Source: Folioceros fuciformis (lineage: Eukaryota). Taken from it: 64,000 nucleotides of DNA. The position numbers were made by a program, and so were the translations under genes. The stretch's first letter is position 1. Each line of letters starts with the position of its first letter. This document shows positions 1 to 64,000 of the stretch, one piece after another. The stretch is taken from positions 16,360 through 80,359 of the forward strand of contig JBNGIO010006281.1 of the NCBI GenBank assembly GCA_049999805.1, written 5' to 3'. The notes under the pieces are model-generated. The model searched no databases and was not told where the DNA came from. It saw nothing but the letters and a program-made list of their open reading frames with translations.

Positions 1-1
1 G

Positions 2-601
2 ACCCCCGCGGCGCTGGCCCGCCCGGAGCGCTCCGGGCAGGAGCCGCTGGTGAACAAGCCGCGGAGGTACTCCTGCCCCTGCGTCGGTTGCAAACGCAAC
101 AAACAGCACCGCAAGTTCCAGCCCCTCAAGACCATGCTGTGCGTGAAGAACCACTACCGGCGGAGCCACTGCGCCAAAAGCCTGGTCTGCGTCAAGTGCA
201 AGGCGAAGAAGTTCTCGGTCATGGCGGATCTCAAGACGCATGAGAAGCACTGCGGGAGGGACAAGTGGCAGTGCTCGTGCGGCACCACCTTCTCTCGCAA
301 GGACAAGCTGATTGGCCACCTCGCTCTCTTCCAGGGACATACCCCGGCTATGCCCTTGCACGAGATGGACGAGCAGGGCATGGAGTCCCATGCTGGTGGT
401 ACAGCCTCGGCTTACGCTCCTCCCCCGCCCTCGGGTCCTGCTGCNNNNNNNNNNNNNNNNNNNNNNNNNNNNNNNNNNNNNNNNNNNNNNNNNNNNNNNN
501 NNNNNNNNNNNNNNNNNNNNNNNNNNNNNNNNNNNNNNNNNNNNGGTCTGCACGGCCTGTACACCAGCAACTTCCTCCAAGGCTCATCCGGCGGCAGCTG
601 A
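2..601 (+). CDS. STOP1: STOP1-like C2H2 zinc-finger transcription factor, 3' part (5' end outside window, interrupted by an N gap)
   Basis: Frame reads TPAALARP...[36 protein letters not shown]...[48 protein letters not shown], the characteristic STOP1 zinc-finger string. Confidence 0.93.
445..544. other. Assembly gap (100 N)
   Basis: Run of exactly 100 N, a typical placeholder for a gap of unknown size. Confidence 0.97.
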
Positions 602-1943
602 GGGGCAAAGCAGAATGCGGGAATGACAGACTCGTACCCCAGTGGCTCCCCTGGCATTCACGCTTTTAGCGTCTGTGCCGGGCTTTACACCACACCTTGG
701 TTGCTGAGCTGAGCGAGGCTCGTACTTATCGATGAGTAGCCTTGCGGTGAGGAGGCTGCGAGGGTGGGTGAACTGTAGGCGCCCAGAGGATGGAGGTGCA
801 AGGACAGTGGAGCTACGGGGATTTGCGGAGAGAGGAACGTACTCAGAGATTCTGAGCCCTCTCTATTGCAGGACAGGCAGACTCAGGGAGACAGGCCAAG
901 TTCATTTCTGGGAGATGTCTTTTTCAGCCCATCTCCACGGGTCTGTGGACTTTCTGCCTTCTCCAACCATCACCATCACCTAACAATACCAACCCGATCG
1001 TGGAGTGTGTAGAAGAGGATTGCGTTGTACATATCTTAGCCTAACAGCTTGTGAGTAAAAGCTTGGTGGCGTCTGCCACGAGCGGCTTTTTAATAGTTGT
1101 GCTGCTTCTGCCATTTATTTTCTTCACCCGAACCCCTCTCCCATCGCCACGGATTGATCGATCTTACTGCCTTCTCCCAAAATCGGGAGAAAGGGCTCGT
1201 TGCTATGTGAGCGCCCCTGTTACGTACTCCTCTCGCACGGTAATTATCACTCGGCGCACTCATAGACTACGGTACTGTGCTCTTGCTGTGTACAATATTA
1301 TAGCTCTTACATTCCTCCCCCACACGGTAAGGTGGCTTATGGCACCCACATCCACTCCTGCGTACATAACCAGTTGGAGCACACTCGTGAGGCTGGCCAG
1401 GTCCTGACAGATCTGTCCCTGGTCCCCGCGGAGCATCTGGGCGTGGTTATCCGATTGCCCAGCCCGAGGTCGCGCGACTTCGGCTGGTGGAGTCGAAGGT
1501 TGTTGTCGTTCTCTTCTTCTTGCCACCAGCGCGGAGCTGGGATTGGATTCCCCGTTGGTGGTTGAGGGAGAAGAGAATGGTGATGTGGATGGGGATGATT
1601 GATGTATCGCTTGCTCAAGCTTGGTGCTGATGGGTTATCTGCCTGTGGCACAGGGTTGTGTCACTGAGGGTGCCCAGATCGCAGAGAGGGGGAATTGTCT
1701 CATTGCGAGATTATCTTTGAGGAGGGAGGAAGGAAGGTGTGACGAAGCTGCTGGTTGGGGTACAGCTCAACAGGCTCAGTGCACCGAAGAAGCAGTCGGC
1801 TTCGGCTTCCATCTTTCAACGATCGGTTCCCGATGGGCGTCGTGGAAGCTTGATTTTTCGGGGGACTGCGGGCCCAGGGCTTGCGGGGCCTCGGATGGCG
1901 GCTTCGCCATATTCTAGAAACGTAAATTCTTTCAGGTCCTGGC

Positions 1944-4900
1944 ATGGCCGAAGATGAGGCTCGGAGCGTGGCCGACACAGCTCCGGTAGCGGATGGACAA
2001 GATTGCGGTTTAGAGGGTTGCAGTGATCCCTTGAGGGCGGTGTCCAGTTTGGGCGTCACCGAATGTGATGGTGCTGCGGGATCCACCGGCGGGGCTGCAC
2101 CGGTTTCTTTGAGGAATCAATTCGATGAATTCGCGATCCTGAGGAGGAAGAGCTTGGAACCGCTCTGTGGCCAGCCTGTGGGCTTAGGGTTTGGTGGATT
2201 GCTGCCGTATGATAATCCACCCAGGGGGAAGGGGAATGTCGCGGGGGGGGAGGGGGGCAGGGAGTATGTCGCCTCAGCTGTCTCTCCTGAGCATGGAGGT
2301 GTGGTCATACAGAGAAGGCATATGGTGTCTGTGCAGGATGTGAAAGAAAGGAGGAGTGAGGAGGTGGAAGCTTCCGGACAGGATGTGAGAGAGAGTCGGA
2401 GGGGCAAGGAGGAAGGGTTGTCTTCGGAGGCAGAACAAGTCAATCCTGACCAGCGAGGTGCTGCTGAGATTATCGACCTGGGGTCGGTTGGAGAATCTGT
2501 TGAAGCAGGGCCGGGGCAGGGTGCATCGATCTGCGTAGCAGCAGATGAGCTTGCTTCTCCACATGAGGAATTGAGTAGTGCAGAGATTATCACCGCCAGT
2601 ATCCCTCGGAAAGGGGAGGGTGAAAATCTAGTTGCGTCCACTCTTCTGCAGGATAGGCTACGGGGATGGATAGGCAGCACTGCTCCTCTGGCCCGCGATC
2701 TCACCGTGGCCGCTGTCTCAAAGGCAAGCATAAGTTTGCCCGTGACTGTTAAGTCGTGGTGGGCAACTTCTCCATCTGGCAAGAAGGAAGCTGCGAATAC
2801 GACTCTTCAGACTCCTCAACCCAATTCTTCTCAAAACCACAAGGCCTCCGAATCACCCTTTGGGAGTCTCCTTTCCAAGGGTGCCAACCTGATCTTGAGG
2901 CCTAGTAGCTTGACAGTCCCAACAGAAAGCCTTCCCAATTCTAACTATGCTGCGCCCAGTCAACTATCACAACCAGTGGGCGGTGAGCCGGCCGAAAAGG
3001 CTGAGGAATCTGGGCGCCTTATAGCAGAGCTGAAGCAGTCTTTGAAATCTGTCCTTGGCGAAGCCGTCAAATGTGGCCCTGAACCCATGGGAGATGGAAT
3101 TTATGTCCTCACATTGTTTTGCTCACTTGTTGAACAAGCTTTTGGACACGGATTGAAGGAAAGCACCAGGGGCAGGTGGTCATTCTGGGGTGCGGGAAAG
3201 ATGCAAGTCTCATTTTTCAATCTTCTTGAAGCCATGGAGCTCTCGGTACCTGAAAACCAGTCCTTTCGTGGAGCCTTGGGACTGGATGCGGTGAGGTCGT
3301 TGACTTCGGTTAAGTCCAGCGTTGGTCAACTGCGTGCTTGGCTGCGCCTCTCCTTGAACGAAGGCTTGTTGGGTCGGAGGCTTAGCATCATACTGGAAGA
3401 TCCTGAACTTTTGGAACAGTGGTACGAAAGCTGGGCCTTACTTCGAAGAGGAGATGCGTCGGAGCAGTTTGCATCCATTGTCACAGCTCTCGACTCTGTT
3501 AGTATATCTCTCTCAGTTTCTGAAGGTCTTGCTCTTGACCAACAGAAGTCCATCGGTGTCAAGGCTTTGCATCCTCCGCAAGTTGTGGAACCTGAACAAA
3601 CAACACCAGAGTCCAAGTGGCAAGAAGCTCTGCACTATGAGCCCAAAGGCTCGGGTGCCGTTTCCTTGGATCCTGAAGGAACTAGTGAACGGCAAAACAC
3701 ACGTGGTGATATGGGTGCATTGTCAGAGAAGAAAGCCAGAGGCAACTCGAAGGCCAGGAAACGCGTGATATCCGTTCCAGATGGGTTTGCTAATGAGCAG
3801 GTTGATGCGAAGATAGAGTTTAATGGCTATAGAGTGTACACACAGCGTCCTGATCAAGAGCTGCTCGTGAATGGTTTGACAGAAGATGTCGTTCAAAGTC
3901 CTCCTGCTGAAGGTGTAGCTACGCGTTGTGAGGCAGAGGGTGCCCTGCAGAGAATTCATCCCCCGCAACAAGGGCAACAGAAAACACTCGATGAACAGGT
4001 TGTGGAGTTCCATGGAACTCTTGAGGCAAGAGATGAGGTGCCAGCTGGACGCCCGCAAGTTACATGCAGAGGCGGTCAGTATAGTCCTAGCTTACAGAGT
4101 GGGGGTGCACCAGAGGACATATGTGTACTCACTGATGATGTTGCATCCACTGGCAGGGATGTATCTTCTGTGGATGCCGATTCCTCCTTTCATCTTGAAA
4201 CAGCCTTATCAAGGTTGGGACTTCCTCCAGACCTAGATAACTCCAATATTCCCCGTGTACTATCGAATGCTGCTTTGCTTGAGTCTGAGGACGTTTTGCA
4301 TAGTGCCAGTTTTGTGGACAATCCTCTCAGTAAGCCTCGAAATGGCAGTGCATTTGCTGCACTGGAACATTGTCTGACCACACAGGCTCTCAGCGAACAA
4401 ATTGATGCTGATTGCCAAGAGAAGAAAGTCTTGGAAGTCACACCATTTTGTTGTACATCACCGGCCAGTGAAGAAAGCTGTGGATCTGATGTTGATTCGG
4501 ATATGTCAATGTCTGAAGAGGGTGGAGTGCTGGCTGAGAAGCAGAAAAACAATGTCTCCTACTTTCGAAACAGACGGATGGCTACAGCTTTTGATCTGTG
4601 CAAGAAGTACGATGATGAACTGGCCTTTGGAGCCAGCGAATGGAACGAGTACTTCCGGCAAACTGACCATCAAGTGGATTTTCCTTTACATCATTCTTCC
4701 GTTGAAACGTCTCTTGCCAAGAGATCCCCGGGTCTGAATTCATTTCATCGTCAAATTCTATCCTCTGACTCTCAGACAGAAAGTAGTGTGCATTCATGTC
4801 AAGAGAATGTTGAGCCTGTGCATGTTAGACCTGGAGAACCACTGGGCATCCAAGGAACAGGTTGGCCTTGGTTTGACTGTGAAGAGGCAGAACCAGAAAC

Positions 4901-7828
4901 TAAGGACGTGATTCAGCTGAAAGGTGTTATGGGAGGGGATCAAGCTTTGGTTGATGCAAATCGGCAAGTGTCTCAACTTATCACTTTTGAGACTGAGGTG
5001 TCTCATAGGAGAGTAGTGGAGGATTTTGGACAGGACATTCCCAGGCAAGCAGAGGATCCTCTCCAGTGTGCTGGTCGTGTCATCCCTGGCAGTGCCGACT
5101 CTGTGTCGAATCCGGATGGAATGGGGAGCCAGGATGACCAAGATGAACATCTTGATGGTGAATCTGGAGCTCATCATCAGGAAGTTGCTCCCCTCAAAAC
5201 GCACGCAGAGTCTACAGTCTCGGACATCTTCAGTGGCAATGAGCCTGAAGATGTACCTGCTAAAGCTAGACGACGATCCAATGTTTTCATTGGTCCTGCC
5301 TCGTTGGAAGGGTTTGAGTCGCATTTTTCTAGGCCCTCGGACGAAGGCAGCAGGAGACGAGGGTGTGTGGCTCGCCTGGGATCCAAGGAAGCAGAGGAGC
5401 TACTGCAACTAGATGTTGCCAAACTTGGAAGGGCCAGCTTTCAGTCGATGAAGGAGGCCACTCAAGTACAACATTCTTCATCGCTAGTGTCACCTTGGAG
5501 TTCAGAGGATCTGGGTCCAGACGAGGTTTGTTTGTGGCATCACACGTATATTTCGAGTAGTTGTAGTCTGTTTTACATTGCGTTTTGTCTGATGATGATT
5601 TCAACTCTTGTCCCAAGTCAGCTTTCACGGTATGTTGAGAAGGTGGAGGTTAAAGAGACGTATATCGACACGGTGCTTGACATGGAGAACGTTCTGCTAA
5701 CAGAAGATAGCTGCATGTTTGAAGATAATGGGTCCTCTCGCGCTATTCGGGATGGAAGCTTGTATGCCTCCACCTCAGGTTTCCTATCTTTGGGCAGGGG
5801 GCAACCAGTAGTTAGAAAGGGGAAGGAGGTGGTTTGGGTTGAAGTCATCGGAGCTCGTCAACAACGAGGGGGCGCTTCTCTTGGTGAAAGAATGGTGGGT
5901 GTACAAGAGCATACAGTGTATCGGATGCTGGTGACGGGAGTGAACAGTGAGTGGGAGGTTGAAAGGAGATACAGAGATTTTGTTGTGTTACATAGTCGGT
6001 TGGCAAGCCTGTTCCCTCCTCAGAATGGTTTTTTCCTTCCAGCTCCATGGGACAAGGTGAAGGCGGAGTCGAGAAAGTTTTTTGGAAACACCTCACCAAA
6101 TGTGGTAGAAGTGCGAAGCGCCCTCATTCAGGTGTGCTTGCAATCTTTGATCCAAGCTGGAACTCCTTTCAAAACTGCAGCGCCACTATTAGAATTTCTT
6201 GCCCCACATGATGATGCAAGTTGGCCTTCGGCGACACCAGGAAGCGTAACAGGCAGTAGTGCATCCCACCTTCCTCTAGAGGACTTTGTTACAAATTATT
6301 CAAGCTCGCCCAGATCAGATAGTACCAGTAATGTAGGAGACCTGGATCAAGACGCAAAGGGCAGCGCCGTGTTTGGGAGCACTATACGATTGATTGTGCA
6401 AGTTCATGCCGAGAAGTCTCTAAAGCAGCAGTTGCATGCACAGCACAATGCTTGTGCTGGTTGCTATGAACATCTGGTGCCAGCAACAGGGGTGGTGCCT
6501 GGCTTGGTACAAAGGTTGGGGTTGGCTGGGCCACGGCTTTGTGAATACAGTGGGCAGCTATTCTGCCCCTCGTGCCATTCCAACGATGTCTCGATTATTC
6601 CAGCTCAAGTATTGCAAAGGTGGGATTTCTCGGTGCGGAAGGTCTCCCAGCTTGCAAAGGCTTACTTAGACTCAATATATGAACAGGTAACGGGTGACAC
6701 AGCGTTTTATGCCTTGAATCATGCATCGCACAAGAGCATTCCCTGATTATCCAGAGTTCATTGACTTGGATATTGTTGAATGCAGCCCATGCTGTGCGTG
6801 AGTGCAGTCAACCCGTACCTTTATGGGAAGGTACCCATCCTGGCAAATTTGCGGGATATGCGCAGGAAGCTGAGCAGAATGATGGCCTGTGTGCATTGTC
6901 CTGCCCGCCCACGGATACTGGCAATGCTAGGATCACGACGCTACCTTGCTGAGAACAATGACTTCTTTGCACTTCGGGACTTCGCAGATATCTCAAAGGG
7001 TGCTTTCGCTGGTAAGGCAGAGTTTGTCATCACTCCTGCGTTCAAATGTGGTTGTGGTACAGACTGAATTGGCTGATGCTACTAGTTGTGGTGGACGTTT
7101 GTTGCTCCTTCTTGGTCGTCTTCTCGTACAGAAGACACCCTCCAAGCTAACACTTATTGTGTTTCTGCATCTGACAGTTTTGTTTGCTGTTTGTATTCAG
7201 TTGTCCCGGGTATCATGAAAACAGTGTGCGAAAGGGCGTACGTCCACATAACACGCGAGTGTTCTGTGTGCTATGAAACCGGCGAAGCTTGTGGTGCAGG
7301 TGAATGGTGCGATGACTTCTTCGATACCATCTTCCCATTCCAGGTACTTAGCCTTGAGACTGAGCCCCCCAAAAAAAAAACTTCAAGGTTGTGTGCTTGA
7401 GCTGTATATCCTGCAGGTTGTCCATGATAGGAAGCTGACGGGGCCTCACAATCATATAGGATGACAACATCACAAGGTGTCCTTGTTGTAAGGTTCCCTT
7501 TCACAAGTCTTGCTTCAAAAGTTGCAGCGATTGCCCATCCTGCCACGGCCAGAAACCCACGGAGGCAGCCAGTACCAGTGGATATTTCACGGAAGATTCC
7601 ACCCGGGAATGTAAAAAAAATCATTCTTCCAGGCAAACTCCTCTCACGCCATCAGTAAATGGGGAGAGCTCCAGCAACTCTGTCTCTCAAAAGCCAAGGC
7701 GGGGCAAAAGCTATCTAGACAGGGTGCTGGGGGGAAATGAAGGCAAGACCGACCCAAACCGAAGGGGAAGGCGCAGCAGCTCAGCGGTGCTACGCATGAG
7801 CTCTCTTCCAGGCCCCCTCGAGCTGTGA
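1944..7828 (+). CDS. RUN + PX + Rubicon-homology (zf-RING_9/DUF4206) domain protein, PLEKHM/Rubicon-like
   Basis: Exons approx. 1944-5525, 5622-6686, 6786-7011, 7201-7343, 7460-7828. RUN-like FCSLVEQAFGHGLK...GQLRAWLRLSLNEGLL...WYESWALLR (~3100-3510); PX WEVERRYRDFVVLH (~5830-6200); RH CAGCYEHL...RLCEYSGQLFCPSCH...WDF...CSVC...TIFPFQ...CPCCKVPFHKSC. Confidence 0.88.
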
Positions 7829-8641
7829 CAATATCCAGATACCGTCTTAGTTAAGGTGATGCATTGCTATCCTGCATGCAGTCGGTCGTCATGTGGAAAA
7901 CCTTTCTAGACGCCTTCCTACTCTGTGTACGTACATATGTAACAATGAAACATGAAGCTCGAATTGCCCCACTGAAGTTGGTTGTACCATTCCTCCAGCT
8001 ACAGCCGACATTGTCACGAGGCCTGGAAACGGCCGGAGGAGGGGCTGGTCTACAGAAAGTCATTGGACGGGGGCAACGGACTGTTACCCACGAGGGATCC
8101 CGTGCCTTGGAGGTGGGCCCCGCGGTCACGTGGCTCACTGATGCCGGCTTCTCGTCGACAGCCTTGGCGTTGAAGCGTGGGGGACCGTGAAGCTTCCCGT
8201 CTCTAGTAACGGTCAGAGTTGGAGACTTCGTGGAAAGCGGCCCTGTCTCTTTTACCGGCAGCCTTTTGGGGGACGCGAGGCTCTACGCGTTTCCAGAGGA
8301 CGCGATCAAGGCACACAAGGCAAGCCATTGTGCTATCCTCCGTCATTCTTTGCTTCTTGCTTTCTTCTCTGCAGCTGCGTTCAGGATTCGTGCTCTCCAC
8401 GCGCCATTGCCGTTTCGTAGAAGTGACACCTTGAGCGACGCTTATTGAGCTCGCGCTGCCTTGTGTGCAAGAACATTTGCCTGCCTGATTGCTCCAGATC
8501 TGCGCTGAGCTTGCTGCCGCTCGCCCGATCGGACACCAACTAGTCTGTAGTTCGTCCTGATCTGCAGAATTCCCAACGGTGTAGAGTTCACTTTCGTTAC
8601 GCAACTTTCGAATTCTGACTTGAGTGTGAGCGTTCGCTGGA

Positions 8642-9406
8642 ATGGAGAGCACGTCTGTGATGTTACAGTCCTTAGTACAAAGATTGTCGCAGCTGCTCTG
8701 GGTCGTGTGGCTCCTACCAGAGGTGGCAGTAGCTTCGGAGTCCGGAGAGGAGGCCAGGTGTCGAAGCAAAAGAGAGGGTGCAGCCAAGTGCAAGACGCTT
8801 GAGAGATTTTACTCTGCTCGCGACTTGTTGGAGCCTGAGGAATTCACTCCCACGATCCAACGATCGCCGAGCGGGTCGACCGAGAGCCAACTTTTGCGAT
8901 TTCCGAATGGAAGTTTGGTGAGCGAGCAGGAAATTTACAGAATATTTCGGACGGTGGATGACGAGGGGAACGGCACGGTGTCGAGGGACAAGCTGGCGAG
9001 CTTCATCACGAAGCTGCAGAAGGTAGAGTGCAGTGAGGACCAGATCGACTCCCTATTGCAGTTGGCGGGTGTCGAGCACAAGGGATTTGTGGAGTTTGAG
9101 GAGTTTGTGAGGCTGTATCACTGTTTGCTAGAAAGCTGTCAGGAATGTGACGACATCCGCCCTGCTCGGAAAGACAATGACAGCGACGAAGGCCGCCTCC
9201 GCGATGCTTTTAACGTTTTTGACAAGAACAAGGATGGCTTCATTAGCCCCGAGGAACTGCATCTCGTTGTCAAGTGCCTCAATTTGCCAAAGAAGATCAC
9301 CGAATGCAGTAGGATGATCATGGCCGTGGACAGGGATGGAGATGGTCGGGTCGACTTCGAGGAGTTCAAGCACATGATGTTGTCGACCTCTTCCCGTTTC
9401 CTATGA
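8642..9406 (+). CDS. Calmodulin-like (CML) EF-hand calcium-binding protein, single exon
   Basis: Four EF-hand positions; canonical loops DKNKDGFISPEE and DRDGDGRVDFEE, with LRDAFNVFD before EF3. Confidence 0.9.
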   Translation: MESTSVMLQSLVQRLSQLLWVVWLLPEVAVASESGEEARCRSKREGAAKCKTLERFYSARDLLEPEEFTPTIQRSPSGSTESQLLRFPNGSLVSEQEIYRIFRTVDDEGNGTVSRDKLASFITKLQKVECSEDQIDSLLQLAGVEHKGFVEFEEFVRLYHCLLESCQECDDIRPARKDNDSDEGRLRDAFNVFDKNKDGFISPEELHLVVKCLNLPKKITECSRMIMAVDRDGDGRVDFEEFKHMMLSTSSRFL

Positions 9407-9871
9407 AGGGGTCACATGCTCACCAATGCTAACCTCCTCAGCGTCACCCTCCATTCCTCTCAACATCACCATGACAAGCTTTTTCAGCTCTAGGCTACGC
9501 CTGCCTAAGCCAGAACCCCTGAGCGTGTGAGGGCTTGTGTTTAGCAGTTAGCGATTCTGCATTGCACCATAAGTTCCCAATGTTAGACATGTAACCAGCA
9601 GCTCCACAAAGCTAGTTGCACCCCATGTATTTCATGAACCTTTAATCAAGATTTTTTTGCCTCCTACCCTCCCCTCCTGTGACGAGTGCAGAGCCAATGA
9701 CCAGCGTCAATTCATAACGCCAGGCTCCAAGGAAGTGATGAGCAAGTCCTGAATGGAAGCCCGAAGTCTTCCAAACGCAACTGGAAAGTGCGGCTGACTG
9801 TGGGATAGTTTTCAGAGGATGGATCCCATGAAGCATCCCTAGATATATGCAGCGGCCCCAACTCGTTGACG

Positions 9872-10290
9872 AGTTTCACACCTGCCCTGATCCTGAGGGA
9901 CCGGATTGGTGAGGTCTCCGGGACGTTCTGGTCTCACCTCCCTGCTCTTGGGCTTGGACACCTGGACAGTTCGAAGAAAGGCGTATGTAATCCGGAGTCC
10001 CGGGCTCTTGGCACCTTTGCAGCCTTTCAGTCGTATGAAAACTTTGTTGGGTTCATTTGTTTTCGCGAGATGAATGCCACGAAGCAGTCTTCAGTGTACG
10101 CAGCGGTCGCAAAGAGATGGCGCTTTTTACACCTGATCTGATTCTGTGGGACCAGATTCTTGAGGCCCCTCGGATGTAGTGGTCTCGCCGTTCCAGCTCT
10201 TGGGCTGAAACACCTCGAATAAAGGCGCCTCTGTAACCCGGGGGCTCCGGGCACTTTCGCAGTCTTTCCGTCGAGATAGAAATTTGCTAC
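9872..10290 (+). repeat. Diverged direct repeat pair (~175 bp at ~9872-10050 and ~10124-10290), possibly a decayed coding fragment
   Basis: tttcacacctgccctgatcctgagggaccggatt...gctcttgggct vs ttttacacctgatctgattctgtgggaccagatt...gctcttgggct. Translations FTPALILRDRI..LPALGLGHL and FTPDLILWDQI..VPALGLKHL, with stops in copy 2. Confidence 0.7.
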
Positions 10291-12196
10291 ATCTGCCCAT
10301 CAGGTTAGAGCAGTATGCGCACTCGCACCACTGGTACAGATACTTAGGTAGCATCGTGTCCGTCCCGGAATGAAAAAGATGTGCTCTGCTGGTCGGTGAT
10401 GGATGTGGCAACCTTGCTGAAGCCAAGGATGGGATGATGAAGAGCCGCGTCGCATCAAACGTAGAGACCACAACCTGTTAGTACTCTCACACGGCACCAC
10501 ATGGCCCTATCGCATGAAGCAGCCGAAACGTGGGAAGCTTCACGAACATGTTCGTCTGTAAAGATAGAGTCAGGGCAACCGCGGAGTCAGCCAACCGGCG
10601 CAGGCGGCACCTACACCACTAGGTTTTCGAAGGCGGCAACGTGTCTGTGCTAGCAAAAAATAGACACCACAGCTGGCTGGCCACTAGCCCTGATACCCGA
10701 CTCCCTAGGAACCAACAGAAGAGCATTTCGAGAAGAACGGCTGATGACCTGTCCAAAACTCTGGTCGGGTGAGCATCCCTCGACGAAAGACTCAGCTGCA
10801 ATGCAACCGACTTTTCATCTTGCCCCACATCCGTTCCCCTTGCCCTTTGGACTGCATCCCGTAACGGTAATAAAAAGTGGAACATACAGCTCTCATTCCT
10901 GTGTCATCCTTCATCAAACATCCACCACGTTCTTCTCGTCTCAAACCATGAAATCACGTAATTCCCAGCCTCCGCTCCGCACATGATGCAGAATATCCCC
11001 GGGCCCCGACCATCGCATCCACCTGACGGGAAATCAGGTTCTGGCCATCACAGCACGTACCGCAAGCAAGGCTCCCGGCAACTTTGCCCTAGTCCTGGCC
11101 CTGGCCCGGCCAGTGCCTCCCCTTCCTACCCGCATCTGCAGCTGAATGCGCAGCTGAAGTTCAGCTGCAGCTTCTGCGCACGTGGTGAAACTCAAACTAA
11201 CAGGACGATAAAAACTGCTGATAGTTGGAGAAAGTCAGAATCCAGCACGCTTTACTACCGCAGTGACCAGGAGCGTGGGCGTGCGAGAGGCGGGAGCAGG
11301 GGACGCTTGCGCGAAATTGTGGCGGATGGAGTCAAGGGAGCGCAGCCGAGAGGCGTCTGGCACGTTGGCTGGCCGGGCCTTGACTACATGTAGAGAGTTC
11401 ACAAGGGCGGCCCACGCTGCATTCTAGTTCAGCGGCCTCATACACATATCGTTTTCCTGGCCTACCAGCTCTCGCAACAGCGGCCGCCTCCACCAACCAC
11501 TCCTGCCTCTTTCTTGAAGGCCGTCGACCTGGGCCTGCCTCCTGTATCTGCGAATCGCAGCAGGAGAGGGATGCTCAGTCGCGCCTGCTGCAGCTACCCA
11601 GAGAAGAGACGGAGAAGACGGCGCCTCTGTTGCGGGCATCCCAGATTGTTGTGGCCTTGAATGGTTTGCGCTTGATGCTCACAGAATTTTAGTCCTGGAT
11701 CCGCGGATTGGTTGATGCTTCTGGAGGGCTGTGCTGCTTCTGCTGCTGGTTGCGACGCGCAGGTGCTGCTGCTGGTGCTGGAGATGCCCGCCTTTTGAAG
11801 CGCATCTTCCAATGCTGTACACTGCACATACTGCGTAATGCTGCGCCAGCTGCGTGCCGCTTGCAATTGGGTAGCAGGGCGGGGGTTGAGGATTCCGGGA
11901 TGAATCGGCTGCGTTTTCCTCGTCAGGGTCTCTAGGTTTCATATGCAGTCTATGCGCGCAGGGTGTTGGCGCCTGGATGCCTGCAGCGCTAGATCCTGCC
12001 GTGTTGCCTTTCCTGCTGCAGCCTGGCGTGTGGATTTCTCGATTTCTGGGGCTGGGTTTGGGATCGGTCGGGGTCGGGGCTCTTATCTGCTCGTAAGAGA
12101 AGCGACAGGGCAGGGTAGGAAGGAAGTTCTGGAGGCACGAGTCGGTGCCACAACGCGCTGGATGATTCGCAGGAGGAGGCGTAGTGGAGGTGGAGC

Positions 12197-15100
12197 ATGG
12201 CAACTCAGCCTTCGAAGGCTCAACAAGTTGCGGAGAAGAGGCGGAAACTCAAGGCGCAGTATGCAGGGGGAAATGACATTCAGTCCGGGGCACAGGGACA
12301 GGCTAGGGACTCTGCTTCTCATGATGCGAACCAGACGAGTGGGAGCGGACAGCTGAGTGAGCAGGAGCTTCCGGATATCGCCTCTGCTGAACAAGACAAG
12401 GCCAGGAGAGTTTTGTTCATCAACGACGCAAAGAAAACCTTCGATGAGTGTGCGCGCGCTGAGTATGCGCACGCAGGGAATGTCGTGCGAACTAGCAAGT
12501 ATACGTTCCTCACGTTCCTTCCTCGGAACCTCTTCGAGCAGTTCCATCGTGTTGCGTACCTGTACTTTCTGGTGATTGTGATTCTAAATCAGTTTCCGCA
12601 GCTGGCTGTTTTCGGAAGAACAGCGTCAATTTTCCCACTTGCGTTTGTCCTCGTTGTCACTGCCTTGAAAGATGGATATGAGGATTTTGGTCGCCATCGG
12701 TCCGATAGGAAGGAGAACAACAGACTGGCTTATGCGTTTTCGGATGGTGAATTCAGATTGAAAAAGTGGAAGTCGATACGAGTTGGAGAGGTGCTCAAAA
12801 TTTATGAGAAAGAGACTGTGCCTTGTGACGTGGCGTTGCTTGGCACCAGCGATCCCAGTGGGGTTGCGTATATTGAAACACTGAACTTGGATGGGGAGTC
12901 GAACTTGAAAAGCAGGTATGCCAGACAAGAGACTGTTTCCAAAATGCAAAACGTGGCTTCTCTGGCAGGGACCCTTACATTTGAGCATCCCAATAGGAAT
13001 ATTTATGGGTTCACTGCTTACATGGATTTGGATGGAGTGCAGCTCCCCCTTGGTCCCAACAACATGGTTCTTCGTGGCTGTGAAGTTAAGAACACATCCT
13101 GGATTATTGGAGTGGTCGTGTATGCTGGCCAAGAAACTAAAGCGATGCTCAACAGCTCAGGGGCTCAGTCGAAAAGAAGTCGGCTGGAGAAGCAGATGAA
13201 TCGAGAGATAGCTTATCTGGCTGTATTTTTGATCCTTACATCTTTGGTAGGAGGCATTGGAATGGGGTTTTGGGTCAAGAGCCGAAGTGACGACCTTGAT
13301 ATCATCCCGTATTATATTAAGACCAATCCCAGGACTCAGAAACCGTATCACTTTTATGGGCAGGTTGGCGAAGCGATTTTCGGTTTCTTAGGTTGTGTCA
13401 TAACATTTCAAGTTATGGTTCCCATATCTCTGTATATCTCAATGGAGCTCGTTCGTCTAGGGCAATCATATTTCATGACTGAAGACGCGGATATGTACCA
13501 TGCTCAGACAAACAGTCCATTCCAAGCTCGGGCCCTGAACATTAACGAGGATCTGGGGCAAATCAAGTTTCTCTTCTCTGATAAGACTGGCACTCTGACA
13601 GAAAACAAAATGGAGTTCCAAACCGCCAGCATCAGTGGAGTGGATTATGCCAATGCAACATTGTTCTCTGAATCTGCACTCCTTGACGAGGGGTCCCAAG
13701 AACAAAGCGGTATTTCCTCTGGTATAATTCTGTCCAGTTATCTGATTGCCTCGTCTTACTGCAGCCCATGTTTGCACTAGTGTGCCCACTTCACTTGAAA
13801 ATCTGAGAGACTCATGCGTTTACATTTCATGTGTATCGTTCTTGCCATTGTGTCTGTTCTGTACCTTGGCTGATAGATGTTTGATTGGTTTCCTTCCTTC
13901 AACTCTCAAAATTGTCGATAAGAGGATATGTCTTCATCTTTGTGTTACAGGTAGTGGCAGCAAGCGAACGTGGAGGCCAAGATTAGGTTCAAAGTTGGAC
14001 CCAAGGCTTGTTAGCTTGTTACAGTCCCAAGCTGACACAGTAGAACGAAGAGAAGCTCATGACTTCATGTTGGCGCTGACTGCTTGCAATACGGTTGTTC
14101 CCGACTCAACTGCGGAACAGCTGGAGGCTGCTGCAGCTGGTGATGTCTCTGGAGCTATGAAGTATCAAGCTGAATCCCCGGATGAGCACGCTTTGGTGTC
14201 TGCTGCTGCTCAGTATGGATATGTTCTCCTGGAGCGTAGCTCAGAGCATCTGCTTATTAGTGTATTAGGAAGTATACAAAGGTAACACCTGCACCGTGTT
14301 TGCTGTGTTCATCTGATGGCTGACTCCTATTTTAGTGTTTTTAACCTTCATTTGTATAGGATGGCGTATGATGGCAGTGCAATTTCTTGCTGTGCAGGTT
14401 TGCTGTGTTGGGAGTACATGAGTTTGATAGTGTCCGGAAGCGCATGTCAGTGGTTTTAAAGTGTCCTGATGGGACAGTGAAGGTTTTTGTGAAGGGTGCA
14501 GATACAGAGGTCTTAGAGCAAATAGCTGTCCAGTCCATGTCGAACCAGGGTATGAGCAATGACAGTGCATCAAAGTACCGGACCGAGGTTATGCTTTCCA
14601 CTTTGAGTCATCTAGATGGCTATGCCAGGGAAGGGTTGAGAACACTCGTGGTTGCTGTAAGACAGTTAGACGAAGATGAGGTTGCAACCTGGCAGTTGGC
14701 TCACTCGAAAGCCAGTATTTCACTGAGAAATCGAGTGAGTATGATGCGTTCTGCTGCAGAATTGGTGGAGAGAAACTTGACTCTGCTCGGGGCTACTGGC
14801 ATAGAGGATAAACTCCAGGATGGTGTCCCAGAAACTATAGCTTCCCTTCGAGAAGCTGGCATTAAGGTTTGGGTGTTGACAGGAGACAAGCAGGAGACAG
14901 CGATCTCCATTGCTTTTTCGTGTCTACTTCTGACTAGGGAAATGGAGCAAATCATCGTCAATGAATCAACCAAAGAGGGTTGTCGCGATGCATTATTACA
15001 GGCAAGAATCAAACACAGGCCTAGACAGCAGGAGGTGTCCAAGGCCAAGAGGAAACACCGCTCTGCAGCGAGTGAACATGCAGCTGGTTCACCTAATGCA

Positions 15101-16716
15101 GCTGATGACGTTCTTGATGTGAATGAGTCTGAGCATCACAGGACTAGAGAGTCAACGAGGCTGCCTCTCGCGCTTATCATTGATGGGAACAGCCTTGTAC
15201 ATGCTCTAGGTGAAGAACTGGAGAAGGAGGTGCTCGCCTGGAAATTCTTTGTATTTTGGTTGTTTGGATTCTGCTTTGGTGGTGTGCTGACTCCCACACG
15301 TTATTTGGGCCTGCAGCTGGTGGAGCTGGCGCTGTTATGTGAAGTAGTTTTATGTTGCAGAGTTGCTCCATTGCAAAAAGCTGGGTTAGTTTCACTAGTC
15401 AAGAAGTCAACTAACGAGCTCACTCTAGCAGTTGGTGATGGTAAGTCCTTTTGCTTGAGGATTCAAATTTTCTGATTCTCTTAATGCAGCAGGTAATCAT
15501 CCTGAGCCTTGACCAGCCTTCTTTTCTCACAGACAACCTTGTCTGCCTGTTCTTGAAGGTGCCAACGATGTCTCAATGATACAAGTGGCAGATGTTGGGG
15601 TAGGCATTACTGGCCAGGAGGGAAGACAAGCTGTTATGGCATCTGATTTTGCCATTGGGCAGTTTAGGTTTTTGAAGAAACTCCTCTTGGTTCATGGGCA
15701 CTGGAATTATCACCGACTTGGCTATATGGTGCTCTACAACTTTTACCGTAATGCTGTCTTTGTGATGTTGCTCTTCTGGTGAGTTTACTAAATCTGCACA
15801 GTAGGTGTTAGTGTGCTGTCGAAGGACTAGAAACTTTTGTTGTTTGAGGAACGGGGTAATGAGACCGTGTGCTGTTTGACAGGTACATTCTGTACACAGC
15901 GTTTTCCCCGTCACCAGCTCTGACGGACTGGAATCTTGTTTTTTATTCATTAATATATACCTCGGTGCCCACCATAGTTGCTGGCATACTGGACAAGGAT
16001 ATCAGCAAGGAAACTTTGATGGCCTATCCCCCCTTGTATGGTCCAGGTCAGAGGGGGGAAGCTTACAACAGAGTCCTGTTTTGGGCCTCGATGCTTGACA
16101 CGTTTTGGCAAAGTCTGGTTCTCTTCTATGTAGCCTTTTTCACATTCAATGCTAGCCTGGTGGAAATCTGGAGCTTGGGAGAATTGTGGACCGTTGGTGT
16201 GGTTGTACTCGTGACGTTGCAGCTTGCATTGCATATACGGACATGGACGTGGATTCACCATGTCGCCTTATGGGGCTCTGTGCTTGCCACATTTATTTGT
16301 CTTTTTGTCATGGATGCGTGGGTTCTGGAGAGTCTACTCTACCATTACTGGTAAGGTCTCTTCCTACCTCAGCTTTCCTGATGATGACCATTTTGTGACA
16401 ATTCTGATAAGACAGAAGTTCGAAAATCGGCCTTACAATCATCGTCATAGTTAGCTCATACGCTCTTTTGACGTGAAATCTGTGCAGGTCTATATACCAT
16501 ATAATTTTCACAGCTCCATTCTGGTTGGACATCTTCCTCATGTTGGCTTTGGCGCTGCTCCCTCACTTCTTCGTCCTGGTAGTACAACAGCGGTTTTGGC
16601 CGTCCGACATCGACATTGGCCGTGAGCTCGAAAGTCGGAGGAGCACTGTGGACAGGGCTTCCGTCGTCGAGCTAAATGAAGTCCCTCACGTGGATCGGGG
16701 ACAGACGGATGCTTAA
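12197..16716 (+). CDS. ALA1: Phospholipid-transporting P4-ATPase (flippase), ALA1-like, multi-exon
   Basis: [48 protein letters not shown], phosphorylation motif [41 protein letters not shown] introns join the ORF pieces. Confidence 0.95.
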
Positions 16717-17653
16717 AGGGCAAGCATCTTCAGTGCACACATTCTTTGAGGTCTGTAACATAATAAGGCGGTAGGACATGCTTGATTCGAAGTCCCGTGA
16801 GGGGACCAAAAGGTCCTGGGACATTGAGTAGGATATGGTTTTTAGGTAGGTCCCTTCTCATTTTTTTTCAACGCCATCACCATGCGCGCAATACACCTTG
16901 TAATGTAGTGTCATTCATAAGCCAGCACTCTGACGAGTCCCAACAACGTGTGTGACCCGCTATTCCTGCCTTTCCTCCACTATCTGCCCATGAGACATGA
17001 TTGCCACACTTACTTGCTGTAAGCAAAGAGCAAGCTTTAACTGACCTGTCTTCAAAACATTATGAGGATAATAGCCCATTAAAACAAGCTATTGAGCTTG
17101 TGCCAAGTAGTGGTACAAACGGCGACAGCGTACAGGGTGGGTAACTCGTGGCATTTTGTGTAGGCCCGTCGAGTTGTGTTCGATGGAGCACCAAGCATCT
17201 CACCCCATTTCCACAATTGCGGCTCCTCCTCTATTTTGTTGGCAGTTCCCCTTCCCGCACAAGTGAATTCTCATTCTTTTTTGGGAGTCTCAGCGGCAAT
17301 TCTTCGAAGGCAAGCTTGAGAGGAAGAGGCTGTTGTTGGCGCTCAACTGTCAGGATTCCTGGTGAGCTACTCTTTGCATTCGTGGAGAATGCCTGTACTC
17401 TTGGTTAGCGACGGTTTCTAGAACAGTCTGGTAGATGGTTCCTGGCTGTGCAGCAGAGGATGCACAATAATTGCGCGTGCACAAGCGGGCATGCGATTTA
17501 CCGTCTGACGGATGGGACTTGTGTTCGTGGCACGATGGATGGAAGCACGTCTTGACTTTTGCACAGTTTTTCTTTTTCTGCAGGAAGAGGATTCCAATTT
17601 CGTGACAGGCTTGCGCACTCGAGCAGCACTTGCAATTCTACGGAAGTTCAAAC

Positions 17654-20600
17654 ATGGCTTTGCTATTGCAGGGATCTGCAATCTGCTCCCGTCCTTTGGA
17701 GGCCAGGAGCACGGGTTTGGAAGTAAGAGTAAGACGTCGAATAGCGCTGCTGCAGCATGTTCCTTTTTCGGTGAGTCGAGGGGCTGCCCTGTCAAGGAGC
17801 ACAGTACGGCGAACATGGACTGGCGAGGATTCGGAGAGCGTCGGGATTTCGAAGTGCTTTGCGTCGGGTGGATCCAGAAGGGACTGGCAGAAATTGACAG
17901 CCAGAACAAAGAAGAGACGGGCAAGTACGTTTGCTAAAGCATCGCATATCCCATCCTTGCTTGTGTCTTCAGTTGTGCTTAACAGGAAGCGGATGAAAGA
18001 AAACATGAGTACGCAACCGGGACGGAATCCAGCAGCGTCAACGTCCAGTGACTAAGTCTGGAAATTGGGAAGAAGGGGGACCATGTGGCTTTCCGACTGG
18101 CTGTTTTTGGCGTGTTATTCTGAATTTATGCTAGACTTTACAGAGCATGTAGCTTATTGTGGCTCTCACATTCGTACAGGGCATATGAAGGGTGTGACGC
18201 CTACGCATCAGGATCTGCTTGATGAGCTGGGGCGTGAGGTAGAATCGGATGAAATTTTGGGTGCAGAAGACTATACAGATGATGATGAGGGTATTGACAA
18301 CGAAGATGAAGACTCTTTGGAAGGAGTAAACGGTGTTGAAGGCAAAGGAATTGTGGAGCAGGAACAACAATTGGCATCACCGGTGCCCTTGTCAAGGAAT
18401 GGAGGAAGCTTCCATGACTACGTGTATGATAATAGGAAAGCGAATCACTTTAATGGCAAGAATAGTGGTGCAGCAGAAGAAGCATCTGAAAATTCTAAGC
18501 AGGGAATTACAGCTCCAGAAAGTGCCAACCGTTCTTCTCCAGACCGAGGGAACATTAGCCAGGACCATTCTGAGAGGGTTGCCACAGGTCAAGCAAACGA
18601 AGTGGCCACGTCTGCTGGCAAGGTTGTGGAAATTGGTCAAGGAACTGTTGACGAGGTAGGGAAGCAAGTAGTGAGAGCTGGTGAGGCTGTCGGACAGGAT
18701 CTTTCCAACGTTGGAGCAGAAGTGGGTAGTACTGTTAGTAAAGTTGCGGAAGTGGGTCAAGCGACTGCCAAGGTGGTGGCGAACCAAGTACTAGGAGCTG
18801 GCGAGGCTGCCGGGAAGGGTCTTGCTGATGCTGGAGCAGATTTGGGTAAAACTACTGGCAAGGTTGTTGAGAAAGCCCAGGATAAAGCACAAGAATCTGG
18901 AAAGCAGCTGGACGAATCTAGCAGGGTCGTGGAAAAGAAATCTTCAACGACAGGTGGTGAGGGCGAGAGTTTCATCCGAGAAGGGCAAGATTCTGTCCGC
19001 GCTCAGGTGATTATAGTTCCCACATTTGTCGTACGCGGACTGATGTCCAAGTGGGTGGCTTATGAAAATGTTGTTGATACGTACCTTCTGACAAGTAACA
19101 ACCGGTGAATCACAGCTTCAACAGGACGGTGGTCAAGCGTCCCAAAGCACCCAGACAGTGCTGGACAGGCTAGACAATAAGGCGCGAGTTGCTGCCCAAA
19201 ACGTGCAGGAGTCTTCCAGTAATGCGCTGAATGAAACAGCTAAAGCAGCAGAAGTTCTTGGGAGTGAGCTAAGAGGCATCGGTGAAATCCAGGTTCAAGC
19301 AACTGGGGATGCCGTTGGGCTCCCAGGGCTCTACTCCACTCTTTCAGGGAGAGACAAGGACGATCATTCTGATGAAGAAAGTGAGCCATCTAAGAACGGA
19401 TCTGCTGTTTCGAATGGGAAGACGGCAACTGAAGAGGAATCCACTGAGCAATCCTCCCTTGGCAGACGCGAGCCAGAACAACCAGAACTCGAAGAAACAG
19501 GGAAGGCTCTCAGAGTTTTTGTAGCTGGTGATTCAGGCCGGCTTAGCAGGTGAGCGGTACGATAGAGGCTGCTAAGCGTGCCTGAATAAGTATGGGACAT
19601 GAGGGGTGAGCTGATGCTGGTTGGAAATGCAGATTAATTGTTGACGAGCTGCTGAATAAAGGTGCAAATGTCAGCACTTTAGCACCAACAAATAGCAACA
19701 CTTCGCGATATCTCAGAAAACTGGAGAGTGTGAAGGTTACGTCTCCTTCCTTCAGATCTTCTAGCAAATCCCATGGTCTGGTCGCAAGACCTAGTTGCCT
19801 GGCATTGGTGTGTGTACGGGCTGTATGTTACTGTAGTTCATGCATCTGCCTAATGCTGAGGTGGTTCTCAGGTGGTTGAGGACAGTTCATATAGATATGA
19901 AGCTGTGAGGAAAGTGCTGGCAGAAAGGTAATACTTCTTCAGTCTTCTCATTCTGTGGTTGGCATACGAAGTGCCACCTTTCCATTTTGAATTACGACTG
20001 TTCCTTTTCTCTCTGATGCTGAAATGGGATGGTGCTGCCATGTCTTGCCCTACTAGCGATGCTGTTATCTGCGCTCTTGGAAACGAAGTTTACCCTTTTG
20101 ATCCACTGAAGATGTATCGGGTATGGACCTGGCTTTGCTCCTGTTTCAGATCATGCTGTAGATTTTCCCCTACAAAATTGGCCGCTCAACTTCCTTTTTG
20201 CAGCAGGCATACGAAGGGGTTTTAAATCTCGTGGCAGCTGCCAAAAACAAGGGCAACATAAAGAAGGTCGGACTGAGTTGAAATGTCAATTGCCAGTCGA
20301 TGGATGCCTCAGCGTTTTCATTTAACGCAGTCTGCCTATTTTCAAGATACAGTCGTCCTAGCCGCCCACTTTTCAAAGTTGTTCGTTCTAACTCGGGTGT
20401 ACCTGGCAGTTCATCTTGGTGACGTCTTTGGGGGTCACTCGTCTGCAAGTTATTCCTTCACTGTTCTGGTACTTTTTCTCTTGTCATTTTTTATATGCAT
20501 CATTTCCTTGAGCAAACCTTCGTCGACAGGTGAACAGTGGCATCATGACTTCGCAGGAGAAAACAAGCCGAACTTTTTTTGCAGCGTTCAGGTCTGGATT

Positions 20601-21102
20601 ATGTGATAATCAGACCAGGACTCACTGCTGGTTCTGGCAGTAAGGTATGCCTTACTACCCTCAGTTTCCTGAAAGGTGTTTCAGGTGCACAAACACAGTG
20701 AAGTGCATACATGATACTGAAGTCTTCCTTTTTCAGTGGGACCGGATAGAATTACATCCCGAAGACTCTCAGCTTGTAGGCTTCGTGAGCCAGCGTAAGG
20801 TATGGTCATATAAAAGCCGAGAGCTTGACCTTCTATTTACAATACTGTGGGATTTCGCGTTGACGTGCATCGCATTTAATGCAGGTAGCCGAGGTGTGTG
20901 TTGCGGCATTGAGTTCAGACGTCTCTCAAAGAGTCGTAGAAGTAAGTACGAGTGTTTGGATGTACCAATGCCGTGTCTTTCCGACGATGGACGCGTGAGA
21001 CTCATTAGTGAAGTTGTTTCTCGTGGGGAAACTGTGTAGGTTGTGGGAGGTAACGGACGTTCTGCAAGCTCGGACGTAGCACAGCTACTTGACACTTTCT
21101 AG
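17654..21102 (+). CDS. Plastid-targeted atypical SDR / NAD(P)-binding Rossmann protein (TIC62-like family) with long N-terminal acidic and repeat extension; start uncertain
   Basis: Spliced C-terminal domain LRVFVAGDSGRLSR...SDAVICALGNE...AYEGVLNLVAAAK...FILVTSLG...QAELFLQRSGLDYVIIRPG...VAEVCVAALSS...VVGGNGRSASSDVAQLLDTF* (TAG 21100-21102). The segment from ATG 17654 is Ser/Arg-rich like a transit peptide. Confidence 0.75.
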
Positions 21103-21347
21103 ACGTTCGTCGCCTGAAGATATTCTGCTTATGCATCTTCAACATAGCAGGGACTTGCCTCTAATGTTGCTGCACAGAATATTAGAATTCTATACGCGAC
21201 AATGATGTGTCTGCACAGAATATCAACAATCTGATCATCGTAAGGACTTGCACCCTTCTGTTGCTACACGGCATGTTACAAGTACCAAAACAAAACTGCC
21301 CACAGCGGACAAACAATACAATTCGCACGACGCGTCCATCTCATCTT

Positions 21348-22560
21348 CTACTTTGGACCGCTCGTTTTCGACGGACCCGCTCGCTCCACCATTACTTCAT
21401 ACAATTGCTTGCCATTCTGACAAAAGCTCAACAGTGAGTCAACCATCACATACGAAGGCGGCGAGCGTGTTTCTATCCAATGCGACACAGCACACAACTT
21501 ACAAATATGATGGGGAAGAAATGGATCTGCCCTTCAGGTTTAGTCTGTGTTTCCTTGAAATACACCAGCACTGGAAAGCTGGGCCACCAGAACTCCCAGT
21601 TGACGAAGGACGAGTACCTGCAACAAGAATGCATTTAGATGAGCTCTTGAACGCTCTTGCATTCAACTGCAAATCCGAGAGAGATCCTTACATCCACCGA
21701 TTCCGTCCTCCAACGAAGGCATTCTCCCCTGACTCCTCGAGCTCCTTGCCAATTCTCACGTCCTGCAGTGTCGGCATATCAGTAATGGAGAGCAACCCGG
21801 ACCCGAGAGACTTCACACAGCTAATAGCCCACACACTCTACCCAAAACCAAAATACGAAGACCGTGCGTACCAGGGCCTCATCGTCGAAGACGAACCTCA
21901 CACGGCCTGCCTGCAACACAAACGAGAGAATAACATACTCACCCCAACTTCTTCGCTCACGATCACATCCACTGTCGTTAGTGACCAGGCTTCCAAAAGC
22001 CGCACCTGAACCAGCAGAAGCAAACCCAGTAGCCCGAGGGGCACGGCAGCCACCAAGTTGTCGGCATATACACTTGCACCCGCGGCACCTGCTCCATCAC
22101 ATCCCAACTGTCAGGTCTGCATCCGCTGTCATCACACCGGATGACTGTCAATTCAAGTAATGTCAGCATTACCCAGCAGAATAAAGGGAATCCGGTAGTC
22201 CGCGTCCGGGATGACCGTCTCCCTCACAACTTTCTACAGCCCACCACAATTTATCAGCACATCACACCCGTGTTGCAGCTCTACCGGAAAGCGTACCATG
22301 TCACGAACCTTGGGTTTCCGGCCCTGGAAAAGAGCAACGACACCGTTCTTGCCGGCCAGTTTCAAAGGGGGCCGCCCATTCCTTGCCTTCAGCGTTCGGG
22401 ATAATGTGAGCAGCGAACTTCCCAGCCCAAGCACTCCGTAGCTTCCAGCACTGCCAGAGCATGATAGCTGTGCAGCGGCATCACCACGGTTGGGCTGCCT
22501 GGCCTTGATGACCCCAAGGCTGTAAGTCTGTACGGGAGTGGAACAGCAAGACGATGCCAT
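21348..22560 (-). CDS. DUF3119-family plastid membrane protein (7 small exons; missed by ORF track)
   Basis: Manual splice: MASSCCST...RDM|KVVRETVIPDADYRIPFILL|GAAGASVYADNLVAAVPLGLLGLLLLVQ|AGRVRFVFDDEAL|DVRIGKELEESGENAFVGGRNRW|YSSFVNWEFWWPSFPVLVYFKETQTKPEGQIHFFPIIF|NGKQLYEVMVERAGPSKTSGPK*. All introns are GT-AG. Confidence 0.85.
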
Positions 22561-22744
22561 TAGCACGCGTCCCGCAAAAATGACCGGAAGGGGGAGCGGT
22601 CGATCCTTGTCTCCACACAGACTAGACTGTGCAACCCTTGCGCTGATTCTGACGTAACACCGTGACCACATTGTTCAGCGTGACAGAAACGTATTGCCTG
22701 TAACGGGGCACGTTTAGCGCGACAATACTAATGCCGGTGCCTCA

Positions 22745-24535
22745 TCACCTTGCTTGCACTCCGACAGGACGGGTGAGCAGCTGGTGCAACAAAATTCCAG
22801 CCGCGACACTCACATTCAAGCTATCTACAGCGGCTGCAGGTCTCAGCAAGGATTCCACTTCTGGCTTCCTGTCCCTCGGCACTACTTCATGGTTCTCGTC
22901 GATCCTCAAAGTCTGCGGAAAGGAAATGTCCGAGCTTGGTGCACCAACGATCCGAACGGTCTCAGTGCAAGCCCGCCGCACGTTCGTTCTGAGGCCCTTC
23001 CCCTCGTTCCCCAGCACAAGGATGGTGGGCACAGCAGGGGGAAGATCCCACACCGATCGTGCTCGCGGATCGGCCGAGGCACCCACGGCTTGCCACCCGT
23101 TCTGCACGGATCGGTCCAGAAACCGTACCATGTTCTTGCAGCACTGCACCTCCATCACCTCCAGCGCACCTGCGCTCGCCTTGCTGACGACTCCACTCAA
23201 GGGAGCCGAATTCTTGGCACACACCACCACGCCATCCGCACCCAAGAAAAATGCAGACCTCAGGATAGCCCCGAAGTTCTGTGGGTCCATGATCTCGTCC
23301 AGAGCCACCCAGACAGGTGCCCTGCCACCTTCCTGCAGCTCCGGCCGCTCCAACCCCTCTATTAACACCAGCTCCAGAGGTGACGCATCCAGGACCAGCC
23401 CTTGGTGAGGTCTGTTCTCCACCAGAAGATTGAGGTTGTGCTTGGACGTTACCACCGTCTGCAAGCCCATGCTCTTGGCAGCATTCAGCACCCACGCAAC
23501 TGCTGCCTTGTCCTTCCTCTTCCCCGTGGCCAGCTTCTCCTCCATCCCCACCTGCACATAGAGCGTGTGAAATTTCCTCCGGCAAGCCTGCAGAGAAGCC
23601 TGGATCGGATTCACACCGTACACTGCCTCGCCCACGGCCTTCAATGAGTTGCTCTGCTCTGTATACTCCGTCCGGTACCCCCGCCCTCGTGGTGCCCTCC
23701 TCTCCCCTTCTTCCACTTCCTCCTCCTCTTCCATGTCCTCGTCCCCATCCTCATCATCATCGTCCCAGCTTGTAGCTACCTTCCCAGAAGGAGGTCTCCA
23801 TTGGTCTCTCCGAACAGAGGACTTGCCTAAGCTACGCCGGCTACCTGCTTTCAGGACACGGCCATCCTCAACACCTTCCCTGTCCGAAGATCCTAGATCA
23901 CCCCATTCCCTTGCTGCAAATGCCACATTGTCCATCACCTGACCCTCTCCATCCCTCCGGCGCTGGTACGAAGCCGTGGCCTCTCCACGCTTCTCCTGAA
24001 CACTCCTATCCTCTCCCCGCCTGAACCTACTGCTGCTGTGTGCCCCATTGCTGCGATCCGTATTCCAGCTCGCAGCACCTTCCTTTTTGTCTACACCTGG
24101 ACCCTGCCCAGCTCTTGCCTTCGCCAGAACCTGCTTCCAGCTCTGTGACATGCCTCGTTTAGGAGGAAAGCGGGCAGACTCTTGCTGCACTGGGCCCTGG
24201 TCGCCAGTTCCTCCGGAGAAGTACGCATCTGCAGCCTCGTCCCACGTGCTAGTTCCGCGGTCGCTGGCCTGCCTGCAAACGACATTCTGCGATCTGGGCC
24301 TCCTTTCCCATTTCCGCAAAGAAGTTGCCAACCTGAATCCCACAGCTCCACGGTTAGCCTCCTGCAAACCCCGCAAACTTCCCAACGCCTTGCCAGAGCA
24401 CACTCCAGCAGACTCCAGGTGCGGCATAGCATTCATCCACGAAGTCGGCACCCGACGGTAACGCAGGGAGGAGAGAGCCCGCACCATCCCAACCGATGGT
24501 GCCAAGGAGCATGCTAACCTAACCTTGACATCCAT
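22745..24535 (-). CDS. SpoU/TrmH-family rRNA 2'-O-methyltransferase (organellar, MRM1/RlmB-like), single exon
   Basis: VYGVNPI, NRPHQGLVL, ALDEIMDPQNFGAILRSA, VSKASAGALE, LVLGNEGKGLR, DSLNVSVAAGILL; long N-terminal targeting/low-complexity extension. Confidence 0.92.
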   Translation of the reverse strand: MDVKVRLACSLAPSVGMVRALSSLRYRRVPTSWMNAMPHLESAGVCSGKALGSLRGLQEANRGAVGFRLATSLRKWERRPRSQNVVCRQASDRGTSTWDEAADAYFSGGTGDQGPVQQESARFPPKRGMSQSWKQVLAKARAGQGPGVDKKEGAASWNTDRSNGAHSSSRFRRGEDRSVQEKRGEATASYQRRRDGEGQVMDNVAFAAREWGDLGSSDREGVEDGRVLKAGSRRSLGKSSVRRDQWRPPSGKVATSWDDDDEDGDEDMEEEEEVEEGERRAPRGRGYRTEYTEQSNSLKAVGEAVYGVNPIQASLQACRRKFHTLYVQVGMEEKLATGKRKDKAAVAWVLNAAKSMGLQTVVTSKHNLNLLVENRPHQGLVLDASPLELVLIEGLERPELQEGGRAPVWVALDEIMDPQNFGAILRSAFFLGADGVVVCAKNSAPLSGVVSKASAGALEVMEVQCCKNMVRFLDRSVQNGWQAVGASADPRARSVWDLPPAVPTILVLGNEGKGLRTNVRRACTETVRIVGAPSSDISFPQTLRIDENHEVVPRDRKPEVESLLRPAAAVDSLNVSVAAGILLHQLLTRPVGVQAR

Positions 24536-24602
24536 CAGCACCTTAGCCCTTGTAACAGAGCCTGGCTTGGCGCATGTGAGTCAGCGCTCGTCCTCAGGAT
24601 CC

Positions 24603-25056
24603 ATGGACGACAAGACAGATGACCGAGCCTCCAAAGGGCGGAGGCGGTGGGAAGCGGACACGGAGCCGGACAGGAGCAAACTTCACCCACATCGATGCAA
24701 CGATCGTCTGGAGGACTTCATTTTCGTATGGAAGATCCCTTACTCTTGCATGTTTTCCAGGGAACAAGGCAACCGTCGTGCTTGCTGATCGTGGTGGTTC
24801 TCATACTTGCAGGCACTGTTTGAGGGGGAGCCTCGCAAGAACCTTCCTCGGCCATGGAGATTGATGTGGGAGTGCTTCAGGTCCAAAGTTGGGTAAGTAG
24901 CAACGGTGCCAAGAGAGAGAGAAACAGTCAGCAGGATATAGAGCTGACCCCTCTATGACGGTATGGTGCAGGGAGGAGCCTACTGAACCCTTCTCCTTCC
25001 TCAAACTCGACCCTCCTAAAAGGAATGGCGGTTCCTCAGAACAACAGCCAGCGTGA
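24603..25056 (+). CDS. Small conserved uncharacterised plant protein (95 aa, 3 exons; missed by ORF track)
   Basis: Exons 24603-24725, 24813-24892, 24972-25056 splice in phase: ...HPHRCNDRLEDFIF|ALFEGEPRKNLPRPWRLMWECFRSKVG|EEPTEPFSFLKLDPPKR...*. Resembles a small angiosperm family with an HRCxDRxED...GEEPTEPF motif (recalled, not searched). Confidence 0.82.
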
Positions 25057-25926
25057 CGTCTCTGCTTCATCCAGCTTACACTGACGGCGTCTTTCATCAT
25101 ATCACGTACCAGCTGAGACAGTGTGGTGTCTCCGATCTGTAGTATGATGACGGGAATTTGAGGAGCTGGTTTGCAGCTGACGTCTCTGGCCCAATGCAAC
25201 ACTTTTCTTCGTCGTCTTGCATCAGGAAGGAGAGAGCCAAACCCAACAAAGGAGGCCAGGTTATGAAGACTGCAGGCTAGAAGGCAGATTGCTCCTAGCC
25301 ACCGTTTTGTTTCTTGGATAGTATTGGATTAGGGAGGAACAGGACCGGACCGGACGAAAGAGATGAAAATAGTGCTTGTACCATGACTCCCAGCCCTCAT
25401 GTGCAATCCTGCTCTTTTTGGTTTACTCTAAGCTTGATAACTGATGGTACGAGAAGCTTGTAGCGCAACTTTCCGTCAAGCATGGCGTTTTGTTTGATGT
25501 CATATCCCAGCTGAATCCTGCCTTCGGTATCCAACGCTAGCACCCTAACGCCAGCATGTCTTCAGACAACAAGTTGCAAGCTGCTGTCCTTTGAATTGAC
25601 TCCGTAAGGACAGAAATGCGTTGTGCTTTCGAACCGAATGCACTGAGAGCAAGACCACGTACCATATAACCTTCGAGTGTGAACTTCTTACGATTCTGTC
25701 GCCTCCAGGAGTCTCCATCCCAGAGAGGTCACAGATTTGCATGTTGCTATATTGCTGGTGATTCATTTCTCAATGTCTGATTGGATTGAAGGTCCTGTAT
25801 ATGCGATAGCCATATAAGGACAATGCCCATTGTGCTAGGAGGTCGAAGAGAGTTCTTCAGGCTAGCTACGATAAACAAATCACTCGAGAATGCAATCTCG
25901 CAGGTGAGCTACGGGAGGCGAGGGTG

Positions 25927-26784
25927 ATGGCAAGCTGCTTCATGTCCTCGACGTCGGTGCTCCGGTAAGTGAGCTACCTCGTTGAAAACCCTGACTCGCT
26001 GCAATTCTCCATAGAATCATCGTAGGTCTGCCGGCGCAGGGGTTGCATGCAAGCTCCCTCATTGACAGTGAGGAGGGCCGGGCCTGGCTGTCGCTGCTTA
26101 GCCAGCCAGGTGGAGCCTCCTAACGTGGCGCAGCTCTGCCAGAAAGCGCGGCTGACACTCACGCCCAAAGAGGTACGTGATGGTTAGACCCTTTTGTTCA
26201 GGATGCTGGTGCAATGATTCTGCTGGATGTTGAGCGGACCGGGTTGGTTTGCAGATCGAAGACTTTGGTCCCAAGATCGGGCGCATTGTTGACTGGTGCG
26301 GTCTTTCGCTGCGCGTTGCTTGTTTTCCCCGGTTTTGTGATGCCGTGCACAGGTCGAGATGCGTCGGGGTACTAATTGGAACGGACTGCAGGTTTGCTCA
26401 ACTACAGGATGTGAATCTGGAAAATGTTTCCCCTGCCATTCGTGTCGGTATGTCCGCAGCGATCGTAGTGGTGACTTTTGAGTAGCTGGCTGCAGGATGG
26501 CAGTTTAGAGGTGCGGTAGGCTGGAGCCGCCTACACTGAACATGTGCCTGTTGCGCCCTGTAGGGAACATTGAAGGGGCGAATGCATTGAGACCAGATAC
26601 TCCCCATGGTTTCGGCAACAGGTCAGTTGGTTCTTGGAGCTTCTTAGTTCTCCTCTAAAATGGAATGCCCCTTAATCCTTCCGGTTGTTGGACTGTGGGC
26701 AGGGAGGCCATGTTGTCTGGAGTCCCAGATATGGAGGGTCCATACTTAAAGGTGCCTAAGGTTCTCAAGGAAAATGTTGAGTAG
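25927..26784 (+). CDS. GATC: Glu-tRNA(Gln) amidotransferase subunit C, organellar (6 exons; missed by ORF track)
   Basis: Spliced: MASCFMSSTSVLR|GCMQ...EPPNVAQLCQKARLTLTPKE|IEDFGPKIGRIVDW|FAQLQDVNLENVSPAIRV|GNIEGANALRPDTPHGFGNR|EAMLSGVPDMEGPYLKVPKVLKENVE*. Confidence 0.9.
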
Positions 26785-27297
26785 ACTCCAGTGGACATTG
26801 TCTCGTCCCAAGAAGAAGGACGTCTTCAATCGAATCTACCTATGAAAATCTATCATTTTAGTGAGGAAAACTGCCGCCCTTTTTGTTGTTGGATGCTAGC
26901 AATACGTGATCGGATCCATCACCACTCGCAAGACCAGCGAGCCCCGCCCCTGCACTTCATAACAGGGGTAATTGACCTGAGTTGCCGTCACCCTTTGGAT
27001 TGCCCCCTGTTACCAAATACCTAGGACTTCAAAAGGATTAGGGTTGCACTGCCTGGCCAGCCTTAGAATCGTACGGGGAATGGCAGATGCTCCCGGGTTT
27101 CTGCCTGGAGGATCAGAGCAGTCAGTGATGCCTAGGGGGATGACGCGTAGCTATGTGATAGTGAATGCCAACTTTTCTGCCATTTTGGACTGGCTGTGGC
27201 CACCTTGCCTGCCTCCACACGACAAGCTCAAAGCAATGGTTGTGCTGTCTCCAGGCAGGCGCTTTTGGTCCCTCCCTAATCTGCAGTACCTGCTGCC

Positions 27298-29907
27298 ATG
27301 ATCGTGTCCTCAGCTGTCACAGGTGGCAGCAACAAATTGCAGGTGACCGGGGGAGATACTCCTACCAGCTTCTTAGAGCAGCAGGGCAGCGCGGCTTTCC
27401 TTGACAGATACAGACACCTTCTGCAACTATGCACCAAAAGGAAGAGCCTGGCGGAGGCTAAGGATCTGTATGCTTCCATAGAAGCAAACGGGCTTGAATC
27501 CAGCAGCCTGCTTGGCAACCATGCAGTATGCATGTTTGCAAAGTGCGGGGGCCTCGCTGATGCTTTTCAAGTGTTTAACAGACTTCGGGAGCCCAATGTC
27601 TTCTCATGGATGGCGCTCATTTCAGCGTGCACGAAGACAGGGCAAGCCCGAGAGGCTGTGAACATCTTCTGGCGAATGCAGGTGAATGGCGTAAAACCTG
27701 ACAGGTTCGTAATTGCCAGCGTGCTTAAAGCCTGTGCAATGCTGTTGGACCTGGATGAAGGCAAGCGAATTCACGGAGAAGCGGTCAGATGGAAATGCGA
27801 GTATGATTTGTTCGTGGGTACCAGCTTAGTGGACATGTATGCCAAGTGCGGGAGCATGGCGGATGCACAGCGGGTATTCGACTCCTTACCTCACCGCACC
27901 GTCGTGCCGTGGAACGCGATGATAGCAGGATACGCTCAATGGAACCAGGGTGAGAAGGCTTGGGAGCTTGCTGCGCGAATGGAGCAGGAAGGTGGTGTGA
28001 GGCCCGACAATTGGACTTTTGTCAGTCTGCTGAAGTCATGTTGCAGCCTAGCAGAGAAAGAGGTTGAGGCGATTGTTGGTGGGCAGGCACTCAAACAGGG
28101 AGCCCTCCGAAAAGGGAAGCTGATTCATGCCCACGTCGTCAGCAGAGGATATGAGTCCGATGTGTTCGTCTGTAACACCCTCGTACACATGTATGCCAAA
28201 TGTGGGGATATGGCGCGTGCTAGACATGTTTTCGACAGCTTGATCCAGCGGGATGTGGTGTCATGGAATGCCATGTTGGCGGGATATGTGCAGCAAGAGC
28301 AGGGTGATCAAGCCTTCCAGCTCTACTCCAAAATGCGGTTGGAGGGCACACGACCTGACAGTTGGACGTTCGTCTGCCTACTCAAGGCATGTGCTATGCT
28401 GGCAGATGTGGAGCCAGATACTCTTGCCGACGGACCGGCACTCAAATTGGATTCTTTGAGAAAGGGGAGGGCTATCCATGCCGAAATTCTTAGAAGGGGC
28501 TGTGATTCGAATGTGTTCGTTTGCAACACATTAGTGCACATGTATGCAAAGTGTGGCAGCATCGTAGATGCCAGGAACGTGTTTGATAGCCTGGCCCAGC
28601 GCGATGTGGTGTCGTGGACTGCTGTGATTGCAGGTTACGCACAGCAAGGACATGGGGCAATTGCTCTGGAAGTGTATGCTCAAATGCAGCAGGAAAGCGT
28701 GAGGCCCAACAATCGCACCTTTGTCAGCGTTCTTAAGGCTTGTGGGAACTTAGCGGAATCAGAGGAAGAGACGCAGATGGATGGACTGCGTTTGAAACTC
28801 ACCTCTCTTCAGCGGTTGAAGAAGATTCATGCTGAAGCCGTCCAACGACGCTGCGATTCCGACGTTTTTGTCGGATCTGCTTTAATTGACTCCTATGCTA
28901 GATGTGGGAGCTTGGTGGACGCCCAGACCGTTTTCCAGACTCTCCCTCAGCGAGACATGGTTTCGTGGACTGCACTGATCTCAGGTTATGCTGAACAAGG
29001 ACAAGGTGATAAGGCTTTGCAACTCTACGCTGAGATGGACAAGGCAGGAGTAATGATGGACGCTACCACGTTTCTCTGCGTCCTAAAGGCTTGCAGCACT
29101 GTAGGAGCTCTAGACATGTGCATCCAGATCCACCGTGACATTTCCAGGAAGGGACTGTTGTGCAGCCTCACGTTAGGAAACGCGCTTGTTGATGCTTACG
29201 CAAAATGTGGAAGCATGACGGAAGCTCAGCGTGTCTTCGACAAGTTACCAGTGCAAGATCTCGTGTCTTGGAATGCGTTAATTGCAGGGTATGCCCGACA
29301 GGGTGACTGCAGCTCAAGCTTAACGCGTTTCGTCTCCATGAGAGCAAAAAGGATAGAGCCGGACGGAGTCACTTTCGTAGCACTTCTCACGGCCTGCAGT
29401 AACTCAGGCATGGTGGATGAAGGTCTGCACTGTTTTCAGTCCATGAGCAGGGATCACGGCATCCTACCGACCATTCAGCACTACTCCCTCGTACTCGACC
29501 TCCTCGGCCGTGCAGGCCTCTTCAATGAGCTCAAGACGTTGCTCAAAATCTTTCCAGTAGAACCTGATCTGCCGCTGTGGTTATCCCTGCTTGCATCCTG
29601 CCGCAGTCACAACAATGTGGAGCTCGGAAGATACGCCTTCGAACATGCCGTCCAGATGGACCCGGAACACCAGGCTGCTTATCTCCTTCTGTCAAACCTA
29701 TACGCCTCCGCTCAACTAGCCGAGGAAGCCGGTGACGTATCGGCAAGGCAACGAAGAGCAGGTGCACGCAAGCAGCAGCCTGGGCACAGCTGGCTGGAGC
29801 ATGACTCAAGCGTCCATGTCTTCGCCGCTACAGACACAAATCATGAACAGTGTGCTGCCGTTTACGCCACCGTTCGACTATTAGGGCACGTTTTGAAACA
29901 AACCTAA
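27298..29907 (+). CDS. PLS-class pentatricopeptide repeat protein, E+ subtype (organellar RNA-editing specificity factor)
   Basis: Repeated P-L-S triplets (DVVSWNAMLAGY, TFVSLLKAC, DVFVCNTLVHMYAKCG), E1/E2 (HYSLVLDLLGRAG, WLSLLASCRSH, AAYLLLSNLYA), PG box (QQPGHSWLE); stops before any DYW deaminase. A short upstream exon (~27080) is possible. Confidence 0.95.
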   Translation: MIVSSAVTGGSNKLQVTGGDTPTSFLEQQGSAAFLDRYRHLLQLCTKRKSLAEAKDLYASIEANGLESSSLLGNHAVCMFAKCGGLADAFQVFNRLREPNVFSWMALISACTKTGQAREAVNIFWRMQVNGVKPDRFVIASVLKACAMLLDLDEGKRIHGEAVRWKCEYDLFVGTSLVDMYAKCGSMADAQRVFDSLPHRTVVPWNAMIAGYAQWNQGEKAWELAARMEQEGGVRPDNWTFVSLLKSCCSLAEKEVEAIVGGQALKQGALRKGKLIHAHVVSRGYESDVFVCNTLVHMYAKCGDMARARHVFDSLIQRDVVSWNAMLAGYVQQEQGDQAFQLYSKMRLEGTRPDSWTFVCLLKACAMLADVEPDTLADGPALKLDSLRKGRAIHAEILRRGCDSNVFVCNTLVHMYAKCGSIVDARNVFDSLAQRDVVSWTAVIAGYAQQGHGAIALEVYAQMQQESVRPNNRTFVSVLKACGNLAESEEETQMDGLRLKLTSLQRLKKIHAEAVQRRCDSDVFVGSALIDSYARCGSLVDAQTVFQTLPQRDMVSWTALISGYAEQGQGDKALQLYAEMDKAGVMMDATTFLCVLKACSTVGALDMCIQIHRDISRKGLLCSLTLGNALVDAYAKCGSMTEAQRVFDKLPVQDLVSWNALIAGYARQGDCSSSLTRFVSMRAKRIEPDGVTFVALLTACSNSGMVDEGLHCFQSMSRDHGILPTIQHYSLVLDLLGRAGLFNELKTLLKIFPVEPDLPLWLSLLASCRSHNNVELGRYAFEHAVQMDPEHQAAYLLLSNLYASAQLAEEAGDVSARQRRAGARKQQPGHSWLEHDSSVHVFAATDTNHEQCAAVYATVRLLGHVLKQT

Positions 29908-31285
29908 AACGGAAGTGTTGTTCACCCCGTGCCAACACACGGTACCTTCAGCTGCTGCCATCACATGTACAACCTGCCAGGGGGACAGCAAAACGTATTC
30001 ATGCTGGAACTGCCCTTTCCACCTCGTTTCTGGCTTCTTCCTGTGCCTATCCAATCGAAGCAGCTCTCTTTCTCACAGTGGCATGGGAGAAAAGACAAGG
30101 GGAATGTGCCTACTGTGGAAAACGCGCAGAGCGTCGTGCTTACGGGAGCGGGACCAGACCCCAGAGCACATTGGTGCAGCCTGCGCACCGCACAACTCAT
30201 TCACGACTGCCAGTGAAGAATCCACTTCCAGGAGCAGCTTTGTTAAAGATGTGCGGAGTCTTCTGTGCTTGCTGCAGGGGAGCATCTGGGGAATACAGGG
30301 TGTGTTTTGGTATCAAATTGTGACATTAATACCGCCTATTCCGCAGACGTGGAGGCGTTGCCCCACCACCTGCTCGTGTGCGCACGCCTGCCTGACGCAA
30401 GTCACTTGAACTCCTTGATTCAGGCTGCTTCCTTCCTTCAGCTCCGCGCCTCGAGAAGCGGTGGATCCACCTCTGGTTCAGACCAGGATTTCAGATTAAC
30501 CACATCTGGGTCCCCGTGTGCGATAAACACAACTCTCCGGGGACGTGTCGTCAGTGAGGGTGAAAGTCCCGATCCCGGGGCCCCATTTTCCCGGTGGACC
30601 GACGGTTGATTGGTTTAAATTTTTATTTAAATATGTACACGGCAGTAATTTAGCATGGGTTGCAACACGGCTGTGTGACGCAGAGAGTGCTGACAGTACC
30701 AGTAACTGTCCTGTCCGGTATGACACCCAGAAATGCCGGTTCCAGGGACCTCCTCTACAGTAGCCGGTGAATCCGAAACCCTGGTTCAGACTTGAGAAGC
30801 CTGATTTAGGCGCCATATTGCGTATATTTGGCGGCTGCTTCTGCGTTGGCTTTGGCGCCGGTGGGTGGTGGGATGCTGGGTTGTGGAACGGAATTGGGCG
30901 TCTCCAGCCGTCTCGGATTGGATTTGGGACGGACCCAGCAGGGGCAACGAATTCGCAGTCCGTCAGCAGCTTGTGCTGGGTCCTGAGACCTGTTGTTGTT
31001 GCAGGGTCGGGCTCCGGCTCGGGCTCCGGGGTTTGATTGTGAATTCGGTGAAGCTGGGAGGAGGAAGGGAAATAGCAATGGCTGGCCGCAGTTTGGATTG
31101 GGTGCTGTTCCGGTTTCAGTGTACGATGTGGTTTGAGAGGGCTCTGTGGAAGTAACACCTTGCGCCTGTGTACTGGTAGCAGTACAGAGCAGAAGGGCGT
31201 GAGATTTGTACCATGCGAGTCGGTGAGGGAGCGATATTAGTTCTCGTCCCGGCACCTTATCGGCTGCCCCAGAAGGCTGCGGCAT

Positions 31286-33545
<2,260 letters not shown>

Positions 33546-35228
33546 TTCCACTTCCTGTGCATGATTGCTGCAGTTTTTGAATTCCAGCTAGAGGGCGTGA
33601 TTGGCGTGTGCGTGAATTATTGTATGCAGCCTAGATGAGAACTAGACATCTGAGAACTCTGGCTGAATACTCTGGAGCAGGTGCCTCCTCGGTTAACGGT
33701 TAAGTGAAGTACCATGGGAAAACCAACAATGCCTGACGTGCTGTTGAATATAATGTTATGTGAGTATTGCTTTGATTCTCTGCACCTAGTCATTTCCTCC
33801 TGTTCTATTTTTTTCGATGTCAGGCACCTCCAGCCGGGTCTTCTGTTTACCGTGGCTTGTGCCAGATGCAGATAGACCCAGTTGGCAGCACGGAAGATGT
33901 CGCTGTGCATATGCCGGAGATGTTGTTCATTTTCAATTTCCACAGATTGACCGACTCATTACACATAGCAGACGTTGTTAAAGCATAAGAAGCCCTCCAC
34001 TAGACGGTATTCCGGACGTCCTCTAGATCTGGAGGACAAAATAACGTGGAAGTTTCTCTACGACAGTTCAGTATAAGAGGCCAAGGCGGGCGAGGAACAG
34101 CCCATCGGTTCTACAGACCGACTTTATTCCCTGGGAGACGGAAACTTACCTTACTTTGGTTTACTTGCTGCATGCGTTATGCTGCCACGCAAATTACAGT
34201 ATCTCCCGACGGAAGTGTAGGAGATTTGTGTCTCCTACAAATTTGAAGTTAAGGCTTAGTAAATCGACTATCTGGAACAAAAGTCTTAACTATCGGGTGT
34301 GGCCACAAATATTAAGGTTTGGTAGAATAAATGTCTAAATTTATATGTATTACATGTATAGTATATGCTCATGCTACATCTGAGGATGTGGAAATGAAGC
34401 CGTTGGGACGCCCTTACCGTTTGTCGAATCAAGGCTTTCCATTATCTGGAACAGAATTTTGCTCGATGTCAGACTACCGTTGATGAGCCGTTCTCGGACT
34501 CCCAGTTTCGCCCAATGGGCCAAACCGCACCATGGTGCGTGAGCTGTACAGTTGTACCGGGAACTGGATTGTCCGGCCAACCGGAACGTTCAACCGTAGC
34601 GCCGGCAAAACCTTGTTTCGCCGTCGCCACCTTGCGTCCCTGGTCCTCCCCGGACAGGGGAGTGTTGATGCCATTTTGCATAGCAGCACTCGATGCCTGT
34701 GGCGCTCTAGGTCTGTGTGTGCGCGGCTCACTGGCTTGCTCCGATTCTCAACTTTGCCCGCCCTTGGTGCGGGTCTGGTCGTCTTCAATGCGTGTCGTTC
34801 CGGCCGCAAGCTTCTGAGGCGTCGTGGCAGCAAAGTTGTGTAGCAGGAGGTGCAGGCGGTTCTCCCGCACTCGCTTTTGGAATTGTCTACATTCTGTGTA
34901 ACTTATCTGCCAGCAGGGAAGCGCGGTGGCTGTTTCCTGCTTTCTCTTGGCCGAGAAACGAACCTGGGGGCTGCTAGAGACATGAAGTAGACGTTTGTTT
35001 ATGCGGGAGCTCGTGCGCGCATTGCCATTCCACGGTCTGCTCAGCGTCCTGTTTGGCTAGTGGAGCTCTTTGAGCAGGGGGGAGGAAGATTTCTGCCTTC
35101 GAGGAGGACGTAAATGAGACGGAGGGAGGCTGCCTTATCAGAAATCGGAGTGCAGTCGTTGGCTCCTTGCCTGTGCCTTCAGGTGCCGGAAGGAACTTTT
35201 TGAGTTTTGAGGTAACCTATCTGTCAAG

Positions 35229-37173
35229 ATGTTCAACAAGATATTCGGGAAGCCCAAGAAGCAAGCTCCAGCGACGGCTTCAGCCCTTGACAGGCTCACG
35301 GAGGTCGCCTCGCTTTCTGAGCTTTGTCGCTTGACACCTCTTTGTTGCACGACTGTTGGCAGACTAGAGTGTGCAGTCCTTGGTTTGGAGCTGCATCGGC
35401 AAACAGGAGTCTTACGCCTGATGAGATGTTCTTATGCAGACGTTGGAGATGCTTGACAAGAAGGAGAAAATTCTGTACCGGAAGATCGAGGCAGAGATTG
35501 AGAAAGCTAAGGGTTACGCAAAAGTGAAGAACAAGAGGGGTAGGTCACTGCTTGTTGCAACTTTACTGTGCGCCAGTAAGAGTTGAGAGTGTGGATGTTG
35601 CCTCCTGTGAGGTTCATTTTCAAGGCCAGATTTGCATATTGGTCACAGCTTTACTCTCCTTTTCACTGCTTCAGCTGCAATTCATTGTTTGAAGACAAAG
35701 AAGTTCTACGAGAACCAGATTGCTCAACTTGGGAGCTACCAGCTACGACTGCACGATCAGGTTAGTGTTGCACTCACTTGCTTTCCGGAACTCTTTTGAT
35801 TGGTGGTAGGGTTTCGTGTTTGCTGACCTGCCCGTCATGTCACCTGCTGAATGACATAGTAGTACTTCTCTTGCAGAGTGATGCTCTCTTGAGAGACCAT
35901 GGTAAACGCCTTCCAATTCTAAGGCGAGCCATCATGAAAGTCAGGACCAAGTGCCGATCGATTTTTAGTTCCATCACTGGATCAAGGTCTAGACTCGAAG
36001 CTCTGCAATGTCATTCCTGTGCTGCGGCGTGGACATGTGATGAGGGAATTGATTCAGGAATGCTGCTTTATGCAGACCCCCCTCCTCTTTTGCTGAATAA
36101 GTCGTCACCTAATTTGTCAGTTGCGTGACTGCAATTAAGGATCCCTCGTATTGTCAACCACTAGAGACTGTCTACTCCCCACCCCACTTTCCCAGTCAGT
36201 CATCGTGCTGTTTGTGTTTTGGACCAAGACACAGTCACCTGCACGTTAGCTTAGAGTTCTTGTTGATCCCTGTTGGTGCCTTCAAACGTCTGAGCTAACA
36301 GCAGCAGCTGCTGTGTCCACCTGCCTGATGCTTGGGAGCTTAATTCTCTGCCCTTTCATCGTCTTTCTTTTGTGTGAAAGTATGTTTGCAGGTTTAGTGC
36401 TGTTGTTACACCATGCAGTCCACTTGTCAGATGATCTTGTCTTCGAAGCTGGAATTGTATGGGCCCTGTATCAGCAAATCTGGTTCATCGGGTGTGCAGA
36501 TGATTATGTTGGAAGGCGCCAGAGCAACAACCGATACCGTTGATGCTCTTCGAAGTGGGGCAAAAGCAATGAAGTCTATCCAGAAAATTGTGTAAGATGC
36601 CAACTACTTTTCTTCCACCTGTCCCCCCTGCCATGCGCATGCGTTACCGGAATGTAGCTCATGCGGAAACAACGACGCGTGATTGACATTCAGCACACTG
36701 TTCGATTGGTTGGAGTGCAGAAACATCGATGACGTGGACAAGACAATGGAGGACGTGACTGAACAGGCGGAGAACATGAAACAAATTCAAGAATCACTTT
36801 CAGCTCCAGTTGGGGTAGCTGCCGAGATCGATGAGGTTCGCCTTATTCCTCTAAGATAATTTTCATAAATTTGTACTCAGTACGTAAGTTGTCTCACATT
36901 TCCTGAACTGCCGCTTGCCGTGTGTCCCCTCTCCAGGAAGAACTTTTGGACGAGCTGGAAGATCTGGAGGGTCAGGACTTGGACCAGCAGCTGAGGGATA
37001 CCACGCCTTCAATACCTTTCCACAAAGCTTCGATTTCCACACCAGCCGGTCCTGCCAATTCGGCTCCGCCAAGGCAACCTCCTCCTATAAAACCGCATGA
37101 AAGACCTTCCCCTCAGCCTAACAGCGAGGAGGAGGACGAACTAGCAGCCTTGCAAGCGGAGATGGCGTCATGA
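35229..37173 (+). CDS. VPS32: ESCRT-III subunit VPS32/SNF7
   Basis: MFNKIFGKPKKQAPATASALDRLTE|TLEMLDKKEKIL...KNKR|...QLRLHDQ|MIMLEGARATTDTVDALRSGAKAMK|NIDDVDKTMEDV...|EELLDELEDLE...EEEDELAALQAEMAS. Confidence 0.95.
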
Positions 37174-37497
37174 ACCCTGCGCTGGCCAGTGGCCATCACA
37201 ATGGGCAGTTTAGAGTCTAGTGGCTCTGGCCACTGCAACATTGTGTACACTCTACTTACTCGGCGGCACTCCGCAGTCTTTTCGAACTTTATTGTAGGCC
37301 TATACCCCGCAAATCATGAAAGGGCATCTCGACTTCGGGAATTGAATCTTACGTAAAACCTGACGAATTGTCTGGCGAAAACCGCAATGCTGTGGGTTTT
37401 GCCCTAAGAGTCGGAACCGACTCGCTCCTCCCGCGCTTTTTGTCGCAGTCCAAGTCCACAAGGAAGAGCTGCCGCAGCTGTTTCTGGAGGGAGCAGG

Positions 37498-40095
37498 ATG
37501 GCGCTCGCTTTCGATGAGTTCGGGCGGCCTTTCATCATCTTGCGGGAGCAGGAGCAGAAGGCTCGCCTGCAAGGGTTGGATGCCCAAAAGGCCAACATTT
37601 TGGCAGCTCGTTCCGTGGCCAAGATTTTGAGAACCTCGCTCGGCCCCAAGGGCATGGACAAGATGCTGCAGAGCCCGGACGGCGATGTCACTATAAGTGA
37701 GCTCTCAGTCCGTACTTCTTGTACAGGGATGTCTTGAGGCCCGTGGCCGGTCAATTAGGTCTTTTTGCAACGCCTGATCTCACCACTCCGTCGAGTGATA
37801 GTTTCTTCACGCAGCTGTATAGGCCTTGTCTTGTGTTGTTCACAGTTGTGACGTATTGTGAGATGAACGGATCGTGTCTTCGTGTTTGGCAGCAAACGAT
37901 GGGGCTACAATACTTGAGCAGATGGAGGTTGAGAATCAAATTGGGAAGCTGATGGTCGAGCTTTCGAAAAGTCAGGATTTTGAGATTGGTGACGGCACAA
38001 CTGGGGTTGTAGTTACAGCAGGTGCACTCTTGGAGCAGGCGGAAGAGCTACTAGATCGGGGCATCCACCCCATTCGGATCGCTGAGGGGTATGAGATAGC
38101 GTCTAAGGTCGCCACTGAGCATTTGAATCACATCGCGCACAAGTTTGACTTCAGTGCAGATAATGCTGAGCCTCTCATTCAGACGTGCATGACGACGCTA
38201 TCTTCCAAGATGTGAGCCGGTCACCATCTTTGTGTTTGCAACTTCATGATTCAAGTTTGTCGATTCGCACGATGTTGTGGGCGACGACAGAGTCCGTATG
38301 TGCCTCTTACGTGTTCAAGCTGATAGCTCTATTGTGACGTATTATCCTTGTGCAGAGTGGGTAGGTGCAAACGGATGCTGGCGGAAATTGCAGTGAAAGC
38401 TGTTCTTGCTGTGGCAGATTTGGAGAGACGTGATGTCAACCTTGACTTGATTAAGGTTGAAGGAAAAGTTGGTGGTAGGCTAGAGGATACGGAACTTGTC
38501 TATGGTATTGTTGTTGATAAGGATATGAGCCATCCTCAGATGCCCAAGGTTATAGAGGATGCGAAGATTGCCATTCTGACCTGCCCATTCGAACCACCGA
38601 AGCCAAAAACCAAGCACAAAGTAGACATTGATTCTGTCGAAAAATTTGAAGTTCTTCGAGCTGCAGAGAAGAAATATTTCGATGACATGGTGCAACAGTG
38701 TAAAGTAAGCGTGAGCTGTGCAACGTTGAATTATGAGGACTGTAGTTGGTTGGCAGATTTGTTGTTTGCAGCCTGTATGTCCGCAAGTCGTACCTTTGGC
38801 CTCTGGCATGCTTTTACATTCTTGTTGGTGGTAGACGAAGGTCAGGTCTGATTATTCATGGGAACAGGATGCAGGTGCCACACTCGTCATATGCCAATGG
38901 GGCTTTGATGATGAAGCAAACCATCTACTTCTCCACCGGGGACTGCCAGCTGTCCGGTGGGTTGGAGGAGTCGAGCTTGAGCTCATTGCGATTGCAACAG
39001 GTTTGTGATTTCCGTCTTGACGTCCTACGTACGTCTGTTTCCAGCGTCAGGTTGGCTCTGAATTCTTTGCACGGCCGGAAACCTGTCTTTTTCAGGTGGA
39101 CGAATAGTTCCTCGGTTTCAGGAGTTAACTCCAGAGAAGTTGGGGAAGGTAAACCCTCTCGTTGGAAACTGTGGTCGCGCTGTTTGAACTGATGTGTTTT
39201 CTTCGACAAGCAGAGCACGTCTCTCATGTCTGTCGTGTTCACAGGCTGGACTAGTAAGGGAACGGGGGTTCGGTACAACAAAGGATAGAATGCTCTATAT
39301 TGAAAAATGTGCCAATTCTCGGGCTGTCACAATTTTCATCCGTGGAGGTTTTTTTTTCTTTTTTTAATGTTGAATGACGTCAATTTTCTCATGAGTGTTC
39401 TTCTGGACTCTTATTTCTCTCGTATCTTTAGGCACAGCCCTTCCCTCAGGTTGTCAGCTTGTTTTGGTTGGCAGGAAACAAGATGATGATTGAAGAGACC
39501 AAGCGCAGTGTCCATGATGCGCTGTGTGTGGCTCGGAATTTGATCCGAGACAAGGCCATTGTGTACGGTGGTGGCTCGGCAGAAATTGCTTGCTCGATAG
39601 CTGTGGAAGCCGCAGCAGATAAGATCCCTGGGGTTGAGCAGGTAGTTTACGCTCAATGGCTTATGTCACTCGGGGGTAGTGTGCTTTGACTGATCCTTGC
39701 TAACTCAATCCCATTTGTTTCGCTCTTCGCAGTATGCAATGCGGGCATTTGCGGACGCCTTAGATGCAGTACCAATGGCTCTGGCTGAAAACAGTGGTTT
39801 GCAACCGATTGATGTCGTGACAGCAGTGAAAGCACAACAGTTGAAGGTGAGTTCGGTAGGGTTTGGTGTAGTATGCTTGATTGCTGCCTTAGTACTAAGT
39901 CACAACGGTGTTATTGATGTGCAGGAAAAGAACCCTTTCTTGGGAGTCGATTGCAATGATGTGGGAACAAATGACATGAGGGAGCAAAACGTGTTCGAGA
40001 CCCTCATTGGGAAGAAGCAGCAGCTACTCCTTGCCACCCAGGTTGTCAAGATGATTCTGAAGATTGACGACGTGATCACCCCCTCCAACTTTTAA
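37498..40095 (+). CDS. CCT5: T-complex protein 1 subunit epsilon (CCT5)
   Basis: [77 protein letters not shown]. Confidence 0.97.
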
Positions 40096-40354
40096 GTAGA
40101 AAGTATCCATGCGGAGTCGCGAGTATACGCTTCACGAATTTGAAATTTTTGTAGAAAAGAGTCGTAGGCATCATGAAACTGCCAATGAGGTGATAAAGAG
40201 GTGATGCGTGTACCTGTCCTGCTCTTACGTGTGCAGTTTGTTAATTGCTTGGGAAAAACTTGGTTCACGTTCAACGATGAGGGAGAATGGACCGTACGAC
40301 AACAACCGTAGTGTTCATAAACGTTATGTCCAATTTCACAAACCCCATCAAGTT

Positions 40355-41832
40355 TCAGTCAGAGTCGCTGTCTTGTCCAGCCGAGCTTCTCACCCTCCTT
40401 GGAGCGTCATCCTCATCTTGTATCCTGACCTGTTTGACGATAATACCTGAAATCCAAAGCGTGAGAAGACCGACTGTCAAGGGCAACAGCAAAAACTCTG
40501 AGCGGCTTCTCTACTTGCAGGTTCTACTACCTGACTTTATCAGGTAATTTTCGAGCCTGCTCACGGGGAAGTCATCAGCATCTCCTAGTTGCTGAAAACC
40601 AACAAGTCTGTCGAGAGCAACTCCATTCCTGTAGAAACAGGCCAGAAATCAGGCAACATTCATCTTGAAAATAAGGTTCGCGCCTTTCAGGCATTCAGCA
40701 TCCGCACCTTTCACATACCTGAAAAGAATTACGCAAGGTAGCACTTTCACAGCTAGCTTTGTAACAAAGAAGGGACAATTCTGCACAAGACAAGCGCACG
40801 TAAGCGTTCATGAATTTCAAGCAGTAATCACCTTCAGTTTGGAAGCAGGGGTGGATCAGGACAGGAACCTCACCTCCGCATCCACTTTGATAAACTTAGT
40901 ATCAAAATACTTTGCTGTTAGACTGTTCAAATGCTTGTCCATTATCCTGAAAGAGCCGGATTCGCACTTGGAGTGACCATTAGGAATGGAGTAACGAAGT
41001 CGTCAGTACTCAATGGCAGCTGTAGACGCACACTCACTTGCAGCGGACAAACTCTCTGTGGAAGAAATGACAGACCACCCTTTCGGTTTCAGTAACTTCA
41101 GCGAGAAAATCTCCTTCGGCGATCTGCGGAGCACAGACCATGAGTGAGATGCATGCAATGTCAAGTCTTCAATCAAGGCGATAACTGGAAGACTGAGAAT
41201 GTACGCCAACGGCATGCTTCCGCACCTCTCTATATTCACCGTGTCCCTTAAGCTGCAGCACTTGCCGCTTTTCTGCTTCTTTCTACATCAAACGCCAAAC
41301 TTTCAGATGACTGTCTTATGGCTGCAATGACGAGAAATGAAAACAGCGGGTAAAGTATGAGCTTTCTAAAGGGATGCGAGAAAAACCTTAAGCTGAGCAA
41401 TTCTCTCGGAATGCAGTCTTTCCAGCTCAGGATCCTGCATCTCGGATACTATCACACATGAGAATGAGAAACGAGCGCAGTTCAGCAGCCACAATTTCTA
41501 AAAACTTAGTCGCATAGCGTGGTACTCACATCCAGAAGTTCGTCTAGGTCAACCTCATCATGCGCAGGGCCAGTGCCAGCCTTCTCCGACGCCAGCATCT
41601 CCTGCAATTTCAGAGCATTTCTGTTGGTAACAAGTGGGCAAGGGTTCCAGGACTAGCGAGTTGTTGTTCCTACAATCCTGACACGCACCAGACCAACACC
41701 CATCACCGAATGCAAATCCACCCTAAACTAGTGGCTACACCGACAGACCTTCTGCAGGTCCCGGGCGGCTGCGGCCATGGCAGAGCCCAGAGCCAGGTCC
41801 CCCATTCTGGAGCGGAATTGCTCAGGATCCAT
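40355..41832 (-). CDS. PLP3: Phosducin-like protein 3 / TXNDC9 (9 exons; missed by ORF track)
   Basis: Spliced: MDPEQFRSRMGDLALG...|EVDLDELLD|DPELERLHSERIAQLK|KEAEKRQVLQLKGHGEYRE|IAEGDFLAEVTETERVVCHFFHREFVRCK|IMDKHL...KFIKVDAE|NCPFFVTKLAVKVLPCVILFR|NGVALDRLVGFQQLG...|...DSDSD*. Confidence 0.93.
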
Positions 41833-42726
41833 GCTGCTGCCCCCTGGCATGACTGCTTCGGGGAGGGAGGAGCGCGCTTTCACTTCAGATCGCTTCCTAC
41901 TGCTCCGTCTCTGTGCACCAGGGAGGACCGTAATGAGCTGTGGTGTCAATTGACCATTCCAAACGACTTGTCCACAAGCATGGAAATCAGCAGCAACAAG
42001 CTCCGATGCCGGGCAAACCGTAACTGGTCACGCCTCACCTCCCCCGTCTCCTGGAGAAAATTGAATGAGGGTGTATTTCTCTTTGCTATTAGTCATGTCA
42101 TTGCCAAAAACCACGGTATATGGGCCTACCCATACACGAACCACCTCCCGCTCCAGTTCGCGGGTAAGACCACCCTACGATCGAGTGCGCGAGCAGGGCA
42201 ACCGGAGCAAACTCACCTCGAACAAAACTGGCCCAAACGGTTCCCGCCTAACGGTTCTTTGCAGACGGTCACCACAATTTTCTCATTTTCTAGAGTTATT
42301 TATTTATTTATTTATAGAAACAACATGATGGAAAATCCAATGAGACAAACCATGTGACTAGGTCACGGGCGGCTAGCCTCCTAGGGCTGAACCTAAAATT
42401 ACCCATAGCACCTAAGATATCATGGTGCCATAATATGAAGGTCTATTTACCATTGAAATAGTTGATGTAATCCCTCATCCTCGTCCTATAGGATATACAT
42501 GGTATTAACCAGTCAAGGTCCATTGTAGTGCCATACAAACCCTTTGCCAAAAGAACGCTAATGCACAAAAAGAGGAAGACCAAGCCAATAGAAACCCTTT
42601 ACCAAACGAATGTTACAATACACAAAAAGAGGAAGAACTTAGAAAATGCCTTGCACATAGCCTCATGGGCCTCACTCGCAAGGGGATAAAGAAGTGTCTA
42701 GTCTACAAAGGGATGTACTTGTGAAT

Positions 42727-42783
42727 CTTGGCCAATGTGCTCCTCTCTACCGCCCTTGGCCAATGTGCTCCTCTCTACCGCCC
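42727..42783. repeat. 28-bp tandem duplication
   Basis: cttggccaatgtgctcctctctaccgcc occurs twice (42727, 42755). Confidence 0.9.
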
Positions 42784-43269
42784 AACCTAGGGAGTTGAGG
42801 ACACTATGCTCTCAAATTGAGATTTCTGTGTAGTCCATTATAACCACTTCGCCAACAAAAAGCCTATTTTTTACCCTAGATGAGGAAAAGGTCAACTTGA
42901 AGAGAAACATAGTTTAAGCAAATTGCATATATGCTTCTTGAAGGGTAAAAGACCACCCTCCTCGGCCAATGAAAACATGACATTATGCACGGCTTTGTGC
43001 TTAGCAATGCATAGTCCCCAACTGGCAAGATGAGTACCAAGTTGTCAAGTGATGGCCCACATGTGCAAGAGGAGAGAGAGAAAGTGAAAGGTTAGACCAA
43101 TCCAAGGGAGAATCTTATCACAGCAGAGAACGTGGTTAATACGATGCAGAAAGCTTAGAGGCTAGGTTGAGCCAAGAGCTAAGAACTTCCTAAGAAAGAA
43201 TGAAGCCACATGTCGAGGGCTAGAAAATCTAAAGGAAGATTGAGCTCAACCTACTAGAATTTCTTCTCA

Positions 43270-43395
43270 AGAAGAGACGCATGGAGCCTTCAAATCCCCA
43301 CCATGAGAAGAGAAGAGACACATGGAGCCTTCAAATCCCCACCATGAGAAGAGAAGAGACGCATGGAGCCTTCAAATCCCCACCATGAGAAGAGA
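43270..43395. repeat. 41-bp tandem repeat, 3 copies
   Basis: catggagccttcaaatccccaccatgagaagaga recurs at 43280, 43321 and 43362 with no spacers. Confidence 0.95.
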
Positions 43396-45468
43396 TGAAA
43401 ATTGAGCCATAGCAGTTGAAGTCATAGAAGAAAGAGAGTTCCCAACTAATCCTTGAGACACCTGCAAAGGGAGGGCACCCTCCTTAACACCTAGAACAAA
43501 AGATTAAAAAGACAAATGCAAGAATCTCGAATGAGAACATGGGGGCTTTTGGAGCGGAATGATGTGGAGAAGTACCTAGAATGACACAAGTGCGGTCTCT
43601 AAATTGGGAAGGTTATTCACATGAGATTGGTGCTCCTCAAGGGCCACATTGACCAAGCCTTGGACAAAGGCCAAAGGCCCCACCAAGAAGCCCTACACTC
43701 AAAGGCCTTGTGAGGAAGTGATTTGGCCCCTTGGAAGACCGAACCAAGAACCATTGATTAGCAAACCAAGAACCATTGACTAGGACTTTAGCACCTGCTA
43801 CTTCTTTATTTGGATCATCCAAATGTCACTTCACAAAACACACTTTCATCTTGAGACTACTTTAATAAACTCACAACCACAAGCACACTTTCATTTGGAC
43901 AAGCTAGAAGCTACCAAAGTTGAAGGCTAGAATTGCTGCTCAATCTACTTAAAGAGAATTGCTCATCTGGTATGTACATTGTATCCAATTACAATATTTA
44001 TTCTCCATCATCACAAAATATCATTCCATGTTCACTTGCTAGAGCTAAAAAATGAGTCATGCAACCTTGTTGTCACCCTCACAGGCACAACCTTGAACAT
44101 GTGACTGGGAGGAGAAGGAGGTAGGCTCTATTCCCAAGCTCTTGTTATTTTTCTCTTCTGTGAATGTAGACAATCCGATTTACATTGGAGCTAGAGGCTG
44201 CAACACTCACACGCGGCTGCTGGGCACGGGAGACCTAGGAGCACACACATGCCCTGCCCCTAGTGCGTGCCAGCATACAAAGCTGCAAAAGATGGATGTA
44301 CTGTACGTACATTCGCTACATGAAGCTGGGTGTAGCCTAAACCTAGTCTCGACTGAACCTAGCCTAGCGTAGGCTGGCTTGGCCCGACCCCTTATTTCGG
44401 GTGAAGGTCCGGACACGCTCAACGTGGCTGCACTGGAAGAGCGAACCTGCAATGTCTGCCCGTGGGAACCTCTTGTAAAGCTGACAATTGGCAATGCGGG
44501 TAGAAGAGGGAATATTGCAACTCTATTTGCGGGGTTTGCCCGAAACGTGTATCCTATCCTGTTGCTGGCCGGGCCGCTGCTTGTCGTTGGTATGTGCTCG
44601 ACGACGTTTTCGGGCTGTCAACTGGTGATGCAAAAACTTGTTCCGTCAATTGCACAAGCAACAGTCAAGCCCTGCCATGTTCGTTCACTTCGGACAGTAG
44701 CTTGACCCCGGCCCGCGCCCTCCATGCTCAGACGGGATGTCCTCTCCACACCGGACGGTGGCACGGCATAGCAGATTTGTAAATTCTGACAGGCTCCACC
44801 AGCGGCAGAGAACGGCAGAGCGGCCGGGCCAGCCCCACGCACCGTCCTCTTCTTGAAGTGCGTGTGAAGCGTACACGAGGTGCTCATGTAGGCCCGGTTA
44901 ATGATCCCGGCAGCCGCGGATTTACATGTTTCCTGCAGCCTGGGCCTCGGGCGGCTCCATCTCCAGCTCCAGAGTCCAGACATGGTTGCTGCTTCACGGC
45001 AGCAAAGGCGGGCCCGTTCTGCTCCTCGCTCCCGGGGGACCCTCTTGCCTGCATCAAAATGTTTCCAACTCGTAGCGATAAATGCCTGGCGCGCGTAACT
45101 CCTTGGATGGCATGCCAGGGCCATACGGTCATACTTTACAGATATGTACGGATCCCGATACCTAATACAGGTGTATGTACATACATAGGATGTCAAATAC
45201 ATATCTTCCTCGGCGCCGGGATGGAAAGTCGAAACTCAAGCATACCCGAAGACGTAGACATACTGTATGTACTTACCGTACGTGGAGTGCGCATGCCACG
45301 TAGGATTTGGCACGCTCGAAGCACTTCATCGCTTCGGGAATTGGACACAGGCGATGAAGGTTAGCTTCAAGCTTGGCTTGGCTTGGCTCGGCCCGGGCTC
45401 GGGTGAAGCAAAGCATATTTTATGTTTGGGGTATGCTGTTATTAACAGGTGCAGGTGCTCTTCAAACG

Positions 45469-45540
45469 GGCTCCGGCTCCAGCTCCAGCTCCAGCTCCAG
45501 CTCCAGCTCCAGCTCCAGCTCCAGCTCCAGCTCCAGCTCC
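45469..45540. repeat. Hexanucleotide microsatellite (AGCTCC)10 preceded by (GGCTCC)2
   Basis: Read directly; lies ~560 bp upstream of the VAPYRIN ATG. Confidence 0.97.
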
Positions 45541-46100
45541 TCTTCCTCAACATGTTGTGGGGAAGAGCGACAGGAAGAGAGAGCAGAGAGAGAGAGTGCC
45601 TGGGGCCCGGAGTCACAGAACGAGGCGTCAATCACCGTCCCGCTCGAGTATTTTCAGCCTGAGGCGTGATTGATGCGACTCTCAATCTCACCGCCCTCCC
45701 AATGGCCCCTGCCTTGCTTCTCCTGCCTTTCGTTCCGATTGCGGTGGTCGTGGTGGGGGAATAGCGTAGCTGTGTGTTTGTGTGAGGGACCTGGAGCGGG
45801 ATCTGTTCCCGGCGGCTGCTCAATTGGTGGCCCTTTGTGATGACCGTCTGTCTATGCGAGCTTTTTTGCTGCGCGGGATGGAGGCCGAGGAGAGCGGTCG
45901 CAGGGAGGTGGAGTGCTTCAGCGACAAACTGTTGATTTGCTTGAGAGGGCAGGGTTTGGGGAGGAGGTGAATGGCAGGAGGCGGGAGGGCGGGGCGGAGA
46001 TGTTTGGAGGAGGTGCGGCGGTAGGAGGAGGAGGAGAGTCCCGGGGGTTGATGTTTTTGTTGTTGTTGTTGTTGTATCCGGATCGGTATCCGCAACTGCA

Positions 46101-47660
46101 ATGGATAGGCTGTTGGCTGTGGAGAATTCGGAGGTGGTGATGGCTTTCCAGCTAGGGAAGCGGTGCGTGAGCGAGGTTGTGGTGCGCAACGTGATGCACA
46201 CAATGCCCGTGGCGTTCAAGGTGCTCACCACCAGCCCGAAACGCTACGCGGTGAAGCCGCCGCTGGGGATCATTCCGCCGTTAGGGGAGGTGCGGTTCGA
46301 GGTGGCGATGCACGCGCAGGCGCACCTCCCGGAGGAGTTTCCCCTGAGCCATGACAAGTTTCAGGTGAAGAGCCTGGTGGTGCCGTCGGGGCACCCCACG
46401 GAGGCAGTGCTGAACGAGTGGTTCAACACGCGGAAGAAGCAGGTGTTCGTGGACGCCAAGCTGCGGGTGGTGTTCGTGGGAGGCCCCATCTTGCGCCATC
46501 TTGTGTCCAAGGGGACGCTGGAGGCGGTGCGGGAGCTTCTGGCCCGCGACTCCACGGACCTGGACGGGGCCGACATGCAGGGCCGAACTGCGCTGCACAT
46601 CGCGGCTGCCCGGGGGAAGGTGGAGGTGGTGCGCCTGCTGCTGGAGCGTGGGGTGAAGCAGGACGTGCGGAGCAAGACGGGCCAGTCCCCGCTCCACGAA
46701 GCCACTTTCGGCGGGCACGCTGCCGTGGTGCGGGTGCTGCTTTCGGCCAGGGCGCAGACGGAGGCCAGGAACCCGCGGGGATGGACTGCTTTGCATCTGG
46801 CTGCTACATGGAACCGCATTGAGGTGCTGCGGCTGCTGCTGGAGGCCGGGGCCGAGGTGGATGCAGTCGACAACGAGGGCCGCACACCCCTGCATGCCGC
46901 TGTCACCGAGGGCAATACGCAGTCCGTTGAGGCGCTGCTGCGAGCCGGGGCCGGCATCGACGCCTGTAGCCGGGACGGCAGAACGGCGCTGCACCGGGCC
47001 GCCACCAAGGGGTACCTGGACATGGTGGAGCTGCTGCTGCAGTACGGGGCGTGCCGGGAGGTGCGCAGCGGGGACGGTAGGACACCTTACACCGTGGCGA
47101 TGGAGAAGGGCCACACGCTCCTGCTGGAGCCCCTGCTGCTGGCGTCAATCCTGGCCAAGGCTGCGCGCAACGGGGACGTGCCTTCCATGGCCGCCTGCCT
47201 GCAACAGGGCGCCTCGCTGCAGCGGCGGGACCAGCACGGTTGGACTGCGCTCCATTGTGCGGCTTTCAAGGGCCGGACTGAGGCCGTGGAGTGGCTCCTG
47301 GAGCGCGGCGCCGAAAAGCAAGTTCAGGACAGTGCTGGCTACACTCCGCTGCACTGCGCGGCCGAGGCCGGCCAGGCTGACGTTGTCCGCCTCCTGCTCG
47401 GGGCGCCACAGTCTGCCGATGTTGATGCCAGAACCAACACTGGCGTCACACCGTTGCGCCTCGCACAGCACATGGGCCACAAGGAGGTGGCTGCGCTGTT
47501 GGTAGACGCCGGGGCTGCAACCGGCCTCCTCGCCAAATTGAAGCTTGAGTGGAAGGACGACGCTCCAATGCCTGCTGTTGCTGCCAAGATTCATTCCCAC
47601 TCCATCAACAAGCTCAATCCGCAACTGGACCTTCATCCTCAGGTCTACCTGGCGACGTAG
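46101..47660 (+). CDS. VPY: VAPYRIN (MSP/VAP domain + ankyrin repeats), single exon
   Basis: MDRLL...RNVMHTMPVAFKV...YAVKPPLGIIPPL...WFNTRKKQVFVDAKLRVVFVG, then multiple ankyrin repeats (GRTALHIAA, GWTALHLAA, GRTPLHAA, GWTALHCAAFKG, GYTPLHCAAEAG). Confidence 0.9.
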   Translation: MDRLLAVENSEVVMAFQLGKRCVSEVVVRNVMHTMPVAFKVLTTSPKRYAVKPPLGIIPPLGEVRFEVAMHAQAHLPEEFPLSHDKFQVKSLVVPSGHPTEAVLNEWFNTRKKQVFVDAKLRVVFVGGPILRHLVSKGTLEAVRELLARDSTDLDGADMQGRTALHIAAARGKVEVVRLLLERGVKQDVRSKTGQSPLHEATFGGHAAVVRVLLSARAQTEARNPRGWTALHLAATWNRIEVLRLLLEAGAEVDAVDNEGRTPLHAAVTEGNTQSVEALLRAGAGIDACSRDGRTALHRAATKGYLDMVELLLQYGACREVRSGDGRTPYTVAMEKGHTLLLEPLLLASILAKAARNGDVPSMAACLQQGASLQRRDQHGWTALHCAAFKGRTEAVEWLLERGAEKQVQDSAGYTPLHCAAEAGQADVVRLLLGAPQSADVDARTNTGVTPLRLAQHMGHKEVAALLVDAGAATGLLAKLKLEWKDDAPMPAVAAKIHSHSINKLNPQLDLHPQVYLAT

Positions 47661-47991
47661 TCACTTGGGTCGAAACGGGAACGGCAGGAAGGTTAGGACA
47701 CCAAGTTTTCTTTTCAGTGCACAAGACAACGTCCAATCCAGCAGGACGACTGAACAGTCTGCCGCTCCAACAATGGATTTCAAATGAAGGTGGTTACAGC
47801 CGAGGGGGGCAGGCCCTGCCAGCCTGACATTTCTATTTTTTTGATGTGTGCATTCATCGAAATGTAACAAATCCACAATTGCAAGTCGCATTCAGTGGCG
47901 AGGTCCAAGACTGCACTGCACTATATATGTTGATAATTCTATCAAAATATGAAAACTAATGCCGCCCGGCAGAGAGGTCAAAAGCATTTCC

Positions 47992-48941
47992 TCACACAGT
48001 TTTTGGCGGAGAAGGCGTTTCGGCGGATGTTGATGGTTCTACGAACTTCACCATGCTCCTGACGGGCCGCATGCTCTCCAGAAGGTAAGACAAGCCCTTG
48101 ACAACGTGAGCTCGGCTGTAAGGGACCCCAGTCTTGGCCAGTGCGTTTCCCCGTGCGTCTAGCAGAACGAAGCAAGGCACATACCTGATGTCGTACAGCA
48201 GGACCTGCGGATGGATGGCACCAAACTCTTGGTCACCGTCTGCCAAGCAACCAGGTGCCTCGAACAAGAAAAAACCACATTGCAGAACGGTGTGACAGAA
48301 ACTAAACTCACCTCGGGCAGCCATCTCTTGTTCTCCACATCGGCCATGACCACACTCAGCCAGTCCTTGTTCTGGTGCTCTACCTCCAAAATAAGCCGCA
48401 GCAGGGACCGACACAGAGTGCACTTGGGAGAGTAGAACTCCAGCACTGTGGCCCTGCTTCTGCTGACCAGAGCCAAAGCCAGGGCTCTCTCCTCAGCCTC
48501 CCCCTGCTCCTCCGGGGACAAACCCGCCTTGTCACTCCTCGGCTCCGTCCCTGCCCTCGTCTTCTTCCCCCACTGCCCGATGGCCATCCCGAGCCCTTGC
48601 ACCTGCGGCAGAAACTGCGCCACCGCCGGGAACGCAATGCCGCCCTTCTTGCTCCCGGCTTCAGACACGGAGCCCGAGCCGACATGACCATACGGAGCAG
48701 AAGATTTGGCGCGGGCATGTGCCTGTGCATGTGCCTGTGCCTGCTCCTGCATCTGCTCCACCTGCCTCAGCAGAAGCTCGCTCACGCTCTTGAGCGTCTT
48801 GAAGGCCCACGGCACTTCCAGCTTGCACCCTTGCCTGGAGGAGTTGCTGCCGCCACCCATGTCCGGCCATTTCATGCATAGCCATGGCTGCCTGCCGCTG
48901 CTGCTGGCCGCGCCCCCTGGGCCTGCCTCACCAGACCTCAT
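47992..48941 (-). CDS. Atypical thioredoxin-like protein (CTLC active site), 2 recognisable exons; start uncertain
   Basis: [19 protein letters not shown]...[58 protein letters not shown]; intron ~48205-48311. Confidence 0.8.
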
Positions 48942-49458
48942 CTTCTTCCTCCTCCTCCTCCTCCAATTCTTCCCGCACTCTCGCAACAGACCCCGATGCC
49001 GCGCACCATGACAGGCTAGCCGATTCGTCCTCCGGGTGCGAGACGCTGTCCCGCGGCTCCTTTACCCTGCCGCGTGCTGCACTTGTTGGCGCCCTCCGCG
49101 ATCGGCATTCCTCCGCAGGCATCGGGAAGCTATGTATATCCATACCAATATCCATATACATGTAGACAAAGGACATCAGTTGACACCATAAATGTCCTGT
49201 TACTCGGGCGGAAGAAAGAGCGGCCGGCTGTGTGAAAGCGGCTGGGGTTCTCATGAAATGCGCCACTCATAAGGCCTTACGACCATGGCAGTCCTGTGCC
49301 ACAGCTAGCGATCTGCAAACGTCGCCCCGTGCTAGGCCACGGGATGCCAGGCATCGTCTGAACTTGGCAATTGGGATTGCTCTTTGTTTCTTTCTTGGAA
49401 ACTCTTGAGTCTTGCGCGAACTGCATCGAATCCGAAGACTGGGCGTGAAGCTCCGAGG

Positions 49459-50784
49459 ATGGAGCAGGAGGTGAAGGAATTGCTGGCAGCCATCAGCGCG
49501 TTGGATGAGCAGGCTCCCACGGCGGACGGGGTCAGGCTCCTCAAGGAGCAGGCTGGGAGGATCGCAGCTCTTAGCCGGAACCATGCGGATGGCAAGCGGT
49601 CCAGGATACAGGAGATGAGCATGGAGGTGGTGAGCAGCAACCCCTACAGCAGGCTCATGGCACTCAAGAGGATGGGGATTGTGCACAACTACGAGCAGAT
49701 CCGGGACTTTTCGGTTGCCGTGGTCGGGGTCGGGGGTGTGGGGAGCGTTGCAGCGGAGATGCTCACCAGGTGCGGTATCGGCCGCTTGCTGCTCTACGAC
49801 TACGACACTGTGGAGCTGGCCAACATGAACCGCCTCTTCTTCCGCCCGGACCAGGCGGGCATGACCAAGACGGATGCAGCCGTGCAGACGCTGGCGGATA
49901 TCAACCCGGACGTCGTGCTGGAGAGCTACACCCTAAACATCGCCACGGTGGAAGGATTTGACAAGTTCGTGGACGGCTTGACAAGGCAGATCGGCGGCAA
50001 GGAGAGCTTGGGGCCCGAGAAGAAGAGCGGGGTAGATCTGGTGCTCAGCTGCGTAGACAATTACGAGGCCCGCATGGTGGTAAATCAGGCCTGCAATGAG
50101 TTGAGACAGACGTGGATGGAGTCCGGCGTTTCTGAGGACGCCGTGTCCGGCCATATCCAGTTGCTCATTCCTGGGGAGACTGCATGCTTCGCCTGTGCTC
50201 CACCTCTGGTAGTGGCGTCCGGAGTAGACGAGAAGACCCTCAAGCGGGAGGGAGTATGTGCTGCTTCTTTGCCCACCACCATGGGCATCGTTGCAGGACT
50301 GCTGGTGCAAAACTGTCTCAAGTTTCTTCTTGGCTTTGGGAATGTTTCCAAGTACCTAGGCTACAGTGCTCTTAAAGACTTCTTCCCGACCATGGAGATG
50401 CGACCCAATCCGCAGTGCTCCAATTCAGCTTGCCTTCAAAGGCAGAAAGAATTTGAGCTGGCCAAACCTGAGAGAGATGCTGCTGCCAGGCTTAAGGCCG
50501 AGGCGGATGCAGCTGCTGAGGCACGAGCTGCCAAGGTGCCTCTGCATGAGGATAATGAATGGAGCATAAGTTTGTTAGAAGATGACGAGGTGGAGGACCA
50601 CATATCCACCCAGTTCGAAGCTTCTTCCTCACCCCTTCCCGAAGGCTTGTTCAGGGAGCTGCCGGATTCAGATTTTTTAAAGGATGGCGGCACTTCCAAT
50701 TCTTCCACTTTTGTCAATGTGGAAGACGACTTAGATGATTTGCAAAGGCAGCTACATGCTCTCAATAGTGCAACCTTCCTTTAG
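49459..50784 (+). CDS. UBA5: UFM1-activating enzyme E1 (UBA5), intronless
   Basis: [104 protein letters not shown]. Confidence 0.96.
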
Positions 50785-51255
50785 GCTTCTTTCCATCACC
50801 AAGTAGTCGTGTCACAGTTTTGTTGTAATCATTTTTTTCTGGCCAGATCAGTACTGCGTTCGGTGCACTCGTCACTCGTGGTGCAAGTCACAGCTGACCG
50901 TGGCATAGTTGAAGCCACGAGTTTGTCACTTCCATAGAATGATTCGGCCGTGCCCATTGTCGCTCGCAGCGACTTGAGTTCAATTCTTTGTATCACTCCA
51001 TGTCGTAGCTACAGCTCCTAAGGAGCAAACTATGTCTCCATACATACTGACGAAACGTCAGTGCCTTGTTGCGTGTTCATTGGCAGTCGCTCTTTTAACC
51101 TCGCAACGTCATAACGCCTAGCACTATTTGACACGAACATCAGACACGAACACCGTCCTGTGGACGCTGGATTTTAGACATTAGGGCTTTGCACACTGGG
51201 CGAACTCTGAAGTCCTACACTTTGAGTGCAGCTGTAGAAAGTGGTTGAAAGAGTC

Positions 51256-52622
51256 ATGCTGACCAGACTATGGTCGATGCTGCGGTCTGTCAGCTCAAGG
51301 GAGTTAGTCGGAAAGGACAAGGCCGGAAACCTCTTCTACCGTATTCCTTGCAAAGATGGAGGTGATGCGAATCTGGCTTGTCATTCTTTGCCCAATCTTG
51401 CAGATGTGAATCCCTCGACCATGACTTGCTTGTGGTTTTATTGACATAGCACTTCTGCTTGCTTTGCAGGGGCGGAACGAAGGTGGGTCGAGTACAAAGA
51501 TCAAGCAAGTCTTGACCCAACTACTTTACCTGGTGAGCTCGTCCTGGTTTGAACGCCCACCAGCAATCAGGGGACTCACATAACTCTGTAGCCGGTTTGG
51601 AATGGAGGTTAATTGCCTCATTTTTTGCTGAAGCATCATTTTGTTGCTGCTAGTTGAGTGGTCAAGCTGGTTACACGGAACAAGGAGGGAGCCCCCAACT
51701 GCACAGGTGAGGACTTGGTCGTTGTATGAAGTTGCTGACAGGAGAGTGAAATAAACACTGGTGGCACGCGGTCGAGTTTCTTGCTCCAGGAAATGATTGA
51801 AATGGAGCAAAAACGCAAACTTGTCAAGCTGAAGGCCTCATGTATGTATCTAAATCCTCTTCCTTGCTCAGCTTTCCTGGGACGCAGGTTGGGTAGATAA
51901 TTTCAACGTTCCTTTTCCTTGTTGACTCATGTAATTATGTGCTCCGTTTCCCGTATAGACTACTCCCGTGAATCACCTTCATCCTCCTTGTAACCGGGTA
52001 AAAACATGTCTTAGTGTTAATGCAGTGATTCGGAAGGAGGAAGAAAAAAGGAAGTTTAGGGCTAAGAGTCTCCAAAGTGGACTAACCTCGGGTTTGAGCT
52101 CTGTCCAATCCACGAGATTTCATCACTGACGCCGTGCCGAAATTCAGCAGTTTAAATTTCTGGTCTCTTTTGTTGGCTCCAGACGATGTCAACCCAGAAA
52201 CCATGGAGCTCTACCTGCAAAAGGTTACAACGGCGGATGCTGACCCTGCACAACAAGGTTGGTTCGAATAAGCGTGAGCTGTTGCTCCATGACGGGGCAA
52301 GCTGCAAATGTTTGGCACCCCTTTTACAGTGAGCTGCATTTCAAGGTGTCCTGTGATGCTCCCTTGTTTGTTTCTCAAGATACTGCAGGAAGTTCGCCAA
52401 AAGGGGAGAGCAAAGTGGCCCAAAACGGCTCCTCCTTCCCTGAGACGTGGCAACCTGGAACACAGCAGCCTGGCTCTCCAGAGCAGCAGGTATTTCACCA
52501 ACAGCTCGTTCTTGTTGCGGCAGACAATAGATTTTCTCACAAGGTCTTAAATCTATTTGGTTTCTATGTTCTCTTGTCACACACAATTGATCTTTGACAT
52601 CGGCTGTCAGCAGAATAGGTAA
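51256..52622 (+). CDS. NDUFA12/NDUFAF2 (mimitin)-like complex I assembly factor; terminal exon uncertain
   Basis: LVGKDKAGNLFY|AERRWVEYK...DPTTLP|VEWSSWLHGTRREPPTAQ|EMIEMEQKRK...SFPETWQPG. Confidence 0.85.
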
Positions 52623-53771
52623 GAGTCCAGCCCCAAGATAATTGCTGGCTTAGATCGAGCAGCAGGTTGTGGTCAGAGGGAAGCACGTTGAAAACTTTCT
52701 TATTGACGGTTCACGTCAGGGTGTAATATATCACTGAGAAGGAGAGCCGGATACTTTCGTTGTAGCAAAACAACTGCTCATTTGTATCGCATCAGTCGAG
52801 CTAGCTTCGACAGTCGGGATGTCCTCGTCCCTTCGCAGTTTTTCCCGAAGCACTGGGGGCTTCCTTTTTCTAGTAGACCAACAAGATGAATGGCTTGCAA
52901 ATCTAGATATTGTTTCAACAACCCAGGTGCTTAACAGCTGGAAAATGTCCTGAGCCCCTGGACACTGAACTGCCCTACGGACTGTCACTCGCGTATTTCC
53001 CAGGACGGCAGGCACGGAAGGATGTGCAGGCTGGTGCGGGCATAGCAACCGTGACTAGCCGCTTTTCCGTGTCCTGGACTTCACAAAAAGGTTTGCGTGG
53101 ATCATCCTGAAGACTGCGCACCCATATGGTTGGCTCTGTTAACGTGCATCGAGAGAAAGCATTTTGTTGTGAAGATGCAATTGGCCGTTCTTAGGCGACC
53201 AGAGTCTTGGTTGCTGTGGCACTGGAGGCTCTGGTTGTTGAACCTGCCCCTTCCAATAAGAACATACGTGTAGATTTCGCTCTAAGGACCGCCAGGATTG
53301 TATGTTTCTCAGTGCTGGCTTTTCTGCTTCGATGTCACCCTGTGTGCCCATCAAGCTGAGCCTGTTTTCGAATGAATGTGTGCGAATTTTAGGGGATGAG
53401 ACTCGAGCAGAAACCATATCCGTTTACGAGATTGCTAGTTCTGCTTAAGCAGAGTAGTTTGTGTGCATAACTCTCGTTTCATAGTGTGTTCTAACAGTTC
53501 CCAGATGGAGCACGAATAGCTTCCCAAGTGTCGCCCGTACGGAAGGCGAAGTGCTGACTGCAGCATGCGACTTCCCAGCGTTAACTGCATGCTTTTCCTT
53601 TCACATTCCCATGCAAACCACCTTTCCTTCATAAGCAATTCTTAAGACATGGATGAGCTACAGTACTGGCACTGCGCACTCTTCTCCCACCAAGCTTTGC
53701 TGACGCCTGGCAGGCAATTGGCTGACGATCACGTGGTCTCTCTTCGGCTGTATTCCAAGTAGCGAGTGGAC

Positions 53772-55355
53772 ATGGTTGCGGACGTTAGAACTCAAAAAAT
53801 AATGTCCTTCCAGCTCAACAGTGGAGGTAACATTCCAGCAGTAGGCTTGGGAACATGGCAAGCTGAGCCAGGAAAGGTTGGGGAAGCTGTGAAAACTGCG
53901 ATCGGTGTAAGTTTTCTCGTCTCTCCTAAATATTTTGGTGTGCACTTAAAGGGTCAAGCCTCATGTCTACATTGGCCTGTGGACAGTTTATCGCTAGCTT
54001 GAAACTGATCTGGATTGGTTGAGCCGTGCAGGCCGGCTATCGTCATATTGATTGCGCTGCAGCTTACAATAATCAGAAAGAGGTAACTTGCGTGATCGCA
54101 AAAACTCTATGTCGCCCTCTAGAGAAGGCAGCTACGATGAACACGATTTCCGTCCGCACTGGATCCTACAGGTCGGAGAGGCGCTTCACTATGTGTTGAA
54201 GAACGGCATCGTCAAGCGGGAGGATCTCTTCATCACTACGAAGCTCTGGTACTGAGCATAAGTTCGGTACTGTTTCAGTGGATTGCGACCCTCGCTTCAA
54301 GGTCATTTTGTGTCGTTTGATCTAAATTTGGATTGTTTTCCTGCAGGAATACGGAGCATGAGCCAGAGGAGGTTCCCGTGGCATTGGACCGGTGTCTGAG
54401 AGATCTTCAATTGGATTATGTGGACCTCTACCTCGTAAGTGGACTGAGTAAGGCTGCAGCTGACGTCTTGTGGGCCGAAATTTACAAGATCGGGTGTCGC
54501 GATCTGTATTCCAGATGCACTGGCCTGTGCAACTCAAAAAGGGAGCTCCAAATCCACCGCGCGCGCAGGACTTCGCGCCCCTGGACATCAAGGCCACCTG
54601 GCAAGCCATGGAGAGGCTAGTTCCCCCTGGAAAAGTCAAAGCGATTGGAGTGAGCAACTTTTCTGTTACAAAGCTGAAGAACTTGCTATCGTATGCGCAC
54701 ATTGTTCCTGCAGTCAACCAGGTGGAGTGTCACCCCATGTGGCAACAGAGGAAGCTCAAGCTCGAGCTCGAAGATCACAATATACATCTCACGGTCTGGC
54801 TTCTCATGTTTTCTTTCCTTCTACGGGCCCGCCAGGAATCAGCCTGTTCACAAAAACGGGGCCAACTTCTCTGTTACATCTTGTGTAGACCTAGAATAAA
54901 AATGCATCTGCTCGACTTCTAATTGGTTGGAATGTTAATTGGACAGGGTTACTCTCCCTTAGGATCCAGTGGCAGCCTTTTCGTCGGATTACACTTGCTG
55001 GAGCAGCCAGTCATCAAGGCGCTAGCTGAGAAGTATCACAAGTCACCAGGCCAAGTTGCTCTCCGTTGGGGCGTGCAGCAAGGACATAGTGTGATCCCTA
55101 AGAGCACACAGGAGGCGAGACTGAAATCGAACGTGAACATATTTGATTTCAGCCTGTCGGATGAAGATCTGGAGAAGATCTCTGGTATGACGCAGGTAAA
55201 GAGCATTCCCTCCGTCAACCCATGCCCTATGTGAAAACTTCATCCAGTCTAACTCTTGTCCGTGGCAGATTCGCTTCTTGAGAGGCGAAGAATGGACTAA
55301 TCAGACGACAAGCCCGTTTAAGGGTGCCCTAGAGCTGTGGGATGGAGAGGTTTGA
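53772..55355 (+). CDS. Aldo-keto reductase, AKR4C-like
   Basis: [51 protein letters not shown]...IGVSNFS...[17 protein letters not shown]...QVALRWG...VIPKS...ELWDGEV*. Confidence 0.95.
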
Positions 55356-55889
55356 GTGCTTTTAGTTTGACATCACAAACGATGGGGATGAACGTTGCGT
55401 TGGTTTAGCTTCCAGCGACTGAGACAAACGGTGTTGATTAAACCTGTATAATGTGTAATACAAGCTCTCTTGCTTTTTTCAATTCCCCTTGTGTAAGGTA
55501 CTGAGGTATCTAGAATAAAGGCCGAAACCAAATATGGGTAGTCTTTTGAATCCTTGTGCCCAGTCTTTTTAGGCGGATTCTCATGGATGAATGCTAATGC
55601 TAGAAACCTTAATGTTTTCAAAATTACAATTTATTTTTGAACACACTAAAAAATAATATTATTTATACAATTAGTTTTATGTATAATTTTAGAAATATTT
55701 AAAAATATTTAATTGACTCAGTTCTACATTTAGAAATATTTCATTGATTTTCAGTCCCTAACCCTTATTTGAATGTCAACTTGATCTTAGTAGTTAGCTC
55801 AACTCTAACATCCTCTTCGTAGTCTTAGTTAGCTCATCAAGAGTATTGCCCTCTACCTTACACAACGTAAAAAAAAGATGACCTTAATC

Positions 55890-56530
55890 TTGCTTATTCA
55901 CTTCACGATGCTCCATACACAAATTACTCAACCCTCTTCCTTATTCAACGTTGATCTTGTCTATTCACTCCACAGCACTCTATTTACAAATTACTTAACC
56001 CTCTTCGTAAGTTACTTAACCCTCTTCCTTACGAAGCGATGGTCATGGATCTAGGCTATTCACTCTGCAAAGCTCTAATTAAAAATTACTCAATTTTCTT
56101 ACTATTTATTTTACAGCGCTTCACTTATAAATTATTCATCTTTCTTATTATTCATTTTATAGTGCTCCATTTATAAATTACTCAACTTTCTTACTATTCA
56201 CTTCATAATGCTTTATTTACGAATTACTCAATTTTTTTACTATATATTACATAGCACTCCACTTACAAATTATTCAACTGTCTTATTATTCACTCTACAA
56301 CACTCTATTTATAAATCACTTAAGTTTTTTATTATTCGCTCTACAGTATTTTATTTATAAATTATTTATTTTTTATTACTTATAAATTATTCAATTGTTT
56401 TACTATTCACTTATAAATTATTCAATTGTTTTACTATTCATTTTGAAGCGCAGCACTTACAAATTACTCAACTTTCTTAGTATTGACTCCTTAGTGCTCC
56501 ACTTACAAATTACTCAACATGCTTTCTTAC
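55890..56530. repeat. AT-rich 46-bp tandem array (~13 degenerate copies)
   Basis: Units such as ttactattcacttcataatgctttatttacgaattactcaattttt start at 56099, 56145, 56191, 56237, 56283 and 56329 (period 46). Confidence 0.9.
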
Positions 56531-58164
56531 TACTCAACAATAGGCTCCAAGTAGCTTGCCATTCATTGACTACTCGAACCACACTCTCCAAGTCGTGTTT
56601 TTTATCTAAGATACTACTCTTTGTTTAATTACAAAAGAGTATGGCGATCTATTCCCGCTGGCTACTGGCCTAAACTCTATTTGACAAGCCTGCTCTTCAA
56701 ACCCTCTAATAAGCTTGCTCTTCTAGCCCTCCACATCTATTTCTCCACACTAGGCTTCCTTTTGTGTACATACATGTCTTAAGGCATTAACTGTAGCCAA
56801 TTTATACATCATAACTAAGGCACTACCAAAGTTAGGAATCATATATACCACTCATCTGAGAATACTAGTAGTCGTTACAACTCCATCCTTCTTAAGTGCT
56901 TTTGCCTGGAACACACTTCTTGTTTCCTAAGGCAGCAAGAAGCATACTTTCTTCTTCATCAAAGCAACTCTAGATTTAGCTTTCATCGTTTCTACTTTTA
57001 ATTTTCACCTTATTTCACATATACCATTACTCTCTCCCTCCCTAAGAAATGTTATTGTCCTCAATAACCTTCAGTATAAGGTGAGATCTATGATCTTTGT
57101 TGCACATCTTGAAGCCAAATCCAAATAGGATATGCAAAATCAGGAAGCCTTACTAGATACCCTAGAACATTATTACGAACAAAAGGCACTAGTCTCTCTG
57201 CCATGAATTCAACAATCTCTTGTAGACTATGGTTATATTGAACTAGGATGACATATTCTTTCTTGTTCATATCTTCATTCTCTTCCGAAATCACAAACAA
57301 TTTCAACAAAGAGACATGAAACACATGAGAGAAAATCCAATTAGGCAATTACAGTTTGTAAGCCACATTCCCAATGCACTTTATAACTACGAAAGAACCT
57401 CCATACTTAGGTCTTACCTTAGGGAACAATTCTTGAGGTGCTGGGAAGTGCTTCAACTTCACCCAAACCTTGTCACCCGCTTAAAATTCTACCTCTTTCT
57501 TGTACTATCAACAAACTTCTTTTGCTTATCCTAAGCTATGACCAAAATCTTCCTAGTAATTTCATGTCAAGCCCTCAATTGCTCAATAAATTCACGTGGT
57601 TCTCATGCTACTGTTTCAAACAAGCTAGCATTGAACATGGAAATTGCATCCATTGCTTCGTTATTTGTTAATTTAAAATTTATATAGCCTGTGGAGCTAT
57701 ATACAATATTTTTACAACATAGTTCTATATCTTTAAGATGAGTAATCTAATGCCTATGGTCCATTTGTACAAAGTGTCATAGGTATTCCTCTTGAATTCT
57801 ATTTACCCTCTATGTAGATCCATCTGTATCAAGGTGTTATGTTGTGCTTAAACATAATTACATTCAAATTGTCAAAATTGTCATTGTCCAATTTTTTTGT
57901 GAATCTAGATCTCTATTATTCACAATCTACATATGCAATCTATGTAACACGTAGATTTGCTTCTTCAACAACTAAGCAACTTCTAAAGCCTTCACTCGCT
58001 TCTTTGTGGGAATAAAGTGTGCTTGCTTGGTGAACCTAGCAACAACTATTATAATAACTATGTATCCATTACAAGTTGGAAATGGCATAACAAAACCCTT
58101 TGAGATAATACTCTTACAAGGCCAACTTGGAATAGGCAGGGGTTGTAACAAACGCCATGCATTT

Positions 58165-58436
58165 TGTAGGGTTATTAAAGCCCAATGTGCTTAGACTAAT
58201 GTGTTTAGTCTAAGATTAGTGTCTAGTTAAGTACCATTAGTTTAGAGTAGCTTAAGCTAATTTGTAGGATGCTTCTTGCGTAGGTTCCTGTGCGCTTCTT
58301 GTGAAGCTTCCTAGGGAGCTCTTCTAGAGGGTATATAAATAACCCCTTGAGCTCCCCTGTTATTGAGAGACACTGAGAGTGTGACCTCTCTTTCTCCTCT
58401 CCTCCTTCACCATGTAGCTCCTCTAGCAATCCTACA
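58165..58436. mobile_element. Solo LTR (272 bp) nested in the gypsy integrase
   Basis: Ends TGTAGG...CCTACA (6-bp inverted), exact 5-bp TSD CATTT at 58160-58164 and 58437-58441, internal TATA (gtatataaat). Removal restores the integrase frame VEQTNAWRLLQPLPIP. Confidence 0.9.
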
Positions 58437-58779
58437 CATTTGTTTGCTCTACCTTATCCTGTTGACGGTCTACATAGGTTTTCACAAACTCTAAATTATG
58501 TTTGTACATTCCAGGCCAATAAAACAAAATCTTCAACTTCTCATAAGTTGTTTTAATTCCCTGATGGCCAGCACTTGGCACATCGTAATATTTTATAAGA
58601 AAAATTCTTCTCAACTCTTGAGAATCAAGAATCACAATCCTATTTTGCTTGAACTAATATTAACAAGCATTTCTAAGCTTAAACTTAGACCCTTGTTGCT
58701 CCACTTCATTAATCTAGTCTTGCACCAATGGATCTCGTAGATAAGCCTTATTAATCTGCGTGTGAGTGTGCCTTAGCTC

Positions 58780-58995
58780 AATCACCATCCGTGTTGCAGC
58801 TAGCTTAGGATTCTAGAAAGATATAGAAGTGTATATTGATGTGTCAAGTACAGCAATTGGAGGAGTGCTTATGCAAGAAGATAGACCAATCGCTTACAAG
58901 TCAAGAACGCTGCATGAACATGAAAGGAAGTACCCCACTTATGAAAAAGGAGATGACAGCCGTCATCAATTGCCTCAAGATTTGGAGACATTCTC
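58780..58995 (+). pseudogene. Gypsy RT-associated RNase H fragment
   Basis: VYIDVSSTAIGGVLMQEDRPIAYKSRTL..HERKYPTYEK, then frameshift to EMTAVINCLKIWRH. Confidence 0.85.
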
Positions 58996-59446
58996 TTCAT
59001 ATTTTTCATCTTAGCACTTAGTCATCTTGGTGGAATAGACCTTGCTCTCATACCAACTATGTAACACCCCCTTACTTAGCCAACTTAATAAGGAGCAACG
59101 GCCTTGGATGTTGTCTATTCACTTCCTAGCGCTCCATGTACAAATCACTCAACTCTCTCATGACTTAGTACTAGGCTCCAAGTAATCCGCTGTCCACTAA
59201 CAACTTGCAAACCACCTCCTCCAAGTGTTGCTCTTTATTCAAGATACTTGCAAAAGTAAGTCCTAATGGCTACTAGCCTTGACTCTATTTGACAAGCTTG
59301 CTCTTCAAGTTGTCCATAACTATATCTCTTCACACTACGCATCCCTCTATCTAGAAAGATATCTCAAGGCCTTAGCCCTAGCCTTTTCATACTCCACAGC
59401 TCAGTTACTACTAAAGCTGAGCATCGTATAGATCACTCATCTCAGA

Positions 59447-59556
59447 ATATTAGTGGTTATTACAACTCCATCTTTCTTAGGAGCTTTTGCTCGGATCATA
59501 TATTAGTGGTTATTACAACTCCATCTTTCTTAGTAGCTTTTGCTCGGATCATATAT
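59447..59556. repeat. 53-bp tandem duplication inside the right LTR-like copy
   Basis: atattagtggttattacaactccatctttcttag(g/t)agcttttgctcggatcat at 59447 and 59500. Confidence 0.92.
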
Positions 59557-59914
59557 CTTGTTGTCAAAGGCCGTAAGAAGCATACTTGCTTCTTCATCAA
59601 AACAGTTCTAGATTTAACTTTATTAATTTTACTTTTAATTTTTACTTTATTTCACTTATTCAATTGCTTCAACTGTTAGTGTGGACAAGCATGGTCAGTC
59701 CATCTTGGTTAATTAATGTGAAAAAGAAGTTTACAAATCCAATAGTAAAATGGTTTATGAATTGTGAAGGTCCACTCCGGTTATCGGTCGATGGCTGGAA
59801 ACGTTTGTGTATGTGGTGTAGCAGGGGTGGGGATGGGGGTGGTCGATTAACTTTTCGCGTTGTGCTGGATGGAAGCGATGGTCTGTAGTGATAGTGGGCA
59901 AGCTTGGTGTCAGC

Positions 59915-61168
59915 ATGAAGGACGAGGATTCCGAGTGGAGGGGGCGGTCACCGAGGACTGAAGACCGGGAGGAGGAAGAGGAGGCGACCATTTTGCCTAA
60001 TCGTCCTGGATTTGGACTCGCAGTGCTCGTCTTGGCAGCGTTCGCGGTAAGTATTTGTGTTGTTGGACTTGGTTTGCACAGTCCTCTTAGGTTGAGGTTT
60101 GGGAAATTCTCATTAATATGTAAGCGGATCGGACTTTGGACAGCTAGGAGCTCTGCGCCGGAGGCTTGCAAGGCTTAACCAAAGCGTTTATCGGCAGGTA
60201 GGTGATGGTGCGTCCCCCTCCTTTATGGCTGCACGGTAAGAGGGAGGTCAGGCAAGCAGGCAAGCAATGTTGGGAAAGATGTTTATCTTCTGATACCATT
60301 GTGTAGAGCTACGGTTCCCCCGCACGTGGCGCTTCCAGGACTGTCGTATGGTGGGTCTGGAGAGATGGCCAGGGGTTTTCCTCCGGGCCTTACACTGATC
60401 CATGGAGGTTTCGACGGACACACCAGTTTTGGGACGAGTATTTCGAGGAGGAACTTAGAAAGGTGGGCTTCCGGCTTGTTCCAAAAGTGGCCAAAAGATG
60501 TGTGAAATACCTCTCCTTGGCAACTGAAACGACATGGTTGCGTTTGTGTGAATAGGAACGCATGAGGCGAATGCAAGAGGTGTTTCACAGGGAAAAGACT
60601 CGGTACACCAGAGATTTTGGATGGCACGAGCAACCAGGGGACTGGTACTCATCACGACATTGGGACTCCGGTGATGCCCAGAGCACCACAGCGGGAGGTC
60701 AAAGACAACGAGCTTTTAGGCAAGCGGAAGCGCAAAAACATTATCAAGTTTTAGGTCTTGATCCGTATGTACTTTCATGCCTCCAGTTTTGTTTGATGGA
60801 CTGTTTCCGTTTTCTCTGCCCTCTGGTGCTCATCAAGAGGTATGGATTTGGTCTCAGGAACTTGCAGTACTCCGAAGCAGAGCTCAAGGTACGGCGCGGT
60901 ATGTAGGGTAAATTTGCCGCTTCGATTTCATGCATTCCTCGTAACGTGTGCTTCGTCAAGTTTCCAGGCTGCTTTCAGAGCAAAAGCAAAACAACATCAT
61001 CCTGACCGAAACCCCAATCGGAAAGGTAACTTCGCAGTTGTGTCCTAACTCTTACCCTAGGAAGGTACTGACTTATGATTGTCCTCACTCGCAGCGGAGG
61101 CAGAGGAGAAATTCAAGGCTGTTGTAGAATCGTACGAGACCCTTCGTGAGCGGATGAAAAGGAAGTAG
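59915..61168 (+). CDS. DnaJ protein with N-terminal hydrophobic segment and C-terminal J domain (multi-exon; inner small exons tentative)
   Basis: MKDEDSEWRG...FGLAVLVLAAFA|LGALRRR...|FWDEYFEEELRK|ERMRRMQEVFHREK...QKHYQVLGLDP|...SEAELK|AAFRAKAKQHHPDRN|AEEKFKAVVESYETL; HPD motif present. Confidence 0.85.
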
Positions 61169-61860
61169 TATTGTTTCATATGTTCTGAAACATACTGTCC
61201 ATTTGAAGAGAGTGTACAATATTTTAATCAATTGACTAGTGGACGGTGCTCTCCAAAAATGTCACATGCTATGCTCATGAGCATTTGCACATTTCAAACA
61301 ACATCGTAAGCAAATCCATACATGCTTAGATTGTCAAGCAGTTGCAGACTCAGTATCAGAGATCGAATGCATAAAGAATATCATACACCATACCCCCCCT
61401 AAACTATCCTAGAGGCCACATTCAAACCTGCACACATTTATTTCCCAATTAAAACAACCGTAGTTTGCTTGCAGTCGCCATCCAAAGACCTACATTTAAC
61501 TCGAGAAACCAACCTGAAGATTCCTTGAGGGGTCAATCTTACTCCAAATCAGATGACCATACCTTCGGAGAGGAGCAGTGTCAACAGTGTTAATCAGGGC
61601 TTCTGTTGGCAACAAGTGTTTAAAGCGAGGTTGTATTACACAAAATTGCCAACACAAGAGAGAAACCCTGCAGAGGCTCAGAGAAATGCCACCAGTTTAA
61701 TTGGCTACTAGAGAGTAGCTGCAGAACATGAATTTTCACAGGATGTTCCTCCGCGAGCAATAGCCCATATCTTTTCGAGTCTGTGCCGTGCCGTCCCTTG
61801 TGCATTGCAAACATTCTGTGATTGTAAAAAAGCTATCCTTGAACAATTAACCCCCCGACT

Positions 61861-64000
61861 TTACCGATCACTATCCGGGTCGTCGCTGTCAAGGAACTTA
61901 GCCAACTGAACTGAAAATGGATAAGCTTTTAGAGCATGTCTACGAAACTCTTCTGACGCCTTGGGTTCCCCAATTGCATGTATGAAATTGACTGCCTCCA
62001 GCCATTGTGATTCCGGGGCTGTGGGACAAGAGCTTACTAGTGCGTTTGCAAGCAAAGAGTTGGCCCAAACTGCCACAGCCTGAGCACTAACAGAAGCTGA
62101 TCCCTCATATATTTTGCCAACCAGTCGCCGCAGGGCAAGAGCAACTGCGACGTTTCCAGGCATCATTTCCAGGATACCTTCAGCAAAACTTGCTGTCTTT
62201 CGAAATGAGTTTGAATCTACGGGAAGCAAAGTATGCCCAAATGTGACAAATAGAATGTCATTGAACAGAGAATAATCTGCAGGGGGTGGACCCAGCAGCC
62301 CCTTCACAAAGGATCTAACCCGGCATTTCTTGATACTATCAGCAATCTGTGATAGTGGCTCCAGCTTCAATGCCAGCCGGGATTCTGCAAAACACCGATC
62401 AAGAAGCTCCAAGGTGTTTTGCCCCAACAGAGAGTCACATTCAGACTCCAGTTCACAGGTACGATTTAGAAACACCACAAACTCCTTCCAGCAATGTTCA
62501 GCATCTCTCTCCTTGAGTGCGATCTCCACACTCTTGTGGACTGTAGCCAGTGCGGCAGATGTTTCCCCAGTTAGAACTTTAAGAAGGGCAAGGTTCAGAA
62601 GAGCACACACTGAATCCTGTCCAAGTGACATCCGATTCCCTTTACTATCAAATCTCATGAACACCTGGTTCTCTGCAGCTAAAGACAGCTGGTCCTGCAT
62701 TTGCCGCATGTGCCCACTGTCATTGATTACCACACTTGAGGAAGAACTAACACTCAATCCATTGTCAGTGGTAGGCTTACAGAAATCACGTGCCCATAAT
62801 GAATATTTAACCAAAATGTTAACGGCAGCATCCTTTCCTTTCCATTTCAACGCATGTCCAGAATATTGATTCCATAAACAATGGATGCCTGGCTTGCCCT
62901 GAAATTGTAACACCGCCTCGTCAAACACACGAAGACCCTGTTCCATTCCATTCAGCAGGAATTCCAGAGTGGCGCATTCCACAACCAGCTCCAACGAGGT
63001 TGGGTACAAGTCCAACATCTGACGGCAGAAACGAGAAGCTGAATGCCCTCCCACCGAAACCGCCAGACACCGGACATAGTTCACAGCAAGTGCTTGCCTG
63101 GCCGAGTTGGTCAACTCATCATCAGAAGTGCATATGTTCAACGGGACACAACCATTTCCCGTAGAAGAAGCTGTGCGCATCAACCGTATAACACGTTCAG
63201 ACTTAGATAAACGTACAGACTCCTGGGACATCCATCGGAGACCAAAGGGCAATTCCTGCTTGCAACCAAAGTGTAAAACAACATAAGGAGGCAGCTCCGA
63301 ATACAGAACGACATGCCCACAGCATACCCAGAGTATGCATGCGTCATGCAAAGTCAAACCAATCAGAACATGTGACGTGCTGTGGTCCCCTAGGAACAGA
63401 CATTCATTTGAAGCATCAGCAATCAATCCATCTATCCACGACAGTGCCAACTCGATATTCCCAGATACAAGCATGCAATATAACATTTGCAGTGATAGAT
63501 CCAATAAATAAGGGCTTTGTGTCTTCTCATTCATGGCGCTCTTTTTCCCTTGACCAAGGGAAGACAATGCCCTCTTATAACAATCTAGTCTCTGATTTAC
63601 GTCTGGTCTGCTGTCTATGAGAAGGCACCAAAGCTCGTAAGAGTTGCTATGAATAACCTGCCACAACACGAGCAGGAAAAGTTATGTGATAATGTGCAGG
63701 TCCTCAATCCTCACAAACATGTAGTAAGTCCACAAACATGCCAAAAGCATGCTCAGACTTTTCCACAGACTCTCACATAGAAGTGTGTAGAAAAATCACA
63801 CGCGTACGGTATTTCAAATCTTAAAGGCAAGACACAAAATACAGCCAGTGCCAGAAAGAAATACCGCATGGTGGAACAAGTCATCTTTGTCAATCCCATC
63901 ATTGCTGTAGAAAATGGAAAGATACACAATCCAAAGAACACATGATGATGAATTTGCCTCCAATGCTCGGGATAGATAGTATAAAGCCTGCAAAGGAATG
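61861..64000 (-). CDS. ZFC3H1-like (nuclear exosome adaptor) protein, C-terminal helical/TPR-like region; 5' part outside window
   Basis: Long terminal exon NSYELWCLLIDSR..QRLDCYKRALSSL..LLDLSLQMLYCMLVSGNIELALSWI...LWNQY...APESQWLEA...ALKAYPFSVQL, preceded by an exon ending ...DDMFHHA near 63870; resembles plant ZFC3H1 homologs from memory. Confidence 0.68.

What the first reader, a model, noticed from the sequence alone, without database searches (positions are those of the whole stretch)
1944..7828. Plant Rubicon/PLEKHM1-like protein that carries an N-terminal RUN domain (RUN-PX-RH)
Seen: one transcript unit encodes a RUN-like block (LVEQAFGHGLK, GQLRAWLRLSLNEG, WYESWALLR; ~3100-3510), a long disordered linker, a PX domain and a C-terminal Rubicon-homology zinc domain. 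Established: animal Rubicon and PLEKHM1 pair RUN with the Rab7-binding RH domain and control autophagosome/endosome-lysosome fusion. As I recall, angiosperm PX-RH homologs lack RUN, and RUN domains are scarcely described in plants. Inference: this may be an ancestral small-GTPase/PI3P/RAB7 effector bridging module retained in a non-seed plant.
Basis: partly seen in the sequence, partly recalled or inferred. Interest (0 to 1): 0.75.

Follow-up and report, generated by a model that had tools for sequence, protein, structure and literature searches.

The report
Bryophyte RUN-PX-Rubicon-homology trafficking adaptor gene
This is a real, spliced gene of a moss-grade land plant whose protein joins a small-GTPase-binding RUN domain to the lipid-binding PX and Rab7-binding Rubicon-homology domains, a front end that the same gene lacks in flowering plants and the other named plants examined.

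Summary
Window 1944-7828 (+) is one five-exon gene for a 1794-aa protein. It carries Pfam RUN (E 7.8e-23), PX (7.6e-9) and a Rubicon-homology (RH) domain colinear over four exons. A 5246-nt contig of run X1 covers 2231-7976 with all four GT..AG introns removed, so RUN, PX and RH sit on one spliced molecule. An AlphaFold model of the RUN part matches only RUN domains.

The gene is the orthologue of the widespread, undescribed land-plant PX-RH protein. Of 120 listed homologues only one unnamed relative has RUN. Pfam, a custom HMM, profile-profile comparison and a model of a Brassica orthologue find no RUN remnant in 119 liverwort, moss, fern, lycophyte, gymnosperm and angiosperm proteins. A second, moss-like lineage does have RUN plus PX-RH.

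Most likely this is an ancestral Rubicon/PLEKHM1-like adaptor (small GTPase, PI3P, RAB7) kept in a probable hornwort and an early-diverging moss lineage and trimmed elsewhere. Binding and function are untested. It is a new variant of a known kind, of moderate interest.

The parts
1652..1943 (+). transcribed 5' leader with two short upstream ORFs (ATG 1833, 6 codons; ATG 1895, 20 codons, overlapping the main ATG)
   Evidence: X1 contig 2 lies unspliced on 1652-2134. The upstream ORFs were read from the sequence.
1944..5525 (+). coding exon 1 (1194 codons): about 390 residues with no Pfam match, then RUN, then a long linker
   Evidence: ORF; joint at 5525/5622 in X1 contig 4; bookkeeping.
3117..3521 (+). 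RUN domain (aa 392-526)
   Evidence: Pfam PF02759, E 7.8e-23. Best PDB sequence match is the PLEKHM1 RUN domain 8jc5_C, E 1.4e-11. AF2 model pLDDT 82; the Foldseek top 10 are all RUN domains.
4623..4655 (+). conserved acidic tryptophan motif in the linker (AFG-x2-E-W-x-E-Y type)
   Evidence: A regex finds it at residue 894 here and in 89 of 119 orthologues. Its function is unknown.
5526..5621 (+). intron 1, 96 nt, in frame and stop-free
   Evidence: GT..AG joint in X1 contig 4. Homologues skip query residues 1195-1221. The intron sits at the same position in moss-like locus L001.
5622..6686 (+). coding exon 2: PX domain and first part of RH
5934..6203 (+). PX domain
   Evidence: Pfam PF00787, E 7.6e-9. 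PDB sequence matches are the PX domains of nischarin, SGK3 and SNX16.
6534..7546 (+). Rubicon-homology (RH) zinc domain, split by introns 2-4
   Evidence: Pfam PF13901 pieces are colinear at 1-52, 52-130, 134-171 and 173-202 of 206. Best PDB match is the human Rubicon RH domain 6wcw_A, E 3.8e-9 for exon 2 alone.
6687..6785 (+). intron 2, 99 nt
   Evidence: GT..AG joint in the X1 and X2 contigs.
6786..7011 (+). coding exon 3
7012..7200 (+). intron 3, 189 nt
   Evidence: GT..AG joint in the X1 and X2 contigs.
7201..7343 (+). coding exon 4
7344..7459 (+). intron 4, 116 nt
   Evidence: GT..AG joint in the X1 and X2 contigs.
7460..7828 (+). coding exon 5 with stop codon at 7826-7828
7829..7976 (+). 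3' untranslated region, as far as the contig reaches
   Evidence: X1 contig 4 ends at 7976.

Best explanation
The gene encodes a 1794-aa cytosolic adaptor of the late endosome / autophagosome-to-vacuole route. It is the orthologue, in a bryophyte (probably a hornwort), of the single-family land-plant PX-RH protein. It still carries the N-terminal RUN domain that Rubicon and PLEKHM1 have in animals. Inferred mechanism: the C-terminal RH zinc domain binds GTP-loaded RAB7 (plant RABG3), the PX domain binds PI3P, and the RUN domain binds a second small GTPase (ARL8-type or a Rab). A long disordered linker with conserved short motifs connects them. The protein could thus act as a coincidence detector or tether between two membranes or two GTPase states. 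RUN is most likely the old state of this gene. It has been removed from the N-terminus in the annotated orthologues of Bryopsida mosses, liverworts and vascular plants. Shown here: gene structure, splicing, the three domains, the RUN fold, orthology, and absence of RUN from 119 named orthologues. Inferred: every binding partner, the cellular role and the direction of change.
For: - **Domains and colinearity:**
- **One molecule:** a single spliced contig with 3 mismatches in 5246 nt covers RUN to the 3' UTR.
- **RUN fold:** the Foldseek top 10 are all RUN domains at E<=6.8e-4, and the next hit is at E 2.3. The best PDB sequence match is the PLEKHM1 RUN domain, crystallised with Arl8b.
- **RH domain:** the best match is the Rubicon RH domain of entry 6wcw. 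Direct RH-Rab7 binding is reported by Tabata et al. 2010 (PMC2993745; abstract and section headings seen).
- **Orthology:** 43-61% identity to plant PX-RH proteins, and a gene tree that mirrors plant phylogeny, with window+P0002 (100/99) inside a bryophyte clade (98/96).
- **RUN absent elsewhere:** 1 of 120 listed homologues has RUN. 35 of 36 have no RUN at E<=1. The custom HMM's best E is 1.1 over 119 proteins. hhalign probability is <=0.2% for five plant groups against 98% for three independent controls. Residues 1-413 of the Brassica model have no secondary structure.
- **A second RUN-bearing lineage:** ORF P0122/P0271 has RUN at 54-191. Its residues 447-762 overlap loci L001/L002 at 95-98%, and these run on into PX and a complete RH. 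L002 is sister to Ceratodon+Physcomitrium (100/99).
- **RUN+RH is common outside plants:** 23 of 84 RUN hits scanned.
Against: - No binding or localisation was tested, and no partner sequence from this organism was available.
- The PI3P-binding residues of PX and the Rab7-contact residues of RH were judged only by eye or by alignment to one structure.
- No streptophyte-alga protein with RUN-PX-RH turned up. The nearest named RUN relative is a Cymbomonas (green alga) protein in which Pfam finds only RUN. The ancestral state below land plants is therefore unknown.
- Under bryophyte monophyly, one gain plus two losses costs as many events as three losses.
- Genomes of the RUN-less bryophytes could not be searched, so an unannotated upstream RUN exon in liverworts or Bryopsida is not excluded.
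- Run X1 is only guessed to be RNA. That its contig is a transcript rests on the four missing introns.
- The hornwort assignment is by elimination on one gene tree.
Confidence: 0.7

Rival explanations
1. RUN was added to a RUN-less PX-RH gene within bryophytes (domain gain by exon capture) and is not ancestral to land plants.
For: All 119 named orthologues lack RUN, including liverworts, lycophyte, ferns and seed plants. No algal RUN-PX-RH was found among the hits examined. With monophyletic bryophytes, one gain plus two losses equals three losses in event count.
Against: RUN is paired with RH in 23 of 84 scanned RUN proteins from other eukaryotes. The closest solved RUN is that of PLEKHM1, itself an RH protein. 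RUN lies in the same giant first exon as the linker in three unnamed lineages (P0002, P0122/P0123, P0124), so no trace of a captured exon remains.
Confidence: 0.2
2. RUN-PX-RH is universal in plants, and the RUN-less orthologues are truncated gene models or carry a RUN diverged beyond recognition.
For: Some bryophyte models are visibly incomplete: Marchantia polymorpha P0004 and Adiantum P0014 stop after RH position 52. Moss models P0005 and P0007 start exactly where P0122 is at residue ~448-459. I could not search any plant genome.
Against: In the 74-row alignment Met1 and an N-terminal acidic/serine block are nearly invariant, so the angiosperm starts agree with each other. Profile-profile probability is <=0.2% for all five groups against 98% for controls. 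Residues 1-413 of the Brassica model have pLDDT 27-44 and no helix. The exact 971-aa Physcomitrium protein is on record from 235 contigs.
Confidence: 0.07
3. The RUN part and the PX-RH part are made as separate proteins here (internal promoter or two genes), so the three-domain protein is an artefact of a long open frame.
For: Contigs cannot show transcript starts, and isoforms starting inside exon 1 cannot be excluded.
Against: There is no stop in 1606 codons. One contig bridges RUN, linker, PX and RH with introns removed. The same continuous frame from RUN to the first intron is seen in P0002, P0122 and P0123.
Confidence: 0.03

Closest known systems
Human PLEKHM1 (RUN - PH - PH - C1 - RH adaptor of lysosome fusion)
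   Same: N-terminal RUN and C-terminal RH. Its RUN domain is the best solved-structure sequence match to the window's RUN (8jc5_C, E 1.4e-11; 31% identity in the Foldseek alignment). That entry shows RUN bound to GTP-Arl8b (entry title). RH binds Rab7 (PMC2993745).
   Different: Pfam finds no PH or C1 domain here even at E<=1; a PX domain sits before RH instead. No LC3/ATG8-interacting motif has been shown. There is about 770 residues of linker between RUN and PX.
Human Rubicon (RUBCN; RUN - coiled coil - RH)
   Same: RUN at the front and RH at the end. Rubicon's RH (6wcw_A) is the best solved match to the plant RH: E 4.2e-23 for the moss-like orthologue L002 and 3.8e-9 for window exon 2. The CxxC...C...CxxCH pattern aligns.
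   Different: The window protein has a PX domain. Nothing here shows the Beclin 1 / PI3-kinase-binding middle region that Rubicon needs for its function (abstract of PMC2993745).
Land-plant PX-RH proteins (annotated 'PX domain-containing protein', 'PLEKHM3-like' or 'DEF8-like' in Marchantia, Physcomitrium, Selaginella, Ginkgo, Amborella, Brassica etc.)
   Same: Orthologous: 43-61% identity over PX plus the start of RH, a gene tree that follows the plant tree, a shared pre-PX block and linker motif, and the same first two intron positions as moss-like L001.
   Different: They lack RUN by every test used, and their N-termini begin downstream of where RUN lies. I found no functional paper on them.
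RUN-PX proteins of other eukaryotes (the SNX29 type; that name is recalled, not from a call)
   Same: RUN at the N-terminus and a PX domain downstream. 7 of 84 scanned RUN hits have this pair.
   Different: They have no RH domain. None of the 84 has all three domains.
Unnamed relatives P0002 (Logan contig) and P0122/P0271 with loci L001/L002 (metagenome contigs)
   Same: P0002 has RUN, PX and the start of RH in one frame. It shares 62% (RUN) and 61% (PX-RH) identity with the window and is its sister on the tree. The P0122 lineage has RUN plus, by a 95-98% overlap, PX and a full RH.
   Different: Their N-terminal extensions before RUN are shorter (RUN starts at residue 107 and 54, against 392 here). 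The organisms are not named.

Membership tests
RUN domain (Pfam PF02759) | Sequence match above the curated threshold over the whole domain | tested here: met
   81.5 bits against a cut-off of 22; profile 2-130 of 131.
RUN domain (Pfam PF02759) | All-helical RUN fold | tested here: met
   AF2 model has pLDDT 82 and pTM 0.77. The Foldseek top 10 PDB hits are all RUN domains (Rab6IP1, RUSC2, RPIPx, PLEKHM1, SKIP, NESCA, FYCO1) with TM 0.58-0.69; the next hit is at E 2.3.
RUN domain (Pfam PF02759) | Binds a GTP-loaded small GTPase (Arl8, Rab or Rap) | not testable with these tools
   No partner sequence of this organism was at hand, and no complex job was sent.
PX domain (Pfam PF00787) | Sequence match above the curated threshold | tested here: met
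   36.4 bits against 21.6; profile 3-82 of 84. PDB sequence matches are PX domains.
PX domain (Pfam PF00787) | PI3P-binding basic residues (the R-R-Y ... K ... R signature; motif recalled) | tested here: inconclusive
   RRYRDF and a later conserved Arg are visible in the translation, but no residue-level comparison to a PI3P-bound structure was made.
Rubicon-homology domain (Pfam PF13901) | Sequence match above threshold, complete and colinear | tested here: met
   The exon pieces score 56.7, 38.5, 23.5 and 11.8 bits at profile positions 1-52, 52-130, 134-171 and 173-202. The first two each exceed the 28.1 cut-off on their own.
Rubicon-homology domain (Pfam PF13901) | Zinc-binding Cys/His clusters | tested here: met
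   The first clusters align with Rubicon 6wcw_A. The later ones align in orthologue L002, and the same Cys pattern is visible in window exons 4-5.
Rubicon-homology domain (Pfam PF13901) | Binds GTP-Rab7 | not testable with these tools
   Known for Rubicon and PLEKHM1 (PMC2993745); not tested for any plant protein.
PLEKHM1 orthologue | Two PH domains and a C1 domain between RUN and RH | tested here: not met
   No PH or C1 hit at E<=1.
Rubicon orthologue | [quoted passage not shown] | not tested
   Pfam has no hit for it and no comparison of the linker with Rubicon was made. The linker shows no Pfam family.
Land-plant PX-RH orthogroup | PX followed by RH, grouping with plant proteins in a tree | tested here: met
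   inside the bryophyte clade (98/96), with highest identity 61% to Marchantia.

The most novel reading that the evidence does not exclude
The one RH-domain family that I found in land plants descends from a Rubicon/PLEKHM1-like RUN...RH protein of the eukaryotic ancestor that acquired a PX domain. Hornworts and early-diverging mosses keep the full three-input form (second GTPase + PI3P + RAB7), while liverworts, Bryopsida and vascular plants each cut off the RUN input. If so, plants do have a PLEKHM1/Rubicon counterpart for vacuole fusion or its restraint. Its GTPase hand-over step could then be dissected by comparing natural RUN-plus and RUN-minus versions in transformable bryophytes.
Probability: 0.45. 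Interest if true: 0.65.

Novelty: new variant of a known kind. Interest (0 to 1): 0.5.

Why it matters
Animal cells use the RH-domain proteins Rubicon, PLEKHM1 and Pacer to decide whether Rab7-positive endosomes and autophagosomes fuse with lysosomes. My searches of the held library found no description of a plant counterpart, although PX-RH proteins are annotated in every land-plant group sampled.

A RUN domain on the bryophyte orthologue ties the plant family more firmly to Rubicon/PLEKHM1. It also suggests a second GTPase input, such as ARL8. Natural RUN-plus and RUN-minus versions would give a ready comparison for asking what that input does. Hornwort and moss transformation methods exist (PMC8717380, title and abstract seen in a search listing), so the question can be tested.

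The finding is a domain-architecture variant, not a new kind of system. The gene is probably already present, undescribed, in genome annotations.

Tried and rejected
- **Word-index searches.** The RUN-part search found only P0002 among near-length proteins. Among shorter proteins it found only two non-plant RUN+RH proteins, one annotated PLEKHM1 of a thrips and one unnamed. It missed P0122-P0127, which the full HMMER scan found, so these blanks say little.
- **Metagenome scans.** The first scan, with alignment A1, matched 23 stretches but confirmed none. The second, with P0271, gave L001 and L002.
- **Own genome.** None is held for this window, so other RUN genes and the ARL8/RABG3 partners could not be looked up.
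- **Sequencing runs.** No RNA holder is listed. X3 and X4 laid nothing. Positions 2135-2230 are not covered by any contig; a G-rich tract lies at about 2222-2262.
- **ESM Atlas.** It returned only generic RUN clusters.
- **Earlier findings of the scan.** Nothing by place, words or sequence.
- **Literature.** An Arabidopsis locus code I recalled for the orthologue gave 0 papers, so I do not cite it. (any 2 of several terms) listed only unrelated papers. The passages on PLEKHM1 or Rubicon in three plant papers were reference-list or introduction mentions of the animal proteins. PMC12582063 mentions RUN only in the name of PLEKHM1.
- **Canonical ATG8-interacting motif.** A regex for an acidic [WFY]xx[LIV] motif in the linker gave no match.
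- **Complex prediction.** No job was sent, because no plant GTPase sequence could be supplied.
- **RUN-domain tree.** A tree to decide between RH-type and PX-type RUN relatives was considered and dropped as too weakly informative.

Full report
**1. What is in the sequence.**
The + strand holds a stop-free frame of 1606 codons from 1926 to 6746. At the window's stop-triplet frequency of 0.037, the chance of such a frame is about 8e-27. The first in-frame ATG is at 1944, directly after a TAA.

Pfam finds three families in this frame at E<=1:
- RUN at aa 392-526: E 7.8e-23, 81.5 bits against a cut-off of 22, profile 2-130 of 131.
- PX: E 7.6e-9.
- The first 52 positions of the Rubicon-homology domain RH_dom: E 4.1e-15.

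Three short downstream frames continue RH_dom colinearly at profile positions 52-130, 134-171 and 173-202 of 206. No PH, C1, FYVE or other family appears.

**2. Gene model and expression.**
From the sequence I placed GT..AG introns at 6687-6785, 7012-7200 and 7344-7459. Homologues skip query residues 1195-1221, which pointed to a fourth, in-frame intron of 96 nt at 5526-5621.

Laying the contigs of four coded public runs on 1500-8300 confirmed all four. A 5246-nt contig of run X1 has 3 mismatches and lies on 2231-7976 with exactly these four stretches skipped, all GT..AG. A 1897-nt contig of run X2, from a related organism (134 other letters and 3 gaps over its 1,870 laid bases), shows the last three joints. 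Another X1 contig lies unspliced on 1652-2134.

The run kinds are only guessed to be RNA. A contig that lacks four canonical introns present in the genomic window is best read as a spliced transcript. A processed DNA copy is the unlikely alternative.

Joining the five exons by coordinates gives 5385 nt, that is 1794 codons plus one terminal stop. RUN, the ~770-residue linker, PX and RH are therefore one reading frame on one assembled molecule.

Two things remain open:
- Positions 2135-2230 are not covered. A G-rich tract lies at about 2222-2262.
- The start may be Met1 (1944) or Met126 (2319).

**3. The RUN domain is real.**
- By sequence, the best solved structure is the PLEKHM1 RUN domain (8jc5_C, E 1.4e-11). 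Rab6IP1, RUFY3, RPIPx and PLEKHM2/SKIP follow.
- An AlphaFold2 model of nt 3060-3560, built with a 25-row alignment, has mean pLDDT 82 and pTM 0.77.
- Its ten best Foldseek matches in the PDB are all RUN domains (E 1.9e-6 to 6.8e-4, TM 0.58-0.69). The eleventh has E 2.3.

For the other two domains:
- The RH part is closest to the human Rubicon RH domain, 6wcw_A. E is 3.8e-9 for window exon 2 alone and 4.2e-23 for the uninterrupted orthologue L002, and the cysteine/histidine clusters align.
- The PX part matches the PX domains of nischarin, SGK3 and SNX16.

**4. Whose gene is it.**
A search with the PX-to-RH part found 234 proteins at E<=0.001. The 120 listed are PX-RH proteins, and every one that carries a name is from a land plant. 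They include Riccia, Marchantia, Calypogeia, Ceratodon, Physcomitrium, Selaginella, Ceratopteris, Adiantum, Ginkgo, conifers and many angiosperms, at 43-61% identity.

A maximum-likelihood tree of 26 rows follows the plant phylogeny:
- Seed plants, ferns and a bryophyte clade (98/96) are recovered.
- Within bryophytes there are liverworts, mosses, and a third pair formed by the window and the unnamed Logan protein P0002 (100/99).

By elimination the window is probably from a hornwort. This is an inference from one gene tree. A PLS-class PPR gene with an E motif (27283-29904) fits a land plant. No whole genome is held.

**5. RUN is missing from the named orthologues.**
- Only P0002 among the 120 listed proteins carries a precomputed RUN hit.
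- My own Pfam scan of 36 representatives at E<=1 found RUN in P0002 alone.
- phmmer with the RUN part against all 120 gave P0002 at E 1.1e-72 and nothing else below E 0.2.
- An HMM built from seven plant-type RUN domains scored no better than E 1.1 on the 119 others.
- hhalign compared that RUN profile with alignments of the first 250 and 450 residues of five groups: liverworts (6), mosses (2), ferns/lycophyte (4), gymnosperms (9) and angiosperms (95). Probabilities were <=0.2%.
- Three independent RUN proteins used as controls (P0142, P0143, P0128) gave 98%. A fourth control, P0126, was part of the profile and does not count.
- An AlphaFold2 model of the 941-aa Brassica orthologue, built with 74 aligned orthologues, folds the PX and RH parts. 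Residues 1-413 have pLDDT 27-44 and no secondary-structure element.

In the alignment the angiosperm N-termini agree with each other, and Met1 and an acidic/serine block are nearly invariant. The absence is therefore real at the protein-model level.

For liverworts and Bryopsida mosses I could not search genomes, so an unannotated upstream exon is not excluded. The exact 971-aa Physcomitrium protein is, however, on record from 235 contigs.

**6. RUN is not unique to this organism.**
A full HMMER scan of 1.84 billion representatives with the RUN part found 274 proteins at E<=0.001, of which 12 at <=1e-10. The closest hits are:
- P0002, 62% identity.
- P0123 (54%) and P0122 (53%; a cluster of 14 members).
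- P0124 (45%), P0127 (43%) and P0125 (42%).
- A Cymbomonas 'RUN domain-containing protein' (37%), in which Pfam finds RUN only.
- An Acanthamoeba protein.

P0122, P0123 and P0124 are single open frames that begin with RUN. The end of P0122 aligns with the end of window exon 1 (query 678-752 to residues 1132-1196). Its residues 448-758 align colinearly with residues 7-387 and 10-368 of the moss proteins from Ceratodon and Physcomitrium.

Two metagenome loci overlap residues 447-762 of cluster member P0271 at 95-98%:
- L001 is genomic. It has introns at the same two positions as the window's introns 1 and 2.
- L002 is intron-free. It runs as one 922-aa frame through linker, PX and a complete RH to a C-terminus like the window's.

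On the tree L002 is sister to Ceratodon+Physcomitrium (100/99). A moss-like lineage outside those two genera therefore also has RUN-PX-RH, shown by overlap rather than on one contig. The annotated Bryopsida proteins start about 450 residues into the equivalent frame. P0124, P0125 and P0127 represent a third, unplaced RUN-bearing lineage. Its linker carries the family's tryptophan motif and shows weak similarity to Riccia proteins.

**7. The architecture among RUN proteins at large.**
I scanned 84 of the 150 listed RUN hits with Pfam: all 25 of P0122-P0146, and 59 of the 64 later hits of 500 aa or more. Five long and 60 short ones were not scanned. The result:
- 23 have RUN+RH.
- 7 have RUN+PX.
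- None has RUN, PX and RH together.

Among everything examined, the three-domain form is therefore confined to this plant family.

**8. How it most likely works.**
Established for the animal relatives:
- RH domains of Rubicon and PLEKHM1 bind Rab7 directly, and their function depends on GTP-Rab7 binding (PMC2993745; abstract and section headings seen).
- RUN domains of PLEKHM1 and SKIP have been crystallised with GTP-Arl8b (PDB entry titles).
- Arl8-GTP binds SKIP (PMC3240744; abstract start seen in a listing).
- From general knowledge, PX domains with the basic signature bind PI3P.

By homology I infer a long, largely disordered adaptor that reads three marks of late endosomal, autophagosomal or vacuolar membranes:
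- RAB7/RABG3-GTP through RH.
- PI3P through PX.
- A second GTPase through RUN.

It would tether these membranes or gate their fusion. Orthologues without RUN would keep only the PI3P and RAB7 inputs. None of this was tested.

The linker carries conserved short motifs that may recruit further partners. One is a pre-PX block shared down to gymnosperms. Another is an AFG-xx-[DE]-W-x-[DE]-[FY] motif found in 89 of 119 orthologues. A canonical acidic ATG8-interacting motif was not found by a simple pattern.

**9. Direction of change.**
Retention of an old RUN...RH pairing is favoured for three reasons:
- RUN+RH is frequent outside plants.
- RUN lies in the same giant exon as the linker in all RUN-bearing lineages.
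- Two separate bryophyte clades have it.

On a tree with monophyletic bryophytes, however, one gain plus two losses costs the same three events as three losses. I saw no algal PX-RH or RUN-PX-RH protein. I put retention at about 0.7-0.75 and gain at about 0.2.

**10. Is it known.**
None listed a paper that describes a plant RH-domain or plant RUN-domain protein:
- 'Rubicon homology' + plant gave 7 papers, all on animal systems.
- DUF4206 gave 1 unrelated paper.
- 'RUN domain' + 'land plants' gave 1 paper, on myosins.
- 'RUN domain' + plants gave 61 papers, none of the 25 listed on plant proteins.
- The PLEKHM1/Arabidopsis/RABG3 search and the Rubicon/PLEKHM1/DEF8/plants search gave only citations of animal work in the passages read.

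The library omits most subscription journals, and no supplements were read. The domain combination is probably visible in public annotation of bryophyte genomes.

**Verdict.** I rate this a new variant of a known kind. It is solidly documented and functionally untested, with interest of about 0.5.

Noticed in passing
window 5526-5621: Intron 1 is 96 nt, in frame and free of stops, so a retained-intron transcript would add 32 residues just before the PX domain without breaking the frame. P0002 shows an insert of similar size at the same place relative to its orthologues.
   Followed up: partly
window 4623-4655 and orthologues: A short acidic tryptophan motif (AFG-xx-[DE]-W-x-[DE]-[FY]) in the disordered linker is present in 89 of 119 plant PX-RH orthologues and in P0123; P0124 carries a near variant (GFG..DWDEY). 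It may be a docking motif; its partner is unknown.
   Followed up: partly
alignment A3, N-termini of seed-plant orthologues: Where bryophyte forms have RUN, seed-plant proteins begin with a conserved serine/acidic block (consensus ...YSSCGESEFERYCSANS..GTPS...) that is predicted to be disordered. It could be a replacement regulatory or docking segment.
   Followed up: no
window 1833-1853 and 1895-1957: There are two short upstream ORFs in the transcribed leader. The second overlaps the main ATG at 1944 in another frame.
   Followed up: no
window 2222-2262: A G-rich low-complexity tract lies in the coding region. It overlaps the end of the only stretch (2135-2230) that no X1 contig covers.
   Followed up: no
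window 27283-29904 (+): An intron-free 874-codon frame encodes a PLS-class pentatricopeptide-repeat protein with an E motif, the type linked to organelle RNA editing in land plants.
   Followed up: no
window 45948-47657 (+): An open frame combines an MSP (major sperm protein / VAP-type) domain with a long ankyrin-repeat array.
   Followed up: no
window 8633-9403 (+), 12188-15472 (+), 22748-24577 (-), 49339-50781 (+): Neighbouring genes by Pfam are an EF-hand protein, a P4-type phospholipid-flipping ATPase (several exons), a SpoU-type RNA 2'-O-methyltransferase and a ThiF-family E1-like enzyme. None is an obvious partner of the RUN-PX-RH gene.
   Followed up: no
proteins P0004 (Marchantia polymorpha) and P0014 (Adiantum): These public gene models stop after RH profile position 52, the exon boundary seen in the window. 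They look truncated at the first RH intron.
   Followed up: no
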